Shown: positions 1 through 64,000, counted from the stretch's first letter. The stretch: DNA of 64,000 nucleotides from Candidatus Jorgensenbacteria bacterium GW2011_GWB1_50_10 (GCA_001004105.1 LCQK01000001.1:102928-166927); one strand, 5' to 3'. Numbers and translations are program-made. The notes: generated by a model from the letters alone, not told the origin.

Positions 1-2
1 GC

Positions 3-116
3 AGAGGTATGCTAAAGTTTGTCAAAAGATTTAACACACCGAATAGTGCATGGGACGAACTGTATCTTTGCAGAATTAAAGGTGATGGTGCTTATGAGTG
101 GGAAAAAATAACCTAA
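3..116 (+). CDS. 3' fragment of a gene starting upstream of the window (ends ...GAYEWEKIT*)
   Basis: frame open from the window edge to TAA at 114-116; no start codon in window. Confidence 0.25.
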   Translation, partial: RGMLKFVKRFNTPNSAWDELYLCRIKGDGAYEWEKIT

Positions 117-134
117 ATAGGTTTAGTAGTTTTT

Positions 135-163
135 TTGACAAATCGCTTGTTTTATGCTATATA
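135..163 (+). promoter_or_regulatory. sigma70-like promoter TTGACA-17-TATATA for the 223 gene
   Basis: TTGACA at 135-140, 17 nt spacer, TATATA at 158-163; GGAGG RBS before ATG 223. Confidence 0.5.
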
Positions 164-222
164 GAAAGCAGGACACTACATCTATTGTAACCCAGGCACA
201 TCTCACTACGGAGGTCTGAAAA

Positions 223-915
223 ATGTTCCGGAGACTCTTCGCAGTTCTTGCAGTGGCGTTGCTGCCCGCGGCGGCATCGGCCCAGAGTCACATCGCTATC
301 TCGGTCTACGGGGGGGTGATGCAGCCGCAGACGGTGAGTCAGAGTTACTTCCTCACCGCTCCTTCCAACGACCGAACCGAGCATAACTCGATTGCCGAAG
401 GTGTAGGCGCGAACATTACCTACTACTTCGGTCGCATCGCGGCGCTCCCGCTCCGCTTCGGCGTCGGCGTTGACGCCAGTTACTTCGGCGGCGCAGTCCA
501 GCCCATCAAGGTATCCGACTTCATGTCCATTTTCGGGTCGGATTGCCCGCTGGGCATCTGCGGCGGAAGCGACATTGAGCTTCAGCCGTCGCTCTCCAAC
601 GCCACGATTGGCATCGTCGCGGCCGCGAACTACGAACCGGGACGAGTCGGCCTCTACGCTGGCGGCGGACCGGCTTTCACGGGAAGCCGGCTCTACCACG
701 CGGCGAAATCCACGCTCGTGGACCTCGCCTTTGGCTGGCAGGCGCTCTTGGGGAGCCGAGTGCGGATTTCGCCACAATGGTCGGTTTTCGCCGAAGCGCG
801 GCGGACGGATTTCGGGCGGGACTTTACGGTTCCGCTCAACGTCCTCCAAAGCACGAAGCTCACAGGCAATCCGGCGAACCATCTCCTCGCCGGGGTCACA
901 TTCTCCCCGCCGTAA
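223..915 (+). CDS. secreted outer-membrane beta-barrel-like protein (paralog of 2080..2769)
   Basis: signal peptide MFRRLFAVLAVALLPAAASAQS; alternating hydrophobic beta-strand pattern, Gly/aromatic rich; ~62 % GC, unlike the host backbone. Confidence 0.7.
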   Translation: MFRRLFAVLAVALLPAAASAQSHIAISVYGGVMQPQTVSQSYFLTAPSNDRTEHNSIAEGVGANITYYFGRIAALPLRFGVGVDASYFGGAVQPIKVSDFMSIFGSDCPLGICGGSDIELQPSLSNATIGIVAAANYEPGRVGLYAGGGPAFTGSRLYHAAKSTLVDLAFGWQALLGSRVRISPQWSVFAEARRTDFGRDFTVPLNVLQSTKLTGNPANHLLAGVTFSPP

Positions 916-980
916 GGGGAGACCAACGCAACACGGGCGTGTTCCTTCACAGGAATGCGCCCAGTCTGTTTTTTGATATA

Positions 981-1991
981 ATGAGCTTAAGTAAGATTAT
1001 GCAGCTACTTCGTAATCCTCTTTTTTATCTTGGTTTCATTTTAGTGATTGTTCTGGTTTTTAGTGTTGTCCGCGCCGCTTTCACGGAACCCTCCAATTCT
1101 TTCCCCGGCAGCGCGCCGGCGGCGCCCTTGGACACTTCATCTCTAACTCAAACCAAGGACGGCAGTCTCATTATCAACGGTTCGTTGGGCGTGGGAGGCA
1201 CGCCGGTGGGAGCGAGATTCTACGTTCTCGGCCCGATCGAGGCAACCGGCAATGTTACCGCCACCGCTTTTGTCGGCGACGGTTCGGGGCTTACCAGTCT
1301 TCCTTGGAGTGAATTAACCGGTTTCCCGAGCGCCTGCCCGAGCGGCCAAGCCGTAACAGCGGTTGGGGGAACATTGACCTGCGCGGCGGTTGGCGGCTCC
1401 TCGCAATGGACGACAACAAGCACAGGGGTTTATTACAACGGCGGGAGCGTGGGAATTGGGACGGTTAATCCAACAGCAAGATTTCATGTTTCTGATATAG
1501 GTTCCAACAGCATCAGAGATACTAATTTAAAGTTATCCACGGAAGATTTTAACAACGTGTCAATTATCTTTGAGAAAAATATCGTAGATGTCGGTCTTAC
1601 GGAACTAGGAAGAATTACAACGTCAGATAATTTCACTATAAGAGCTGGTGCGGGGAGTGTGCTTAATTTAGACGGAGCCGCAATAGTTTTTAAGACCGGC
1701 GGCACGGAAAGATTGAGGGTAGGAAGTACTGGTATTACCCCGACGTATTACCCGACAGTCGGTTCAATCACAAGTGGCGTCCAGAACGGTAACGGTCAAA
1801 AGAGTGTGGATCTAGGAGTGCATGATTTGTGCTTCGTAACGACGTGTAGAGTTGGAGATATTGATAACGGTAACGGCAGCGCTTCCTGTAGGGTATATAG
1901 AACTTCAGACGGTAAGTGGACTCTTTATGCCATCATTGTCAATGATAGCGATGCAATAGCTGAAACAGAGGCGACGTGTGCTGATTTCTAA
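981..1991 (+). CDS. secreted/surface hypothetical protein (N-terminal signal-anchor, Gly/Thr-rich repeats)
   Basis: ORF with hydrophobic N-terminus LFYLGFILVIVLVFSVV; TGATATAAT extended -10 overlaps ATG 981, so the true start may be ATG 1008 (leaderless or short leader). Confidence 0.6.
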   Translation: MSLSKIMQLLRNPLFYLGFILVIVLVFSVVRAAFTEPSNSFPGSAPAAPLDTSSLTQTKDGSLIINGSLGVGGTPVGARFYVLGPIEATGNVTATAFVGDGSGLTSLPWSELTGFPSACPSGQAVTAVGGTLTCAAVGGSSQWTTTSTGVYYNGGSVGIGTVNPTARFHVSDIGSNSIRDTNLKLSTEDFNNVSIIFEKNIVDVGLTELGRITTSDNFTIRAGAGSVLNLDGAAIVFKTGGTERLRVGSTGITPTYYPTVGSITSGVQNGNGQKSVDLGVHDLCFVTTCRVGDIDNGNGSASCRVYRTSDGKWTLYAIIVNDSDAIAETEATCADF

Positions 1992-2079
1992 ATCTTTTTT
2001 GACAAGAGTTCTATTTTGTGATATTTCAAAAACAGAACCTCTCGTCTAAATTTGGGACAATTTGCCACGGAGGCAGCAG

Positions 2080-2769
2080 ATGCTTCGCAAGTTCTTGGCA
2101 GTTTTTGCCGCAGTGTTGCTCCCTGCGACCGCTCTCGGACAGAGTCGGTTCTACGTTGCCGGTTATGCAGGTCTAAACGGCAACAGTTTTTCCTACCGGA
2201 CTCTCTTCCTCGGCGCACCTTCGCAGTGGGAGACGCAAAACACCGACTTCGGTTTGGGCGGCGGAGTGAAAGTCGGCCGAACCGGTGTCCGGAAGTTGGG
2301 GCTTTTCCGTTTTGACGCGGAAGTGGATATCTTCTATATTTCTTCGCCGCTTCCGAAGACGGTAATCGGTTTCGACTTCTGTTCTGTCGATGGGTTCCCG
2401 ATGATCTGCCCCGCCGAGGTTGCCGGAACGCTCGGAACTTTTGGCGCCGCTCCGAGTATCGTCGTGAGCGTCGCAGACGTCACGGGTAGCGGTTCGGAAT
2501 TCTATCTCGGCCTTGGCGCAGTCGTCGGCCGGGGGAGTTTCGGAACTGATACTTTCACGGAATCCGATCTTCATTTCGGCGCCCGTCTCTTGGGAGGCAG
2601 TAGATTGCGACTCGGCCGCAACTTCAGCTTTTTCGCCGAATGCCAAGGCATTTTCCTTCCCCTCTCGTTTTTGAGGAAGGAGGGTTTCTTGGGGGCGCCG
2701 CTCACTACCGGCTTGGAGTTCAAGTCGAGACAGCTTGCTTTCAACTTCGGCCTGGTTCGCTACTTCTGA
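2080..2769 (+). CDS. outer-membrane beta-barrel protein (C-terminal Phe)
   Basis: GGAGG RBS; signal peptide MLRKFLAVFAAVLLPATALGQS similar to the 223 gene; ends ...GLVRYF (classic OMP C-terminal aromatic); high GC. Confidence 0.7.
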   Translation: MLRKFLAVFAAVLLPATALGQSRFYVAGYAGLNGNSFSYRTLFLGAPSQWETQNTDFGLGGGVKVGRTGVRKLGLFRFDAEVDIFYISSPLPKTVIGFDFCSVDGFPMICPAEVAGTLGTFGAAPSIVVSVADVTGSGSEFYLGLGAVVGRGSFGTDTFTESDLHFGARLLGGSRLRLGRNFSFFAECQGIFLPLSFLRKEGFLGAPLTTGLEFKSRQLAFNFGLVRYF

Positions 2770-2873
2770 TGGCGCCACGCAGCACGGGTGCGTTTCATAC
2801 GAGACGTGCCCGGTTTTTTTTGACTTTTTAATCAAAAGTGTTATAGCTAAAAATCAGATACTAAACATTTCAC

Positions 2874-3707
2874 GTGAGACAGCGGGAGGCGGAAATGCTT
2901 CTTCGGAAAATCGCTTTCGCGCTTGCCGCCCTCTCGTTGGGGAGCGGTGAAGCGAAAGCACAAAGCGACGCGGAACTTCTCATTGCCCAGTACGGCTTTT
3001 CTTTTGGTCAGCAGTTCTTGGGCAAGGTAGTTCGCGGCAAAAACATCTGGAAGGCATTCCGGCAGACCTCTTACGAGGCCGTGCCGAGCGCAACTCTCCA
3101 GTACACCGGGATGAAGATGGTTGGGCAGGATTACCGTCTTGCTCTACCGTCTCAACTTCTTATGCAGAAAGGAGCGTGGTTCGGGCGGCAGTCAATTCTC
3201 GGCCGGCCTATTTTCTCGCAAGAAGCGCTCACGTCCTGGGAGCTGGACTATTTCTGGTTCAACTTCCGGCTTCGGGACGGGAAAGTTCTGCCCCCGCGAG
3301 TGAACGTTGCGACAGTGGGAATATCGTTTTACTACGACAACGTTCGTCTTGAGTGGCGGAGATCGCTTGCGACCGGCGTCGTGGTTTTGACGAGCACGAA
3401 TGGCCGGATTGGGAACCGAGTGGGTCAGGCTGGTTCCGGAGTTATTCTGATGCGCAGCCCGCGATACGGGGACTCGTTCAGACACGAACTTGTCCATACG
3501 CACCAGAGTATCCGGGGAAACGCTTTTTCCGACCCGCTTCTTCATCAAGGCGATTCCCAAAGCCGATTCCTGCCTTTCCTGCGGCTGAATCTCGGCAGTC
3601 TTGTAGGCCGAGTGCCAGCAACGCTTCAGGAATTTTTCGGTGAGCCAGCGTATTACAGCCAGCTTCACGAGTGGGAGGCGAGAGCTTACGCCAACTCGCC
3701 GAAGTAG
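2874..3707 (+). CDS. secreted hypothetical protein
   Basis: signal peptide LLRKIAFALAALSLGSGEAKAQS (alternative start 2895); TTGACT-16-TATAGC promoter at 2828-2856; high GC. Confidence 0.6.
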   Translation: MRQREAEMLLRKIAFALAALSLGSGEAKAQSDAELLIAQYGFSFGQQFLGKVVRGKNIWKAFRQTSYEAVPSATLQYTGMKMVGQDYRLALPSQLLMQKGAWFGRQSILGRPIFSQEALTSWELDYFWFNFRLRDGKVLPPRVNVATVGISFYYDNVRLEWRRSLATGVVVLTSTNGRIGNRVGQAGSGVILMRSPRYGDSFRHELVHTHQSIRGNAFSDPLLHQGDSQSRFLPFLRLNLGSLVGRVPATLQEFFGEPAYYSQLHEWEARAYANSPK

Positions 3708-3726
3708 CCCATAGCGAGCGCATCTA

Positions 3727-3768
3727 CGGGCCCGCGGATTCAATTCCCGGGCTCGTTTTTGTTTTTTG
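3727..3768 (+). terminator. rho-independent terminator running into the next promoter
   Basis: GC hairpin (GCCCG...CGGGC) followed by a T run that merges into TTGACA (3766-3771)-17-TACATT. Confidence 0.5.
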
Positions 3769-3848
3769 ACAAAATATTCATATTGTGCTACATTCCTAAT
3801 TAGGACACTTCCAATCTATCGATTGAACGCCTTACCACAGGAGGACTC

Positions 3849-4334
3849 ATGAAGTACCTTGCGGCGCTCTTTGCCGTCGCGACTCTCGCCTGCGGCGAGC
3901 CCGTTTTCTCGCCGGAGACGGAGATGCCTGAGTGGACGTTCGTCATTCAGTTGCTCGAGTACCGGGCTACTGAGCCGATGGTGACGCTCCGCGACGCCGT
4001 GCCGGGCCAGGGCCGCATGACGATGCAGTTCGGGAAGAACCGGACTGTTCTGGCGCGCGGTCCGCTGAACTTTCCCCGTTGGGGGCCGTCGGCCGCCCAC
4101 CCAGTTGGTGAGCCGTACCTGCTCCTTTCGGATGAGGAGTTCGTCGGAACCTACAAGTTCACGACGTCCAATACCCTCGAGATGTCTTTCCCGGAAGCGA
4201 CCGGCGCGAACGCCTGGGTGAACGGCACGTGGTTCTACAACTGGGACCATGTTGACAAGGTGGGCGTAATGCTTTACCACGGCACGTGGCTCCGGGTCAT
4301 TCTGGATCCGGCGGGCGTCACCAGGACGCCGTAG
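3849..4334 (+). CDS. lipoprotein, hypothetical
   Basis: MKYLAALFAVATLAC lipobox (L-A-C); high GC. Confidence 0.65.
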   Translation: MKYLAALFAVATLACGEPVFSPETEMPEWTFVIQLLEYRATEPMVTLRDAVPGQGRMTMQFGKNRTVLARGPLNFPRWGPSAAHPVGEPYLLLSDEEFVGTYKFTTSNTLEMSFPEATGANAWVNGTWFYNWDHVDKVGVMLYHGTWLRVILDPAGVTRTP

Positions 4335-4355
4335 CAAGCAGGGCAGCAGCAAAAA

Positions 4356-4394
4356 GCGAGCTCGAGGTTTCGACCCCGAGCTCGTTTTGTTTTT
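4356..4394 (+). terminator. rho-independent terminator
   Basis: GAGCTCGAGG-tttcgac-CCCGAGCTC hairpin followed by TTTTGTTTTT, then TGATATAAT (4394-4402). Confidence 0.6.
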
Positions 4395-4400
4395 GATATA

Positions 4401-6986
4401 ATGAACTTAATGAGGGTTTTGAAAATCTCTTTGTTTTTGGTTCTTTTTTTGATTTTTTTTTCCGAAGCTTCCGCAGAACCGGCTTTCCCGACGTATTTTG
4501 CGGTCACGCCCCAGTCGGCCTGCGCCATTAATTTAAACTGGGATCAGAGCACTCCAGGCGCTTATTATTTTGAGTATTTTTATTCAACCGATAACTTTGT
4601 AAGAGATTCCACGCCAGGGAGGGTGCCGCCCGTGGGCAACCTGCCGGGCGTGCCGCCGGCGGTAACCGGCAATTTTACGGCGACAACCACCAATTTGTTC
4701 CAGAACACAGAATACTGGTACCGTATAAGGGCCTGTGATTCAACCAGCTGTTCGCAATTTACAACCTCGCCTTCTAAAATCACACCTTCTTTGCCTGGCG
4801 CGCCTTCGGCACCGAACATCAATTCGGTTGCCGCTGTTCAACGCGGCAGAGTCCAGGACGTTGATTTGACCTGGGCGACCTCAACTCAACCGTCGAACTA
4901 CGGCGGTTTCTCCATTTTCCGCTCAACCGACGGCGGCGCACCTCAATTTATTAATTCATTACCTTTTAATAGGAAAAATCCGCCGCCTTTATTTTGGCGC
5001 GACTTGGGACTCTCGCTCGGTTCCTCCTACTCTCATTACGTCATCCAATATGAGAGCGCGATTGGCTGCACGGTTATTCCGTCAAACGTCAGCGGCCCGA
5101 CGACGAGCCCCAATAATCAAGCGGTTTTTTCCGTTCCCTCCAATACCGTTTATGTCCTGCGCGGCCCCACCAATCTGGATGGCTCCTTTAATGATGTGAC
5201 CATCAATTTGACTTGGACCGACAACTCCGGAAACGAAGATAATTTTGGGGTTTGGAAATCAACCGACCCCGCTTTCCCTTCGGTTAATCGCACAGAACTT
5301 TCTTTGCCTGCTAACACCGAGAACTTATCGGACTCGGCTTGGACTGATAATACGACCTACTATTACAAGGTGCGGGCCTGCAAAAGCGGTTCGAGTTGTT
5401 CGGTTTTTTCCAACACTCACGCAGTTTCAACCGGCCTAGCTAATCCGGTTTTGAGCGCGAGCGTGCTTTCCGCTTCCGACACTTCCGGCATCGGCAAGGT
5501 TTATCTTTCTTGGCCAGGCGTTCCGGGTGCTACTTCTTATAAAGCGGAGCGAGCCACCTCCACAGATTTCAGCAATGCCGTGGTTCTTGCAAACCAAAGC
5601 GCCGATTTTTACTACGACCAAAATATTTCTTTAGGTGAAGTTTATTATTATCGCGTGGAGGCCTCCGATGCGGGGGGGCAAACCGCTCGCTCCAATATCG
5701 AGGACGTTCACCTGAATTATCTTTACATTCTGCAAGGCGTGGCCTTCGCGAATGCCGGAGAAGGCGGCATCGGCTGGATTAAATTCAGCTCGGCTGATGA
5801 GAATGGCGTCGCTTCGGCGATTGATTACAACGTTCTCATTGCCAAAGACGGTGTTGTTTCGGGGATGGCCTGGGCTTCAATTGAAAACGGCCGGGGTTAC
5901 GGCTGGCTATCCTTTAGTAAGAGTGATTCAGTAGGATGCCCAGCGACGCCCAGTAATCCAAATTGCGAGGCGCGGTTTTCCACTTCTACCAACGAGTTAT
6001 CCGGCTGGGCGAGATTTTATTACCCGCAGGTGCGGGCCGGAGAATCCAGTTGGGGAGCGGTGGATGCGCCGGGCTGGGTTAGTTTGAAAGGTGTTCCCCA
6101 GTTTGCCGCGCTTGCACCGTTTTCTAAAATAGCTTCTTTGATAGAAGTGACGCCTTTTGCGCCGCTCGCTTCCATTATTAACTTTGCCTCTGCCGCCGGA
6201 ACTCCTTATGGTGTCAGATATAACCCCTCTACCGGTAAATTCTCCGGTCAGGCTTGGGGCGGGAACGTGACGGGCTGGATCGGTTTTAGTGATGCTGAAT
6301 GTGATGCGGATAACAATATTGCCGCGCCGGTCTGCACTGTACGGGTGACAAGCTTCAACCAGTCGCCGACAGTAAGCAACGTCATTATTGAAGGACCGCC
6401 AGAGTCGTGGTGCGCCGCCGACCCGTTTTACCGGGTGCGGTGGGATTACAGCGATCCGGAAAGCGTTAGTCAGCAGGCATTTGACATTCAGTTCATAGAA
6501 CTGGGTGGTGGCACCGCCGCTTTTTCTGAATCGGTAACCGGTTTGGACGGCGGCCAGCAGCTTTATCGGTTGAATGATCCTTTGACCGAACTTGCCGCTC
6601 TCACTACTTACAAAACGAGGGTGCGAGCTTCAGACGGGAACAGTTCTTCCACTTGGAGTGAATCAGCTGCAACGACCACGCCAACTTATTATTACCCGCT
6701 CGTTGATTTCGGCTGGACGCCGATGCCAACTACAACCGGCACCGTTACTACTTTTATGTCTTCGAGCACCGACCGCGGAGGGGGCATCTCTTCGTACGAT
6801 TGGCAATTCCAATTCGGCTCACCTTCCCAGTCCGCTAACCCGGCGCCACAAACCGTTTTCAGCCGGTTGCCTGCCGACGCATCGCTCACGGTAACCGACA
6901 GCGGCAATAACAGTTGTATCGGCACGCGGACCGTGAGCGGGACGGGATCGGGATCCTTGAAGCGCCGCATCTTCCGCGAGAGATAA
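4401..6986 (+). CDS. large secreted cell-surface protein with several fibronectin-III-like repeats
   Basis: 861 aa; N-terminal signal; recurrent FN3-like blocks (YWYRIRACDSTSCSQF, YYYKVRACKSGSSCSVF, YYYRVEASDAGGQ); possible leaderless start at ATG 4410. Confidence 0.75.
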   Translation: MNLMRVLKISLFLVLFLIFFSEASAEPAFPTYFAVTPQSACAINLNWDQSTPGAYYFEYFYSTDNFVRDSTPGRVPPVGNLPGVPPAVTGNFTATTTNLFQNTEYWYRIRACDSTSCSQFTTSPSKITPSLPGAPSAPNINSVAAVQRGRVQDVDLTWATSTQPSNYGGFSIFRSTDGGAPQFINSLPFNRKNPPPLFWRDLGLSLGSSYSHYVIQYESAIGCTVIPSNVSGPTTSPNNQAVFSVPSNTVYVLRGPTNLDGSFNDVTINLTWTDNSGNEDNFGVWKSTDPAFPSVNRTELSLPANTENLSDSAWTDNTTYYYKVRACKSGSSCSVFSNTHAVSTGLANPVLSASVLSASDTSGIGKVYLSWPGVPGATSYKAERATSTDFSNAVVLANQSADFYYDQNISLGEVYYYRVEASDAGGQTARSNIEDVHLNYLYILQGVAFANAGEGGIGWIKFSSADENGVASAIDYNVLIAKDGVVSGMAWASIENGRGYGWLSFSKSDSVGCPATPSNPNCEARFSTSTNELSGWARFYYPQVRAGESSWGAVDAPGWVSLKGVPQFAALAPFSKIASLIEVTPFAPLASIINFASAAGTPYGVRYNPSTGKFSGQAWGGNVTGWIGFSDAECDADNNIAAPVCTVRVTSFNQSPTVSNVIIEGPPESWCAADPFYRVRWDYSDPESVSQQAFDIQFIELGGGTAAFSESVTGLDGGQQLYRLNDPLTELAALTTYKTRVRASDGNSSSTWSESAATTTPTYYYPLVDFGWTPMPTTTGTVTTFMSSSTDRGGGISSYDWQFQFGSPSQSANPAPQTVFSRLPADASLTVTDSGNNSCIGTRTVSGTGSGSLKRRIFRER

Positions 6987-6987
6987 T

Positions 6988-7785
6988 CTATGTCTTTGCG
7001 ATAACAAAGCCGATAATCTTTTTCGCGCCGGCGTTTTTTAGAACGAGCACCGCTTCTTTCATTGTCGCACCCGAAGTAAAAACGTCGTCAACGAGAATGA
7101 CGTTTTGGCCGACAATTGCTTCAGGACGCTTCAGTGAAAACGCGCCGCTGACGTTTTCTTGTCTTTTCTCGTGGTCTTTCATTTTCGTCTGCGATTTGGT
7201 GTTTTTAGTGCGCACGAGATTGTTGGTTTCGATTCCAATTTTACGAGGTTCAACCTCCTCGCGAATTGACGTCAATATTTGGGAGGTTGAACCTCGGGGA
7301 GGTCGGACTTCCAAACATTGACGTAACACCTCCGCAACAAGATACGCCTGGTTGAAACCGCGCTCCCGCTCTTTTTGCGGATGAAGAGGCAGAGGCACAA
7401 CTGCAAAATTTCTAATTTCTAATTTCGAATTTCTAATTACTTTTTCCAGGTACTTATTGATAATTTCTCCGAGCGGTTCAAGAACGGTTTTGGCCCGGTT
7501 GTATTTCAAGGCGTGGATCAGTTCTCTTACCACCCTGTCTTGATAAGAAGCGGCGGCGGCGAGGACGAATTTCACTCGCGGATGGCAGAGATTTTGGTTC
7601 TTAGGCAGGCTGTCTCGGGCAGGCAGGCGCCGGTTGCATTCCGGGCAAAAAAAGGAGTTGTTGATTTCGATTCGGGCGGCGCATTCATCGCAGAGCGCTT
7701 TTTCTCCCCGCCGGAGGCAATTCACGCAAATCGGCGGGAAAATAACGTCAAGAAACAAATTCCATATTTTTTGAAGCGTCTCCAT
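6988..7785 (-). CDS. comF: ComF-family competence protein (double zinc ribbon + phosphoribosyltransferase domain)
   Basis: CVNCLRRGEKALCDEC...CPECNRR zinc ribbons; C-terminal PRTase motif NVILVDDVFTSGAT; carries a ~60 aa internal insertion encoded by palindromic DNA. Confidence 0.8.
   Translation of the reverse strand: METLQKIWNLFLDVIFPPICVNCLRRGEKALCDECAARIEINNSFFCPECNRRLPARDSLPKNQNLCHPRVKFVLAAAASYQDRVVRELIHALKYNRAKTVLEPLGEIINKYLEKVIRNSKLEIRNFAVVPLPLHPQKERERGFNQAYLVAEVLRQCLEVRPPRGSTSQILTSIREEVEPRKIGIETNNLVRTKNTKSQTKMKDHEKRQENVSGAFSLKRPEAIVGQNVILVDDVFTSGATMKEAVLVLKNAGAKKIIGFVIAKT
7245..7312. repeat. palindromic mini-element (paired GGAGGTT(C)GAACCTCC hairpins) inside the comF CDS
   Basis: GAGGTTCAACCTCC 7245-7258 and GGAGGTTGAACCTC 7283-7296 plus a partial third arm; same family as 18755-18805 in ligA. 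Confidence 0.6.
7408..7435. repeat. heptanucleotide tandem repeat (TTTCTAA)x4 within comF
   Basis: tttctaa tttctaa tttcgaa tttctaa seen directly; encodes ...KLEIRNSKLEIRNF... Confidence 0.6.
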
Positions 7786-7821
7786 TCAATAAAGTTTAAT
7801 CTGTGTTAAAATGATAATACC

Positions 7822-8919
7822 ATGCGCCTCGGTTTTCTGGATTTTTTCCGCGACATTGCGAATTTCGTGAAAAGCGGTTCGGTTTTGGGAATCGATATCG
7901 GCACCGTTTCCGTGAAGATCGCCGAAGTCGGCAAGCGGGGAGAACGCTTCCGGCTTTTAAACTATGGAGTTTTGGAAACTAAGAGATATTTTGAACGGCC
8001 GAACGAGGCTATCCAGACAAGTTCCCTGAAACTCTCGGAGGCAGCCGCGACCGAACTCGTGAAAACTCTTCTTCGGGAAACAGGGACGAAAACGAGAACG
8101 GCCGTTTGTTCCATTCCGGCTTTTTCGGCGTTCGTCGCTCCCTTGGAAATGCCGTTCCTCTCTCCTGCGGAAACGGCGAGAACCGTCGGTTTTGAAGCGC
8201 GGCAATACATTCCTCTTCCCGTGAGCGAGGTTTCCATTGACTGGCTCAAGGTTGACGAGTTTGATTCTCCGCAGGGCGGCCGAAGCCAGCGGCTACTCCT
8301 TATCGGTATTCCTAACGAAACAATCAGAAAGTATAAAAACATTTTCAAAAATTGCGGCCTGCGGCTCGTCGCGCTGGAGCTGGAAACTTTTTCCTTGATA
8401 AGAGCACTGGGGCGGTTTTCTTCTCCCACGCTTGTCGTCGACATCGGCGCCGAGTCCACCGCGATTGCCGTCGCGGAGGCAGGGGTTTTGAAACACGTGA
8501 GCCAGACTGACTACGGCGGCATCCATCTTACGGCTGCCTTGAGTAAAAGTTTGGGCGTGAGCGTGAAGAGGGCGGAGGAGTTAAAACGCCGAAGAGGACT
8601 TCTCGCAACGGGCGGCGAATCGGAGTTATCAACATTAATCGTTCCTTTTTTGGATGTTATAATACAAGAGGTGAGGTACGCGCAGGATTCGTACGAGCGC
8701 CGCTGGGCTAAAAAAGTTGCCGGATTGACGCTCGTGGGCGGCGGTTCGGAACTTTTGGGCATTGAAAAATACCTTGAGCGCCAGATGGGATTGCCCTGCA
8801 CCTCGCCCGATGTTTTCGGCGACGTCGATTACGATGCCTCCGCGGAACCACTTCGGAGAAATCTTTCCCGGGTTTTGCCGGTTGCCGTGGGTCTTGCCAA
8901 AAAGTATTTCCAAAATTGA
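7822..8919 (+). CDS. pilM: type IV pilus assembly ATPase-fold protein PilM
   Basis: actin-like GIDIGTVSVKIAEV N-terminus, 365 aa, first gene of a pilMNO-pilB-pilT-pilC array. Confidence 0.8.
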   Translation: MRLGFLDFFRDIANFVKSGSVLGIDIGTVSVKIAEVGKRGERFRLLNYGVLETKRYFERPNEAIQTSSLKLSEAAATELVKTLLRETGTKTRTAVCSIPAFSAFVAPLEMPFLSPAETARTVGFEARQYIPLPVSEVSIDWLKVDEFDSPQGGRSQRLLLIGIPNETIRKYKNIFKNCGLRLVALELETFSLIRALGRFSSPTLVVDIGAESTAIAVAEAGVLKHVSQTDYGGIHLTAALSKSLGVSVKRAEELKRRRGLLATGGESELSTLIVPFLDVIIQEVRYAQDSYERRWAKKVAGLTLVGGGSELLGIEKYLERQMGLPCTSPDVFGDVDYDASAEPLRRNLSRVLPVAVGLAKKYFQN

Positions 8920-8922
8920 TTC

Positions 8923-9483
8923 ATGACGGAATTCTCTCCCCAAAATTCGCTAAGAGAACAGTTCGTGACCGAGAATATTCCCGTCGGTTTCCCGTGGCGG
9001 CTTTTCACTTTTTCCCTGATTCTTTTCCTTTTTTCCATTTTCGTTTTTTTCGGCCTGAGATTCGGCTACGCTTCCTATCTTACAAATCAAACGTCAGCCC
9101 TAGACAAAAAAATTCAGGACTTGAGTAGCCGGGTGAGCGTTGAAGATCAGGCCCGATTCATCGGTTTTTATTCCCAACTCGCCAACCTAAAAAAAATTCT
9201 TGACCGCCACGGCTTCCCCGGCAACACCTTTAGCTTTCTGGAGAAGCAAACGGTCGGCGAAGTTTTTTATACCGACGCCGACTTTAGGGCCGAGGACAGC
9301 AAACTCATCCTGAAAGGCCTTGCCGTCTCAAGTGAAGTGCTTATTGCTCAACTTTCCCTTTTTGACAGGGCGCCGGAAGTGGCCAATGTTTTTTTGAACC
9401 AGACGAACGTCGACCGAGGAGGCGTTACTTTTACTTTAACTCTGGATTTCAAGCCCGATTTTTTCCAAAAAACCGCCCCTTAA
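8923..9483 (+). CDS. pilN: PilN-like pilus assembly protein (single TM)
   Basis: size, one N-terminal TM (FPWRLFTFSLILFLFSIFVFFGL), position after pilM. Confidence 0.55.
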   Translation: MTEFSPQNSLREQFVTENIPVGFPWRLFTFSLILFLFSIFVFFGLRFGYASYLTNQTSALDKKIQDLSSRVSVEDQARFIGFYSQLANLKKILDRHGFPGNTFSFLEKQTVGEVFYTDADFRAEDSKLILKGLAVSSEVLIAQLSLFDRAPEVANVFLNQTNVDRGGVTFTLTLDFKPDFFQKTAP

Positions 9484-9485
9484 TT

Positions 9486-10052
9486 ATGAAAACCTCCACC
9501 AAAAGAATTTTAAGCATCGCTCTTGCCGGCCTCTTTTTCGTCGGTATTTTAGTCGTCTACACGAGTTTAATCCGGCCGGAACTTACGAAAATCGGCGAAA
9601 AAAGAGCCCTCCTCGTTTCTAAAGAGACGCTTTTCTTGAACGAGCAGAACGCCGTGAACCAGGTGGAAACATTGCTTGGGGAGTTTCAGAATCTCGCCGA
9701 GTTACAAGATACGGTTTCTTTAGCTCTACCCCTTACGGCAAATGTCACGGGTGCCTTAAATCAAATCCAGTCCATTGCCAAGCTCGCGGGCGTTTCGGTT
9801 GGTTCTTTCTCCGTAAAACCCCTTGCTTTCGTCGCTTCCAAAGAACCCTTGGTCAAAAGAATGGGTTCATTCGAGTTGAGCCTCGCGGTCTCGGGTTCCT
9901 ACGATAATTTGAAAACTTTCGTCAAATCTCTTGAGACGAACGTGAGAATCATGAACGTCGCAAGTATGCGTCTTGCGCCAGCGGCGGTTGGCGCCCTGGT
10001 GGACAGTTTGAATCTAACACTCACGGTCGATGTTTATTACCAAGAACAATAA
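9486..10052 (+). CDS. pilO: PilO-like pilus assembly protein
   Basis: single N-terminal TM then coiled-coil region; synteny. Confidence 0.5.
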   Translation: MKTSTKRILSIALAGLFFVGILVVYTSLIRPELTKIGEKRALLVSKETLFLNEQNAVNQVETLLGEFQNLAELQDTVSLALPLTANVTGALNQIQSIAKLAGVSVGSFSVKPLAFVASKEPLVKRMGSFELSLAVSGSYDNLKTFVKSLETNVRIMNVASMRLAPAAVGALVDSLNLTLTVDVYYQEQ

Positions 10053-10053
10053 C

Positions 10054-10344
10054 ATGGCCATTCTCGTTCAAGAAGAAGAAAAAGGCACCAACTGGGTAAC
10101 AATTCTTTCCACCATTGTCATTATCGTGGTTATCTTCGCTGGCGCTTATTATTTCTTTTTCAAAAAACCGGAATTGATTGAAGTGGTGGCCCCGGGTTCG
10201 CTAGAGAACGTGTCAAGTATTTCCAAAATTTCCTTTGACCCGCAGGGCGTTTTGCAATTACCCACTTTCAAGCTGCTTAGGCAATACGGGAGCGCGCCCT
10301 CGGTTCCCACGCCGGGCCGGAGCAACCCTTTCCGCCCGTTTTAA
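10054..10344 (+). CDS. small membrane protein, hypothetical (pilus cluster)
   Basis: ATG 10054, TM VTILSTIVIIVVIFAGAYYFFF; overlaps the region upstream of pilB. Confidence 0.4.
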   Translation: MAILVQEEEKGTNWVTILSTIVIIVVIFAGAYYFFFKKPELIEVVAPGSLENVSSISKISFDPQGVLQLPTFKLLRQYGSAPSVPTPGRSNPFRPF

Positions 10345-10351
10345 CTTTTTC

Positions 10352-12082
10352 ATGACGGACCAGGATTTAATTAAAGAACTTGTCAAAAGGAAAATTTTGG
10401 ACGCCGTCCTTTCCGAGCAGGTTTTGAAGGAAGCAAAATTCGGCGGCAAGGCGGCGGAAGAAGTAATTTACGAGAAAAGATTGGCCGACGAAACGGATGT
10501 GGCCGGCGTGAAATCAGAACTCTTGGGCGCGCCTTATAAAAAGATCGACCCGGGTCTCATTCCGGACGAGGTTTTGGGAATCATTCCTTTTGAAACTTCC
10601 AAAACCTATCGGGTGGCACCACTTGAAAAGAAAAAAGACCTTCTGGTGGTGGGTATGCTCCGGCCCGATGACACGAGAGCCCAGGAAGCATTGAGGTTTA
10701 TCGCCAAGCGCGAGCGAGTGTCGCTTGGCGTTTTTTTAGTGACGCCCTCGGATTTAGCCGCTGTCTGGCGGCGCTACTCGCCTTACAAAGGCGAAATTGA
10801 GTCGGCGGTGAAGGAACTTGGCGCTCGGTCTGCGGAAGAAGAACGGCTTGTGTCTTTGGAAGAAGGTGCGCGAAGCGCGGAAGATGCGCCGATAATCAAA
10901 ATCGTTGCTTCCACCCTGCGAAGAGCGGTGGAAGTTAAGGCCTCCGACGTCCATGTTGAGCCCCAGCGCTCGCGGCTCCGCATCCGGTTTCGGGTGGACG
11001 GCAAATTGCAAGAAGTGGCTTCCCTCCCTTTATCCTTGAGCCAGCCGGTTGTCTCCAGGGTAAAAGTTCTCTCGCGCCTGCGGCTTGATGAAACGAGAGT
11101 CCCGCAGGATGGTCGTTTCCGGACGCTTGTTTCCGGAGTCGACATTGATTACCGCGTTTCCACTTTTCCCACGCCCTCGGGCGAGAAAGTCGCCATTCGC
11201 GTCCTTGACCCCACGACCGGTTTGAAAGGCCTCCCCGAGCTGGGACTTTCCGATTACAATTTTAAAATTTTAAACGAGGGACTGAATTCGCCCTACGGCA
11301 TGATTTTAATTACGGGCCCCACTGGTTCTGGTAAAACGACTACTCTTTACGCCATGATGCAGAAGATAAATTCCGATGAGTTGAACATCTTGAGCTTGGA
11401 AGACCCGGTGGAATATTTCATGGACGGCATCAATCAGTCGCAAGTAAAGCCCGAAATCAGCTACACTTTCGCCTCCGGTCTCCGGCAGATTCTCCGGCAG
11501 GATCCCGACGTGATAATGGTCGGCGAGATACGGGATTCCGAAACTGCTTCGCTTGCGGTAAACGCGGCTTTGACCGGCCACATGATGCTCTCCACGCTTC
11601 ACACCAACAATTCCGTGGGCGTCATCCCGCGGCTTATTGATTTGGAAGTGCCGGCGTTTCTTCTCTCATCCGCTCTTAATTTAATGATGGCCCAGCGGTT
11701 GGTCGCCCGGCTCTGTCCCAAGTGCCGCGAAAAAAGGGAGGCGCCGAAGGAAGCGGAGGGCATTATCGCGAAAAATCTGGAAAGCTTACCCGAGGAGCTT
11801 AAAAAATCCGTGAAAGCGAGGCCGCCTTACCCTATCTATCATTCCAGCCCGAAACCGAACTGCCCGGAATGCGGCGGTAAGGGTTTCGTCGGCCGGGTGG
11901 CGATTTTCGAAATTTTCAGGATGACGCGGGAGCTAAGTGAAATCATCAATTCCGGTTTTACCGAGGGCAGACTTTACGACGAAGCCAAGCGCCAGGGAAT
12001 GGTAACATTGAGACAGGATGGAATCTTGAAAGCTCTGGAAGGTGAAGTGCTTTTAGAAGAAGTTTTGAGAGAGACCGAATAG
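10352..12082 (+). CDS. pilB: type IV pilus assembly ATPase PilB (GspE family)
   Basis: N-terminal GspII-like domains; Walker A GPTGSGKTT; CxxC...CxxC tetracysteine; start taken at ATG 10352, the first Met preceding recognisable sequence. Confidence 0.85.
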   Translation: MTDQDLIKELVKRKILDAVLSEQVLKEAKFGGKAAEEVIYEKRLADETDVAGVKSELLGAPYKKIDPGLIPDEVLGIIPFETSKTYRVAPLEKKKDLLVVGMLRPDDTRAQEALRFIAKRERVSLGVFLVTPSDLAAVWRRYSPYKGEIESAVKELGARSAEEERLVSLEEGARSAEDAPIIKIVASTLRRAVEVKASDVHVEPQRSRLRIRFRVDGKLQEVASLPLSLSQPVVSRVKVLSRLRLDETRVPQDGRFRTLVSGVDIDYRVSTFPTPSGEKVAIRVLDPTTGLKGLPELGLSDYNFKILNEGLNSPYGMILITGPTGSGKTTTLYAMMQKINSDELNILSLEDPVEYFMDGINQSQVKPEISYTFASGLRQILRQDPDVIMVGEIRDSETASLAVNAALTGHMMLSTLHTNNSVGVIPRLIDLEVPAFLLSSALNLMMAQRLVARLCPKCREKREAPKEAEGIIAKNLESLPEELKKSVKARPPYPIYHSSPKPNCPECGGKGFVGRVAIFEIFRMTRELSEIINSGFTEGRLYDEAKRQGMVTLRQDGILKALEGEVLLEEVLRETE

Positions 12083-12083
12083 C

Positions 12084-13157
12084 ATGATGGACTACAAGAA
12101 AAAATTGGAGGAATTGCTTTTGATAACGGCGCGGCAGAACGCCTCGGATTTGCACATTGCGGTCGGTCGCCGGCCGACGATAAGAGTGGATAGCGTCTTG
12201 GTGCCCATCGCTAAAGAACAGATTTTAACGAGAGAAGACGCCGAAGGCCTGGTTCTCGCACTTTTGACCGAAGAACAGAAGCAGAGTTTTCTCGTTCAAA
12301 GGCAGGTTGATTTTTCTTATGCTTTGGAAGATAAGGCGAGGTTTCGGGTAAACGTCTATTTCCAACGCGGTTTCATGGCCGCCGCCCTGCGGCTCATTCC
12401 CGCCCAGATTAAAAATATTGAAGAGTTGAATTTACCGCCGCTTCTTCACGAATTCACCAAACTCAATCAGGGATTCATTTTGGTCGTGGGCCCGGCTGGC
12501 CACGGCAAGTCAACGACCTTAGCTGCTCTTTTAGACGAAGTTAACCACAAGCGGACCGACCACATCATCACCGTGGAGGACCCGATTGAATATCTTTTCT
12601 CCCAAGACCGCTGCATTATTTCCCAGCGGGAAGTGGGATCAGACACGCTCTCTTTCCATGATGCGCTCCGTTCTATTTTGCGTCAGGACCCGGACGTCAT
12701 CATGATCGGCGAGGTTCGTGACCCCGAAACGATGGCCACCGCAATGACGGCGGCCGAAACCGGCCACCTGGTTTTCGCGACCATGCACACAAACTCCGCC
12801 TCCCAGACGATCGACCGGATGATCGATAGTTTTCCGCCCAACCAACAGGGCCAGATTATTTCCCAGCTTGCCTCCACGCTCGTGGCCGTCGTTTCCGAGC
12901 GTTTGATTCCGCGCCAGGGCGGCGGCCGGGTGCCGGCAATGGAGATAATGCTCGCAAACCCGGCGATAAGAAACCTCATTCGCGAGAAGAAGATTTACCA
13001 GATCGATTTGGTGATTGAAACGAGTGTCCAGGAAGGGATGGTATCTCTGAACCGCTCGCTTGTCGGCCTCGTAAGACGTAAAGAGATTTCAATGGAACAG
13101 GCCAAAAGTTATTCCTTGAATCCGGGCGAACTCCAAATCCTCCTTGAGCGAAGTTAG
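12084..13157 (+). CDS. pilT: twitching-motility retraction ATPase PilT
   Basis: 357 aa; Walker A GPAGHGKSTT; PilT-like motifs. Confidence 0.85.
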   Translation: MMDYKKKLEELLLITARQNASDLHIAVGRRPTIRVDSVLVPIAKEQILTREDAEGLVLALLTEEQKQSFLVQRQVDFSYALEDKARFRVNVYFQRGFMAAALRLIPAQIKNIEELNLPPLLHEFTKLNQGFILVVGPAGHGKSTTLAALLDEVNHKRTDHIITVEDPIEYLFSQDRCIISQREVGSDTLSFHDALRSILRQDPDVIMIGEVRDPETMATAMTAAETGHLVFATMHTNSASQTIDRMIDSFPPNQQGQIISQLASTLVAVVSERLIPRQGGGRVPAMEIMLANPAIRNLIREKKIYQIDLVIETSVQEGMVSLNRSLVGLVRRKEISMEQAKSYSLNPGELQILLERS

Positions 13158-13172
13158 GTTATAATAAAAACA

Positions 13173-14378
13173 ATGAAGTTTGCTTACAAAGCCAGAACCA
13201 AAGAGGGTGAACTGCAGATTGGCAATGTTGATGCTTCCAATCGCGACGGCGCCCTGGGGATTCTTTTGGGTCACGGCCTTTTTATTCTCACCCTGGAACC
13301 TGTGGCGGAGGAACGCTGGTTCGACCGGGTTTTGTCTTTTTTCCGGCGAGTGAAAGCCTCGGATATGATGATTTTCACGCGGCAGTTCGCCACACTCCTC
13401 GCTTCCCAAGTGCCGCTCTCGGACAGTTTGGCCAATCTTTACCGTCAGACCCAGCACGCCACTTTGAAAGAAATCATCGCCGAGATTTCGAACGACGTCG
13501 ACGCCGGTTTCTCGCTCTCGCAGGCGCTCGATCGGCACGTTTCCACCTTTTCCGAGTTTTACGTGAATATGGTTAAATCCGCCGAGGTAACCGGAAGGCT
13601 TAGCGAGGTGCTGAATTTCCTGGCTGACTATCTGGAAAAACAGACGGCTCTTGTCGCCAAAGTCAAAAACGCCCTCATTTACCCGGCGCTTGTTATCGGC
13701 CTTTTTATCGTCGTTGTGATTATCATGGTTTCCGTCGTTTTACCGCAGATTACGCCGATTTTTGCCGAAGCGAACATTGAGTTGCCGTTTTTCACCCAAA
13801 TCCTTCTCTCGGTCGGAACCTTCATCGCCAATTGGTGGTGGGGCATCGGGATTCTCTTCGGGATTTTTTTGCTTGTGCTCATTGATTATTCCCAGACTAA
13901 AGAAGGTAAAGTTGTTTTCGATGAAATCTCGCTCCGCTTGCCGGTAATGGGCCCGCTTTTCCAGAAGCTGTATGTGGCCCGGTTTTCGGAATCGACGCGG
14001 ATGCTCATCAAGGGCGGGCTCACTATCCCGCAGGCAATTGAAATTTCCTCCCACACCATCGGGAACGCCGTTTATCGCGACCGCTTGCATGAGGCCTCAG
14101 ATAAAATCCGAAAAGGGGAATTGCTTTCCCGGACCTTGGAAACGATGTCCGAATTTCCACCCTTGGTTTCTCAGCTTATCGCGGTCGGTGAATCAACCGG
14201 TCGGCTGGAACAGCTCTTGGAAAAGGTGACTGACTTTTACAGCCGGGAGGTGGATGATATGGTGAACAATTTAGTGACGCTTATCCAGCCGATTTTGATG
14301 ATTGTAATCGGCGTGATGGTTGCTCTCCTTTTTGCCTCAATACTTCTCCCGCTCTACAACTTGAGCCGGGCGTTTTGA
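13173..14378 (+). CDS. pilC: type IV pilus platform protein PilC (GspF family)
   Basis: 401 aa polytopic membrane protein with duplicated GspF-type domains. Confidence 0.8.
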   Translation: MKFAYKARTKEGELQIGNVDASNRDGALGILLGHGLFILTLEPVAEERWFDRVLSFFRRVKASDMMIFTRQFATLLASQVPLSDSLANLYRQTQHATLKEIIAEISNDVDAGFSLSQALDRHVSTFSEFYVNMVKSAEVTGRLSEVLNFLADYLEKQTALVAKVKNALIYPALVIGLFIVVVIIMVSVVLPQITPIFAEANIELPFFTQILLSVGTFIANWWWGIGILFGIFLLVLIDYSQTKEGKVVFDEISLRLPVMGPLFQKLYVARFSESTRMLIKGGLTIPQAIEISSHTIGNAVYRDRLHEASDKIRKGELLSRTLETMSEFPPLVSQLIAVGESTGRLEQLLEKVTDFYSREVDDMVNNLVTLIQPILMIVIGVMVALLFASILLPLYNLSRAF

Positions 14379-14423
14379 TATAATTAAGAGGAATTACAAA
14401 AGGTCGTTATTAACTAATAACAA

Positions 14424-14822
14424 ATGAAAAACAACAAAGGTTTTACATTAATTGAAATGTTGGTTGTGATCGCCATTATCGGGCTTTTGAGCTCGGTGGT
14501 GATTATCGGCTTGGGCGGTTCTCGCTCCAAGGCCAGAGACGCAAGGCGGATTGCCGACATTCAGCAGATTCAGAATGCTCTGGAGCTTCAGTATAACCCG
14601 GCAACCGGTTACCCAGTGGCCGGCACTCCTCCAACCGCTACCATCACAGGGGCGCCAACTAAAGATCCACAGAGCAAGGATTACCAATATGCCCCAAATG
14701 CCACCACCCTTGGATATAATTTAGGAATTTGTCTTGAAAATTCGGAAGGAGCATCGGGAGCGGGTAATTGCCCGTCAGGCGTCACCAACTGCAGCGGTAA
14801 GGAATATTGTGTAAAGCAATAA
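14424..14822 (+). CDS. pilA: type IV major pilin
   Basis: prepilin leader MKNNKG|FTLIEMLVV with Glu at +5; 7-bp-arm palindrome GTTATTA-ac-TAATAAC 2 nt upstream of the ATG. Confidence 0.8.
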   Translation: MKNNKGFTLIEMLVVIAIIGLLSSVVIIGLGGSRSKARDARRIADIQQIQNALELQYNPATGYPVAGTPPTATITGAPTKDPQSKDYQYAPNATTLGYNLGICLENSEGASGAGNCPSGVTNCSGKEYCVKQ

Positions 14823-14826
14823 AATA

Positions 14827-15264
14827 ATGAACAAGGGGTTTACGCTGATTGAGATGCTAGTCGTAGTAGCAATTATCGGGTTGCTTTCTTCAACCATTCT
14901 CGTTGGATTGGGGAATGCCCGGAGTAAGGCCCGCGACGCGCGCCGGATTGCGGATTTGCGCCAGATTCAGACCGGCTTGGAAAATTATTATGTGGAAAAC
15001 AACCAATCGTATCCCCAAACGCTTTACACTTCGGTTCCCGGCCTGCCGCACGACCCCCAGGGAGGCGAGTATGGCTACGTCCGGCCCGGAAGCCAAGCCT
15101 ACATTTTGGGTGCCTGTCTTGAGAATGACCGAACAGGCGACATCCAAACGTTTCCCGGGAGTTACGACGTAAGTCCTGTTGGTTCGAATAAAGTGCCGCC
15201 GCCTTCCTGCACCTGTGATGACGTGAGCGCCTACTGCGTCGCCGTGGGCTTGGGCGGCCGCTAA
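14827..15264 (+). CDS. type IV pilin (second copy)
   Basis: MNKG|FTLIEMLVVVAIIGLL prepilin signature; C-terminal Cys pair. Confidence 0.8.
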   Translation: MNKGFTLIEMLVVVAIIGLLSSTILVGLGNARSKARDARRIADLRQIQTGLENYYVENNQSYPQTLYTSVPGLPHDPQGGEYGYVRPGSQAYILGACLENDRTGDIQTFPGSYDVSPVGSNKVPPPSCTCDDVSAYCVAVGLGGR

Positions 15265-15265
15265 A

Positions 15266-16165
15266 ATGGAAGCGCTTTATTACCCGATACTTTTTTTATT
15301 CGGGCTTGCCGTCGGCAGTTTTTTGAACGTTTTGATTTTAAGATATGCTCCGGAGAGGAGCGTATTCAGTTTGGAGAATTTGCGCGGTCGCTCGCATTGT
15401 CCGCACTGCGGCAAAACTCTTCAGTGGTTTGAGCTTGTGCCGTTTCTCTCGTACATCGCACAGGGCGGCCGCTGCCGTTCCTGCGGCAAGAAATTAACCG
15501 TTCAGTACCCGCTTGTTGAATTCTTGTCGGGAGCGATTTTTGTCGCTCTGCCGCTTTATTTTTCCAAATTTTACGGTTTCATCGGTCTTTTCCCGGAGGG
15601 CTCTGGATTCCGCTCCTACTACGCCTATCTTATCGTCTGGGTTTTGATTCTGCTCACCTGGGCTTTGATAAGCGTAATTGACATGCGCCATTATCTGATT
15701 CCCAACGAACTGAACGTTCTTCTTGCGGCACTGGGGGTCATTTTGGTTGCCGTAAAGAGCCTGCCTTCGGTTTGGCTCCTGCCTTTCCATAGTTCATTTT
15801 TAAGGCATTACCTTTTGATTTTTTCGCCGATGCAGAACATTTGGATAAATCATCTTTTAGGTGCCCTAGCCGGTCTTTTATTTTTCGGACTTTTAATTGC
15901 AATTTCCCGAGGCCGGGCGATGGGGATGGGAGACGTGAAACTCGCCGCCGCCGCCGGTCTTATTTTGAGCTGGCCGGACATGGCTCTTGCCATGATTATC
16001 GCTTTCATCTTGGGAGGCGTCTGGGGAGCATTCTTGCTTTTGACCAAAAAGAAAACCCTCCGCGACAAATTGCCTTTCGCGCCGATTATGATTTTGGGAA
16101 TGGTTCTTACCGTCTTCTTCGGATATCAGATCGTAAGCGGCTATTTCGGACTTTTTAATATCTGA
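15266..16165 (+). CDS. pilD: prepilin peptidase PilD (A24 family)
   Basis: CPHCGKTL...CRSCGKKL zinc motif; polytopic membrane protein with the catalytic MGMGDVKLAAAAGLIL segment. Confidence 0.8.
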   Translation: MEALYYPILFLFGLAVGSFLNVLILRYAPERSVFSLENLRGRSHCPHCGKTLQWFELVPFLSYIAQGGRCRSCGKKLTVQYPLVEFLSGAIFVALPLYFSKFYGFIGLFPEGSGFRSYYAYLIVWVLILLTWALISVIDMRHYLIPNELNVLLAALGVILVAVKSLPSVWLLPFHSSFLRHYLLIFSPMQNIWINHLLGALAGLLFFGLLIAISRGRAMGMGDVKLAAAAGLILSWPDMALAMIIAFILGGVWGAFLLLTKKKTLRDKLPFAPIMILGMVLTVFFGYQIVSGYFGLFNI

Positions 16166-16185
16166 GTCGGCTTTTTGCTGTTATA

Positions 16186-16740
16186 ATGTTATTAATGGAT
16201 CTCAAATCCCGAGAAGGTTTTTCATTGTTTGAGATGGTGGTTGTCGTCGGTATCACGGTTCTTCTTTCAGCCATCACTCTTACCTACAATCGTTCCAGTG
16301 AGCGCCAGCTTATCCTTTTTAAGGACCAAGCCGTGGTGGTCGGACTTTTGAATCGGGCCAAGTCGCTCGCCATCCAGAAATACCAAAATCCGGCGATCAC
16401 CGCCGATTACGTCTTTTGCGCTTTCGGTCTTCACCTTGAGGCGCCGCGCGATGTTATTCTTTTTGCCGATTTAGGGGAGGGCAGTTGCGACCCGACTAAT
16501 GCTAATTACCGTTATGATGCGGGCGTTGTGCCACCCGAGGCACTTGAAACGAAATCACTTGATGTGCGTAACGAGTTTTCGGGATTGCCCGAAGGCGGAC
16601 TGGACATCCTTTTTATCGCGCCGGAACTCACGGCTACAACGAGCGCTGATTTTCCGGTTGGCATCACCATTAATTCAACTGTCGGCGGCCTCTCGGCGGC
16701 GACGACTATCTCGGCGGCCGGTCAGATTATTACGGAATAA
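16186..16740 (+). CDS. minor pilin / pseudopilin
   Basis: leader MLLMDLKSREG|FSLFEMVVVV. Confidence 0.65.
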   Translation: MLLMDLKSREGFSLFEMVVVVGITVLLSAITLTYNRSSERQLILFKDQAVVVGLLNRAKSLAIQKYQNPAITADYVFCAFGLHLEAPRDVILFADLGEGSCDPTNANYRYDAGVVPPEALETKSLDVRNEFSGLPEGGLDILFIAPELTATTSADFPVGITINSTVGGLSAATTISAAGQIITE

Positions 16741-16746
16741 GGGGCC

Positions 16747-17262
16747 ATGGGAAAAATATCTAAAAATCGAAAAGGCAACCTGCTTATTGAATCCATAATC
16801 GCTCTTAGCGTTGCGACGATAGGCATTCTCGGGGTTTTGGGCCTTCTTTCGCGTTCTTTGGGAATCAACAAGGACGTGAGCCAGAAGTTCGCCGCGACTT
16901 ATTTGGCCGCCGAAGGAGTGGAGGTAGTGAAGAGTTTGATTGATAAAAATTTTGCTGACAGCGATGCTTGGAATGAGGGGATTGGCGATTGCGGTTTTCC
17001 CACCTGTGATTATGAGGTGGTTTTTAATGACGCCGCTCTTAGTGGTTTCTCCGACCATTTCCTTAATTTTGATTCTACGAACGGCACCTACAGCTACGGC
17101 GATGGTGTTCCAACGCCCTTTAAAAGAAAAATTGTTATTACTGCGATTGATTTAAACGGCGGCGGCGATGACGAACTCAAAGTTAATTCCTCGGTTACTT
17201 GGGCTGTCCGCGGCGGAACGGAAACGGTCGATTTGGAGGACCATTTTTTTGATTGGCGATGA
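16747..17262 (+). CDS. minor pilin / pseudopilin
   Basis: KG|NLLIESIIALSVATIG prepilin-like N-terminus. Confidence 0.6.
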   Translation: MGKISKNRKGNLLIESIIALSVATIGILGVLGLLSRSLGINKDVSQKFAATYLAAEGVEVVKSLIDKNFADSDAWNEGIGDCGFPTCDYEVVFNDAALSGFSDHFLNFDSTNGTYSYGDGVPTPFKRKIVITAIDLNGGGDDELKVNSSVTWAVRGGTETVDLEDHFFDWR

Positions 17263-17870
17263 ACAAAAATTCAAAATTCAAAATTCCTGCCTGCCGGCAG
17301 GCACGGCAAAATTCAAAATTTAGGAAAGGTTTTACCCTCGTTGAGCTTATTGTCGCGATGTCGGTTTTTATCATCGCGATTACCATCGCCGTGGGCGCTT
17401 TTGTCCAGGCGCTCCGCACCCAGCGGATTGTGAATCACATGCTCTCCGTAAATTCCAACGCCAGTTTGGCGATTGAGCAGGTAGCGCGGGAGGTCAGGAC
17501 GGGTTATAACTTTGATTTGAATAACGTGCCTCAAGGCAACTGCATCGGGGGGCAGGAAGAAGAACTTGAATTCACTAATTCTCGTGCCAACAGTGTTTTT
17601 TATCGGGAGGAATCGGACGCTATTACCCGAATGGAGTGCGTGGGGAGTGATTGCTCGGGCAAAACTTTCCAGCCGCTTACAGCCTCAAACATCAAAGTGG
17701 ACCGGCTCTGTTTCACGAACACCGGCAGTTTGGTGAACGGCAAGGATCCCTGGCGGATAACGTTTTTTATGACGCTTGGTTCCTCCGACCCAAAACTCTC
17801 AGGTGAGGTTTTGAACTTTCAAACAACGGTCGCGGCAAGAATTTTGCCCCAAGAATTACCCGAAGAATGA
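17253..17870 (+). CDS. minor pilin (PilW-like) with a long repeat-encoded leader
   Basis: RKG|FTLVELIVAMSVFII prepilin motif; 26 aa leader encoded by (AAAATTC)n repeats and a palindrome. Confidence 0.65.
   Translation: MAMNKNSKFKIPACRQARQNSKFRKGFTLVELIVAMSVFIIAITIAVGAFVQALRTQRIVNHMLSVNSNASLAIEQVAREVRTGYNFDLNNVPQGNCIGGQEEELEFTNSRANSVFYREESDAITRMECVGSDCSGKTFQPLTASNIKVDRLCFTNTGSLVNGKDPWRITFFMTLGSSDPKLSGEVLNFQTTVAARILPQELPEE
17266..17320. repeat. (AAAATTC)x3, palindrome TGCCTGCCGGCAGGCA, then (AAAATTC)x2 at the 5' end of a pilin gene
   Basis: seen directly; heptamers 17266-17286, palindrome 17288-17303. Confidence 0.7.
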
Positions 17871-18265
17871 TTCAAAATTCAAAATTCAAAATTAAAAATT
17901 CGCAGAGAGGTCAAGTGATGATTTTAAGCGTGATGATGCTGGGCGGCATCATGCTCTCGGGCGCCGCGATTGCCGGTCTTCTCATGCTTTACCAGATTAA
18001 GTCGGCAAATGACGCGGTGAATTCCGCGAAAGCCATTTTTGCGGCCGATGCCGGCTTAGAAAGCGTGACTTGGTGCATTCTTAAAGGTGCCGGCACAAGC
18101 GCTTGCGTTGATGGCATAGTCCCAATTGTCTTTGATGATTCAACTGTCTCGATAAACGCAAAAAGTCAGACCGTCGGTAGCGAAATAATAATCACTTCCC
18201 GGGGTTACGGCGCCTCCGGCAAGGCGGTAAGAATCTTGGAAACGATTTTTGAAACCGGACCTTAA
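17867..18265 (+). CDS. minor pilin-like protein (PilX-like)
   Basis: N-terminal hydrophobic segment VMILSVMMLGGIMLSGAAIAGLLML; no Glu at +5; the true start could be Met 17918. Confidence 0.5.
   Translation: MIQNSKFKIKNSQRGQVMILSVMMLGGIMLSGAAIAGLLMLYQIKSANDAVNSAKAIFAADAGLESVTWCILKGAGTSACVDGIVPIVFDDSTVSINAKSQTVGSEIIITSRGYGASGKAVRILETIFETGP
17871..17905. repeat. heptanucleotide tandem repeat (TTCAAAA)x3 plus degenerate units at the start of the PilX-like gene
   Basis: ttcaaaa ttcaaaa ttcaaaa ttaaaaa ttcgcag directly after ATG 17867. Confidence 0.7.
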
Positions 18266-20323
<2,058 letters not shown>

Positions 20324-20326
20324 GAC

Positions 20327-20614
20327 ATGCTTTCAAAGAAAGATTTGGAACATTTGGCGGAGTTGGCCCGCATGGAATTGAAAAAGTCCGAGGAAGAAAA
20401 ACTACTCAAAGACCTGGAGAAAATTCTCGGACATTTTGAAGAATTAAAAGAACTTGATACCGAAGGCGTTTTGCCGATGTCGGGGGGCACGTTTTCAAGA
20501 AACATTCTCCGCGCCGATGATTTGGAAGAAACAAAACTTGCCGGCGAGAAATCCGTGAGCCAGTTTCCGGAAAGAGATAAGGGGTTTCTCAAAATCCCGC
20601 CAGTTTTCGAGTAG
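20327..20614 (+). CDS. gatC: Asp/Glu-tRNA amidotransferase subunit C
   Basis: 95 aa; LSKKDLEHLAELARMEL; immediately precedes gatA. Confidence 0.8.
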   Translation: MLSKKDLEHLAELARMELKKSEEEKLLKDLEKILGHFEELKELDTEGVLPMSGGTFSRNILRADDLEETKLAGEKSVSQFPERDKGFLKIPPVFE

Positions 20615-20615
20615 T

Positions 20616-22067
20616 ATGAAAAAACATCTCCACGATTTGACCATTAAAGGTTTTCATGAGGGACTTTTGAACAAGGAGTTTTCAGCTTTTGAGATTGCGG
20701 AGGGTTATTTTGACTGGATTGCCGAGAAAGACAAGGAAGTCGGCGCTTATCTTTCGCTCCAAAAAGACGAGGCATTAAAGAGCGCTTCGGAGGTTGATGT
20801 AAAAGTCGCCTCCGGCGTTGAAGTGGATGTTTTGGCCGGAGTGCCTCTGGCCGTGAAAGACGTGGTTTTGATCGAGGATGCGCCTGCCTCTGCCGGTTCA
20901 AAAATTTTGGAAAAATACAGTGCAAGTTACGACGCAACTGTTATAAAAAAACTAAAAGAGGCACAAGCGGTATTTTTAGGGAAAACAAATTTGGATGAGT
21001 TCGCAATGGGTTCTTCCACCGAGAACTCCGGCTACAGGCTGGTTCACAATCCTTATGATTTATTGCGGGTGCCGGGTGGCTCTTCCGGCGGCTCGGCCGC
21101 CGCCGTCGCCGCGAACATGGCTTTAGCCGCACTGGGTACCGACACCGGCGGGTCCATCCGCCAGCCGGCCGCTTTCTGCGGCGTGGTCGGTTTGAAGCCG
21201 ACGTATGGCGCGGTTTCCCGCCACGGGCTTATCGCTCTTGCTTCCAGCCTGGACCAAATCGGGCCTTTCGGAAAAACCGCGGAGGACGCGGCAATAGTGT
21301 TTTCAAAAATAAGAGGTAGCGACCCGTTTGATTCTACAAGCGTTGAGGCGGAGGAAGACGATTTATTGAAGCCCGATTTTGAGAGGATAAAGAAACTGCG
21401 CGTTGGTATCCCCAAAGAATATTTTGCAGGCGGTTTATCGCCGGAAGTTGAAAAAGGAATGGCGGAGGCGGAGCGGCGCTTGCGCAGTTTGAAACTGGAA
21501 TTCGAAGAAATATCGCTGCCCCACACCAAGTATGCCCTTTCCGTTTATTACATCATTTTGCCGGCCGAGGCCTCGGCGAATCTCGCCCGTTTTGACGGCA
21601 TCCGCTACAGCCGGATTGTTTCCGAAAAGGAGGTAAAAAGTTTACGCGATATTTATTTCAAAGACCGGGGCGCGGGGTTCGGGGCCGAGCCGCGGCGGCG
21701 GATTCTTTTGGGAACATTCGTTTTATCGGCCGGTTATTACGACGCTTATTACGCCAAAGCCCAAAAGGTGCGGCGGCTGATATTGCGCGATTTTGATGAG
21801 GCCTTCAAAAAGGTGGATGTGATTTTCGCGCCAACGACTCCCACCTCCGCTTTCAAAATCGGCGAGAAAACCGAGGATCCCCTCTCGATGTATCTTTCGG
21901 ATATTTTCACCATTCCGGCGAACTTGGCCGGGGTACCCGCCGTTTCCATACCGGTCAAAAAATACTCTCTAGCTGATAAGGAATTGCCTATTGGCCTCCA
22001 GTTAATCGGCCGCCATTTCCGCGAAGCCGATATTTTAGGTTTGGGGCAATACTATGAACGGCTCTGA
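20616..22067 (+). CDS. gatA: Asp/Glu-tRNA amidotransferase subunit A
   Basis: amidase signature GGSSGGSAAAVAA; 483 aa. Confidence 0.9.
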   Translation: MKKHLHDLTIKGFHEGLLNKEFSAFEIAEGYFDWIAEKDKEVGAYLSLQKDEALKSASEVDVKVASGVEVDVLAGVPLAVKDVVLIEDAPASAGSKILEKYSASYDATVIKKLKEAQAVFLGKTNLDEFAMGSSTENSGYRLVHNPYDLLRVPGGSSGGSAAAVAANMALAALGTDTGGSIRQPAAFCGVVGLKPTYGAVSRHGLIALASSLDQIGPFGKTAEDAAIVFSKIRGSDPFDSTSVEAEEDDLLKPDFERIKKLRVGIPKEYFAGGLSPEVEKGMAEAERRLRSLKLEFEEISLPHTKYALSVYYIILPAEASANLARFDGIRYSRIVSEKEVKSLRDIYFKDRGAGFGAEPRRRILLGTFVLSAGYYDAYYAKAQKVRRLILRDFDEAFKKVDVIFAPTTPTSAFKIGEKTEDPLSMYLSDIFTIPANLAGVPAVSIPVKKYSLADKELPIGLQLIGRHFREADILGLGQYYERL

Positions 22068-22744
22068 AGCGCCTCCTCCGCATATTTCATGTCTTCAGGG
22101 GTGGCGATCGGGAACCAAAAATTGGCTTTGACGGCCATCACTTTCTCGTGTTTCGCCATTTCAGCGACGGCGGTTGAAAGATAATATTCGCTGTTTACCG
22201 CATACGGCGGCGGATATTGGAAAATTTTGTTGGTGAGAAGCAGGCCGTTGGCAAGAACCGTATTGGTGGGGGGATTTTCCGGTTTCTCAATTATTTCTTT
22301 AACGGAACCGTCTTCGTTCAAGACCACCACGCCGAAACGGCGCGGGTCGGCGACCTCGCTTACGAGAACCGCCTGTTCATAGTCGGTCATTTTGCGGATC
22401 GTTTCGGCATCTATTAAGTCATCGCCGTAAAAAACAAAGAACCTTTTATCCTTGTCGTTATATACGAGGGGATAGCAAAGAGAGACGGCGTGGTAGGTGC
22501 CGCGCTGATTTTCTTGCTCCACATAACTGACTTTTTTGCCCAGGAATTCGTCCTTGCAGTAATTTTTTATTTGATCCCCAAGGTAGCCCACCACAAGAAT
22601 GATTTCGTCGACGGCCTCAGGCAGTTTTGAAACAAGGTGATAAATCAAGGGCTTGCCCGCGACCTCAAGAAGCGGTTTCGGCTTGGTAAGCGTAAGGGGC
22701 CGCATTCTTACGCCGTTGCCGGCAACTAAAAATATAGCTTTCAT
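22052..22744 (-). CDS. sugar-phosphate nucleotidyltransferase family protein
   Basis: MKAIFLVAGNGVRMRPLTLTKPKPLLEVAGKPL NTP-transferase N-terminus; 16 nt convergent overlap with gatA. Confidence 0.7.
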   Translation of the reverse strand: MKAIFLVAGNGVRMRPLTLTKPKPLLEVAGKPLIYHLVSKLPEAVDEIILVVGYLGDQIKNYCKDEFLGKKVSYVEQENQRGTYHAVSLCYPLVYNDKDKRFFVFYGDDLIDAETIRKMTDYEQAVLVSEVADPRRFGVVVLNEDGSVKEIIEKPENPPTNTVLANGLLLTNKIFQYPPPYAVNSEYYLSTAVAEMAKHEKVMAVKANFWFPIATPEDMKYAEEALQSRS

Positions 22745-22759
22745 ACTTTTATTTTTTTG

Positions 22760-22834
22760 CGGACCCGACCGGATTTGAACCGGCGATCTTCCCCGTGACA
22801 GGGGGACGTGTTAACCGGGCTACACCACGGGTCC
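22760..22834 (-). tRNA. tRNA-Asp (GTC)
   Basis: cloverleaf folded by hand; anticodon loop CTGTCAC; GTTCAAATCC T-loop. Confidence 0.8.
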
Positions 22835-22838
22835 ACTG

Positions 22839-22910
22839 TGCCGGCAGCAGGGATTGAACCTGCGACCTAGGGCTTATGAGTCCCTCGCTCTGCCACTGAG
22901 CTATGCCGGC
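22839..22910 (-). tRNA. tRNA-Met/CAT-anticodon tRNA (elongator type or tRNA-Ile2)
   Basis: anticodon loop CTCATAA; G1:C72; GTTCAATCC T-loop. Confidence 0.75.
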
Positions 22911-22972
22911 GGCGGTTTTTTTCAATATACATCAGTATTGAATTTTTTCAAATTTATTGCTATCTTAATGAA

Positions 22973-23044
22973 CGCGGGTAGGTGCTCCGGATGCACGGGA
23001 GGCCCATAACCTCCTCGTAGCGGGTCCGATTCCCGCACCCGCAA
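22973..23044 (+). ncRNA. atypical tRNA-like element, CAT anticodon, C1:A72, abutting the pheS start
   Basis: folds as a cloverleaf (acceptor CGCGGGT/ACCCGCA, D stem GTGC/GCAC, anticodon stem GGAGG/CCTCC, loop CCCATAA, T stem GCGGG/CCCGC) but has A8, C33 and C55 where U is near-universal. Confidence 0.45.
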
Positions 23045-23048
23045 CACA

Positions 23049-24182
23049 ATGAGAGAGATAATAATTAACTCCGAGGAGGAAAAGAAAATACTGAAGGAAC
23101 TGGAAAAAAGAAACGACATTGAAGCAATCCGACTCAAAAGGTTTTTCGGAATGCCGGATTTGTCAAGAACGCCGGGAAGCCCCCTTTACGAGCTGGTTCA
23201 AAGAGTTAAGAAAATCCCCGTTTTTCAAGATTTCGACGACATTAAAATTCCGGAAATCGTTCCAACGCGCGTTTTATTTGACCTTTTTAACATGCCGCCC
23301 GGACATCCGGCGCGAAGCAAATCGGACACTTATTACGTAGACGAGAATCACATCTTGATTACTCATGATACCGTTATGTGGTACTACTATTTCGAGCACC
23401 CGAGGGTTTTGGAAAAAATAGCTGGGGGCGAGGATTTGGGTGTGGTATGTTACGCGAAAGTTTACCGCAAGGACGAGATTGACCAGCACCATATGAACGT
23501 ATTTCACCAGTTCGGTGGCCTCTATCTTACAAGGAATGAGAAGAGAAAAGTCGTTCTTGACGATCTTAAGAATGTCCTGGGAGATGTAGCGAAGAGTGTT
23601 TTTGGTCCCGGCGTGGAGTACAATTTTACTCTTGAAGTTTTTCCCTATACCGATCCGAGCGTTGAAATGAACATCAAGATAAAAGGAAAGTGGGTTGAAA
23701 TGGTCGGCTCCGGGTTGCCTCGCAAAGACGTACTGGCAAATTTTGGGGTGAGTGGTTATAACGGCTGGGCTTTTGGTTTCGGTTTGGAAAGGTTGGCAAT
23801 AGTGAGCATGGATTTACCCGACATCCGTCTCTTATGGTCCGATGACCCGCGAGTAAAGCGTCAGTTGAAACTAGGCAGCAAATTCAAGGAGGTTTCCAAG
23901 TACCCGCCCATCACGAGGGACATTTCGTTTGTGGTCGGTAACAACTTCGTTTCTAACAACTACTTTGACTTGATCCGGGATCTGGGCGGCAGTTTGGTTG
24001 AAGAAGTGAAATTGCTTGATACTTACGAGAACGAAGAAAAATTCGGCAAAGATAAAGTGAGCTACACTTTTCGCATCACTTACCGTTCGCCCGAGCGGAC
24101 GCTCACCAACGAGGAAGTGGACAAGATTCAGAAGGAAATCGAATCCCGCACCCAAGAGGAATTTAAGGCAGTGGTGCGGTAG
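23049..24182 (+). CDS. pheS: phenylalanine--tRNA ligase, monomeric mitochondrial type (PheS catalytic core fused to an FDX-ACB anticodon-binding domain)
   Basis: class II motif FNMPPGHPARSKSDTYYV; C-terminal ...FRITYRSPERTLTNEEVDKIQKEI matches the PheT/FARS2 FDX-ACB domain; no pheT adjacent. Confidence 0.8.
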   Translation: MREIIINSEEEKKILKELEKRNDIEAIRLKRFFGMPDLSRTPGSPLYELVQRVKKIPVFQDFDDIKIPEIVPTRVLFDLFNMPPGHPARSKSDTYYVDENHILITHDTVMWYYYFEHPRVLEKIAGGEDLGVVCYAKVYRKDEIDQHHMNVFHQFGGLYLTRNEKRKVVLDDLKNVLGDVAKSVFGPGVEYNFTLEVFPYTDPSVEMNIKIKGKWVEMVGSGLPRKDVLANFGVSGYNGWAFGFGLERLAIVSMDLPDIRLLWSDDPRVKRQLKLGSKFKEVSKYPPITRDISFVVGNNFVSNNYFDLIRDLGGSLVEEVKLLDTYENEEKFGKDKVSYTFRITYRSPERTLTNEEVDKIQKEIESRTQEEFKAVVR

Positions 24183-26300
24183 CTACTCCCAATGAGTTTC
24201 TTTTTTGAAATCCGTGAGGCGCTCCCGGAGAGCCGTAAAATTTTTGAGCGACGGGTCTTTTTTTAATATCGCGAGCGCTTCCTCGCGCGCATCTTTCACC
24301 AGTTCCAGATTTTGGAGGGCTTTCATTGCCAAATCCGGCATACCGGTCTGGATGGTACCCAGAAATTCGCCCGGTCCCCGGATCGCCAGATCCCTTTCGG
24401 CCAGTTCAAAACCGTTTTTGGCTTTCACTATTGATTCCAATCTTCGGCGGGTGGTTTTTGATGAAGAATCGGTGAAAAGAAAACAGAATGACTGGTGTTC
24501 TCCGCGGCCGACTCGCCCCCGGAATTGGTAAAGCTGGGCCAAACCGAAGCGGTCGGCTCCTTCAATCATCATAATGGTCGCGTTCGGCACATCCACGCCG
24601 ACCTCCACCACCGAAGTAGCTACTAAAATATCTATTCTTTCGCGTTTATCCGCCGAAGCTTTAGCGAAGGCGGACATGGTTCTTTCTTTTTCTTTTGATG
24701 CCATTTTGCCGTGAAGTACGGAAACGCGCAGGTCCGGGAAGATTTTTTTGGCCAGTTTCTCAAATTCCTCTTTCACGGATTTGATTTCCAGTTTGCCGGT
24801 GTCCGTTTCGTTTTTTTCGCCCGGTTCGATGCGCGGGCAGATGACGAAAACCTGCCGGTCTCTTTTAACCTGGCCGCGGATGAAAGCGTAGGCCTTCTCG
24901 CGGTTTTCGGGGGCAACCACCTTGGTGATTATCGGCTTCCGGTTTTTGGGGAGTTCGGTGATAAGCGACAAATCCAAATCGCCGAACAAAGTAAGCGATA
25001 AAGTGCGGGGGATGGGAGTCGCCGACATAGAAAGGAGATGCGGCACCAAATTTTTGCCGCCCACCAGTTCTTTTCTCTGCTTTACGCCGAAACGGTGCTG
25101 TTCGTCGATGACGACGAGCGCCAAATTGAGGAAGGAAACGTTTTTTTGGATAAGAGCGTGGGTGCCGACCGAGATTTTTATTTTGCCGTTCGATATCTCT
25201 TTCAGGAAATCCGGTTTTTTGATGCTCGACTCCAGTCTATGGCCGTAAAAAATCTTCGCTTCCGACGAAGTCAAAAGCCCGATTTCGGCCCCAAGCTCGC
25301 TGAAAATTTTCTTCAGGGTGCCGTAGTGCTGGCGGGCGAGAATTTCGGTCGGCGCCATGAAAGCGGTCTGTGCGCCGTTTTTGGCGGCAACAAGAGCCGC
25401 GACGGCGGCAATAACTGTTTTGCCGCTCCCCACATCGCCCTGGAGCAGACGGTTCATCGGTTGCGTTTTATTCAGGTCTTTCAGAATCTCCCAGAGGGAT
25501 TTTTTCTGGGTTTCGGTAAGTTCAAAAGGCAGTTTGGAGAGAATCTCCTTAATTTCCTCAATTTTAAATTTGAGCGGCATCGCTTTCTCTTTGGCTATCT
25601 TCAGTTTTTCGGTGAGGACGGTGAACTCCAAGAGTAAAAGGTCTTCAAAAGCGAAGCGGCGCTTGGCGGCGACGGCTTCTTCCAAATTTTCTGGGAAATG
25701 GACGGCCTGAAGCGCCTCGTTTATCTCCGGCAGGTTTTTATTTTTTAAAATGTCGTGAGGAATGAAATCCCTTAACTTTTCCAGTTCGTCCAAAACAGGC
25801 TTTATGAGATAGCGGAGGCCTTTAGAAGTAAGTCCTCTCGTTTCCGGGTAAATCGGCACGATGCGGCCGGTGTGTTTCGTTTCCCTCCAGTCGCTTACGA
25901 GTTCGTAGACGGGGTTCGAAAGATAAATTTCTTCGTTTGAGACAACCACTTTGCCGGAAAAATTCGCGATCCTACCAGGTTGAAGGATGTTTTTGATGTA
26001 GGGCTGGTTGAACCAAACCGCCCGAATGGAGCCGGTTTCATCACTTACAAGCGCCTCCACAATATAGAGATGTTTCCGCCAAGTGCGGCGGCCGCCGATT
26101 TCTTTGATGACTCCCTGAATGGTCGCCTCCTGATTTGGTTCCAAGTCCCGGATAGCGTAAATTTGAGAAAAATCCTCGTAGCGGGTGGGGAAATGCCAGA
26201 GTAAATCTCTAACGTTTTGGATTCCGAGATTTTTCAGTTTGCTCAAAAACCGCGGGCCAATGCCGTAAACTTCCGAGAGCGGCGCGCCAAGCTGAATCAC
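24183..26300 (-). CDS. recG: ATP-dependent DNA helicase RecG
   Basis: 705 aa; wedge/OB N-terminus; helicase motifs GDVGSGKT, DEQHRFG. Confidence 0.9.
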   Translation of the reverse strand: MIQLGAPLSEVYGIGPRFLSKLKNLGIQNVRDLLWHFPTRYEDFSQIYAIRDLEPNQEATIQGVIKEIGGRRTWRKHLYIVEALVSDETGSIRAVWFNQPYIKNILQPGRIANFSGKVVVSNEEIYLSNPVYELVSDWRETKHTGRIVPIYPETRGLTSKGLRYLIKPVLDELEKLRDFIPHDILKNKNLPEINEALQAVHFPENLEEAVAAKRRFAFEDLLLLEFTVLTEKLKIAKEKAMPLKFKIEEIKEILSKLPFELTETQKKSLWEILKDLNKTQPMNRLLQGDVGSGKTVIAAVAALVAAKNGAQTAFMAPTEILARQHYGTLKKIFSELGAEIGLLTSSEAKIFYGHRLESSIKKPDFLKEISNGKIKISVGTHALIQKNVSFLNLALVVIDEQHRFGVKQRKELVGGKNLVPHLLSMSATPIPRTLSLTLFGDLDLSLITELPKNRKPIITKVVAPENREKAYAFIRGQVKRDRQVFVICPRIEPGEKNETDTGKLEIKSVKEEFEKLAKKIFPDLRVSVLHGKMASKEKERTMSAFAKASADKRERIDILVATSVVEVGVDVPNATIMMIEGADRFGLAQLYQFRGRVGRGEHQSFCFLFTDSSSKTTRRRLESIVKAKNGFELAERDLAIRGPGEFLGTIQTGMPDLAMKALQNLELVKDAREEALAILKKDPSLKNFTALRERLTDFKKETHWE

Positions 26301-26322
26301 GCGCCATATTATACCACGAAAT

Positions 26323-27159
26323 TTATTTTTTCTTAAGTTTTTTTCTCAACCGTTCCAGGTAAAGACAGATGCCGAAAAAAACCTGGTCGTTTTTGAGCGC
26401 TTGGAGCGGATTGCGTTTTCTCAAGTCCTCCTTTTGGGTGAGAAGTTCGTTAGCGATAGCGAGGTCGGTTTCGTATGTTTCGGCAATAGCCGGCTGCCCG
26501 ACTGCTCGGGCGTAGGCCGCGAAAGCTTCAAGCTGCAAGCGTATTTCTTCAAGCATAATGATTTGCATCGGGTGCTCGGCAAGCTTCCCCTGGTCGCGGG
26601 CGAGCCAGACGGGGATCAATTGTTCGACTGTTCTTTGGTCGGCGCCCACGACCACCTCGGGTATTTGCTGGACTTCGCCTCGGAGAGAGGAGGATTTGAA
26701 ATATTTCACCTGGGCAAGCTCGCCCCTTTCTATTTTTGAAACGATCCGCTCGAGTTTTTTATCAAGGACCGGGTTAAAAGTGACGTCAATGCCGAGCGCC
26801 AACCGGGAGGTTTTACCCGGTTCGCCGGTGAATTCAACAATTTCATCAACGCCGTTTTTTACGTCATCGTAACGTGACGTCTTCATTGTTCTGGCGTCTG
26901 GTCCGAGCCAGTCGCTTAGTTCGGCCTGTTCGTGGATAATAGCTTCGAGGACGGTCGCCATTTTGCTCGGCTCACGGTATTCCGGGCTGGCCTCAATTTT
27001 TTGAATTTCAGCTAAGTCGCGTTCAACATTATCTTCCCCGTAAAGGTCAATAAAATCTTTTTCTTTAATTACGTCGAGAGCCAAAGCTTCCTCGGCGCGT
27101 CTAAATGCAAGCTCAACATCGGTTTCTTGTTCTATCTCTCTTTCGAATTGATTTCTCAT
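26323..27159 (-). CDS. hypothetical protein
   Basis: 278 aa acidic ORF; no motif recognised. Confidence 0.5.
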   Translation of the reverse strand: MRNQFEREIEQETDVELAFRRAEEALALDVIKEKDFIDLYGEDNVERDLAEIQKIEASPEYREPSKMATVLEAIIHEQAELSDWLGPDARTMKTSRYDDVKNGVDEIVEFTGEPGKTSRLALGIDVTFNPVLDKKLERIVSKIERGELAQVKYFKSSSLRGEVQQIPEVVVGADQRTVEQLIPVWLARDQGKLAEHPMQIIMLEEIRLQLEAFAAYARAVGQPAIAETYETDLAIANELLTQKEDLRKRNPLQALKNDQVFFGICLYLERLRKKLKKK

Positions 27160-27172
27160 TGAGTTTTTATTG

Positions 27173-27244
27173 TCCGCCCGGTAGGACTTGAACCTACAAC
27201 CGTCTCCTTAAGAGGGAGCTGCTCTGCCATTGAGCTACGGGCGG
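27173..27244 (-). tRNA. tRNA-Lys (CTT)
   Basis: anticodon loop CTCTTAA; GTTCAAGTCC T-loop; 72 nt without CCA. Confidence 0.75.
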
Positions 27245-27318
27245 CTATTTTGGGACTGTTGATAGGTTGAAGTTGCGAAGTATATTATAAGCGATTTGTT
27301 ATAATTATAAAAGAGATT

Positions 27319-27612
27319 ATGGATGGAACAATTGGAGCAGGGTCATCGCCTAAAAAATTAGTCGTTACTATTGTTGTCGCGATAATTGTTGTCGTCCTTC
27401 TTGGCGCGGCTTATTGGTGGTTTGGTCTGCGGGAAGTAAAGACGCCCGAAGAAAAAGCAACCGAATCCTTTGAAAAATCGCTCCAGTCGGCCGGCGCCGG
27501 CGCCTTGCCGGAAATTAATCCGCTTTCTAATCCCCTGGAAGAAATGCCCGACATAAACGCCGTCAGTAAAACCAACCCCTTTAAAGACATTAAAACAAAT
27601 CCATTTGAATAA
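27319..27612 (+). CDS. small membrane-anchored protein, hypothetical
   Basis: TM VVTIVVAIIVVVLLGAAYWWF; abuts the Cys-repeat protein gene. Confidence 0.5.
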   Translation: MDGTIGAGSSPKKLVVTIVVAIIVVVLLGAAYWWFGLREVKTPEEKATESFEKSLQSAGAGALPEINPLSNPLEEMPDINAVSKTNPFKDIKTNPFE

Positions 27613-27614
27613 TT

Positions 27615-29300
27615 ATGTCTTTCCCGCTCAATCAAAAAAATATTCTCGCCGGCATTATTCTTGGTTTTGCCATTTTCGTTTCTTTGTTTCTCTATGCCGG
27701 CGCCACCTCAAAAGAAGACATAGTTTTTCCGGTACCGGAATTGGGCAGTTGTAAGAGCGAGGGCGATTGCCGAACTTATTGCGATAATCCCAAGAACATC
27801 ACCGCCTGCGTTGCTTTTGCCGAAAAACACAATTTAATTTCACCAGATGAAGCTAAGCAGGCTCGGCAGTTCGCTCAAGTTGGCGTTGGACCCGGCGGCT
27901 GTACCACCAAAGACGCCTGTGAAAATTACTGTAATGACGTCAGTAATATTGATGAGTGTATTTCCTTTGCCGAAAGAAACAACTTGATGCCGCCCGGCGA
28001 GTTGGAAGAGGCGAGAAAAGTTCAGGCCGCTTTAGCGAGAGGCGCAAAACTACCCGGCGGTTGTACCAATAAGCAATCCTGCGACAATTATTGTAATGAC
28101 CCCAGTCATATGGAAGAGTGTATTACTTTCGCCGAGGCCGCGGGATTCATCCCGCCGGATGAATTGGTAGAAGCCAAAAAAGTTTTGGAAGCGGTAAGAC
28201 GTGGCGCAAAACCACCGCCTTGTCGCGGCAGGGCCGAATGTGATGTTTATTGTTCCGAACCCAATAATTTTGAGGCCTGCATTGCTTTTGCCGAAGCAGC
28301 CGGCTTTGTCTCTAGGGAAGAAGCAGCCATGGCTCGTAAAACCGGCGGCAAGGGTCCGGGCAACTGTCGCGGCCGCGAAGAATGCGATAGATTTTGTCAG
28401 GATGAGAATAACTTTGAAACCTGTCTGGCGTTTGCCGAAGAGCATGGTTTTATTTCCAAAGACGAAGTAGAAATGGCTCGGAAGACCGGCGGCAAAGGTC
28501 CGGGCGATTGTAAAAGCAAAGAACAATGCGAAGCATTTTGTGAGAACCCGGCCAATCAGGAAACTTGTTTCAATTTTGCCAAAGAACACGGTTTAATACC
28601 AGAGGAAGATTTGCGGCAAATGGAAGAAGGCAAGCAGCAGATGATGCAAGGTTTTACCGAGGCGCCGAGAGAGGTAATGGAGTGTCTTACGGGCGCTCTT
28701 GGCAGTGAAACAATTGAGAAATTGAAAGCGGGCACGGCAATGCCCAGCCGCGACATCGGCGATAAAATGCGGGAGTGTTTTGAAAAAATGGGGCCGCCAT
28801 CCGGGCAAGGCGGGCCGGGTGGCGGACCACCGTCTGGTTTTGGCGGAGCGCCGGGAGCGGGATTTAGCGGTCCGGGCGGGTGTAAAACTCCCGAAGAATG
28901 CACGACTTATTGTATAGAACATCAGGAAGAGTGCCAGAATTTTGCTCCGCCAGGAGGAGGTGATCAAGGTGGTCAAGGCGGACAAACCGGATCCATTGTT
29001 TGCGACGCCATTATGCCAGAGTGCATAGGATGGGAAGAATTTTGCAAAGCCCGTCCAGATGACCAACGTTGTTCTGCATCAGGTGACGGTTCTTCTCCGC
29101 CTCCCTCGGGAGGTGGTGGCGCTGATTTTAGCGGACCGGGTGGTTGCAAGACTACTGAAGAATGTCAGACCTATTGCACACAAAATTATCAGGATCCGGC
29201 GTGCCAGCAGTTCAGCCCGGGTTCAAGGCTCGAACCGGCTAATCAGGGATTTTTCGCTGGAGTGTTAAGCACCTTCGGGCTGTTATTAGGAATTCGTTAA
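27615..29300 (+). CDS. Cys-rich repeat surface protein (about 8 tandem ~45 aa Cys4 modules, signal-anchor, C-terminal hydrophobic tail)
   Basis: repeats of G-G-C-x5-C-x3-C-x9-C-x-F-A-E-x2-G-(F/L)-I with conserved spacing; N-terminal TM; ends ...QGFFAGVLSTFGLLLGIR. Confidence 0.75.
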   Translation: MSFPLNQKNILAGIILGFAIFVSLFLYAGATSKEDIVFPVPELGSCKSEGDCRTYCDNPKNITACVAFAEKHNLISPDEAKQARQFAQVGVGPGGCTTKDACENYCNDVSNIDECISFAERNNLMPPGELEEARKVQAALARGAKLPGGCTNKQSCDNYCNDPSHMEECITFAEAAGFIPPDELVEAKKVLEAVRRGAKPPPCRGRAECDVYCSEPNNFEACIAFAEAAGFVSREEAAMARKTGGKGPGNCRGREECDRFCQDENNFETCLAFAEEHGFISKDEVEMARKTGGKGPGDCKSKEQCEAFCENPANQETCFNFAKEHGLIPEEDLRQMEEGKQQMMQGFTEAPREVMECLTGALGSETIEKLKAGTAMPSRDIGDKMRECFEKMGPPSGQGGPGGGPPSGFGGAPGAGFSGPGGCKTPEECTTYCIEHQEECQNFAPPGGGDQGGQGGQTGSIVCDAIMPECIGWEEFCKARPDDQRCSASGDGSSPPPSGGGGADFSGPGGCKTTEECQTYCTQNYQDPACQQFSPGSRLEPANQGFFAGVLSTFGLLLGIR

Positions 29301-29348
29301 AAGTCTAGCTTATCTTGCAAGACATAACTACCCCTAATTTTGATTTTG

Positions 29349-29420
29349 TGCCCTTGAGAGGATTTGAACCCCTAATCCGTGGTCCGAAGCCACGTGTGAT
29401 ATCCGTTTCACTACAAAGGC
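29349..29420 (-). tRNA. tRNA-Arg (TCG)
   Basis: anticodon stem CGTGG/CCACG, loop CTTCGGA; GTTCAAATCC T-loop. Confidence 0.7.
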
Positions 29421-29486
29421 AGAACCTATGGAGATGGGTTCCTATTTTGATTGTATCCCGCGTTTTTCAAGATTACAATTAAATCT

Positions 29487-30941
29487 ATGAAGATTGATGT
29501 CCCCGAAGTCGTAAGAGAAATCGCCGAAGGTTTGGAGGAGACCGGGCACAAGGCCTATCTTGTGGGCGGCTGCGTTCGCGATTTGCTCCTGCACCGCGAA
29601 CCTAAGGATTGGGATATCGCAACCGCCGCTCTGCCGGAGGCGGTTCAAAAAATTTTCCCGGAAAGCGTCTATGAAAACGAGTTCGGCACGGTGGGCGTGA
29701 AAACCGGGAGCGACGAGGAAAATCTGAAAATCGTGGAAGTGACCACTTTCCGGATTGAGGGCCGCTATACCGACAAGCGCCACCCCGACGAAATCAAATT
29801 CGCCAAAACAATTGAAGAGGATTTGAGCCGCCGGGATTTTACGATTAATGCGCTCGCGATGGATATGGCGGGCAGGGTCATTGACCCTTACGGCGGCAAA
29901 GATGATTTGAAGGCGAAAATCATAAAGGCAGTCGGCAATCCGAAGGAAAGATTCAACGAAGACGCGCTCCGCCTCGTGCGGGCCGTGCGGTTTGCCGCCG
30001 AACTTAGATTTGAAGTAGAAAAAGAAACCGGTCGGGCGATTAAAAACGACGCCGGCCTCCTGGAAATGATTGCTAAAGAACGGATTCGGGACGAATTCGT
30101 GAAAATTGTGATGGCGCCGGGTGCCGCGGACAGCATCATTAAACTTGAAGATTATGGTCTGCTTCGCTTCGTTATGCCGGAGTTTCGCGAAGGCATCGGC
30201 TGCGGCCAGAATTTGCACCACATCTACACCGTTTTTGAGCATAATGTGCGGGCCTTGAATTACACGGTTGAAAAAGGTTATCCGCTCCACATTCGGCTTG
30301 CCGCCCTGCTCCACGATGTCGGCAAGCCCCGCACTAAGCATGGCGAAGGCAAGTATTCCACTTTTTACAATCACGAGGTGGTCGGCGCCAAAATGACGAT
30401 GAAAATTTTGGACCGCCTCCATTTCTCCAAAGATTTAGTGGAGCGAGTGGCGCATCTCGTCCGCTCCCATCTTTTTTACTACAACGTGGGCGAAGTGACT
30501 GAGGCCGGCGTCCGGAGGTTTTTAATGAGAGTTGGTCCCGAGAACGTTCCCGATTTGATAAAAGTGCGGGAGGCCGACCGGATAGGTTCCGGCGTTCCCA
30601 AGGCCGTGCCTTATAAAATCCGCCACCTCCTTTTTATGATTGAGAAGGTGAAGAACGACCCAATCAGCCCCAAGATGCTCAAGGTGGATGGGAATGACGT
30701 CATGAAAATTTTGGGGCTCCCGCCGGGACCGAAAGTCGGGCAAATTTTAAGCGTGCTTTTGGAGGACGTTTTGGACGACCCGGCCAAAAACAAAAGCGAT
30801 TTTTTGGAAAATCGGGTGGGGGAGCTGGGGCACTTGAAAGAAGAGAGCTTAAGAGCGCTTTCCTTGAAAGCCGAGACGAAGAAGGAGGAATTTGAAAGCG
30901 GAGTTGAAAGAGAAATCAAAAAGAAATACCATGTGAGTTGA
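29487..30941 (+). CDS. cca: CCA-adding enzyme / tRNA nucleotidyltransferase with HD domain
   Basis: GGCVRDLLL...DWDIAT polymerase-beta head; HD motif LAALLHDVGKP. Confidence 0.85.
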   Translation: MKIDVPEVVREIAEGLEETGHKAYLVGGCVRDLLLHREPKDWDIATAALPEAVQKIFPESVYENEFGTVGVKTGSDEENLKIVEVTTFRIEGRYTDKRHPDEIKFAKTIEEDLSRRDFTINALAMDMAGRVIDPYGGKDDLKAKIIKAVGNPKERFNEDALRLVRAVRFAAELRFEVEKETGRAIKNDAGLLEMIAKERIRDEFVKIVMAPGAADSIIKLEDYGLLRFVMPEFREGIGCGQNLHHIYTVFEHNVRALNYTVEKGYPLHIRLAALLHDVGKPRTKHGEGKYSTFYNHEVVGAKMTMKILDRLHFSKDLVERVAHLVRSHLFYYNVGEVTEAGVRRFLMRVGPENVPDLIKVREADRIGSGVPKAVPYKIRHLLFMIEKVKNDPISPKMLKVDGNDVMKILGLPPGPKVGQILSVLLEDVLDDPAKNKSDFLENRVGELGHLKEESLRALSLKAETKKEEFESGVEREIKKKYHVS

Positions 30942-30943
30942 CT

Positions 30944-31014
30944 CGGGGTGTCGTATAGTGGCAGTACGCAGGGTTCGGGACTCTGTAGTCTGGGTTCGAT
31001 TCCCAGCACCCCGA
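30944..31014 (+). tRNA. tRNA-Pro (CGG)
   Basis: anticodon loop TTCGGGA with G37; GGTTCGATTCC T-arm. Confidence 0.75.
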
Positions 31015-31020
31015 CATTTC

Positions 31021-32112
31021 ATGGAAATAAAATCCGATAAGTTCGGTCCGGAAAACGTTATTGAAGTTTATGAACCCGAAATTGGGATGAAGGGGTTTTT
31101 AGTGATTGACAATACGGTGCTCGGTCCCGGCAAGGGGGGCATCAGAATGACGCCGAACGTGACCAAAGAGGAAGTTTGGCGTCTCGCCCGGACCATGACT
31201 TGGAAGAATGCCTTGGCTGACATCCCTTTCGGCGGCGCCAAAGCGGGAATTGTCTGGCAGGGCGGCGACGGAGCGCAGAAAAAGCAATTCGTTCAGAGTT
31301 TCGCAAAAAGAATTAAAGATTTCATGCCGGACCGTTACATTGCCGGGCCCGACGTTTCGACCGGCGAGAGGGAAATGCGGTGGTTCGTGGAGGCAACCGG
31401 CGACCCGCGTTCGGCAACCGGGAAACCGGAGAGTTTCGGCGGCCTCCCTCATGAATTAGGCAGCACCGGTTTTGGGGTGGCGGAAGCCGCGGCCGTGGCC
31501 GCCGAGATCGGAGGCGTTAACATCAAAAACGCGTCGGTGGCGATTGAGGGTTTTGGCAACGTGGGAAAGTTTGCCGCGAAGCACTTGGTCGGGAAAGGAG
31601 CAAAAATTGTGGCCGTGGCCGACAGCGAGGGAATGATTTACGACCCCAGAGGTCTCGACGTTTTGAAGCTCATAGAAATTAAATCTGGCGGCTGCGCCGT
31701 TTGTGAATATCCGGGAGGGGAAAAGTTACCGCGCGGAGACGTCTTCGGTCTTGAGGTTGATATTCTCATCCCCGCTTCGGTGACCGACGTTATAAACGAA
31801 AAGAACGAAAAATCAATCAAATCAAAAATAATCGTGGAAGGCGCCAACATTCCGATGACCGAGGAGATAGAGAAAGAACTGTGGCAGCGCAACGTTCTTG
31901 TTGTGCCGGATATGGTGGCCAATGCCGGCGGCGTGATTTCCTCTTACGCCGAATATATGGGTTACGGTCCCGACAAAATGTTCGGGCTCGTGGAGGAAAA
32001 GATAAGGAAAAGCGTCGGGGCGGTGCTTCGGTTGAGTCTTGAACAAAAAAGAAATCCCCGCGAAGTCGCCTTAGAGATTGCCAGGGCAAAAATTGAAGCC
32101 AAAGTATTATAA
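31021..32112 (+). CDS. Glu/Leu/Phe/Val dehydrogenase family (glutamate dehydrogenase-like)
   Basis: GKGGIRM and FGGAKAGI motifs; Rossmann GFGNVG; 363 aa from ATG 31021. Confidence 0.8.
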
Positions 32113-32120
32113 TAAAGTTT

Positions 32121-32693
32121 ATGCATAATTTTGTACCCGCCAAGGTCTTTTTTACGAAAGGAGTTGGCCGCCACAAGGAAGAGCTTGGTTCTTTTGAGAT
32201 GGCGCTTCGTGACGCGGGGATTGAGAAGTTTAACCTCGTTCGAGTTTCGTCTATTTTTCCTCCGAACTGCAAGATTATTTCGCGGGAGAAGGGGCTCCAG
32301 CTTCTTAATCCCGGGGAGGTCGTGTTTTGCGTAATGTACGATTTGCGGGCGAACGAGCCGAACCGCTTAATGGCGGCCTCCGTAGGGCTTGCGGTGCCGG
32401 CGGATCCCAACCAATACGGCTATCTTTCCGAGCATAAATCTTTCGGTGAAACGGAAGAGAGAGCCGGCGAATACGCCGAGGATCTGGCGGCGAGCATGCT
32501 CGCCACGACGCTCGGGCTTGAGTTTAACGCCGATGCCGCCTGGGATGAACGCGAGCATATTTACAAAACGAGCGGGAAGATAATAAAAACGACGAACATC
32601 ACGCAATCGGCAGTAGGGAATAAAGATGGTCTTTGGACGACGGTTCTCGCCGCCGCAGTTTTCGTTTCTGATGGGAACGGTGCAGAGGTTTGA
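32121..32693 (+). CDS. pdaD: pyruvoyl-dependent arginine decarboxylase
   Basis: PdaD-family N-terminus with the VSS|I self-cleavage site ([10 protein letters not shown]). Confidence 0.75.
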
Positions 32694-33013
32694 TGATAAG
32701 CTTTGAAGATTTCAAAAAATTGGATTTACGGGTGGCGAAAATCGTCGCCGCGGAAAGGGTGGAGGCGACGGACAAGCTTCTGAAGCTTCACCTTGATATT
32801 GGCGGTGAGGAGCGGCAAATTATCTCTGGTATTGCCGAGGAATATTCTCCCGAAGGACTAATCGGCCGGGAAATCGTGATTATCGCCAATCTCGAACCGC
32901 GGAACTTCAAGGGAATTGAAAGCCAGGGGATGCTTCTTGCCGCCGAGTCGGATGGCGTGATATCGCTTTTGAAGCTGGATGAGGAAGTCCCGCCCGGCAG
33001 CCCGGTTCACTAA
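32690..33013 (+). CDS. tRNA-binding protein (CsaA/Trbp111/EMAP-like domain)
   Basis: [22 protein letters not shown] resembles the MetRS C-terminal tRNA-binding domain. Confidence 0.7.
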
Positions 33014-33092
33014 AATTTCTCTGGAAAATTTCTCTGGTTTTGTTGTGTCTTCAAAATCCGTCCATATGGACGGATTTTGAAGACGTTTTGTT

Positions 33093-33785
33093 TTGCCGCT
33101 TTTTAGTGATAAGATGAAAGCAATGGACGGCATCTTTGCGGTTTACAAACCCAAAGGGATGACTTCGCACGACGTAGTGGATAGAGTCAGACGGATCACC
33201 GGAGAGCGGAGCGTGGGACACGCCGGGACGCTTGACCCCTTGGCCGAAGGCGTTTTGGTTTTAGGTATCGGGGACGCGACCAAAGATTTGCAGAAAGTCG
33301 TAGAGAAAGATAAGGAATATTTCGTCCGGATAAAACTGGGCGAAGAGAGTACGACCGACGACGCCGAAGGCGAGAAGAGAATGGTCTTTGCGAGGGAGAT
33401 TCCGACGAGCGACAAAATAGCGGCTCTTGTTGAAAAATTCAAAGGCAAAATTAAGCAGACGCCGCCCCTGTACAGCGCCGTGAAAGTTGAGGGCAAAGAA
33501 TCCTACAAATGGGCGCGGCGAGGCGAACCGAAAGAGTTGAAACCCCGCGAAGTGGAGATTAAAGATATAGAAGTAATAATGTATGACTGGCCGAACTTGT
33601 CTCTTAAAGTCGTGACTGGCCCCGGCTTCTACGTCCGTTCTTTGGCCCGCGACATCGGCAAGGAACTCAAAACCGGCGGCTATGTTCAGGAACTGTTCCG
33701 GACGCGAGTGGGCGTTTACACTGACAAGGAAGCGATTAGATTGGAAGAATTCCCGGAGTTTTGGAAATCAAGAACGTTGAGTTAA
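33093..33785 (+). CDS. truB: tRNA pseudouridine-55 synthase TruB
   Basis: GIFAVYKPKGMTSHDVV...GHAGTLDPLAEGVLV catalytic-Asp motif. Confidence 0.85.
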   Translation: MPLFSDKMKAMDGIFAVYKPKGMTSHDVVDRVRRITGERSVGHAGTLDPLAEGVLVLGIGDATKDLQKVVEKDKEYFVRIKLGEESTTDDAEGEKRMVFAREIPTSDKIAALVEKFKGKIKQTPPLYSAVKVEGKESYKWARRGEPKELKPREVEIKDIEVIMYDWPNLSLKVVTGPGFYVRSLARDIGKELKTGGYVQELFRTRVGVYTDKEAIRLEEFPEFWKSRTLS

Positions 33786-33881
33786 AATCACTTACTCGCT
33801 TTCCATTCCCGTGAGATTCCGGTAAGTTGCGCGACTCCCCGTATTTTATTAATATACTCTCCAGAACATCCGGGAGGATTA

Positions 33882-34085
33882 ATGTTTGAAAGCCATGACT
33901 GGCGGTCCAAACCGGGGCTCTTCAGAGAAGGCAGTGACGAGTTTTTCGAGCTGGTTTTGAGCACGGGCGTGCAAATTGAGCTCTTACCCACCGAACCCTC
34001 GTCAGGCATCTTCCAGCACCGCTTCTGCGCGAATCATCCGGGCGAAGAAGTGTTGGAGGAATTGTCTCTCGCCGTCTTTGACTGA
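33882..34085 (+). CDS. small hypothetical protein (high GC)
   Basis: GGAGG-like RBS, 67 aa, followed by a strong terminator. Confidence 0.35.
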   Translation: MFESHDWRSKPGLFREGSDEFFELVLSTGVQIELLPTEPSSGIFQHRFCANHPGEEVLEELSLAVFD

Positions 34086-34097
34086 ACCCGGGCAGTG

Positions 34098-34135
34098 CTC
34101 CGTCATCTCGCACGAGATGACGGAGCGTTTTTCTT
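34098..34135 (+). terminator. rho-independent terminator
   Basis: CTCCGTCATCTCG-cac-GAGATGACGGAG hairpin followed by TTTTTCTT. Confidence 0.7.
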
Positions 34136-34174
34136 ATGGTATAAATTTTTAAGCGCCTGCCCGCTGGCAGGCAG

Positions 34175-34248
34175 GGGCCTGTAGTATAGTGGTAATACAC
34201 CGCATTCGCATTGCGGAGACAGGGATTCGATTTCCCTCAGGTCCACCA
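34175..34248 (+). tRNA. tRNA-Ala (CGC), CCA encoded
   Basis: G3:U70 identity pair; anticodon loop TTCGCAT; 3' ...CAGGTCCACCA; preceded by palindrome GCCTGCCCGCTGGCAGGC. Confidence 0.8.
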
Positions 34249-34348
34249 CGTAATTTCGTTTGATTTTTGAAGCCGCTTAATCTACCTTGAAAGGCAGCAC
34301 CATTGCCTATTTTGGGCTATCCCACATCTAAATTAAGGAGAGTGAAAC

Positions 34349-35053
34349 ATGGAGAGCAGGATAATTCTCGCTGCCGACATGAGTCTTGGTGAGTGCCTGG
34401 ACTTGACCCATGCGATCGGAGAGAGGGTCTACGCGGTCAAGGTTCACGACGCCTATGACTCGAACGGCCCGACCGCGGTCAAGATGCTCCGCGAAGCCGG
34501 GGCCATGCGGGTTTGGGTGGACGCGAAGCTTCATGACATTCCGAACACGGTGAAGCGCCGTGCCAATGCGATCGCCGATTCCGGCGCCCAGATTCTCACG
34601 GTTCACGCCTCGGGTGGAATCGAGATGATGCAAGCGGCGGTCGGCGAGTTTCCTTTCGAGGTCTACGCAATCACGGTTCTCACCTCACTCACTGAAGAGG
34701 AGGTGCATCTCGCTTACGGCCAGCCATCCAAGGCGGCCGTACTCTACCTCGCGCGGCTTGCCAAGCTCGCAGGAGTTGCCGGCATCGTCTGTTCCCCGAA
34801 GGAGGTCGGTATTCTCGCCAAGCGGCCGGAACTGAAAGGCATGAAGTTCGTGGTTCCAGGCATCCGGTCGGCCGGCAAGGATAAAGGAGACCAGGAACGG
34901 GTGGATACACCGGCGGCGGCCTTGAAAGACGGCGCCGACTATCTCGTCGTCGGCCGCCAGATCACGCAGGCCTCCGACCCGGTGGCCGCACTCATTGAGC
35001 TCGAGGCGGAGATTTCCGCGGCTCTCGCTTCAATCGAAGGAGCGAAGTCATGA
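34349..35053 (+). CDS. pyrF: orotidine-5'-phosphate decarboxylase
   Basis: AADMSL...KVHDAY...DAKLHDIPNT...VVGRQI motifs; high GC. Confidence 0.8.
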   Translation: MESRIILAADMSLGECLDLTHAIGERVYAVKVHDAYDSNGPTAVKMLREAGAMRVWVDAKLHDIPNTVKRRANAIADSGAQILTVHASGGIEMMQAAVGEFPFEVYAITVLTSLTEEEVHLAYGQPSKAAVLYLARLAKLAGVAGIVCSPKEVGILAKRPELKGMKFVVPGIRSAGKDKGDQERVDTPAAALKDGADYLVVGRQITQASDPVAALIELEAEISAALASIEGAKS

Positions 35054-35784
35054 AAAGAAGACCCAACAACGGGAGAATTAATTCTCTCGAAGTATCCGGA
35101 ATGCCGCTCGCCGGGCTTCGCGGACTCCTCGCCGAAGATTTCAACGGCGACATCTCGCCAGCCGCTCTCCGGCACATTCTCACGATCTGCGACGCGCTCT
35201 GGCTCCATTCGGGCGACCCGGCTTTGCCGCACGCCGAGCTCACCTCGGGTAAGTGCAGTAACGGGTTCGTGGATGTGCTCCGCGTTCTTCAGTATCCGAA
35301 TCTCTGCGAGCTTCTGGCGTGTCAGCTTGTCATGAAGCTCGAGGCGACCTACCGCGGGCCTATTCACTGGGCGGTTGGTTCGGACCACGCCGGCGCGACC
35401 ATTTCCTACGCCGTCGCGAACTGGCTTCTCGCAAAGCACGCTTTCACGGAGAAGGGGCTGGACAAGACCCAACTCTGGAAGCGGTTCGTGATTGAGCCGG
35501 AGGAGGTCGTTCTTCAGGTGGAAGACCTCGTGACCACGCTCGGTACGCTCCGGGCGGTGCGGGAAGGCATCCGGCAGGGGAATCCGCATCCGGTCACGTT
35601 CGCTCCCGTCGTTCTCACGCTCGTCCATCGTTCGGACGTCTACGAGTTCGAGGGCGCGCCCATCGTCTACCTCGCGCACTACGACATCCAAACATGGTCG
35701 CCCGAGGAATGCCCTCTTTGCAAGGCCGGCTCCGTTCGGCTCCGGCCCAAGGAGAACTGGGCCAAACTCACGGGACAGGAGTAG
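35050..35784 (+). CDS. pyrE: type I phosphoribosyltransferase, probable orotate phosphoribosyltransferase
   Basis: PRPP-binding motif VLQVEDLVTTLGT; ATGA overlap with pyrF. Confidence 0.5.
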   Translation: MKRRPNNGRINSLEVSGMPLAGLRGLLAEDFNGDISPAALRHILTICDALWLHSGDPALPHAELTSGKCSNGFVDVLRVLQYPNLCELLACQLVMKLEATYRGPIHWAVGSDHAGATISYAVANWLLAKHAFTEKGLDKTQLWKRFVIEPEEVVLQVEDLVTTLGTLRAVREGIRQGNPHPVTFAPVVLTLVHRSDVYEFEGAPIVYLAHYDIQTWSPEECPLCKAGSVRLRPKENWAKLTGQE

Positions 35785-35806
35785 TTCTGTCTCAAGCAAA
35801 AAGCAA

Positions 35807-35841
35807 GCGGCACCAGAAAATCGGTGCCGCTTTCGCTTTTT
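35807..35841. terminator. bidirectional terminator (GCGGCACC-agaaaatc-GGTGCCGC)
   Basis: hairpin plus flanking T run; the same element recurs inverted at 36728-36765. Confidence 0.65.
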
Positions 35842-35853
35842 CTTCATCGCTCG

Positions 35854-36135
35854 TCACTCCTCTTTCCCTGTGTTCGGAATGGCCGGGCCGCAGCCGCCGG
35901 GATGCCGGTCATAGTAGGCGCGGCAGTTTTTCAAGAACAATTCCCGCGTCATAGTGATGGTGCCCGCGTTTAGCGATTCCGGCAGGAGCCGGTAGAGCTC
36001 CGAATCCAAAATCCAGCACCGGTCGTTGTTGTGCGCGTTCCGGTGGCGCCGGATGGCGTTGCGGAGCCGCATCACCTCCCTCCGCAGTTCCGGAGCCACC
36101 ATCGGCTTCAGATCCCTATCCTGCAGTCGCATCAT
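35854..36135 (-). CDS. hypothetical protein (high GC)
   Basis: AAGGAGA RBS upstream on the minus strand; 93 aa. Confidence 0.5.
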   Translation of the reverse strand: MMRLQDRDLKPMVAPELRREVMRLRNAIRRHRNAHNNDRCWILDSELYRLLPESLNAGTITMTRELFLKNCRAYYDRHPGGCGPAIPNTGKEE

Positions 36136-36186
36136 AAATTCTCCTTGAAGGTCCGATTTCCAAACTACCGCAAGTTGTTTGCCTTT

Positions 36187-36215
36187 TCAAGGACAGGTTG
36201 GTATAGTCCGAGGCG
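36187..36215 (+). promoter_or_regulatory. promoter TTGCCT-17-TATAGT
   Basis: near-identical copy at 36765-36793. Confidence 0.5.
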
Positions 36216-36240
36216 GAAACCTTAACAAGGAGGGTGCGAA

Positions 36241-36688
36241 TATGACCTGGAAACAGAGAGCAGCGATGATTTCGATCATCATCGCCGGAATCTTCGCCTT
36301 GGTCGCCTTGGTTCGGTTCGTGCCCGACGGCAGCGCTTCGGACGCGAATCCGCCGGGGAAAGCCGAGCCGAGGAACACCTGGGTACTCGCCATAGTGGCT
36401 GAATACCAATCGCGAGTGTCCATTGAAGATGATTACGTCGACGTGGACGTCGTCTGGGAGATCGCCGAAGGTCCCGATACCAGGCGGCTCATGTTCGGTA
36501 CGATCAATCGCCTCCGGGTGGCGAAGAGCAACCCGCGCCTCAAGGAGCTCGTGCCGGGTGCGGCAGTTTTCATCCCCATGTCAGTGGACAAACTCACCTA
36601 CGATAGCGAAAAGTACACGAGTTACACGAGGGACTACAACAGCGAGCCGCTCACCGAGTTCCGGCTCTACCGGGAGTATCACCGGTAG
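36241..36688 (+). CDS. membrane-anchored hypothetical protein
   Basis: AAGGAGGG RBS; TM ISIIIAGIFALVALV. Confidence 0.55.
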
Positions 36689-36727
36689 GACGCTCTAGAG
36701 CGAGCGACACAGCACAAGCAAAAAGCA

Positions 36728-36765
36728 AGCGGCACCGATTTTCTGGTGCCGCTTTGTGCTTTTAT
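36728..36765. terminator. terminator, inverted copy of the 35807 element
   Basis: GCGGCACC-gattttct-GGTGCCGC plus T run; shares the upstream 22-mer caagcaaaaagcaagcggcacc. Confidence 0.65.
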
Positions 36766-36793
36766 TTGCCTTTTCAAAAATTGGTTGGTATAG
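36765..36793 (+). promoter_or_regulatory. promoter TTGCCT-17-TATAGT (duplicate)
   Basis: seen directly. Confidence 0.5.
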
Positions 36794-36825
36794 TCCGGGG
36801 TGGAACCTCTCACCAAGGAGAAGTT

Positions 36826-37158
36826 ATGAAAGCCGTTGCAACGGCCAAACCGCAGGCCTACACCCCACGCTTTCCGGAGATGTACAAGTTTCTCTTCGAG
36901 GTATACTCCAGGGCGATGAAGCCGGGAGCGAAGGACGCGGAGGTGTGGTGTGAGAGAGCGAAGACGCTTTTCTTGACCTTGAGCACGCTCAAGGAAGAAG
37001 GTGTTCTTCCGATTTCTTTCACCCAGACTTTCTGGGAAGATGTGCAAGCCGTGATGAAGACGGTGCACGGCCGAGTGAAGCCGGTCGAGCTCACGGAGAC
37101 CCAGTCCTATCTCACCTTCGGCATCTCCAACCTCCGCCGCGATTTCGGCGGCGACTGA
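36826..37158 (+). CDS. hypothetical protein
   Basis: AAGGAGAAG RBS; 110 aa. Confidence 0.55.
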   Translation: MKAVATAKPQAYTPRFPEMYKFLFEVYSRAMKPGAKDAEVWCERAKTLFLTLSTLKEEGVLPISFTQTFWEDVQAVMKTVHGRVKPVELTETQSYLTFGISNLRRDFGGD

Positions 37159-37209
37159 ACAACAACCGAGCAACTCATCAGGGTAAGCAAAAATTTGGGA
37201 GGCAAACGT

Positions 37210-37371
37210 ATGGCCCCGTCCCAGCAAACCAAAACCCTTACCTTGGATGAGGTAAGGGCGCAGGTGGAAGAGTGGGAGGAAATAGCCAGGAACTACGAGA
37301 ACGTCCCTGACAGCCTCGCAAGGAATCTCAAGGAAGCGTGTGCGGTAATACGAGCTTTCCTTAGAAGATAA
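37210..37371 (+). CDS. small hypothetical protein (53 aa)
   Basis: GGGAGG RBS 8 nt upstream of ATG 37210; below the ORF-track size cutoff. Confidence 0.35.
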   Translation: MAPSQQTKTLTLDEVRAQVEEWEEIARNYENVPDSLARNLKEACAVIRAFLRR

Positions 37372-37429
37372 ACTTGAGCAACCAGCAACGGGGCAAGCGC
37401 GTGCGCTTGCCCTGAAGTATTTTATAAAA

Positions 37430-37458
37430 TTGATCATTTTGAAAATTTGAGGCAGAAT
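37430..37458 (+). promoter_or_regulatory. island promoter module TTGATC-17(ATTTTGAAAATTTGAGG)-CAGAAT
   Basis: same spacer and -10 recur at 37809, 38288, 40637 and 44965. Confidence 0.5.
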
Positions 37459-37464
37459 ACTATT

Positions 37465-37808
37465 GACGCAAGCCAGCGCAGTTGACCGAGAGTGTGCAGA
37501 CGCGTATGCGCCCTCTCCTCTGAGCGCCGAGACGGGTGGGTATAAGTGTCCGGCTAAGCCCGTAAAAAAGCTGGCAACAAAGAAACCTTGAAAGCCGCGG
37601 CTTGGGGAAGTGCAAGTATATCGCGCCCCTTGAAGGACGGCTATCAAACCAAATAGCCGCTCTTGGATAAAATGACTTTGTTCGGGTGGCTGGAGCCTGA
37701 ACTCTGCCGTACTCCCCGCGGTGAGTATTGGACAGCTATCGGTTCTCTCTGAGAACCGTGCATCTTGGGCCCGATGAGACGTTACGTCAAACGGGCCCAG
37801 TTTTTTTA
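37465..37808 (+). ncRNA. candidate structured non-coding RNA (~340 nt) of unknown class
   Basis: own promoter (37430-37458) and strong terminator (GGGCCCG...CGGGCCC + T8 at 37767-37808); all three + frames closed; several internal hairpins (GAGAACCGATAGC/GGTTCTC). Confidence 0.35.
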
Positions 37809-37857
37809 TTGTCCATTTTGAAAATTTGAGGCAGCAGAACAAAATTGGTTATTGGAA

Positions 37858-37873
37858 CAATTCGCGCGAATTG
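37858..37873. promoter_or_regulatory. perfect 16 bp palindrome CAATTCGCGCGAATTG (operator copy 1)
   Basis: at -40 to -25 relative to TGGTATAAT (37882-37890) of the ArsR-like gene; identical 24-mer at 38238-38261. Confidence 0.6.
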
Positions 37874-37902
37874 GCGAAAGATGGTATAATGAGTTCAAGA
37901 AT

Positions 37903-38166
37903 ATGAAACGGTGGACGATTGTTTTTAAGGCGTTATCTAATGTCAATCGGCTCAAAATCATAAGACTTTTGTCAAAAGGCGGCGCTTTGAATGTCGGCGG
38001 CATTGCCGAGGAACTCAATATTTCGCCGAAAGCCACCTCCAAGCATTTGATAATTCTTCATAACTTGGACGTTCTGGAAAGCGTAGGGAAAGAAGGTCAC
38101 GTTTTGTATTCGCTGAACACGAAAATGCCGCGGGATTTTCGCAGAGTTTTGGGGAACTTTAATTAA
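37903..38166 (+). CDS. ArsR/SmtB-family transcriptional regulator
   Basis: HTH SNVNRLKIIRLLSKGGALNVGGIAEELNISPKATSKHLIILHNL; start ATG 37903 just after the extended -10. Confidence 0.7.
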   Translation: MKRWTIVFKALSNVNRLKIIRLLSKGGALNVGGIAEELNISPKATSKHLIILHNLDVLESVGKEGHVLYSLNTKMPRDFRRVLGNFN

Positions 38167-38240
38167 GCAGTTTGCCCGGGGCGCGCTCCTTATCCTATCC
38201 TAACCTTGTCTTACCTTTCTTACTCTAAGGCCTTAGGGAA

Positions 38241-38256
38241 CAATTCGCGCGAATTG
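38241..38256. promoter_or_regulatory. CAATTCGCGCGAATTG palindrome (operator copy 2)
   Basis: identical to 37858-37873 with 4 bp of flank each side. Confidence 0.6.
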
Positions 38257-38339
38257 GCGAATGGTTGGTGAATGGGGAAGGGGCAAATTGTCCGTTTCTC
38301 GAAAATGAGGCAGAATGAGGGGATAAATTAGTTATCGTA

Positions 38340-38366
38340 TGATAACCATTGACAAATTGGTTATCA
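38340..38366. promoter_or_regulatory. inverted repeat TGATAACCA-N9-TGGTTATCA spanning a TTGACA hexamer (candidate TA operator)
   Basis: seen directly; the P3 promoter module lies at 38288-38316. Confidence 0.5.
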
Positions 38367-38384
38367 GTTATATTCTTTGTATAT

Positions 38385-38639
38385 ATGGATAAAAAACTCT
38401 TGTCGACGAGTGAAGCCGCAAAAATTTTAGGTATCAGCCGGGTAGCGGTATTGAAGAGAATTAAAAAGAATCAGCTTAAAGCCAGGAAGGTTGGGAAGAA
38501 TTATGTCATTGCTAAAGAAGATCTGCCGATTGAGGCAGGGGGTGAAATCACCGAAATTAAGAAAAAACTAATTGATGCAGCCATAAAAAAAGCATTAACC
38601 GACTATCGGGAAACTCTGGAATTGTTGGGGAAAGAATAA
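38385..38639 (+). CDS. HTH (excisionase/MerR-type) DNA-binding protein, probable antitoxin of Doc
   Basis: LSTSEAAKILGISRVAVLKRIKKNQL HTH; 12 nt upstream of doc. Confidence 0.6.
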   Translation: MDKKLLSTSEAAKILGISRVAVLKRIKKNQLKARKVGKNYVIAKEDLPIEAGGEITEIKKKLIDAAIKKALTDYRETLELLGKE

Positions 38640-38650
38640 ATTGATCGTTT

Positions 38651-39067
38651 ATGCAGCAGCTTTCAATAACAGAGGTTGAGTATGTTGCTCATCGTTTGGC
38701 AAAAGCATGGTTAAGCTGGGATGAGCCGATTCCCGATTTCGACACAAGATTCCCAAACATTTTAGAAAGCTGTATTGCCACCCCATTCCAATCGTTTGGC
38801 AAAAAAGCGGCCTACTCCGGCCTTATCGGCAAGGGGGCGATTTTGTTTTACTTGATGATTAAAAATCATCCTTTCCGTAACGGGAATAAAAGGATCGCCG
38901 TGACTACTCTTCTGGTTTTTCTGTATAAAAACAAAAAATGGCTCCGTGTTGATGAACGCGAATTTTACAATTTTGCCAAGTGGGTCGCGGAGAGCAGCCC
39001 CAAGTTTAGGATTGAAACTATTGCCGCCATTTCAAAATTCATAAAGACGTATATGATAAAAATATGA
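38651..39067 (+). CDS. doc: Doc/Fic-family toxin
   Basis: Fic/Doc motif HPFRNGNKRIAVTT (HxFx(D/N)GNKR). Confidence 0.75.
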   Translation: MQQLSITEVEYVAHRLAKAWLSWDEPIPDFDTRFPNILESCIATPFQSFGKKAAYSGLIGKGAILFYLMIKNHPFRNGNKRIAVTTLLVFLYKNKKWLRVDEREFYNFAKWVAESSPKFRIETIAAISKFIKTYMIKI

Positions 39068-39161
39068 AAATAAAATATTTGTTTGTCCAAAAAGGCCGGA
39101 AGTTGATAGTAAAGGATTGGAGAAGGTAGGCTAAGGTTATTAAGGTAAATCCTTGACTTTT

Positions 39162-39191
39162 TTGATACGATTTGCTAAATTAGCATAAAAT
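39162..39191 (+). promoter_or_regulatory. promoter TTGATA-N17-TAAAAT with palindrome TGCTAAATTAGCA in the spacer
   Basis: palindrome 39173-39185 directly upstream of abiEi. Confidence 0.5.
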
Positions 39192-39200
39192 ACTAACTTT

Positions 39201-39788
39201 ATGAAATGGATAGATTTTGAGCGAAAAATAAAAGCAAAGAACATCAAGCTTTTTACCCCCCTCGACGTGCAAAAATTTTTAGGGAGAACGAAAATAGCCA
39301 CGCGTTTTTTAATCCACCGTTTGAAAAAGAACGGGTATATTGTGAGCGTAAAACGCGGCTTGTATCAATTGTCCGATGAACAAATCCCCGATGTATATGT
39401 CGCTAACAGGATTTACGCCCCCTCATATGTATCTTTGGAATTCGCGCTGTCATACTACGGCGTTATTCCCGAGACGGTGTATGAAATTACCTCGGTGACG
39501 ACAAAAACCACCCGTCGGTTCGAAACGCTTGGCAAGATTTTTTCTTATCACAAGATAAAAAAGACGGCCTACACCGGCTACGCCATTCACAGTCAGAACG
39601 GGATGCGTTTCTATATCGCCGATGCCGAAAAAGCGTTCGTTGATGCAAGCTACTTGCGCCTGATGCGGAAACAAAAGCCGATTTCCCGTTTTCGCAAAGA
39701 AAAAATCAATCGCGCCAAGTCGTTAAAATACGCTTCGCTCTTCAATAATGAAAAACTTACCAGCATCATTAAAACAACGCTCCAATGA
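39201..39788 (+). CDS. abiEi: AbiEi-family antitoxin/transcriptional regulator
   Basis: 195 aa N-terminal wHTH-like; ATGA overlap with the downstream DUF1814 nucleotidyltransferase. Confidence 0.6.
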   Translation: MKWIDFERKIKAKNIKLFTPLDVQKFLGRTKIATRFLIHRLKKNGYIVSVKRGLYQLSDEQIPDVYVANRIYAPSYVSLEFALSYYGVIPETVYEITSVTTKTTRRFETLGKIFSYHKIKKTAYTGYAIHSQNGMRFYIADAEKAFVDASYLRLMRKQKPISRFRKEKINRAKSLKYASLFNNEKLTSIIKTTLQ

Positions 39789-40546
39789 TTTCGGTGGAAT
39801 CGCTTGAAAAATTGAGCAGGCGGTATCAAGCAGGAATATTTCCCAATATAATCAGGGAATATTTTCAGCATGTTTTTCTGGGAGAGTTGTATAAGATGGA
39901 AGGCGCGGAGAAAATGCTCTTTAAAGGAGGCACCGCCTTGCGGATTGTGTATGGCAGTCCGCGTTTTTCCGAGGACTTGGATTTTTCCTTGTTCGGTGTC
40001 GCGCAGAACGAGCTGAAATCTTTCATTGAAGGGGTTTTTGCGCGGGTTCTGGCGGAGATAGAGCACGTCGGCATAAAAGTCGAACTTGGAGAAAAAATCG
40101 GCCCTACGCGCGGGGGATATTTCGGCGTCGCGACATTCCGCATGCTTGAATATCCGCCAGTTGCCGTGGAGATAAACGTGTCGGCGCGCAACGGCAGGGA
40201 CATGCGGGGAGAAATAGACAGCGTCGCGGGCGATTTTGTGCCGACTTACACCGTCGTTCACTTGCCGCAGAACGAGCTTGTGGAAGAAAAAATTTTCAGC
40301 GCGCTCCGCGAGCGCAAGAAACCGCGCGATTTCTACGATCTTTATTTCATCATGCGCAAAGCGATGCTCTCGCCTGATCAGAAAAAACGGCTGGCCGGAA
40401 TAAAGGAAGAAATAACCGCAGCCGCGGGACGCGTTGATTTTCGCGGCGAGTTGGGCGCCCTCCTGCCGGTGGACCAGCAGCCGGTTATCCGCGATTTCCC
40501 GGCCATGCTTGAACGCGAGCTTAATAGGCAGTTAAGTGGAATATGA
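39785..40546 (+). CDS. abiEii: AbiEii/AbiGii-family nucleotidyltransferase toxin
   Basis: KGGTALRIVYGSPRFSEDLDF motif typical of DUF1814/AbiEii. Confidence 0.75.
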   Translation: MISVESLEKLSRRYQAGIFPNIIREYFQHVFLGELYKMEGAEKMLFKGGTALRIVYGSPRFSEDLDFSLFGVAQNELKSFIEGVFARVLAEIEHVGIKVELGEKIGPTRGGYFGVATFRMLEYPPVAVEINVSARNGRDMRGEIDSVAGDFVPTYTVVHLPQNELVEEKIFSALRERKKPRDFYDLYFIMRKAMLSPDQKKRLAGIKEEITAAAGRVDFRGELGALLPVDQQPVIRDFPAMLERELNRQLSGI

Positions 40547-40636
40547 AAACAAGAGATCTGCCGAAAGGCCGGAAGTTGATAGTAAAGGATTGGAGGAATT
40601 AGAAAACCGCCGAAAAGGCGGTTTTCTAATTGTAAA

Positions 40637-40665
40637 TTGAGCATTTTGAAAATTTGAGGCAGAAT
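40637..40665 (+). promoter_or_regulatory. island promoter module TTGAGC-17-CAGAAT (leaderless to ATG 40672)
   Basis: spacer ATTTTGAAAATTTGAGG identical to 37436-37452. Confidence 0.5.
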
Positions 40666-40671
40666 GAGGGT

Positions 40672-41373
40672 ATGAGTAATAATCCATTGCAAAAATTTAA
40701 TGATCTTCTGGAGAAGGTGGATTTAGTTGGTTATCGCAAGAGGTATCAACCAATCAAGATAGTAGAAATGGACTTACCCAAAGAAATTCAAGCAGTAAGC
40801 CTTCTCTACGAAATTTACTGGGATAAAAAGATGTTCGTCAATTTTGATGAATTTTACCGAATATATTTAAAGCTTTACAAGCATAAATTAGAAGAATTCA
40901 GGAAAAACAAAGCCTTTATGTGCAAAAACTGTTTTTATAGAGGCTTAGAGGCAAGGATTTATAGAACATGGGCGAGTATTATTACACAGATTCACGCAGC
41001 TTATGTTGCTGAATCAGTTTTTGTTAGTGGCACCGTTAGGATGTCAGAAGCCCTAGATCGAGCCGGCGCTGATTTCCAAGTCCAATATAAGAAAAAAACA
41101 TTAAATTATCAGGTTAAAAAAATCTCTTTTAGTAGAGAGGTTAGGAAAGAAAAACCTAAATCTAAGCAACCACTGGAAGGCGAATTTTTCGATATAACTT
41201 ACGACGTTCCTAGTGATAGCTATTTTAGAAATCCGAAGAGGAAAAACGGAAAATACAGATTGCCTTATTTAAGATTTAAAGAAAATAAAAATCTAAAACG
41301 ACTACCTAACGGCTTTGTTGTATTCACGCCGCTGATTTTTGAGGAAAAAAAGAAGGAGATAGATGCAATTTAG
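40672..41373 (+). CDS. hypothetical protein, candidate restriction endonuclease partner of the LexA-MTase fusion
   Basis: 233 aa; convergent with the methylase, 4 bp overlap at the 3' ends; no confident nuclease motif; call rests on context only. Confidence 0.3.
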   Translation: MSNNPLQKFNDLLEKVDLVGYRKRYQPIKIVEMDLPKEIQAVSLLYEIYWDKKMFVNFDEFYRIYLKLYKHKLEEFRKNKAFMCKNCFYRGLEARIYRTWASIITQIHAAYVAESVFVSGTVRMSEALDRAGADFQVQYKKKTLNYQVKKISFSREVRKEKPKSKQPLEGEFFDITYDVPSDSYFRNPKRKNGKYRLPYLRFKENKNLKRLPNGFVVFTPLIFEEKKKEIDAI

Positions 41374-42896
41374 ATTAAATTTGGTGTTGTTTTAACTTTA
41401 TTAAGCCATTTTTCAGCCAAATTTACATAATCTGGGTTTATTTCGAAGCCAATGTAATTTTGGTCTAATTCTTTTACTGCCACACATTCTGAACCGCTGC
41501 CAACAAACGGTATTAATATAACTCCTTCTTTTTCGGGAGCAGATGATTTAATAAGTTTTCTTGTTAATTCAAGAGGTTTTTGGGTGGGGTGTTTTATTAC
41601 ATTGTGTTTTGAATGCTCTTGTAGTTTTTGCGGTTCAAAAACATCGTTACAGGTTTTACATAAAAACCATCTTTCAACCATTCCTGCGCCGCCGGCTAGT
41701 GCCGCCGTTTTTATGACGTCTCTCGGTAAAGCGCCATTCTTGTGGAATTTATAAATCGTTTCTTTGCCGTTTTTACTGAATCTTCCAGGCGTACCTTTTC
41801 TTATTTTTCCCGCGGCGCCATTTAAAAATCCCTCTGTATATGGTTCTCTCACCTCGTCTTTGTTGAAAATTGGCTTGTTTTTCCAAGCGCAAACTATGGC
41901 TTCATGGCTCCTTTGCCAAAAATTTAAAGAAGCCACGTTTTTGTTAGTGTAATGCCAAATTAGCCAACGCTTATTTATAGGTATTTCTACAGATAAATAA
42001 GCTAAAATTTCACTAAAACCGTAGATAAAAAGCGTTGCAGTTGGTTTCATAACTCTTACACTTTCATTTATCCAACTTTTGCACCAATTAACATATTCAT
42101 TTAATTCTCTCTTATCGGTATTATTGCCAAAATCTTTCCCGATGTTATAGGGTGGATCAACAATAATCACATCACAGCTGTTATCCGGTAACTTTCTTAA
42201 CTCTTCCACTGCATCCCCGCAGATAATTTGATTAAGAGGTAAACGCTTATATTTTCTATCTACAGTTGGGCGTTGTAGAGATATTTCCTGGAAACCCTTT
42301 TCCGGGCTCTTGATTACATCTAAGACAACCCCTTGTATTGCGAATTCCCTATTCTTTCTAACAATTATCGGTTCAAAGTTTTTATTTGCCGGTTGGAGGC
42401 GGATTTGATTTCTTTCCTTGTAAAAAGTTTTTAAAGTTGTCTCGTAGTTGTCTATTAGCGCCACGATTTTCTGACCATTCTCTGCAAACCCCTGTTGTTT
42501 GACTAATATAATATCTCCGTCGAGGATGTTTTCTTCAATCATGCTCTCACCAGCAACACGCAGGGCATAAACTTCTCCGTTTTTCGGGATTTTGGTCTGG
42601 GGGACAGCGATTGTTTCTTTTGTGCCTTCGTATGTCTCCACTGGCCGGCCGGCAGCGATAGTTCCAAGTAGCGGAATTTGGACCATTGGTTCTATTTCGC
42701 GTACGGAGAGAGAACGTGCCCGTCCCGGGAGTTTTTCTAGACGGCCGGCGCCGCGAAGGTTTTGAAGGTGTTCGTGAATGGTAGAAACTGACCTCCTAAA
42801 ATGGCGCGCCATCTCTTCTATAGAGGGTGGCACATCGTGTTTGGAGGAGTATTCCCTCATAAAGCGGATAATCTGTTCTTGACGTAGGGTTGGCAT
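41370..42896 (-). CDS. fusion protein: LexA-type repressor (wHTH + Ala-Gly site + S24 Ser/Lys autopeptidase) joined to a beta-class N6A/N4C DNA methyltransferase
   Basis: N-terminus QIIRFMREY...EEMARHFRRSVSTIHEHLQNLRGAG; cleavage site GTIAAGRP; VAGESMIEENILDGDIILV and TTLKTFYKE; then CDVIIVDPPYNIG (motif IV) and LIPFVGSGSECVAV (motif I) at the C-terminus. Confidence 0.8.
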   Translation of the reverse strand: MPTLRQEQIIRFMREYSSKHDVPPSIEEMARHFRRSVSTIHEHLQNLRGAGRLEKLPGRARSLSVREIEPMVQIPLLGTIAAGRPVETYEGTKETIAVPQTKIPKNGEVYALRVAGESMIEENILDGDIILVKQQGFAENGQKIVALIDNYETTLKTFYKERNQIRLQPANKNFEPIIVRKNREFAIQGVVLDVIKSPEKGFQEISLQRPTVDRKYKRLPLNQIICGDAVEELRKLPDNSCDVIIVDPPYNIGKDFGNNTDKRELNEYVNWCKSWINESVRVMKPTATLFIYGFSEILAYLSVEIPINKRWLIWHYTNKNVASLNFWQRSHEAIVCAWKNKPIFNKDEVREPYTEGFLNGAAGKIRKGTPGRFSKNGKETIYKFHKNGALPRDVIKTAALAGGAGMVERWFLCKTCNDVFEPQKLQEHSKHNVIKHPTQKPLELTRKLIKSSAPEKEGVILIPFVGSGSECVAVKELDQNYIGFEINPDYVNLAEKWLNKVKTTPNLI

Positions 42897-42918
42897 ATTG
42901 ATTTTCGGGTTTTTTTCG

Positions 42919-42935
42919 GTTATAATTATTATAAC
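42919..42935. promoter_or_regulatory. perfect palindrome GTTATAAT-n-ATTATAAC (candidate LexA-like operator) over the -10 region of the fusion gene
   Basis: 8 bp arms, 23-39 nt upstream of start codon 42896 on the minus strand; contains two TATAAT hexamers. Confidence 0.6.
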
Positions 42936-42999
42936 AATCCACTAAGCCCAAAATCACGGGGCACTGTGGATAAAAAGGTCGTAAAATTAAAGGAAAAAC

Positions 43000-43290
43000 A
43001 TGACTAAAAGAGGAAAAATCGGACAGGCTAGGCATGACGCAAAAGTTCAGCAACGTTTGGATCTTTATAAGGATAAAGGTTTTAGGGTTAAAGCTGATTT
43101 GCCGGGTCGAGCTAAACCTCAAAAAATTGGTGGTAGGATCCCCGATATTATAGCTAAAAAGGGTAAAAAGTTGGTTGTTGAAGAAGTCGAAACTCGCTCA
43201 ACCAAAGATACTGATAAAACACAGCAAGAAGCCCTTAGAAAAGGCACGAAGGAACGCGGTGGTACTTTCAAGGTAATTGTGGCTAAATAG
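43000..43290 (+). CDS. hypothetical basic protein (possible degenerate PD-(D/E)xK fold)
   Basis: RIPDIIAKKGKKLVVEEVETR resembles the PD...ExK block of the next gene; weak. Confidence 0.4.
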   Translation: MTKRGKIGQARHDAKVQQRLDLYKDKGFRVKADLPGRAKPQKIGGRIPDIIAKKGKKLVVEEVETRSTKDTDKTQQEALRKGTKERGGTFKVIVAK

Positions 43291-43299
43291 TTATAAGAT

Positions 43300-43518
43300 A
43301 TGAATATTAAAACATGTATCGCCTGTGGCGGTATCATCATTTCGTTGTCAATATCTACTTGCGAAAAGTGTTTGCTGGCATTACCTCCTGACTTGCCGAG
43401 TGTTGATCATTCCACAACAACGTCAACCTCGACACGTACAATTTTCGTTTCCGGAGCTACTGGCTCAACCGCAGTTTCTATTTCAGCTACAACCACTCAA
43501 CCACCCAATCTCGGTTAA
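43300..43518 (+). CDS. small hypothetical protein (CxxC...CxxC N-terminus, Ser/Thr-rich tail)
   Basis: ORF only; AT-rich. Confidence 0.3.
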   Translation: MNIKTCIACGGIIISLSISTCEKCLLALPPDLPSVDHSTTTSTSTRTIFVSGATGSTAVSISATTTQPPNLG

Positions 43519-43558
43519 TAACTAACCCGCCGCGGTCCGGAGGAGTATAAATATAAAA

Positions 43559-44056
43559 ATGAACCCCGAATCAATGTTAAAAGGCCGGATGGCCGAAACG
43601 TTATTTGAAGAACTGATACGGCAGTCGGGGAATATTGTTTATCGTTTCGGATATGAAGCGATTGTTCAAAATTTGACGCAACTTGAAGAAAAATTTGACA
43701 GATATAGCGAGGTAGGTGAAAGAATCCGGGCTATTCCGGATTTTATTGTTATAGATAAAGCCGGCAAGCCGGAGTTTGTTGAGGTAAAATTCCGATGGAA
43801 GCCAGAACTTCACGAAGACGATTACAAAAAATTGGAAAAGATAGAAAAGTTATGGAGCCCAAAAATAGTTTTTGTAAACTGCTGGGAGCAGCCGTATTTC
43901 AGAATTTCAGAGCCACCTTATGTTAAAAACAAGAAACTAGTCACAAAAACCCTTTTAGATGAAAAGAATTGGAAAATTGATAAGGAACTTTATGATGAGT
44001 ACGAAAGTTTAGTTCATCGTTATTTAACGCCAACGCTTGTACCGCCAAAAAATTAG
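43559..44056 (+). CDS. PD-(D/E)xK nuclease-fold protein
   Basis: IPDFIVIDKAGKPEFVEVKF (PD-x9-ExK); 165 aa. Confidence 0.55.
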   Translation: MNPESMLKGRMAETLFEELIRQSGNIVYRFGYEAIVQNLTQLEEKFDRYSEVGERIRAIPDFIVIDKAGKPEFVEVKFRWKPELHEDDYKKLEKIEKLWSPKIVFVNCWEQPYFRISEPPYVKNKKLVTKTLLDEKNWKIDKELYDEYESLVHRYLTPTLVPPKN

Positions 44057-44143
44057 GAGAGTAGAGATTAGCTGATAGGTTGTAGATGATAGGTGATAGT
44101 TAACAATTAACGGCTGATGACAAATTAGGAGAATAGATTTATA
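44041..44143. repeat. boundary repeat copy A (83 nt identical to 45390-45472) carrying a 53 bp insert flanked by 18-19 bp direct repeats
   Basis: ccgccaaaaaattaggagagtag core; ATTAGGAGAGTAGAGATTA (44052-44070) and ATTAGGAGAATAGATTTA (44124-44141) flank gctgatagg...gctgatgacaa. Confidence 0.65.
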
Positions 44144-44231
44144 GAATTGACAAGAGAAGTATTATAATTTAAAACTTTGACAGAACACCCAGGCTGAATA
44201 GCCATCACGTTTTCACTCGGAGGAAGCAGAC

Positions 44232-44906
44232 ATGACCACGCTGGAGATTAAAGGCAGTATCCCGGCTATTGTGACGAACAAGGACGGTCTTTACGACGGC
44301 GACCTCGTCGGCTACTTCCGGGCCGTCTTCAACCACGCCGAGAACCTCTGCAATCCGTACCACAACTTCCGGCACATGTGCCACGTGCTCTGGTTGTGCT
44401 ACGAGGCCAGCGTCTTCTACGTGGAGATGTCCTCGCGGGACATGCGCAACCTGCTCATCGCGGCTCTCTTCCACGACTTCGACCACACCGGCCGGAGCGA
44501 CCCTGATGCCGCAAACATCAAGAGGGCCATCGATGGTTTGCGGCGGCACTTGCTTCCCGAGGACAAGAGGGAGCTCGGCAAAATCGAAGCCATCATCCGG
44601 GCGACCGAGTTCCCCTACCGTGTCTCCTTGGAACGGCTGGACCTCCAGAGCCAGATCATCCGCGACGCAGACATGAGTCAGGCACTAACCGTGGCCTGGA
44701 TTCAGCAGGTCGTCTTCGGTCTTGCGACCGAGTGGAAGAGAACACCGCTCGAGGTTCTCCGGGCTCAGGATCCCTTCCACCGCAACCTCAAGCTCCACAC
44801 GGCATGGGCCAGGCAGATGTTCCCGCAGGCGGCGATCGAATCCAAGATCGCTGAGGCGAACGAGCTGGTCGAGCTCTTGAGCGGAGAGCCGGTGGCAGCA
44901 GCCTGA
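44232..44906 (+). CDS. HD-domain phosphohydrolase
   Basis: H...HD motif (YHNFRHMCHV, LFHDFDHTG); ~64 % GC. Confidence 0.7.
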   Translation: MTTLEIKGSIPAIVTNKDGLYDGDLVGYFRAVFNHAENLCNPYHNFRHMCHVLWLCYEASVFYVEMSSRDMRNLLIAALFHDFDHTGRSDPDAANIKRAIDGLRRHLLPEDKRELGKIEAIIRATEFPYRVSLERLDLQSQIIRDADMSQALTVAWIQQVVFGLATEWKRTPLEVLRAQDPFHRNLKLHTAWARQMFPQAAIESKIAEANELVELLSGEPVAAA

Positions 44907-44929
44907 AACCGCAGGCTTCACAGCACAGC

Positions 44930-44963
44930 GGAGGGCGACCCACAAGTCGCCCTCTTTCTTTTT
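44930..44963 (+). terminator. rho-independent terminator
   Basis: GAGGGCGAC-ccacaa-GTCGCCCTC + TTTCTTTTT; near-identical design at 47131. Confidence 0.7.
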
Positions 44964-44964
44964 A

Positions 44965-44993
44965 TAAAATCCCTTACGATTTTGAGGTAGAAT
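44965..44993 (+). promoter_or_regulatory. island promoter module (..GATTTTGAGG TAGAAT), leaderless to ATG 45000
   Basis: TAGAAT at 44988-44993; start codon 6 nt downstream. Confidence 0.45.
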
Positions 44994-44999
44994 AGATTT

Positions 45000-45368
45000 A
45001 TGGACTCCAAAAGGTTCAAGGAATTGGTGGCTAAGGGAATCAGCGAAATCCCGGCGCGGTTTTTGGAAAAATTGAAAAACGTGGCAATTTTGGTCGCGGA
45101 GGAGCCCTCCGCCGAACAACTCGAGAACTTAGGCATAAAAAGGGAAAGTGGCGACACTCTTCTCGGACTTTACGAGGGCGTCTCCAACCTCGAAGGCGGC
45201 CACACTCACCGCGGTTTCCCGGACCGGATCACCATTTTCCGCAAACCGGTCCTTGCCGAGGCCGCCGGGGAGGACGACGTGCCCCGCGTCGTTGCCGAAA
45301 CGGTTCGGCACGAGATCGCCCATCATTTCGGGATGGATGAGGAAGACATTGAACGCGCCCGAAAATAG
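45000..45368 (+). CDS. zincin-like metallopeptidase family protein
   Basis: HEIAHHFG (HExxH) near the C-terminus; 122 aa. Confidence 0.6.
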   Translation: MDSKRFKELVAKGISEIPARFLEKLKNVAILVAEEPSAEQLENLGIKRESGDTLLGLYEGVSNLEGGHTHRGFPDRITIFRKPVLAEAAGEDDVPRVVAETVRHEIAHHFGMDEEDIERARK

Positions 45369-45389
45369 TAGAATAAACCCATAACTAAA

Positions 45390-45472
45390 ACCGCCAAAAA
45401 ATTAGGAGAGTAGAGATTAGCTGATAGGTTGTAGATGATAGGTGATAGTTAACAATTAACGGCTGATGACAA
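45390..45472. repeat. boundary repeat copy B
   Basis: 83/83 identity with 44041-44123. Confidence 0.7.
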
Positions 45473-45500
45473 GTTGGAGTAAATAATATAGTATACAAAT

Positions 45501-45683
45501 ATGGTGAGAATTGCACAGGAAAAGAGCGATACGAGACTTCGGGCGGAAATGGCTCAAGTAGCAGCTGAGGTTCTTAAGGACCCCGATTTCGGAAGGAAAT
45601 TAAGCCCGGAGGCCAAAAAACGCCTTTTGTCTGTATCCGAAAAAGATTTATCAAAAGCCGTTTCTTTATCTGAAATTAAGTAA
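45501..45683 (+). CDS. probable antitoxin (small helical protein) of the RelE/ParE pair
   Basis: 60 aa; 14 nt upstream of the toxin gene. Confidence 0.45.
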   Translation: MVRIAQEKSDTRLRAEMAQVAAEVLKDPDFGRKLSPEAKKRLLSVSEKDLSKAVSLSEIK

Positions 45684-45697
45684 ACCCCAGCCGTTTT

Positions 45698-45958
45698 ATG
45701 GATTGGGTTGTTAAGCTAACGGAAGACGCGCAGAAAGACCTCAACACCTTGGATGGTAAGGTGCGGGGGCGGATTTTGGAAAAGCTGAAATGGATTAGTG
45801 AAAACTTTGATGATATTACACCTCTACCTCTTACGGGGGAGTTTACGGGTTTTTATAAATTACGGGTAGGCGATTGGCGGGTATTTTACAAAGTTGATTG
45901 GGCGGCACATATTATTTTCGCTGTGTATATCGGGCATCGAGATTCTGCTTATAGATAG
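45698..45958 (+). CDS. RelE/ParE-family type II toxin
   Basis: KLRVGDWRVFYKVDW...IIFAVYIGHR, typical RelE/ParE C-terminal half. Confidence 0.7.
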   Translation: MDWVVKLTEDAQKDLNTLDGKVRGRILEKLKWISENFDDITPLPLTGEFTGFYKLRVGDWRVFYKVDWAAHIIFAVYIGHRDSAYR

Positions 45959-45976
45959 TGTATAAATTTGCTAGTT

Positions 45977-46012
45977 CCGCCAAAAAATTAGGAGAGTAGC
46001 AGAATAGATTTT
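45977..46012. repeat. boundary repeat copy C (short form lacking the 53 bp insert)
   Basis: ccgccaaaaaattaggagagtag + cagaatagattt. Confidence 0.55.
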
Positions 46013-46022
46013 TAAAAATGGA

Positions 46023-46060
46023 ACGAGCCCGTGAGGTAACTCCTCGCAGGCTCGTTTTGC
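46023..46060. terminator. bidirectional terminator
   Basis: GAGCCCGTGAGG-taac-TCCTCGCAGGCTC with T runs on both sides. Confidence 0.5.
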
Positions 46061-46088
46061 TTCTCTGCTCTTCGAGCGGTCGTGTTCT

Positions 46089-46607
46089 TCAGTTGGGTCC
46101 GCCGAAACCGGTTGGCACGGCGTGGGCGTCCCAGAAGTGCTCGTTCGCCACCGTCCCGTGGGACATAATGACTTCAAACTCGCCCCAGATGGGATAGCCG
46201 CCGTCGCGCCAGCAGGGACTGGTCGTCGGCGACGGGCCGACCCAGACGATGCGGTAGTGCCACGTCTCGCCGGAACCATCGGGAACCTGGCCGTTCCACT
46301 GGTTATCGGTCCAGGCGTCGCAGTTCCAGTTTGCGCCGTGGAAGCGGGCTTCGTCCCAGGCGCGCGACCAGCTCATCTTGAGATGGTCGTTGCCGTAGGT
46401 CGGGTCGCCCCAGACCGTGCCGTCGAGATTCCGGTCGACGCCGTCAGCCGGGCCGACGAAGACGCGGGCACGGTAGTTGTAGCCGAACTCGTCAAAGCCG
46501 TTCGCTCCTGCGTGGCTGAAGTTCGGCGCTGCAGCGGGTTGGGGATCCTCCGGCAGCTCGCAAGCCAAGACAAAGGCAAGAAGCACCGGTACGATGATGC
46601 GTTTCAC
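46089..46607 (-). CDS. lipoprotein, hypothetical (Trp/Gly-rich, high GC)
   Basis: MKRIIVPVLLAFVLAC lipobox. Confidence 0.6.
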   Translation of the reverse strand: MKRIIVPVLLAFVLACELPEDPQPAAAPNFSHAGANGFDEFGYNYRARVFVGPADGVDRNLDGTVWGDPTYGNDHLKMSWSRAWDEARFHGANWNCDAWTDNQWNGQVPDGSGETWHYRIVWVGPSPTTSPCWRDGGYPIWGEFEVIMSHGTVANEHFWDAHAVPTGFGGPN

Positions 46608-46761
46608 TCAACACCTCCTGAAAGAGGACCGGTTAAAGAATAAACAAAAGAGTTTATTTTGGCAATACCCCTGATGACCTCTTGACTCTTAGCGTCCTCT
46701 GCGCTTTTATATTTTTAGTCCTAATCAACTTCACTACACACTACCAGCGTGCGGAGGAGCC

Positions 46762-47109
46762 GTGTTCATCCTTTTTCTCACACTCGAAGGGCTCATTGCC
46801 CACGCGAATGAGCATCCGGAAAGGGAGTGGCTCGAGTGTTCACTCTTCTTCCTGGACTGCGAGCCGGGGAAACTCAAAGAGCACCAGCGGCTTGACGAAG
46901 CAATCCGGTACCTGGAGCGGAGGGGCCGCGTCTCCTGGAGGAGAGAAGTAAATCCCTTCGCCAACCACGACCTCTTGAACCAGCTGCTTAAAAGCAGCTT
47001 GCTCAGGCCCTTCAACGCCGGTCTCGCGGCGCGAGACGACCCGGAGTTCCTCAGAGAAGCGGTTCTCGCCGCAAACAACGGCAACCACCGCGTGGAAGTG
47101 GTGGTGTAG
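46762..47109 (+). CDS. hypothetical protein (high GC)
   Basis: 115 aa ORF followed by a strong terminator. Confidence 0.45.
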   Translation: MFILFLTLEGLIAHANEHPEREWLECSLFFLDCEPGKLKEHQRLDEAIRYLERRGRVSWRREVNPFANHDLLNQLLKSSLLRPFNAGLAARDDPEFLREAVLAANNGNHRVEVVV

Positions 47110-47130
47110 GCAAGTGCTGCAACATTGAGC

Positions 47131-47163
47131 GAGGGGCGACCACAGGTGTCGCCCCCTTTTAGT
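47131..47163 (+). terminator. rho-independent terminator
   Basis: GAGGGGCGACC-acag-GTGTCGCCCCC + TTTT. Confidence 0.7.
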
Positions 47164-47188
47164 TTTATGATTCTTTATAATAAATTTA

Positions 47189-48415
47189 ATGAGAGCTAAC
47201 AGGAAAGCGTGGGTGGTGGCGGTGGAGATGGGTTACGGCCACTTAAGGGCGGCGAGACCGCTTGCGTCCTTAGCTTATCAGGGAAAGCTCACCACCGCCG
47301 ACCTCTATGACGGCATTCCCAAAAATGACCGTCTCATTTGGGAGGAATCAACGAAACTTTACCACGCTATTTCCCGTTTAGAGGAAAAAGGCGTGTTCGG
47401 TGCCTTAGCTTTTAAAATCTTTGATTATTTTCAGAGAGTGGATGATGTCGGAGGCGGAAAATCGAAACCGACTTTTCAGCTGAAACAGGGCTACAAATTA
47501 ATCAGAAAAGGCTGGGGGCGGGATTTGATTGAAAAATTGAACAAAAACCCGTTGCCGCTCATTGCGACTTTTTTCACCATCGGCCACATGGCCGAGTATT
47601 GGGGATACAGAGGGCCGGTTTACGTTCTCGTGACCGACGCCGACGTCTCTAGAGCCTGGGCGCCCATTAATCCGGCAACGAGCCGTCTTGTTTATCTTGC
47701 GCCGACCGCAAGGGCCAAAGAACGGCTTGCAAGTTACGGCGTAAACCCCAAAAACATTTTTATTACCGGTTTTCCGCTACCGCGGGAACTTTTGGGTCCG
47801 TCTTCAAAGACGGCAAAAAAGAATTTAGAGCGGCGGCTCAAGATCCTCGGAGAGCGGGGCGGCCGGCCGACAGCCGTCACTTTTGCGATTGGCGGTGCGG
47901 GTGCCCAGAGCAAAATCGGTTTGGAAATAATTGAAAGCTTGGCACCTTTAATCAGAAAAGGCGCAATATCGCTTTTTCTTATTGCCGGTACTCACTCTAA
48001 GCTCGCTTTGAAGTTTTACAACCAAGCGGAAAAATCCGGTCTTGGGGAATTTTTGAATAAAGGGATTTCCGTCATTCAAAACGAAACAAAGGAGGAATAT
48101 TTTAAGGTTTTCAATGAAACGCTCGCGAAAACCGACATTCTATGGACCAAGCCCTCGGAACTTTCGTTTTACGCCGGACTTGGTATTCCAATTATAATGG
48201 CGCCGCCCTTGGGCGCGCATGAGGAGAAAAATAGGGAGTGGCTCACGGAGGTCGGCGCCGGTGTCCCGGAAGAGGAGCCGCGGGAGGCCGGGCGGTGGCT
48301 GCCGGAGATGATTCGGAACGGCCGGCTCGCTGCGGCGGCAAGAGCCGGTTTTGAAAAAATTGAGAAAAACGGGGTGGAAAATATTTCGAAGATTGTTTTT
48401 AGCAAAAAAACATGA
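47189..48415 (+). CDS. glycosyltransferase family 28 (MurG/MGDG-synthase-like)
   Basis: N-terminal GYGHLRAARPLA; C-terminal DILWTKPSELSFYAGLGIPIIMAPPLGAHEEKN resembles the Glyco_tran_28 C-domain. Confidence 0.6.
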   Translation: MRANRKAWVVAVEMGYGHLRAARPLASLAYQGKLTTADLYDGIPKNDRLIWEESTKLYHAISRLEEKGVFGALAFKIFDYFQRVDDVGGGKSKPTFQLKQGYKLIRKGWGRDLIEKLNKNPLPLIATFFTIGHMAEYWGYRGPVYVLVTDADVSRAWAPINPATSRLVYLAPTARAKERLASYGVNPKNIFITGFPLPRELLGPSSKTAKKNLERRLKILGERGGRPTAVTFAIGGAGAQSKIGLEIIESLAPLIRKGAISLFLIAGTHSKLALKFYNQAEKSGLGEFLNKGISVIQNETKEEYFKVFNETLAKTDILWTKPSELSFYAGLGIPIIMAPPLGAHEEKNREWLTEVGAGVPEEEPREAGRWLPEMIRNGRLAAAARAGFEKIEKNGVENISKIVFSKKT

Positions 48416-49335
48416 ATTGGCTCTGGATAACAATAATCGCTTACGCCATTTTAGGCCTCGTTTCCGTCGTTGACCGGTATCTTCTCTCCGGGCCCTTACC
48501 AAATCCGCGGGCTTACACTTTCTATGTCGGCTCGCTCGGCATGCTTGTTTTTCTCCTTACGCCATTTTTCGGGCTGGAAAATCTTCCGCTAAATCTTTTG
48601 GGCGTTGCTTTCCTTTCCGGATTTCTCTTCGTCGCCGCTCTTTTCTTCCTTTACTCCGGTCTCAATAAATTCGAGGCCTCCCGGGTGGTGCCGGCTATGG
48701 GCGGACTCGTACCGATTTTCACGCTGCTTTTCAGTTTCTTTATTTTACGGGGAGGCGCCGTCGTCGGCTGGGATTGGCTTGCCTTCGTTTTCCTCATTTC
48801 GGGAAGCATCGCTATAACCATAGAAAGAGGCAAGAAGATAACCTTGCCAAGCTTGAAGTTTGCCGCCGGAGCGGCACTATTCTTCGCCCTTTCTTTCGTT
48901 TTTGCCAAGTATGTTTATCTTGCCGCCTCGTTCTGGTCGCCTTTTGTCTGGATGCGGGTCGGCGGATTCATTTTTGCGGCCGGTATTTTCGTCTTTTCGG
49001 CGGACTTGCGCCGGATGCTCTTTACCAAAAAGATAAGAGAGCCCAAAGAGAGAAAAAAGACCACGGCTGTTTTTTTAGGCAATCAGGTATTGGGCGCCGG
49101 CGGGAGCGTCCTCCAGAGCTTCGCCATTTTTCTTGCGCCGGCGCTCTACGTGGCTTTCGTGAACGCGCTTGAAGGATTGATTTATGTTTTTGTTCTCATC
49201 TACACCGCCGCAATTTCCATTTTCTTTCCGCATTTAATTGAAGAGATTTTCACCAAAAAAACAGCTTTTCAGAAAGCGGCTGCAACAGTTCTAATCCTTG
49301 TAGGGATAATGATTCTATCTTTGGCCGGCCGATGA
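48412..49335 (+). CDS. DMT-superfamily (EamA-like) transporter
   Basis: about 10 TM helices in two halves. Confidence 0.6.
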   Translation: MNWLWITIIAYAILGLVSVVDRYLLSGPLPNPRAYTFYVGSLGMLVFLLTPFFGLENLPLNLLGVAFLSGFLFVAALFFLYSGLNKFEASRVVPAMGGLVPIFTLLFSFFILRGGAVVGWDWLAFVFLISGSIAITIERGKKITLPSLKFAAGAALFFALSFVFAKYVYLAASFWSPFVWMRVGGFIFAAGIFVFSADLRRMLFTKKIREPKERKKTTAVFLGNQVLGAGGSVLQSFAIFLAPALYVAFVNALEGLIYVFVLIYTAAISIFFPHLIEEIFTKKTAFQKAAATVLILVGIMILSLAGR

Positions 49336-50330
49336 GAATTTTTCAAAAAATCATTAAGTACGCCGCCTTTCTTTTAGCGGCGACCATTGTCCTTTCGTTT
49401 ATTTTCTTTTTCGTGGGGAAGAGCCGGCCGGCCGCCGATATCCGCTGGGGAGTGAATTTTTCCTACTCTCATGCGGAGGAGCTGGGTTTGGATTGGCAGG
49501 AAACATACCTCACGTTCCTTGACGAACTTGGCGTAAAGCGCTTCAAGCTCATTACCCAGTGGGATCTTTTGGAGCCGAGCCCCGGTAAATTTGATTTTGA
49601 AGCCGTTGACTGGCAATTAAGAGAAGCGGAGAAGCGGGGAGCGAGGGCGTTTTTGGTGCTCGGGATGAAAACGCCGCGTTATCCGGAATGCCACATCCCT
49701 GGCTGGGCCGCGAATTTTTCCCAAAAAGAAAGAGAGGCGGCGGTTTTGAATTTCCTTGAAGCGAGCATCAAACATTTCAAAGAAACGCCCACGATTTGGG
49801 CTTGGCAAATTGAGAACGAACCGCTTTTTCCCTTCGGCGAATGTCCGGAAATGAGAAAAGAGTTTTGGCGGGAGGAAATCAATTTAGTGAAATCGCTTGA
49901 CCCGGCACGGCCAGTCATAGCAACCGACAGCGGCGAGTGGTCGCTTTGGTTCCAAGCTGCCCGCGTGGGCGACATCGTCGGCACCACGCTTTATCGCAAG
50001 GTTTGGTTCAAGGAACTGGATATCTATACGCCGTACCCGCTGCCGCCGGTTTTCTACGGCAGAAAAGCGTGGCTTGTGAAATTTCTTTTCGGAAAAGACG
50101 TGATTAACGTTGAACTCCAAGCCGAGCCGTGGGGGCCGACACTGCTCTATGATCTGCCGCTTGAAGAGCAGGATAAGACAATGAATTTGGAAAGATTTAA
50201 AAAAATCATAAGCTACGCGAAGAACACCGGCATGTCAGAGTTTTATTTTTGGGGCGCCGAATGGTGGCATTGGCTAAAGGAAGCAGATAACAACTCCGCC
50301 ATCTGGGAAGAAGCAAAGAAACTTTTTTAG
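49332..50330 (+). CDS. membrane-anchored TIM-barrel glycoside hydrolase (GH5/GH42-like)
   Basis: N-terminal TM; WAWQIENEP (NEP catalytic acid motif). Confidence 0.6.
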   Translation: MRIFQKIIKYAAFLLAATIVLSFIFFFVGKSRPAADIRWGVNFSYSHAEELGLDWQETYLTFLDELGVKRFKLITQWDLLEPSPGKFDFEAVDWQLREAEKRGARAFLVLGMKTPRYPECHIPGWAANFSQKEREAAVLNFLEASIKHFKETPTIWAWQIENEPLFPFGECPEMRKEFWREEINLVKSLDPARPVIATDSGEWSLWFQAARVGDIVGTTLYRKVWFKELDIYTPYPLPPVFYGRKAWLVKFLFGKDVINVELQAEPWGPTLLYDLPLEEQDKTMNLERFKKIISYAKNTGMSEFYFWGAEWWHWLKEADNNSAIWEEAKKLF

Positions 50331-50349
50331 CCGTGTTATCATTAAAGAA

Positions 50350-51654
50350 ATGAAGATAAAGAATTTTGAGGCGCTTGGGGTGACTAAAACCAGGGAGCGT
50401 CTCCTTAAAATCGCGGAAGCCGGACTTCAAGCAATTGACACTGAAAAGACAGTAAGCGAGAAAGTTAATCTTCACGGCAATGAACTTGAAATCGGGGATA
50501 AGGTTTTCAACCTGGAGAAGATGAAGAGGATTTTTGTGGCTGGCGTCGGCAAATGCTCGCTTGAAGCCGCTCGAGCTCTTGAGAAAATCTTAGAGAGCAG
50601 AATAACAGACGGCGTGGTGATAGATATTCACAAGGGAAAATTAGAAAGGATTAAAACTTTCTCCGGCACCCACCCTTTCCCCACCGAGGAAAACATCAGC
50701 GCCACAAAAGAGCTCATAAAACTTCTTGAAAAGTCAGGAGAAAGCGATCTGGTTATTTTTTTGATCTCTGGCGGCGGCTCAACTCTTCTTTGCCAGCCAA
50801 AAGAACATACCTGCGCAAGCGAAGCCGAACTTGTCAAGCACCTTTTTTCAGAGGGAGCGACAATTAAGGAGATAAATACAGTAAGGAAACACATCTCCCT
50901 TGCCCGGGGCGGCAATTTGGCCAAATACGCTTATCCTTCAAAAGTCGTGTCTTTGATTTTCTCAGATGTGCCCGGAGACGATTTGAGTTTTGTGGCTTCC
51001 GGTCCCACCGTGCCCGATACAACCACCGTTCGAGACGCCGAGAAAGTTTTAGATAAATACGGCGCCTGGGAGCGCTGCGGCATTTCTAAAAAAGGTCTCG
51101 TTGAAACTCCAAAAGAGTCGAAAATTTTCAAGAGAGTTTCAAATATCCTCTTTATTTCCAACAAAACTGCCATTAAAGCAATGGCTCGGGAAGCAAAAAA
51201 AATGGGGTTTATACCGAGCATTCAGAACCTTTCTCTTCGAGGTGAGGCAAGTAAAGTCGGTGAAGAAATAACCAAAAAGCTCCATCGGTTTTCAAAAAAC
51301 ACGGTTCTTCTCTACGGCGGGGAGACGACGGTAGCCCTCCGACAAGACAAGGTCTTACGAGAGCGAGCGGGTAAAGGCGGACGAAATCAGGAATTAGTTC
51401 TTTCGGCTCTAAGATTCATCGGGGATGGTGAAGTTTTAGCGGCTTTGGCATCGGACGGCGAAGACAATACGGACGCGGCCGGCGCAATTTGTGATAAAAT
51501 GACAAGAGAAAAAACGGAGAAACGGGGTTTAAAACCAGAAGAACACCTTAAGCGGCACAGCTCTTATGATTTTTTCGCCGCTTTGGGGGACCAGATTCTC
51601 ACCGGTCCGACCGGCTCCAACGTTTCGGATTTAATAATCGCTCTTAAAGAATAA
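50350..51654 (+). CDS. glycerate 2-kinase (MOFRL family)
   Basis: DUF4147-type N-domain (VAGVGKCSLEAARALE) + MOFRL C-domain (LYGGETTVALRQD...GGRNQELVLSA). Confidence 0.75.
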   Translation: MKIKNFEALGVTKTRERLLKIAEAGLQAIDTEKTVSEKVNLHGNELEIGDKVFNLEKMKRIFVAGVGKCSLEAARALEKILESRITDGVVIDIHKGKLERIKTFSGTHPFPTEENISATKELIKLLEKSGESDLVIFLISGGGSTLLCQPKEHTCASEAELVKHLFSEGATIKEINTVRKHISLARGGNLAKYAYPSKVVSLIFSDVPGDDLSFVASGPTVPDTTTVRDAEKVLDKYGAWERCGISKKGLVETPKESKIFKRVSNILFISNKTAIKAMAREAKKMGFIPSIQNLSLRGEASKVGEEITKKLHRFSKNTVLLYGGETTVALRQDKVLRERAGKGGRNQELVLSALRFIGDGEVLAALASDGEDNTDAAGAICDKMTREKTEKRGLKPEEHLKRHSSYDFFAALGDQILTGPTGSNVSDLIIALKE

Positions 51655-51666
51655 TAAAGAACAATA

Positions 51667-54051
51667 ATGAAAAAGTTCATCCTCCCATTCTCAAAAATCG
51701 GGATGAAAGACGTGCCAAAAGTTGGCGGCAAAAACGCGGCTTTAGGCGAGATGTATTCAAATCTGACAAAGCTTGGCATCAGCGTTCCGGATGGTTTTGC
51801 CCTTACTGCCGGCGCGTACAGGTTTTTCCTTAAGAAGAACGGCGCCGATGAAAAAATCAAGGATATCTTAAAAAGATTAAACATCAAGAACGTCAATGAT
51901 TTAAGAGGGCGCGCCGGACGGGTTCGGGCGCTTATTTTGTCTCTTCGGTTGCCCAAAGAGATAACGAAGGAAATTCGTTCGGCCTACCATCGCCTCGAGG
52001 GGAAATACGGAAAAAACGTTGACGTTGCCGTTCGCTCTTCGGCTACGGCCGAAGACCTACCTGGCGCCTCCTTTGCCGGACAACAGGAGACGTATTTAAA
52101 CGTCCGAGGCGAGGAGGGACTTGAGGCCGCCGCCAAAAAATGCATCGCTTCGCTTTTTACCGACCGGGCGATTTCCTATCGCGCAGACAAAAGGTTTTCC
52201 CATTTTGACGTTGCTTTATCGGTCGGCGTTCAGAAAATGGTCCGTTCGGACTTGGCTTCATCGGGCGTTGCCTTCACCATTGACACCGAAACCGGTTTTG
52301 ACAAAGTAGTGGTAATTGAAAGTTCTTATGGTTTGGGCGAGATGGTGGTTCAAGGCGAGATTACGCCGGATGAGTTTGTCGTTTTTAAACCGACCCTTGG
52401 AAAAGGTTTTCAGCCGGTGATTGCAAAAGATTTAGGCGTAAAAAACGTAAAGCTTGTTTACGGAAAAGAAGGGACGCGGAAGGCAAAAGTTTCAAATCGG
52501 GACAAGAATTCATTTTCTTTGAACGAAGAAGAAATTATTAAGCTGGCCAGATGGTGCGTTTCGATAGAAAAACATTTCTCCCGCATTTACAAGCATTACC
52601 AGCCGATGGATATTGAGTGGGCCAAAGACGGAAAAACAAAAGAGCTTTTTATTCTTCAAGCAAGACCCGAGACCGTTCACTCTTTAATAAGCGGAAAGAA
52701 AATTTACCCCGAATACCGCCTTAAGGGAAAGGGTAAAATCGTCGTCTCCGGCATTGCGGTCGGGACGAAAGCGGTCTCGGGTAAAGCCAGATTCATAAAA
52801 GACGTAAAAGACATCGGAAAATTCAGGAAAGGAGAAGTGCTTGTGACGGAAATTACCGATCCGGCCTGGGAACCGATTATGAAAATCGCCGCCGCCATTG
52901 TCACCGATAAAGGGGGTCGGACGTCGCATGCGGCAATTGTTTCGCGCGAGCTCGGCATTCCCTGCATTGTCGGCGCCGCCCTGGCGACAAAAAAACTTAA
53001 GACCGGCAAAGTTTTTACCGTTGACTGTACCTCCGGCGGCGAGGCGCGGGTTTATGCCGGAAAAATTCCCTATGAGATTGTAGAGCACCACTTGGATAAA
53101 ATTCCGAAAACCAGAACCAAAGTGATGGTAAACATCGGCTCGCCGGATGAGGCCTTTAAAAACCATTATTTGCCGGTAAAAGGTGTGGGTTTGGGTCGGC
53201 TGGAATTCATAATCGCTTCGCACATCAAAATTCATCCCCAGGCGCTCATTGATTACAAAAAACTAAAGGACGAAAAAACTAGAAGAAGAATCGATTCTTT
53301 GACCCGCGGCTACCGGAATAAAGCCCAGTTTTACGTTGACGAGCTTGCCGAAGGCATTGCCAAGATTGCCGCCGCTTTTTATCCGGAAGAAGCGATAATC
53401 CGTTTCTCGGATTTTAAAACGAACGAGTACCGGAAGCTCATCGGCGGCGAGCTTTACGAGCCCGACGAGGAAAATCCGATGCTCGGCTGGCGCGGCGCTT
53501 CGCGCTACTATGATCCTAAGTTTGAGCGAGCTTTCGGGCTTGAATGCAAAGCCCTCAAGCGGGTGCGCGAGAAATTCGGTCTCAAAAACGCCGTCCCGAT
53601 GATTCCTTTCTGTCGGAGTACGGAGGAAGGAAAAAAAGTCCTCTCCGTGATGGCTAAAAACGGTCTGCGGCGCGGCAAAGACGGGCTGAAGGTCTACGTA
53701 ATGTGCGAGATACCGTCGAATGTTCTCTTAGCTGATGAATTTCTTGATATTTTTGACGGCATGTCCATCGGTTCCAATGATTTGACTCAACTGGTTCTTG
53801 GTCTTGATAGAGATTCAGGTATTGTCACCCATATTGCCAATGAAAATAATCCGGCCGTGAAAAAGATGATAAGCGAAGTGATAGAGAGGTGCCGGAAGCG
53901 GAAAAAATACATCGGTATCTGCGGTCAGGCGCCGTCGGATTACCCGGAGTTCACCAAATTTCTGGTCAAAGAGGGCATTGGGAGTATTTCTCTAAATCCC
54001 GACACAGTCATTAAAACGATTTTGGAAATCAAGCGCCAGGAATCTAAATAA
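51667..54051 (+). CDS. ppsA: phosphoenolpyruvate synthase (pyruvate, water dikinase)
   Basis: ATP-grasp N-domain; phospho-His region GGRTSHAAIVSRELGIPCIVG; PEP-utilising C-domain; 794 aa. Confidence 0.9.
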   Translation: MKKFILPFSKIGMKDVPKVGGKNAALGEMYSNLTKLGISVPDGFALTAGAYRFFLKKNGADEKIKDILKRLNIKNVNDLRGRAGRVRALILSLRLPKEITKEIRSAYHRLEGKYGKNVDVAVRSSATAEDLPGASFAGQQETYLNVRGEEGLEAAAKKCIASLFTDRAISYRADKRFSHFDVALSVGVQKMVRSDLASSGVAFTIDTETGFDKVVVIESSYGLGEMVVQGEITPDEFVVFKPTLGKGFQPVIAKDLGVKNVKLVYGKEGTRKAKVSNRDKNSFSLNEEEIIKLARWCVSIEKHFSRIYKHYQPMDIEWAKDGKTKELFILQARPETVHSLISGKKIYPEYRLKGKGKIVVSGIAVGTKAVSGKARFIKDVKDIGKFRKGEVLVTEITDPAWEPIMKIAAAIVTDKGGRTSHAAIVSRELGIPCIVGAALATKKLKTGKVFTVDCTSGGEARVYAGKIPYEIVEHHLDKIPKTRTKVMVNIGSPDEAFKNHYLPVKGVGLGRLEFIIASHIKIHPQALIDYKKLKDEKTRRRIDSLTRGYRNKAQFYVDELAEGIAKIAAAFYPEEAIIRFSDFKTNEYRKLIGGELYEPDEENPMLGWRGASRYYDPKFERAFGLECKALKRVREKFGLKNAVPMIPFCRSTEEGKKVLSVMAKNGLRRGKDGLKVYVMCEIPSNVLLADEFLDIFDGMSIGSNDLTQLVLGLDRDSGIVTHIANENNPAVKKMISEVIERCRKRKKYIGICGQAPSDYPEFTKFLVKEGIGSISLNPDTVIKTILEIKRQESK

Positions 54052-54070
54052 CCGATTATAATTAGGGCAT

Positions 54071-55072
54071 ATGCGCATCGCTTTTTTTGAAATTGAGGAA
54101 TGGGAAAAACCTCGGGTTCGGGGGAAGTTCGGCGAGGACGTCTATTTAGACGAGAAAAAAGTGGACGAAGACGAACTCTCCAAAGAAAACGATTTCGAAA
54201 TAATTTCGATTTTTGTTGACTCGCGGATTACCGAGAAGGTCCTTGCTCATTTTCCCAACCTGAAATTCATTGCCACTCGTTCCACCGGTTTTGACCATAT
54301 TGACCTTGCTGCCTGCAAAAAGAGAAATATTTCGGTTTCCTACGTGCCCGGCTACGGCGATAACACCGTTGCCGAATTCACCTTCGGACTTATTTTGAAC
54401 CTTACCCGAAAAATCTATCACGGCATTGACCAGATAAAAGAGACTGGTTCTTTTTCTTTTGAGGGACTGCGGGGAACGGACCTTAAAGGGAAAACAATCG
54501 GCATAATCGGCACGGGCCGCATCGGCAAAGAAGCGTTAAAAATCGCCAAGGGTTTTGGGATGAAAGTAATCGCGAGCGACCCTTATCCGGACGAGAAATT
54601 CGCCAAGGAAGAAAATTTTGAGTACGTCTCTTTAGAAAAACTGCTCTCTTCAAGCGACATTATCACCGTTCACTGTCCCTACAACGAAAAAACCCGCCAT
54701 CTCATCAATAAAGAGAACATCCGGCTCATCAAAAAAGGGGCGTATCTCATAAATACTGCCCGGGGCGGCATTGTCGAAACCGATGCTTTGGCTGGGGCGC
54801 TTGAGGAAGGGATTTTGGCCGGCGCCGGTTTGGACGTTTTGGAAGAAGAAGGCGAGACTAAGGAAGAGATGGAATTTCTGCGGCGAGGCAAGTTTAAAGA
54901 GGATGAGCTTAAAACCATGCTCCAAAACCACATGCTGATGAGAATGCCGAACGTTCTCATAACGCCTCATAATGCTTTCAACTCCAGAGAGGCATTGGAG
55001 AGAATTTTGGGCACCACCTTGGAGAACATTGAAGGATTTCTCTCCGGAGGCCCCGTGAATTTGGTTCCATGA
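54071..55072 (+). CDS. D-isomer-specific 2-hydroxyacid dehydrogenase (glycerate dehydrogenase/hydroxypyruvate reductase-like)
   Basis: NAD-binding GIIGTGRIGKEALKIAKGFGMKVIASD; catalytic R/E/H region. Confidence 0.8.
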   Translation: MRIAFFEIEEWEKPRVRGKFGEDVYLDEKKVDEDELSKENDFEIISIFVDSRITEKVLAHFPNLKFIATRSTGFDHIDLAACKKRNISVSYVPGYGDNTVAEFTFGLILNLTRKIYHGIDQIKETGSFSFEGLRGTDLKGKTIGIIGTGRIGKEALKIAKGFGMKVIASDPYPDEKFAKEENFEYVSLEKLLSSSDIITVHCPYNEKTRHLINKENIRLIKKGAYLINTARGGIVETDALAGALEEGILAGAGLDVLEEEGETKEEMEFLRRGKFKEDELKTMLQNHMLMRMPNVLITPHNAFNSREALERILGTTLENIEGFLSGGPVNLVP

Positions 55073-56262
55073 AAATAAATGAAGCTTCGCTTCGGGAGAT
55101 AAAGGACTCGCGGGGGGAGCTGACAATTGAGATTGGGATTAAAACCAAGGATGGCGAATTTTTCGCTCAAATTCCCTCGGGCAAAAGCCGCGGCAGTCGC
55201 GAGGCGACCGTTTTTTTGCCGGGGAAAGCGAGGGAAGTTCTCGGGAGTATAGGAAAAGAGCTTATCGGGAGAGATTTTGAAAGCATTGAGGATTTTGACT
55301 TTTTTTTGCTCGGGCTTGACGGCACGCCGAATAAAAGCAAACTTGGCGGGAATCTTATGCTGGGATTGTCGCTGTCCTTTGCCCGCAGTTTGGCCAAAGA
55401 AAACAACTTTGAACTCTGGCAGATACTGAAAAAAGAATTTTTCCCGAATAACGGCGAATCAAAATCGCCCCGGATTTTCTCCAACTTTATTGAGGGCGGC
55501 GTTCACACGGACAATAATCTTGATATTCAGGAATTTTTGGTCGTTGCCGAATCAAAAGAAGGAGCGGCGATGACTTATCGTAAACTTGCAGAATTTTATA
55601 AATCAGTCGGCGAAGCCCTGAAGGGAAAATATAATTTTTCCTCGCTTAAACTCGGTGACGAAGGCGGTTATTCGTTGTATTTTAAAAATAATTTTGAGCC
55701 GATTGAATTGCTCGGCGAAGAAATTAAAAGGGCGCGGCTCGCCGGAGAGTTTTCGCTCGGGCTTGATGCCGCCGCTTCAAGTTTTTACAAAGGCGGTCAT
55801 TATGTCTTTGAAGCAAAAGAATTAACTTCGGACGGGCTAAAGGAAGTTTATTCGGATTATTTCAGGAAGGCGCCGTTTTTAAATTCAATCGAAGACCCCT
55901 TTGATGAGAATGACAGTGAGGGTTTTGCCGGACTGCGGCGAGATTGGGGGGATAAATTAATCATTGGCGATGACCTTACGGTTACCAACGCAAAATTAAT
56001 CAGAGAAAATTCCCAAAAAAAGCTTATAAACGGGGTCATTATCAAACCCAATCAGATCGGTACGGTTTCCGAAACTTGCGAGGCCATCAACGCCGCCTAC
56101 GACAGCGGTCTCCAAAGAATTATTTCGCACCGCTCGGGGGAGACGCCGGATAATTTTTTGGTTCATTTTGCCAAAGCCGCCGGCGCCGAAGGATTGAAAA
56201 TCGGCGCGCCGGCGCGGGAGAGAGTGGCGAAATTTGACGAATTTGTCCGTTTGTATTCCTGA
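55069..56262 (+). CDS. eno: enolase
   Basis: SHRSGET and KIGAPARERVAKFDEFVRL signatures; 397 aa. Confidence 0.85.
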   Translation: MKINEASLREIKDSRGELTIEIGIKTKDGEFFAQIPSGKSRGSREATVFLPGKAREVLGSIGKELIGRDFESIEDFDFFLLGLDGTPNKSKLGGNLMLGLSLSFARSLAKENNFELWQILKKEFFPNNGESKSPRIFSNFIEGGVHTDNNLDIQEFLVVAESKEGAAMTYRKLAEFYKSVGEALKGKYNFSSLKLGDEGGYSLYFKNNFEPIELLGEEIKRARLAGEFSLGLDAAASSFYKGGHYVFEAKELTSDGLKEVYSDYFRKAPFLNSIEDPFDENDSEGFAGLRRDWGDKLIIGDDLTVTNAKLIRENSQKKLINGVIIKPNQIGTVSETCEAINAAYDSGLQRIISHRSGETPDNFLVHFAKAAGAEGLKIGAPARERVAKFDEFVRLYS

Positions 56263-56452
56263 GCTATTGTCAAACCCCCGCATTTACGTTTTTAGCAAGC
56301 AGAAATGGTCGCGGTAAGTCGCACCCTTGACTTTATCAACCGGGTGGAGTATTATATATCGGTAAGTTTCTAGTCTCTTTTCTTGCATGCAAAACTTGTA
56401 AGGCGAAAGGACCAAAGAAGTTAGGTCGACTTACGTCAGAAATCAGAAGATA

Positions 56453-56764
56453 ATGGCAAAGAAGTTATATGTGGGCAGCTTGTCTTACGACACGACTGAC
56501 CAAAGCTTAAAAGACGCTTTCTCCAAAGCGGGCGCTGTCGAGACCGCCACCGTCATCATTGACAGGATGTCGGGTCGCTCCAAGGGTTTCGGTTTCGTGG
56601 AAATGGCAACCGATGAGGAAGCCAAGGCCGCGATCGAAATGTGGAACGGCAAGGAACTCGACGGCCGGAAAGTGGTAGTGAATGAGGCCAAGCCAATGGA
56701 GCCGCGCGCCCCGAGAAGGGAAGGCGGTTTCGGCGGCGGTGACCGCGGCCGGAGAAGCTGGTAA
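56453..56764 (+). CDS. RRM-type RNA-binding protein with Gly/Arg tail
   Basis: RNP-2 LYVGSL and RNP-1 KGFGFVEM; about 190 nt structured 5' UTR. Confidence 0.85.
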   Translation: MAKKLYVGSLSYDTTDQSLKDAFSKAGAVETATVIIDRMSGRSKGFGFVEMATDEEAKAAIEMWNGKELDGRKVVVNEAKPMEPRAPRREGGFGGGDRGRRSW

Positions 56765-56814
56765 ACGAGCTCGATTTATAAAGAAACCCGCGCAATGCGC
56801 GGGTTTCTTTTGTT

Positions 56815-58506
56815 ATGATTAAAACAATGAGTATAGGCGTGCTTGAACTCGCGGCGGTCGTCGGCTTTGCGGCGGTACTCGGCATTGCCGCGAAAGCACT
56901 GCGCCAGCCGGTGATTCTGGCTTATCTTGCGGCCGGGGTATTCATCGCTTATTTCGGATTCTTTAATCTCGCAAGCGAGAGCACTTTTAAAATTTTTTCC
57001 GATTTAGGAATAATGTTCCTGCTTTTTTTGGTTGGTTTGGAAATAAATTATTCGTCTTTGAGAATTGCCGGGAAGCCATCGGTGGTCGTGGGTTTGGGGC
57101 AGGTGATTTTTGCTTTCGTTATCGGCTACTTTATTGCTCTTCAGTTTGGCTTCGAGCAATTGGAGGCCGCTTACATCTCCGTCGCGCTCACGTTTTCGAG
57201 CACGATTATCGTCGTAAAACTCTTATCCGACAAAAAGGACCTGAACAGTTTGTACGGCCGGATTTCCGTCGGAATGATGCTTGTCCAGGATTTTATCGCG
57301 ATTTTCATCCTGATACTCCTCTCCGGCGTGGAAGCGGGGAAGGGGGTGGAGATTTTGCCGATCACCATCGCCGTTTTGAAAGGACTTGTCCTTGTGGTGG
57401 TGGTTTTTTGGCTGGGGAAAAGGTTTTTCCCCTGGCTTTTCGAGAAAATTGCCCGCTCCGAGGAGCTTTTATTTTTAACGAGTACGGCTTGGGTATTCCT
57501 TTTCGCCGCCGCCTTGTCCGAGCTAGGGTTTTCGATTGAAATCGCCGGACTCCTCGCGGGCTTGGCACTTGCCAATTCCTCGGAAAATTTCCAAATCGCG
57601 AGCCGCATCCGGCCCTTGCGGGACTTTTTTATCATGATTTTCTTCGTGATTTTGGGCGCTTCGCTTATTTTCACGGGCGTAAAGGATTTGGGTTTGCCGG
57701 CGGTCGTCCTTTCGCTATTCGTTCTCATCGGCAATCCGCTTATTGTCCTTATTATCATGGGGCTTATGGGTTACCGGCGGAGGACGAGTTTCCTCACGGG
57801 TATCACCACCGCCCAGATTTCGGAATTCAGCATGATTTTGGGCGCCGTAGGTTTGAAACTCGGCCATTTCGGTGAGAACGTTTTGGGGCTCATCACCGCG
57901 GTCGGGGTTGTCACCATCACCCTTTCCACTTACATGATTATTTATTCGCGGGGACTCTATAAATTTTTGTCCTGGCCGTTGCGGCTTTTTGAAAAGAAAA
58001 ACGCCAAAGAGGAAGAAATCCGCGAAGAAATCTACGAGAAGCCGATTGTGCTCGTCGGCTGCGGTCGGACGGGGGCCTCCATCGCCTACAATCTGCCCAA
58101 GGAAAAACTTTTGATCGTTGATTTCAATCCGGAGGAAATTGAAAGTTTGCGGCGGCGCGGCTACGAGGCGCTCTTCGGCGACATCGCCGATTCCGAAATT
58201 TTCGAGAAGGCGAATTTCCCGCAGGCAGCGCTCGCCATTTCCACGAGCTCCGATTTTGAGGACAATATGGTTTTCCTGGAAGAAATCAAAAAATTGCCGA
58301 GGCGGCCGAAAATCATTTTGCGGGCCGAAACAGAAAGAGAAGCGCGAGCGTTCTATGCGGCCGGGGCCGATTACGTTCTTCTGCCGCATTTCACTTCCGG
58401 TCAGTATCTCGGAAAAACTTTAGCCATTGACCCTGAGATGGAAATTTTGGATTCACTTCGGGAACGGGACTTGGCGCTCATGCAGAAAGTGAACCACGCG
58501 GTTTAG
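56815..58506 (+). CDS. cation:proton antiporter (CPA2/Kef-type) with C-terminal RCK/TrkA-N domain
   Basis: about 12 TM; IVLVGCGRTGASIAYNL Rossmann motif. Confidence 0.8.
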   Translation: MIKTMSIGVLELAAVVGFAAVLGIAAKALRQPVILAYLAAGVFIAYFGFFNLASESTFKIFSDLGIMFLLFLVGLEINYSSLRIAGKPSVVVGLGQVIFAFVIGYFIALQFGFEQLEAAYISVALTFSSTIIVVKLLSDKKDLNSLYGRISVGMMLVQDFIAIFILILLSGVEAGKGVEILPITIAVLKGLVLVVVVFWLGKRFFPWLFEKIARSEELLFLTSTAWVFLFAAALSELGFSIEIAGLLAGLALANSSENFQIASRIRPLRDFFIMIFFVILGASLIFTGVKDLGLPAVVLSLFVLIGNPLIVLIIMGLMGYRRRTSFLTGITTAQISEFSMILGAVGLKLGHFGENVLGLITAVGVVTITLSTYMIIYSRGLYKFLSWPLRLFEKKNAKEEEIREEIYEKPIVLVGCGRTGASIAYNLPKEKLLIVDFNPEEIESLRRRGYEALFGDIADSEIFEKANFPQAALAISTSSDFEDNMVFLEEIKKLPRRPKIILRAETEREARAFYAAGADYVLLPHFTSGQYLGKTLAIDPEMEILDSLRERDLALMQKVNHAV

Positions 58507-58740
58507 AGTAGTAAAATTTTCTTCCCCTCGCCAGACGGCTTCGGCTCGCGAGTCCGACCGCGGTTGGACACTAAGCTCGCTTCGTCTCCCTGGAGTTGCC
58601 GGAACGGGTAATGGCTTCGCTTGTTAACTTAGTATGCCGCCGAGCATCTCTCTGAAGTTTTTGCCACATTTCAATTTATCCCATATGGGAGAAAATGAAA
58701 TAAACAGAAGCTCGACTTAGGAAAAGAAAATTTTACTGCT
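58507..58740. repeat. 234 bp intergenic segment bounded by 18-21 bp inverted repeats (MITE-like or long-stem element)
   Basis: AGTAGTAAAATTTTCTTCC (58507-58525) vs GGAAAAGAAAATTTTACTGCT (58720-58740); internal GC-rich hairpins. Confidence 0.5.
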
Positions 58741-59140
58741 TTTTAGTTTTTATATAGGAAAGAGTAATAAGAGTACCCAGGATTCCCAGAATAATATCCA
58801 AAATCGTGTCGCCGGTCGCGCCGCCGACGGGGGTGGCGAAACCGTAAGCGTTTTTGGCGTATAAGTTCAAGCCAGCTTCGAAAATCTCCCAGATGAGAGC
58901 GGCGCCGAAGACGATAAGAAACGTTTTTAAAGAAGAGATCTCTCCCCGGAAGAAAAAAATTACGGCCAAAGCGAGCCAGGCGCCGCCTGCGAAGTGGAGG
59001 AGATTGTCAAACCAGTCGGTCGCCCTGTAAAGCCAAATTGAGCCCGCGGCGTGGCCTGCAATGACGACTAAAGTTGCAAGAACGAGGCAATTCCCCAGTT
59101 TTTGGGGGCTGTGGAAATCTTTGTTGGTAACGGAGGCCAT
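58733..59140 (-). CDS. membrane protein, hypothetical (4 TM)
   Basis: hydrophobicity pattern. Confidence 0.55.
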   Translation of the reverse strand: MASVTNKDFHSPQKLGNCLVLATLVVIAGHAAGSIWLYRATDWFDNLLHFAGGAWLALAVIFFFRGEISSLKTFLIVFGAALIWEIFEAGLNLYAKNAYGFATPVGGATGDTILDIILGILGTLITLSYIKTKKQ

Positions 59141-59248
59141 ATTTTCTATAATAAAGAGTAGGGATGTTCCATTTATTTTACTATAAATGGACTCTTAATG
59201 ATGCTAAAAGGTCGATTTCTAGAATTATAGATTAACAAAGAAAGTTTC

Positions 59249-59932
59249 ATGGTTATTCAAGATTGGCTGTCAGTGGTTGTCGGTTCACTTCAGAATTTGT
59301 GGGTCGGCGCGATTGGCGTCTTAGGCAGCATCGTCGGAGCACTTATCGTGCTCATCGTCGGTCTTATCGTTGCTTCGGGTTTGGGCGCGCTCGTGGAACG
59401 GGTGGTCGGACTCTTGAAGGTAGACAAACTCCTGTCGAACCTCGGCGTTCATGAATATTTTGAGCGCGCGGGTTTGAACATGAACAGCGGCCGTTTCGTC
59501 GGCCGGCTCGTTTACTGGTTCCTGGTGGTTGTTTTTCTTCTTGCGGCAACCGACATTCTGGGGTTCTACACTCTCTCAAACTTCTTGAGGGAAGTGCTCT
59601 TGTACATCCCGAACGTGATTGTCGCCGTGCTCATAATGCTTGCGGCGGTCGTGGTGGCGAATTTCATGCGCAATTTGGTGCGCGCCTCGGTTAAAAGCGC
59701 GAGGTTGCACGCCGCGCATTTTCTTAGCTCGCTCACCTGGTGGGCTGTGGTGCTCTTTGGGTTCTTTGCGGCTCTGTCGCAACTCGGCATCGCGGTTTCC
59801 ATCATCAACTCGCTTGTGACCGGATTTGTCGCGATGCTCGCCCTTGCCGGCGGCATTGCTTTCGGCTTGGGCGGGAAGGACTACGCCGAAGGTCTCGTGA
59901 ATCGTTTGAGAGAGCACACGGAAGGGAGATAA
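59249..59932 (+). CDS. membrane protein with duplicated conserved TM-helix motif (MscS-associated family)
   Basis: two similar halves (IVGALIVLIVGLIVA...; VAVLIMLAAVVVANFMRNL...). Confidence 0.5.
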   Translation: MVIQDWLSVVVGSLQNLWVGAIGVLGSIVGALIVLIVGLIVASGLGALVERVVGLLKVDKLLSNLGVHEYFERAGLNMNSGRFVGRLVYWFLVVVFLLAATDILGFYTLSNFLREVLLYIPNVIVAVLIMLAAVVVANFMRNLVRASVKSARLHAAHFLSSLTWWAVVLFGFFAALSQLGIAVSIINSLVTGFVAMLALAGGIAFGLGGKDYAEGLVNRLREHTEGR

Positions 59933-60017
59933 GCTTTCAGTTGTTTTGAAACCAATCCCCCACATAGATTCATTTGGGGGATTGTGTTTTTGGTGTTCTT
60001 TTGATATATTGGCTTTC

Positions 60018-60326
60018 ATGTTATTCGCAGTCATCGAAACCGGTGGAAAACAATATAAAGTTTCCGCCGGAGACAAAATTAAAGTTGAAAAGTTGGACGT
60101 CAAAGGAGACGCCGCTGTTTTTGATAAGGTGCTTTTGAAAAGCGACGGGAGCGAGGTTTTAATCGGTACGCCTCATTTGAAGGGCGCGAAAGTGGAGGGG
60201 AAAATATTGAAACAGGGGAGGACCGACAAGAAAATCGTCTTCCGCTACCACTCGAAAACCCGATACAGAAAGCTCAAAACCCACCGCCAATCTTTCACCG
60301 AGGTGGAAATCACCAAAATTTCTTAA
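60018..60326 (+). CDS. rplU: 50S ribosomal protein L21
   Basis: MLFAVIETGGKQYKVSAGDKIKVEKL; TGATATATT extended -10 upstream. Confidence 0.9.
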   Translation: MLFAVIETGGKQYKVSAGDKIKVEKLDVKGDAAVFDKVLLKSDGSEVLIGTPHLKGAKVEGKILKQGRTDKKIVFRYHSKTRYRKLKTHRQSFTEVEITKIS

Positions 60327-60919
60327 TTTCTGCTCTCCAAGGCACTTTTCAAAGTTTCTTCGTCGGCGAATTCAATTTCGCCGCCGGTCGGTATCCCGCG
60401 GCCGAGACGGGTGATTTTTTCGCTCATGCCGGCAAATTCGTTTTTAATGAGTTCGGCCGTGAAATCGCCGAGCGTGCTCGGACTCAAAGCAATGATTATT
60501 TCTTTTGCCTTGTCGCCCAGTTCTTTTTTGATTCTCTCTTTCAAATGCTCCAGCCGGAGTTTTTCCACGGATGTGAGCGTCCCGCTCTCGGCAAGTTCTC
60601 CCAAAACCAAATAATTGCCCCGGAAGACGCGGGCTTTTTCGAGCGAGATAAGGTCGGTTTCTTTTTCCACGATGGCGATGACGTTCTTTTCCCGGCGCGG
60701 GTCGGCGCAAATCCCGCAGAGATGACCGCCGGATTTGATGAAAAAGCAGTTGGGACAGCGGCCGATTTTTTTCAAGCCCGCAAAAGCGTCCTCTAGTTCC
60801 TTCAGATTATTCTTATCCAAGCCGGAGAGAAAAAAAGCGAGCCGGGTGGCGAGCCGTGGTCCGATGGAAGGAAGGCGGGAGAAAGCGTCAATGAATTTTC
60901 TAATCGGTTCGGGAAGCAT
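60323..60919 (-). CDS. recR: recombination protein RecR
   Basis: HhH N-terminus, C4 zinc finger (CPNCF...CGIC), Toprim; 198 aa. Confidence 0.9.
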   Translation of the reverse strand: MLPEPIRKFIDAFSRLPSIGPRLATRLAFFLSGLDKNNLKELEDAFAGLKKIGRCPNCFFIKSGGHLCGICADPRREKNVIAIVEKETDLISLEKARVFRGNYLVLGELAESGTLTSVEKLRLEHLKERIKKELGDKAKEIIIALSPSTLGDFTAELIKNEFAGMSEKITRLGRGIPTGGEIEFADEETLKSALESRN

Positions 60920-62266
60920 TTAAAGTTCTTGAGCGTGGCGGGTGTCAATATTGCGGAAGCTCACTTTTTCCTGGTCGAAGTGGAGTTTGACCGTGCCTAA
61001 AGGCCCGTTTCGGTGTTTGGCGATAATTATTTCCACCAGGTTTTGTTCTTCTTCGGGGGCGTCCAAAACGCCGCGGTCTTTGCGGTAGAGGAAAAGAACG
61101 ACGTCGGCGTCCTGTTCCAAGGAGCCCGATTCTCTTAGGTCCGAGAGCCGCGGCACCTTACCTTCGCGCTGGTCAACGGCCCGCGAGAGCTGGGAGACGG
61201 CGATGATGGGGATGTTCAGTTCCCGGGCGAGTGATTTTAGCCCCCTGGAAATTTCCGTGACTTGCGTCACCATATTGTCGGAGTCCGTCCGGGGCCGGAT
61301 GAGCTGAAGATAGTCAACGACGAGCAAGTCCAGGCCGTGTTCGATCTGGAGGCGCCGCGCCATGGAGCGCATCTGGAGAATATTGGGTGAGGGGGAATCA
61401 TCAACGAAAAGATTGGATTTGGAAACTTCATCCAGGGCCTGTTGGATTAGAGCGAATTCGGTGTCGCCTTCTAAGCGCCCGGTGCGGAGCCGCCAGAGGG
61501 GAATCTGGGCTTGGGTGGCGAGGAGCCGGTCGATAACCTGGTCGCGGGACATCTCGAGTGAAAAAACGCCGACCGAGTGGCCGCTCAAAGCTGCAGCCCT
61601 CGCGATATCCAAAACGAAGGCGGTTTTGCCGAAGGAAGGCCGGGCGCCGACGATAATCAAGTCGGATTTCTGAAGGCCGGATAAGATATTGTCCAAGCCG
61701 TGGAAATGAGTGGGGACGCCGCGCAGTTTGGCGCCGCCGCCCGCGTGAAGTTTTTCCAGCCGCTCGTAGGCGCCGGCCAATTCCTCCTTAATGTGGATGA
61801 ATTTCTGGGTGCGGCTGCGGCCCGAGATGTCAAAAACGCGCTGTTCCACCTGGTCGAGGAGTGATTCAAAGTCGTCGTGCTCGAGCGCCTTCTCGTTTAT
61901 TTCGGAGGAAGCGGCAATGAGGTCGCGCCGGACGCGGTTTTCCCGGACAATACCCGCGTAGTGGGCAATGTGGGCGGCGGTCGGGACGGATTCAATAAGT
62001 TCGGTCAAATAATCCACGCCGCCAATAAGTTTCAGTTCCTTTTTCTCCTTAAGGCGGTTCGAGACGGTCAGAACGTCAATCGGCTCGCCTTTTTCAAAAA
62101 GGTCCATGACGCTTTCGTAGATTTTCTGGTGGTGGGGCTGGTAAAAATCGTTGGCATCAATAATATCCGCGATTTTTATGATGGCGTTTTTGTCGAGCAT
62201 TAAAGAACCGAGGACGGAACGCTCGGCCTCAATGTCTTGAGGCGGAAGGCGAAGGTTCTTGACCAT
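60920..62266 (-). CDS. dnaB: replicative DNA helicase DnaB
   Basis: 448 aa; Walker A GARPSFGKT; DnaB N-terminal domain. Confidence 0.9.
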   Translation of the reverse strand: MVKNLRLPPQDIEAERSVLGSLMLDKNAIIKIADIIDANDFYQPHHQKIYESVMDLFEKGEPIDVLTVSNRLKEKKELKLIGGVDYLTELIESVPTAAHIAHYAGIVRENRVRRDLIAASSEINEKALEHDDFESLLDQVEQRVFDISGRSRTQKFIHIKEELAGAYERLEKLHAGGGAKLRGVPTHFHGLDNILSGLQKSDLIIVGARPSFGKTAFVLDIARAAALSGHSVGVFSLEMSRDQVIDRLLATQAQIPLWRLRTGRLEGDTEFALIQQALDEVSKSNLFVDDSPSPNILQMRSMARRLQIEHGLDLLVVDYLQLIRPRTDSDNMVTQVTEISRGLKSLARELNIPIIAVSQLSRAVDQREGKVPRLSDLRESGSLEQDADVVLFLYRKDRGVLDAPEEEQNLVEIIIAKHRNGPLGTVKLHFDQEKVSFRNIDTRHAQEL

Positions 62267-62270
62267 GGGG

Positions 62271-63689
62271 TTAAAGACGTCTCCGGATAAAGGGCCCGAG
62301 AGGCGTATCTTCTACCTCATATCCTACACTCGTTATTTTTTTTCTCAAGGCGTCGGCGCGGGCAAACTGTTTATTCCGTCTGAATAACTCCCGAGCTTCA
62401 ACTAGTTTTCTCACTTCCGGCGGTATTTTAGGCGCCACCCGGTATTTGCCGATATCGAGTCCCAAAACCTTGTCGAATTCCGTAACCAAAAGCATTTTTT
62501 CGGGTAAGGATACGTCTTTAGCATCTATTACAGCATGAAGGACAGCTAGGGCTTTGGGTGTGTTTAAATCGCCATTTAAAGCTAATGTGAAATCACGTCT
62601 ATAGTGCTCGGCTCTCTTAGAGAGTTTGAATTTTTCAACCTTTTTATTCTTTTGCCATCTTAGTGCAAAATCAGTGATAGACCGATAAATTTTCTTTAAT
62701 GCTTCTTCCGCCGCTTCTAAGCTTCCCCAAAAGAAATCAACCTTTTTACGGTAATGCGTATTTAAAACCAAATATCGGTAAGCAATCGGGTTATAACCTT
62801 TCTTTTCCAAATCGGCGAGTGTGATGAGGTTTCCTTCAGACTTGCCCATTCTTTTTTTATTAATGACTAGAAATTCGCCGTGCATCCATATTTTAGCTAA
62901 AGGTTTATTGTAAGCCGCTTGGGATTGTGCAATTTCATTTTCATGATGAGTGCCGATGTGGTCAACGCCCCCAGTGTGAATATCAAACGGTTGCCCAAGT
63001 AACTCACGAGAAATTGCCGAGCATTCAATGTGCCAACCTGGGAAACCCTTACCCCACGGCGATGACCAACTTTGAAGATGATTTTTGAAATGACCGGCAA
63101 GCTTAAACCACAGGGCGAAATCAGCCGCGTTTCTTTTCAAGGGATCTTCAACTACTTCTTTCCGAGCGGCGGTTATTTTTGCTTTTAGCGATTGTCCGGA
63201 GAGTTTTCCGTAGTTTTTAAATTTAGTTACATCAAAGTAAACTGCCTGCGGCGTTTCGTAGGCATACCCCCTCTTAAAAAGTTCCTTTATAAGCGCCTGC
63301 ATTTCTTTTATGTGTTTAGTTGCAGGGGCAAGAATAGGCGGACGTTTAATATTGAGTTTTTCAACGTCATCCAGAAATGCACGAGTATAAAAAGCTGCTA
63401 TTTGTGCCGGCGTTTTCTTTTCGGTCCTGGCTCTTTCTTCAACTTTGTCGTTGCCAGTATCAGCATCTCCGGTCAGATGTCCGACGTCAGTGATGTTCAT
63501 CACCCGTTTTACGTTGTAGCCGTTCCACTGAAGAGTTTTCTCTAGTACGTCTTCAAAAATGTAGGTCCGAAGATTCCCTATGTGAGCGTAATTGTAGACT
63601 GTCGGACCGCAGGTGTAGAGTCCCACCCAAGATTTGTGGAGCGGCTTGAGACTTTCCTTTTTTCTGGAGAGTGAATTATAAAGTTTCAT
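62271..63689 (-). CDS. cysS: cysteine--tRNA ligase
   Basis: HIGN (HIGH) and RMGKSEGN (KMSKS) motifs; 472 aa. Confidence 0.9.
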   Translation of the reverse strand: MKLYNSLSRKKESLKPLHKSWVGLYTCGPTVYNYAHIGNLRTYIFEDVLEKTLQWNGYNVKRVMNITDVGHLTGDADTGNDKVEERARTEKKTPAQIAAFYTRAFLDDVEKLNIKRPPILAPATKHIKEMQALIKELFKRGYAYETPQAVYFDVTKFKNYGKLSGQSLKAKITAARKEVVEDPLKRNAADFALWFKLAGHFKNHLQSWSSPWGKGFPGWHIECSAISRELLGQPFDIHTGGVDHIGTHHENEIAQSQAAYNKPLAKIWMHGEFLVINKKRMGKSEGNLITLADLEKKGYNPIAYRYLVLNTHYRKKVDFFWGSLEAAEEALKKIYRSITDFALRWQKNKKVEKFKLSKRAEHYRRDFTLALNGDLNTPKALAVLHAVIDAKDVSLPEKMLLVTEFDKVLGLDIGKYRVAPKIPPEVRKLVEARELFRRNKQFARADALRKKITSVGYEVEDTPLGPFIRRRL

Positions 63690-64000
63690 TATCGACTCCA
63701 GTTCAAGATAACGTCGTCAACGCGCGGCGTCAGGTTCTGGGCGGTATTGGACTCCAGGAGCACGCGGTAACGGAGATAGCGGTTGTTTTTAATCCAGGCG
63801 CGGTCGCAGTCGGAAATTACAATCGGCGAGTCCGGTCCTGGACAAGAAGCACCGAAATATCCTCCGGTGTCACCCGAACCGTCGCAGGCGGCATCCGGCC
63901 CCCAATAGTTCCACGGGCCGCCGGAGGAGTTAGAAACCGCAATCTGGAATTTGGTGCAGGTGCCAGATGGTTGTGAGCCCTGCCAGATGACGCTGTTTAA
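63689..64000 (-). CDS. 3' end of a minus-strand gene continuing beyond the window (secreted/Gly-rich hypothetical)
   Basis: reverse-complement frame open from the window edge to a TAA overlapping the cysS ATG (TAATG); sensible translation ...RYLRYRVLLESNTAQNLTPRVDDVILNWSR*. Confidence 0.45.
   Translation of the reverse strand, partial: LNSVIWQGSQPSGTCTKFQIAVSNSSGGPWNYWGPDAACDGSGDTGGYFGASCPGPDSPIVISDCDRAWIKNNRYLRYRVLLESNTAQNLTPRVDDVILNWSR

Follow-up and report, generated by a model that had tools for sequence, protein, structure and literature searches.

Background

For restriction-modification (R-M) systems, a central problem is that modification must stay ahead of restriction; C proteins, methylases with a simple helix-turn-helix (HTH), promoter methylation and antisense RNA are the solutions known so far. 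M.TaqI, the methylase of the TaqI system (R.TaqI/M.TaqI, target TCGA), is a gamma-class enzyme with a TaqI_C domain. The closest functional analogues of the protein described here are M.EcoRII, M.SsoII/M.Ecl18kI and M.ScrFI, which have an N-terminal DNA-binding domain and an operator over their own promoter; in these enzymes a short HTH region is carried on a C5 methylase, without a known protease or cleavage site. R-M methylases that repress their own promoter via an N-terminal HTH are a known class (PMC3874152), and in the Ecl18kI system the R and M genes are divergent with a shared control region (PMC3874152). On the LexA side, the direct-repeat LexA box of Alphaproteobacteria is GTTC-N7-GTTC (cited in PMC8565304).

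Here we analysed a 64-kb stretch of DNA (the window) from Candidatus Jorgensenbacteria bacterium GW2011_GWB1_50_10 (LCQK01000001.1:102928-166927), in which a LexA module is fused to a DNA methyltransferase next to a TaqI-like endonuclease gene. The features of the gene pair are as follows.

41370..42896 (-): LexA-methyltransferase fusion gene, 508 aa plus stop
42687..42896 (-): LexA-type winged HTH, residues 1-70 (Pfam LexA_DNA_bind)
42648..42653 (-): Ala82-Gly83 codons, predicted LexA self-cleavage bond, invariant in the family
42306..42674 (-): S24 autopeptidase and dimerisation domain, residues 75-197 (Pfam Peptidase_S24)
42543-42545 (-): Ser118 codon, S24 nucleophile, with Lys156, the general base, in the same domain
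41373..42230 (-): beta-class amino-methyltransferase, residues 223-508 (Pfam N6_N4_Mtase)
40672..41373 (+): TaqI-family Type II endonuclease gene, 233 aa from ATG (RE_TaqI profile)

A LexA-methyltransferase fusion paired with a TaqI-family endonuclease

The fusion and endonuclease genes are a real, intact R-M pair, as the initial annotation had proposed: an N6_N4_Mtase gene adjoins an RE_TaqI gene, the gene pairing of a Type II system, and the same pairing is found in 68 of 80 related loci. The two genes converge and their 3' ends overlap by 4 bp, also as described at the outset, unlike the divergent genes of Ecl18kI. An in-frame TTG at 40654 would give the endonuclease an alternative start (239 aa). 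The module sits within a low-GC island; its neighbours there include AbiE and Fic/Doc toxin systems (Pfam).

According to Pfam, the 508-aa protein matches LexA_DNA_bind (residues 3-61, 5e-11), Peptidase_S24 (residues 75-191, 4e-29) and N6_N4_Mtase (residues 242-496, 1.6e-38), the three profiles expected from the initial reading. It scores 167.5 bits against the NCBIfam lexA equivalog TIGR00498 (cutoff 110.95), covering model positions 5-200 of 203, and its residues 3-194 give end-to-end alignments to T. maritima LexA (3k2z, 4e-31) and to E. coli LexA structures. The match to LexA (E. coli, T. maritima; TIGR00498, PF01726 + PF00717) is full-length over residues 3-197 and includes the winged HTH, the Ala-Gly bond, the Ser-Lys dyad and the S24 fold, through which LexA also dimerises, so that the earlier claim of a complete LexA on a methylase is borne out. 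Unlike LexA, the fusion continues into a 300-aa DNA methyltransferase, and with 508 aa it is not a stand-alone LexA of ~200 aa. No second LexA was found in the window.

All motifs named in the initial annotation are present, namely IAAG (A82-G83), GESM (S118) and TLKTFYKE (K156) in the LexA half, and DPPY (motif IV, 247-250) before FVGSGS (motif I, 464-469) in the methyltransferase half, the motif order of the beta class. A82, G83, S118 and K156 are invariant in 79/79 family members, and the Ala-Gly bond and the Ser/Lys residues in 44/44 representatives of other LexA-methylase fusions; as judged from this invariance, the cleavage machinery of the LexA module is under selection. The winged HTH is the most variable domain in the family alignment, with 54% mean pairwise identity (down to 21% in some pairs). 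Its recognition helix in the fusion reads S36-V-S-T-I-H-E42-H-L, where we take E42 to be the equivalent of E. coli LexA E45 (by hand alignment to the E. coli sequence). An AlphaFold2 model built from a 25-sequence alignment was poor (mean pLDDT 55, pTM 0.34), with the winged HTH alone confident.

The methyltransferase domain shows 80% mean pairwise identity in the same alignment. DPPY, F464, G466 and G468 are invariant, S469 varies (S in 66, A in 11 and T in 2 of 79), and a Cys2-His3 insertion (C413, C416, H428, H431, H436) is also invariant. The 25-residue linker between the domains is retained throughout the family. The closest solved structures are M.BceJIV, M.MboIIA, M.RsrI and CcrM, so that the methylase differs in class from M.TaqI even though its partner belongs to the RE_TaqI family.

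For the endonuclease, the partner ORF matches RE_TaqI with an E-value of 1.8e-34 over profile positions 1-218 of 229, and no solved structure matched it, even at E = 1. Its homologues in the 68 loci are convergent and adjacent to the fusion gene and share 50-68% identity; no further conserved flanking gene was found among the related loci. TCGA is the probable target of the system, as suggested by its depletion: among 4-bp palindromes it ranks first for depletion in the related loci (observed/expected 0.43) and third in the window (0.57). As a proof of specificity this depletion is weak and was set aside, since it is equal in loci without and with a TaqI-like gene (0.44 versus 0.42), all of which carry the methylase. 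The R-M module's own sequence shows no TCGA depletion.

The initial annotation had further suggested that the LexA fusion replaces the usual C-protein controller. A tblastn search with a C protein found no C gene in the window, which was either lost or never present in this copy. However, ~27 related loci show the classic C-R operon, with a 72-aa C-protein (HTH_3) gene directly upstream of the endonuclease gene and alongside the LexA fusion, so that where a C protein occurs it coexists with the fusion and is not replaced by it.

Distribution of the fusion and related LexA modules

In a search of 5.8 billion proteins, the best 120 matches were examined, and all are the same three-domain protein (500-524 aa, 66-71% identity) from independent assemblies (NCBI, JGI, ENA, Logan); there is besides one 100% identical entry, from Candidatus Jorgensenbacteria GW2011_GWC1_48_8. 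We fetched 80 related loci (numbered with the prefix L below), and a continuous fusion ORF is present in 79 of them. The initial annotation had raised the concern that a lexA gene and a methylase gene were joined artificially, by misassembly or a frameshift; nothing found speaks for this, and it is already refuted by the ORF recurring across the four sources and in 79/80 loci with its 25-residue linker kept; its probability is negligible.

Relatives of the fusion are encoded by 181 of 185,579 species-level genomes, almost all of them Patescibacteria, and in at least 11 loci the module is directly flanked by tRNA or tmRNA genes. At least five further DNA-methylase families likewise carry a fused LexA module, and in every case a recognisable restriction enzyme lies alongside; the fusion partner can be any methylase class, which again sets these fusions apart from methylases of the EcoRII/SsoII type. 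The genome stretch of L064 carries two LexA fusions with different helices, units and methylases. More distant matches are stand-alone LexA proteins (~200 aa), and in one operon the first gene encodes a stand-alone LexA of this clade, together with a DpnI-family endonuclease but no methylase. In viral contigs, no LexA fusion was found among the 80 loci kept, and there is no sign of a phage-borne fusion: the matches are to the methylase domain only (50-57% identity), with two viral loci matching from residue 105 (42% identity).

The initial annotation did not recognise the architecture as a characterised one. A full-text literature search found no description of a LexA-methylase fusion, and in that sense the statement stands; the protein is nonetheless widespread in public data, where it carries automatic names such as 'transcriptional repressor LexA' (NCBI) or 'site-specific DNA-methyltransferase'. 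In many restriction systems of Patescibacteria the architecture recurs, yet it appears to be undescribed.

The upstream region and the candidate operator

The region upstream of the fusion gene contains the following features.

42903..42919 (+): tandem candidate operator units TTTCGGG-TTTT-TTTCGG (TTTC-N7-TTTC, 11-bp period), co-varying with the helix
42898..42926 (+): best sigma-70-like promoter, TTGATT-17-TATAAT (10/12 matches), of predicted function
42919..42935 (either strand): perfect palindrome GTTATAAT-T-ATTATAAC, formed by two TATAAT hexamers in opposite orientation
42947..42953 (-): degenerate third unit, CCCAAAA on + = TTTTGGG on -, as read from the sequence
42965..42973 (+): TGTGGATAA, an exact match to the perfect DnaA-box 9-mer (TTATCCACA on the - strand, which we take to be the DnaA-box consensus)
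43000..43290 (+): 96-aa AHJR-like (PD-(D/E)xK-fold) gene, Pfam AHJR-like 2.3e-5, below the curated cutoff

The tandem units are located downstream of the -10 of the fusion gene and ahead of its ATG, in inverted orientation with respect to this gene, and also within the spacer of the opposite-strand promoter, which faces the 96-aa gene and points away from the fusion gene. The unit pair is the sole match with fewer than two mismatches in the 64 kb, and two-mismatch matches occur at chance level. Tandem pairs with the 11-bp period are found upstream in 76 of 79 loci, as compared to 3.7% of background windows.

The unit changes with the residue at position 42 of the recognition helix. Over the 79 loci, F or H at this position, or Y after Ala, goes with TTCTA; E or Q is paired with TTCGG, or else with CTCGG or TTAGG, which are related to it; a Y preceded by Val with TTCGA; and K with TTC(A/G)C. 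No locus among the 79 combines F/Y/H with TTCGG, or E/Q with TTCTA. These counts were taken over loci irrespective of phylogeny, so that many F/TTCTA loci may represent one ancestral state. The pairings recur in four independent fusions, which were read after the pairings had been set: a C5 methylase (L081, Q), a D12 methylase (L094, Q), an Eco57I-type methylase (L093, Y after Val) and a second N6_N4 family (L064 module 1, H). The same pairing is seen in the stand-alone LexA-DpnI operon (Q), and helix specificity changes between close relatives.

As compared to the alphaproteobacterial LexA box, the fusion units share the direct orientation, the 11-bp period and the TTC core, and a literal GTTC-N7-GTTC is found in some relatives (L030, L056, L095, L176). 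Unlike that box, the two bases after TTC differ by lineage and track one helix residue, and the units lie inside or abut the regulator's own promoter, with extra inverted copies being common. The fusion resembles the EcoRII/SsoII type in having an N-terminal domain and an operator, predicted from position and co-variation, that overlaps the promoter; it differs in having a complete S24 autopeptidase, cleavage site included, between HTH and methylase.

The initial annotation placed the operator over the promoter, which agrees with the tandem units at 42903-42919, and identified it as the 17-bp palindrome, which does not. The perfect palindrome exists and overlaps both -10 hexamers (+ strand 42921-42926; - strand 42928-42933, with TGT in front as an extended -10), and a symmetric LexA dimer might bind there, since LexA boxes are mostly palindromic and comparable -10-centred palindromes are found in L064 module 1 (GCTATAAT-A-ATTATAGC), L016, L066, L081 and L176. 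Yet the arms vary in sequence and spacing without any visible link to the recognition helix, in contrast to the co-varying tandem units; palindromes with arms of at least 6 bp are lacking in many family loci; and two opposed TATAAT hexamers yield a palindrome automatically. Perfect 8-bp-arm palindromes are moreover common in the window (16 versus a mean of 6.3 in Markov simulations), so that position rather than existence would give this one its meaning; no other close copy of it was found in the window. We therefore consider it improbable that the palindrome is the operator of the LexA domain. The best-supported candidate from the sequence comparison is the tandem TTTC-N7-TTTC repeat, because the repeat unit changes with the E45-equivalent residue.

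We note that the units of the window are inverted relative to the gene and downstream of the -10, unlike in 71 of 76 relatives, so that this copy may be regulated differently or have partly lost its regulation. The degenerate third unit adjoins a GTGATT -35-like hexamer and is probably a remnant of an upstream unit pair. An invertible promoter switch was also considered and set aside as not needed: in L084, the closest relative, the -10 is flanked by a unit pair on either side, and the loss of one pair explains the window.

The candidate DnaA-box 9-mer precedes the predicted transcription start of the fusion gene by ~48 bp and is the sole exact copy in the window. It has 77 copies in 784 kb of related loci as compared to 6 expected (thirteen-fold), of which ~58 are just upstream of the fusion gene. 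With at most one mismatch, it is found in 71 of 79 loci (0.3% of background), 38-82 nt upstream of the ATG, and by this recurrence it is a conserved part of the cassette. TGTGGATAA was rejected as an R-M target or an operator of the LexA module, being unchanged across different helices and methylase families. The 96-aa gene is divergent from the fusion gene, and its homologues adjoin LexA/S24 genes near methylases in 3/3 other contexts examined; it is a possible accessory gene controlled from the shared region.

Proposed mechanism and alternatives

The best explanation, and one that we consider reasonably probable, is an autorepressing LexA-methylase that is induced by DNA damage through self-cleavage and works with a TaqI-family partner. 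Under this explanation the beta-class methyltransferase would be an N6-adenine-type (DPPY) enzyme, the module would have been horizontally acquired into a low-GC defence island, and the LexA fusion would be a local rather than a global regulator, as the exact unit pair occurs just once in the 64-kb window. We infer DNA binding, autorepression, RecA dependence and the direction of the effect on methylase activity as follows. The LexA winged HTH would bind the tandem TTTC-N7-TTTC units over the promoter region, and the methylase would thereby repress its own gene and probably also the opposite-strand promoter facing the 96-aa gene. DNA breaks (e.g. from self-restriction of under-methylated DNA) would give rise to RecA-ssDNA filaments, whereupon the S24 domain would cut the Ala82-Gly83 bond; release of the 9-kDa DNA-binding domain would derepress the promoter and lead to more methylase. 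In effect, this feedback would sense damage and hold modification ahead of restriction, and the LexA fusion probably ties methylase production to DNA damage. A signature search found no RecA in the 64-kb window, and its presence in the source genome is assumed. Symmetric LexA dimers have no obvious fit to direct-repeat units, a point against this mechanism, and the predicted outcome might be reversed if the cleaved S24-methylase fragment were degraded rather than active.

Such a reversal would turn the module into a suicide switch of the abortive-infection kind: RecA*-induced cleavage would expose degrons, the S24-methylase fragment would be destroyed, methylation would lapse and the stable endonuclease would kill the damaged or infected cell; the module would then act as an addiction or altruistic-death system set off by damage. 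In E. coli LexA, cleavage exposes degrons and the fragments are degraded. The domains and invariant cleavage residues serve this reading as well as the damage-induced methylase, the island holds AbiE and Fic/Doc toxin systems, and in the LexA-DpnI operon without a methylase derepression would raise the nuclease; R-M systems are also described to cause post-segregational killing through restriction and to induce the SOS response (PMC3874152). Derepression would, however, resynthesise the methylase and oppose the loss of methylation, and we regard the switch as unlikely.

Two further readings give cleavage or the R-M module a smaller part. The LexA module might be a DNA-binding, dimerising autorepressor of the SsoII/EcoRII kind, whose self-cleavage has no physiological role. 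Methylase autorepression via an N-terminal HTH needs no protease (PMC3874152), and a domain that dimerises could have a use of its own, given that M.BceJIV (the closest solved structure) and other beta-class methylases engage two DNA sites simultaneously; against this, cleavage residues that are invariant in 79/79 and 44/44 sequences beside so variable an HTH are hard to explain without catalysis, which makes this reading rather improbable. Alternatively, the fusion could be the organism's sole LexA and general SOS repressor, controlling a DNA-repair regulon beyond the R-M module, as its score above the TIGR00498 cutoff, the NCBI name of its homologues and the lack of a second LexA in the window might suggest. 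Unlike LexA, however, the fusion belongs to a mobile R-M module with no visible link to a DNA-repair regulon, and one operator-like unit pair, at its own promoter, was found in the single 64-kb window to which this count applies. The distribution of the fusion family is patchy, the module lies in a low-GC island here and beside tRNA genes elsewhere, L064 carries two fusions that differ in helix, unit and methylase, specificity shifts between close relatives, and the stand-alone ~200-aa LexA proteins are more distant matches. Taken with these points, a general repressor is very unlikely.

Implications for Patescibacteria

A wider reading, which we hold tentatively and with slightly less than even confidence, is that Patescibacteria possess a portable restriction-control cassette made of a DnaA-box-like 9-mer, a tandem NTTC-N7-NTTC promoter and a dedicated clade of self-cleaving LexA paralogues. 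In this tentative reading the LexA would be fused to methylases of all major classes (beta and other N6/N4, Dam-like D12, gamma Eco57I/TaqI-like, C5), or else encoded immediately ahead of a methylase or DpnI-type endonuclease gene. If this is true, R-M in reduced-genome bacteria would be wired to RecA-sensed damage and possibly to the replication initiator, and one helix residue would be a specificity code that prevents cross-talk between co-resident cassettes. The apparent one-residue code (E/Q with TTCGG, F/H with TTCTA, and others) would provide a natural specificity series for how LexA reads DNA.

In current public annotation, these 500-aa methylases go by the name 'transcriptional repressor LexA', so that R-M systems are overlooked and LexA is overcounted in these genomes. 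Patescibacteria are largely uncultured, and the small two-gene modules could be tested directly in E. coli. A damage-sensing LexA-methylase would add a further solution to those known for R-M control, namely feedback on failed protection (DNA breaks sensed via RecA*), and LexA would repeatedly have been taken on as a private regulator of mobile defence genes instead of serving as the master of DNA repair.

Fusion protein and its partner

The LexA-methyltransferase restriction-modification (R-M) pair proposed by the initial annotation was examined with profile, structure and protein searches, starting from the following features:

41370..42896, minus strand: 508-aa ORF, the fusion gene (ORF listing)
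Residues 3-61 of the 508-aa protein: LexA_DNA_bind (Pfam)
Residues 75-191: Peptidase_S24 (Pfam)
Residues 242-496: N6_N4_Mtase (Pfam)
40654/40672..41373, plus strand: partner ORF (ORF listing)

Besides the three Pfam domains, the protein scores 167.5 bits against the NCBIfam lexA equivalog TIGR00498 (curated cutoff: 110.95) over approximately the whole model, and the T. maritima and E. coli LexA structures align with residues 3-197 without large gaps. All motifs reported by the initial annotation are present, namely IAAG (A82-G83 bond), GESM (S118) and TLK (K156) in the LexA half, and DPPY (247-250) before FVGSGS (464-469) in the methylase half, which is the beta-class motif order. The nearest solved methylases are M.BceJIV (GTWWAC, N6-adenine), M.MboIIA, M.RsrI and CcrM. 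The partner ORF, whose 3' end overlaps that of the 508-aa ORF by 4 bp, matches the TaqI endonuclease family almost end to end (Pfam RE_TaqI, 1.8e-34). The initial observation is correct in every particular.

An insertion between the methylase motifs (41373-42230, minus strand) carries an invariant CxxC...HxxH....H cluster (C413, C416, H428, H431 and H436) that could be a zinc site. A giant-virus-like homologue (L159, 5049-6059) is without this insertion and has, where LexA would be, an N-terminal segment that we call SAP-like from reading the sequence only.

Spread and conservation of the fusion

We searched 5.8 billion proteins and took the best 120 matches. All 120 are the same three-domain protein of 500-524 aa, from independent NCBI, JGI, ENA and Logan assemblies, and share 66-71% identity with the window protein, save one 100% identical entry. 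That entry belongs to Candidatus Jorgensenbacteria GW2011_GWC1_48_8, which is probably either the source organism itself or very closely related to it. When one genome per species was scanned, 181 genomes had a relative, nearly all of them Patescibacteria (CPR); the 181 include a few short contigs whose bins carry other labels. A82, G83, S118, K156, DPPY, F464, G466 and G468 are invariant in 79 full-length copies, and motif-I S469 varies (66 S, 11 A and 2 T). Across these copies, mean pairwise identity rises from 54% in the winged HTH through 70% in S24 to 80% in the methylase, and the alignment shows purifying selection on the predicted self-cleavage machinery. Because the architecture recurs across independent assemblies with these residues conserved in 79 copies, a frameshift or assembly artefact is ruled out, and the fusion is genuine.

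In 68 of 80 loci the TaqI-like gene (50-68% identity) is convergent with the fusion gene and directly 3' of it. About 11 loci without it have other convergent ORFs instead (~205 or 220 aa, no Pfam match), among them L084, the locus whose methylase is nearest to that of the window (71% identity). No other conserved flanking genes were found around the fusion loci examined. IMG/VR contigs (L096-L175), giant-virus bins included, commonly encode unfused homologues of the methylase domain (50-57% identity); by eye, an SSYRLT motif is common to the convergent 236-aa ORF of L159 and the alternative 217-aa ORF of L002, a locus with the window-type fusion.

Other LexA-methylase pairings

A search of 1.8 billion cluster representatives with only the LexA half as query gave, among the best 75 matches, about 45 proteins of 330-841 aa with an N-terminal LexA; all 44 that were scanned contain LexA_DNA_bind and Peptidase_S24, with the Ala-Gly, Ser and Lys residues invariant. 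Their C-terminal methylase matches are N6_N4_Mtase (31 proteins), Eco57I (6), D12 (5), N6_Mtase (4), MmeI-type (3) and C5 DNA_methylase (2), counts that overlap because some proteins match more than one related Pfam family. We inspected six more fusion contexts, summarised as five in which the partner is of a recognisable Type II endonuclease family, the sixth having a convergent ORF cut by the contig end:

L064 module 1: MvaI/BcnI-family endonuclease and C protein
L093: AccI-family endonuclease and C protein
L094: AlwI-family endonuclease
L095: BsoBI-family endonuclease
L084 (window's methylase family): convergent 218-aa ORF, no Pfam match
L081 (C5 fusion): convergent ORF, no recognised family

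The LexA gene is also found unfused. In L086, a single base separates the end of a 211-aa LexA gene from a Type I-like methylase gene. In L176 (1125-2551; also L177), a stand-alone 213-aa LexA, 57% identical to the window's LexA half and of the same clade, directly precedes a gene for a DpnI-family methyl-dependent endonuclease; its control region is the same cassette, made up of a GTTC-N7-GTTC pair, a palindrome on the -10 and TTATCCACA in two copies.

Predicted operator and recognition helix

The fusion genes have in common an upstream promoter, TTGAYT-17-TATAMT, whose spacer holds a pair of direct repeats with a period of strictly 11 bp. Of 79 upstream regions, 76 have such a tandem pair, as compared to 3.7% of 150-nt windows taken at random from these loci. 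The repeat unit is NTTCxy, where xy follows one recognition-helix residue, at position 42 (see table). Window residue E42 presumably corresponds to E45 of E. coli LexA (our own alignment).

Table. Residue 42 and the repeat unit (raw counts per locus, shared ancestry ignored)
F/H, or Y after Ala: TTCTA; exact unit-core repeat in 53/58 F/Y/H loci (4 none, 1 in the Y-after-Val class)
E/Q: TTCGG, or related CTCGG / TTAGG; 13/20 loci exact, others related
Y after Val: TTCGA; L065 (window-type fusion) and L093
K: TTC(A/G)C; L095

Among the loci compared, none pairs F/Y/H with TTCGG or E/Q with TTCTA. The same helix-unit pairings were seen in fusions read later, to C5 (L081), D12 (L094) and Eco57I-type (L093) methylases, as well as in a second N6_N4 family (L064 module 1) and the stand-alone LexA-DpnI operon (L176). 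L064 contains two complete LexA-methylase/endonuclease/C-protein modules in tandem (2916-5732 and 6001-8429), one SPPY-type with the MvaI/BcnI endonuclease and one of the window family with a TaqI-like endonuclease; they differ in helix (HHH vs HEH) and unit (TTCTA vs TTCGG), as we would expect if divergence of specificity prevents cross-talk.

The NTTC-N7-NTTC arrangement is alike in geometry and core to the documented alphaproteobacterial direct-repeat LexA box, GTTC-N7-GTTC (PMC8565304), which is literally present in several relatives. The control region of the window's fusion gene contains:

42897-42903: AATCAA
42898-42903, plus strand: TTGATT
42903-42919: TTTCGGG-TTTT-TTTCGG, tandem unit pair
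42919-42935: 17-bp palindrome GTTATAAT-T-ATTATAAC
42921-42926, plus strand: TATAAT
42928-42933, minus strand: TATAAT
42947-42953: degenerate unit
42965-42973: 9-mer TGTGGATAA (reverse complement of TTATCCACA)

Nowhere else in the 64 kb is the unit pair matched with fewer than two mismatches, two-mismatch matches being at chance level, and this uniqueness argues for a predicted private autoregulator rather than a global one.

Palindrome and promoter geometry

The initial annotation had taken the palindrome for the operator. It is present and lies over the -10 region as reported, but it is the tandem units, not the palindrome, that co-vary with the helix. It consists of two opposed TATAAT hexamers. 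The plus-strand hexamer pairs with TTGATT to form the best sigma-70-like match in the region, a promoter directed away from the fusion gene with the operator units inside its spacer. The minus-strand hexamer follows TGT, making an extended -10 that is likely the fusion-gene promoter; the operator would then span roughly +2 to +18 of the fusion transcript. Of the 76 relatives that have a tandem pair, 71 carry its units upstream of the -10 and in the opposite orientation to the window's. Since the nearest relative, L084, has two units on either side of the -10, the window has probably kept the gene-proximal pair only, with the degenerate unit left over.

Palindromes centred on the -10 recur in relatives, with arms and spacing that vary without visible tie to the helix, and palindromes with 8-bp arms are not rare in the window (16 observed vs a simulated mean of 6.3). 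For these reasons we take the palindrome to be part of the promoter architecture, possibly two promoters in competition, rather than the primary operator, though it may still have a role in binding.

Most of L001-L080, the loci with the window-type fusion, have AAGTCAA 3-8 nt before the fusion start codon, AATCAA being the window version. Reverse-complemented, AAGTCAA reads as the -35 TTGACTT; the control region as a whole thus forms one long, imperfect palindrome, a hint of a reverse promoter. We see no evident Shine-Dalgarno sequence ahead of the fusion ATG, and some 15 loci, whose -10 is 6-8 nt before the ATG, appear to be leaderless.

DnaA-box-like 9-mer

The window has a single copy of the 9-mer, ~48 bp upstream of where the fusion transcript is predicted to start. 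The related loci contain 77 copies in 784 kb (6 expected); 38-82 nt upstream of the ATG it is exact in 58 of 79 loci and has one mismatch in 13 more (background: 0.3%). It is found upstream of the fusion gene in L001-L080 and also in L084, L094 and L176, accompanying LexA modules of every helix type and every fused methylase seen. Because it is constant with any helix type and any methylase, we rejected it as the operator of the LexA module and as the R-M target. It matches the consensus DnaA box, and this putative box suggests an input from the replication initiator. Two copies flank the promoter in L084 and L176.

Genomic setting

The module lies in a defence island of low GC content (41% at 38-44 kb, surrounding DNA ~50%), which is flanked by ordinary chromosomal genes (e.g. 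pyrF, tRNAs) and contains, with the R-M module:

38000-44100: extent of the island
38349-39067: HTH_17 gene and Fic/Doc gene (Pfam)
39201-40546: AbiEi/AbiEii pair (Pfam)
43000-43290, plus strand: 96-aa AHJR-like (PD-(D/E)xK-fold) gene, divergent from the fusion gene
43559-44056: 165-aa ORF, no family

The 96-aa family is small (32 clusters), and in each of the three other contexts inspected a member sits beside a LexA/S24 gene that has a methylase nearby: at the end of an operon of lexA, Type I-like methylase, RnlA-like and S subunit genes (L086, 4001-4291), divergent from a 485-aa LexA-N6_N4 fusion (L090, 5001-5303), and after S24 and GIY-YIG genes beside an MmeI-like methylase (L091/L092; L091 5001-5300). 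The protein may be an accessory nuclease under control of the LexA module.

In at least 11 loci (L010, L012, L016, L018, L031, L036, L040, L043, L046, L053 and L077), tRNA genes of various identities or, in one case, a tmRNA gene abut the endonuclease side, ~10-180 bp from the endonuclease start, a pattern that would fit a module inserting at tRNA-type hotspots.

The initial annotation had the fusion replacing the usual C-protein controller. The 64-kb window indeed has no C-protein gene, but in about 27 loci the endonuclease gene is immediately preceded by that of a 72-aa HTH_3 protein, as in the classic operon of controller and endonuclease; since both coexist there, the LexA fusion is not a general substitute for the C protein.

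Two further observations concern the neighboring DNA. A 16-bp palindrome, CAATTCGCGCGAATTG, occurs at the start (37858-37873) and just downstream (38241-38256) of an ArsR-family HTH_5 gene (37852-38166), and is probably the operator of that regulator. A small gene pair at 45501-45958 looks like an antitoxin and a RelE/ParE-type toxin, judged by its sequence.

Proposed mechanism and target

R-M methylases that repress their own promoter via an N-terminal HTH, such as EcoRII, SsoII/Ecl18kI and ScrFI (PMC3874152), are the closest known class in logic; here the HTH is a whole LexA. We propose that the fusion would bind the tandem units and repress its own gene and, in the window, the opposing promoter as well. 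RecA* formed at DNA breaks would stimulate cutting of the A82-G83 bond; the DNA-binding domain would be set free and methylase synthesis derepressed, so that breaks from self-restriction would raise methylase levels in a homeostatic loop. The main alternative has the opposite outcome, in which the cleaved methylase fragment would be degraded and the endonuclease would kill the cell. The homeostatic and the killing proposals both draw on the invariance of the catalytic residues.

Of the 4-bp palindromes, TCGA is depleted most strongly in the related loci (observed/expected 0.43) and ranks third for depletion in the window (0.57). Loci without the TaqI-like gene are depleted to the same extent (0.44). 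The endonuclease family suggests TCGA as the R-M target, for which the depletion is no more than suggestive.

We found no description of a LexA-methylase fusion in full-text literature searches or in the main review on R-M regulation, and thousands of copies are in the databases under automatic names. Each part (LexA, R-M, autoregulating methylases, direct-repeat LexA boxes) is already known; their combination, and its repeated use across methylase classes, appears not to be, and it is of interest for R-M regulation, the SOS response and the biology of the CPR.
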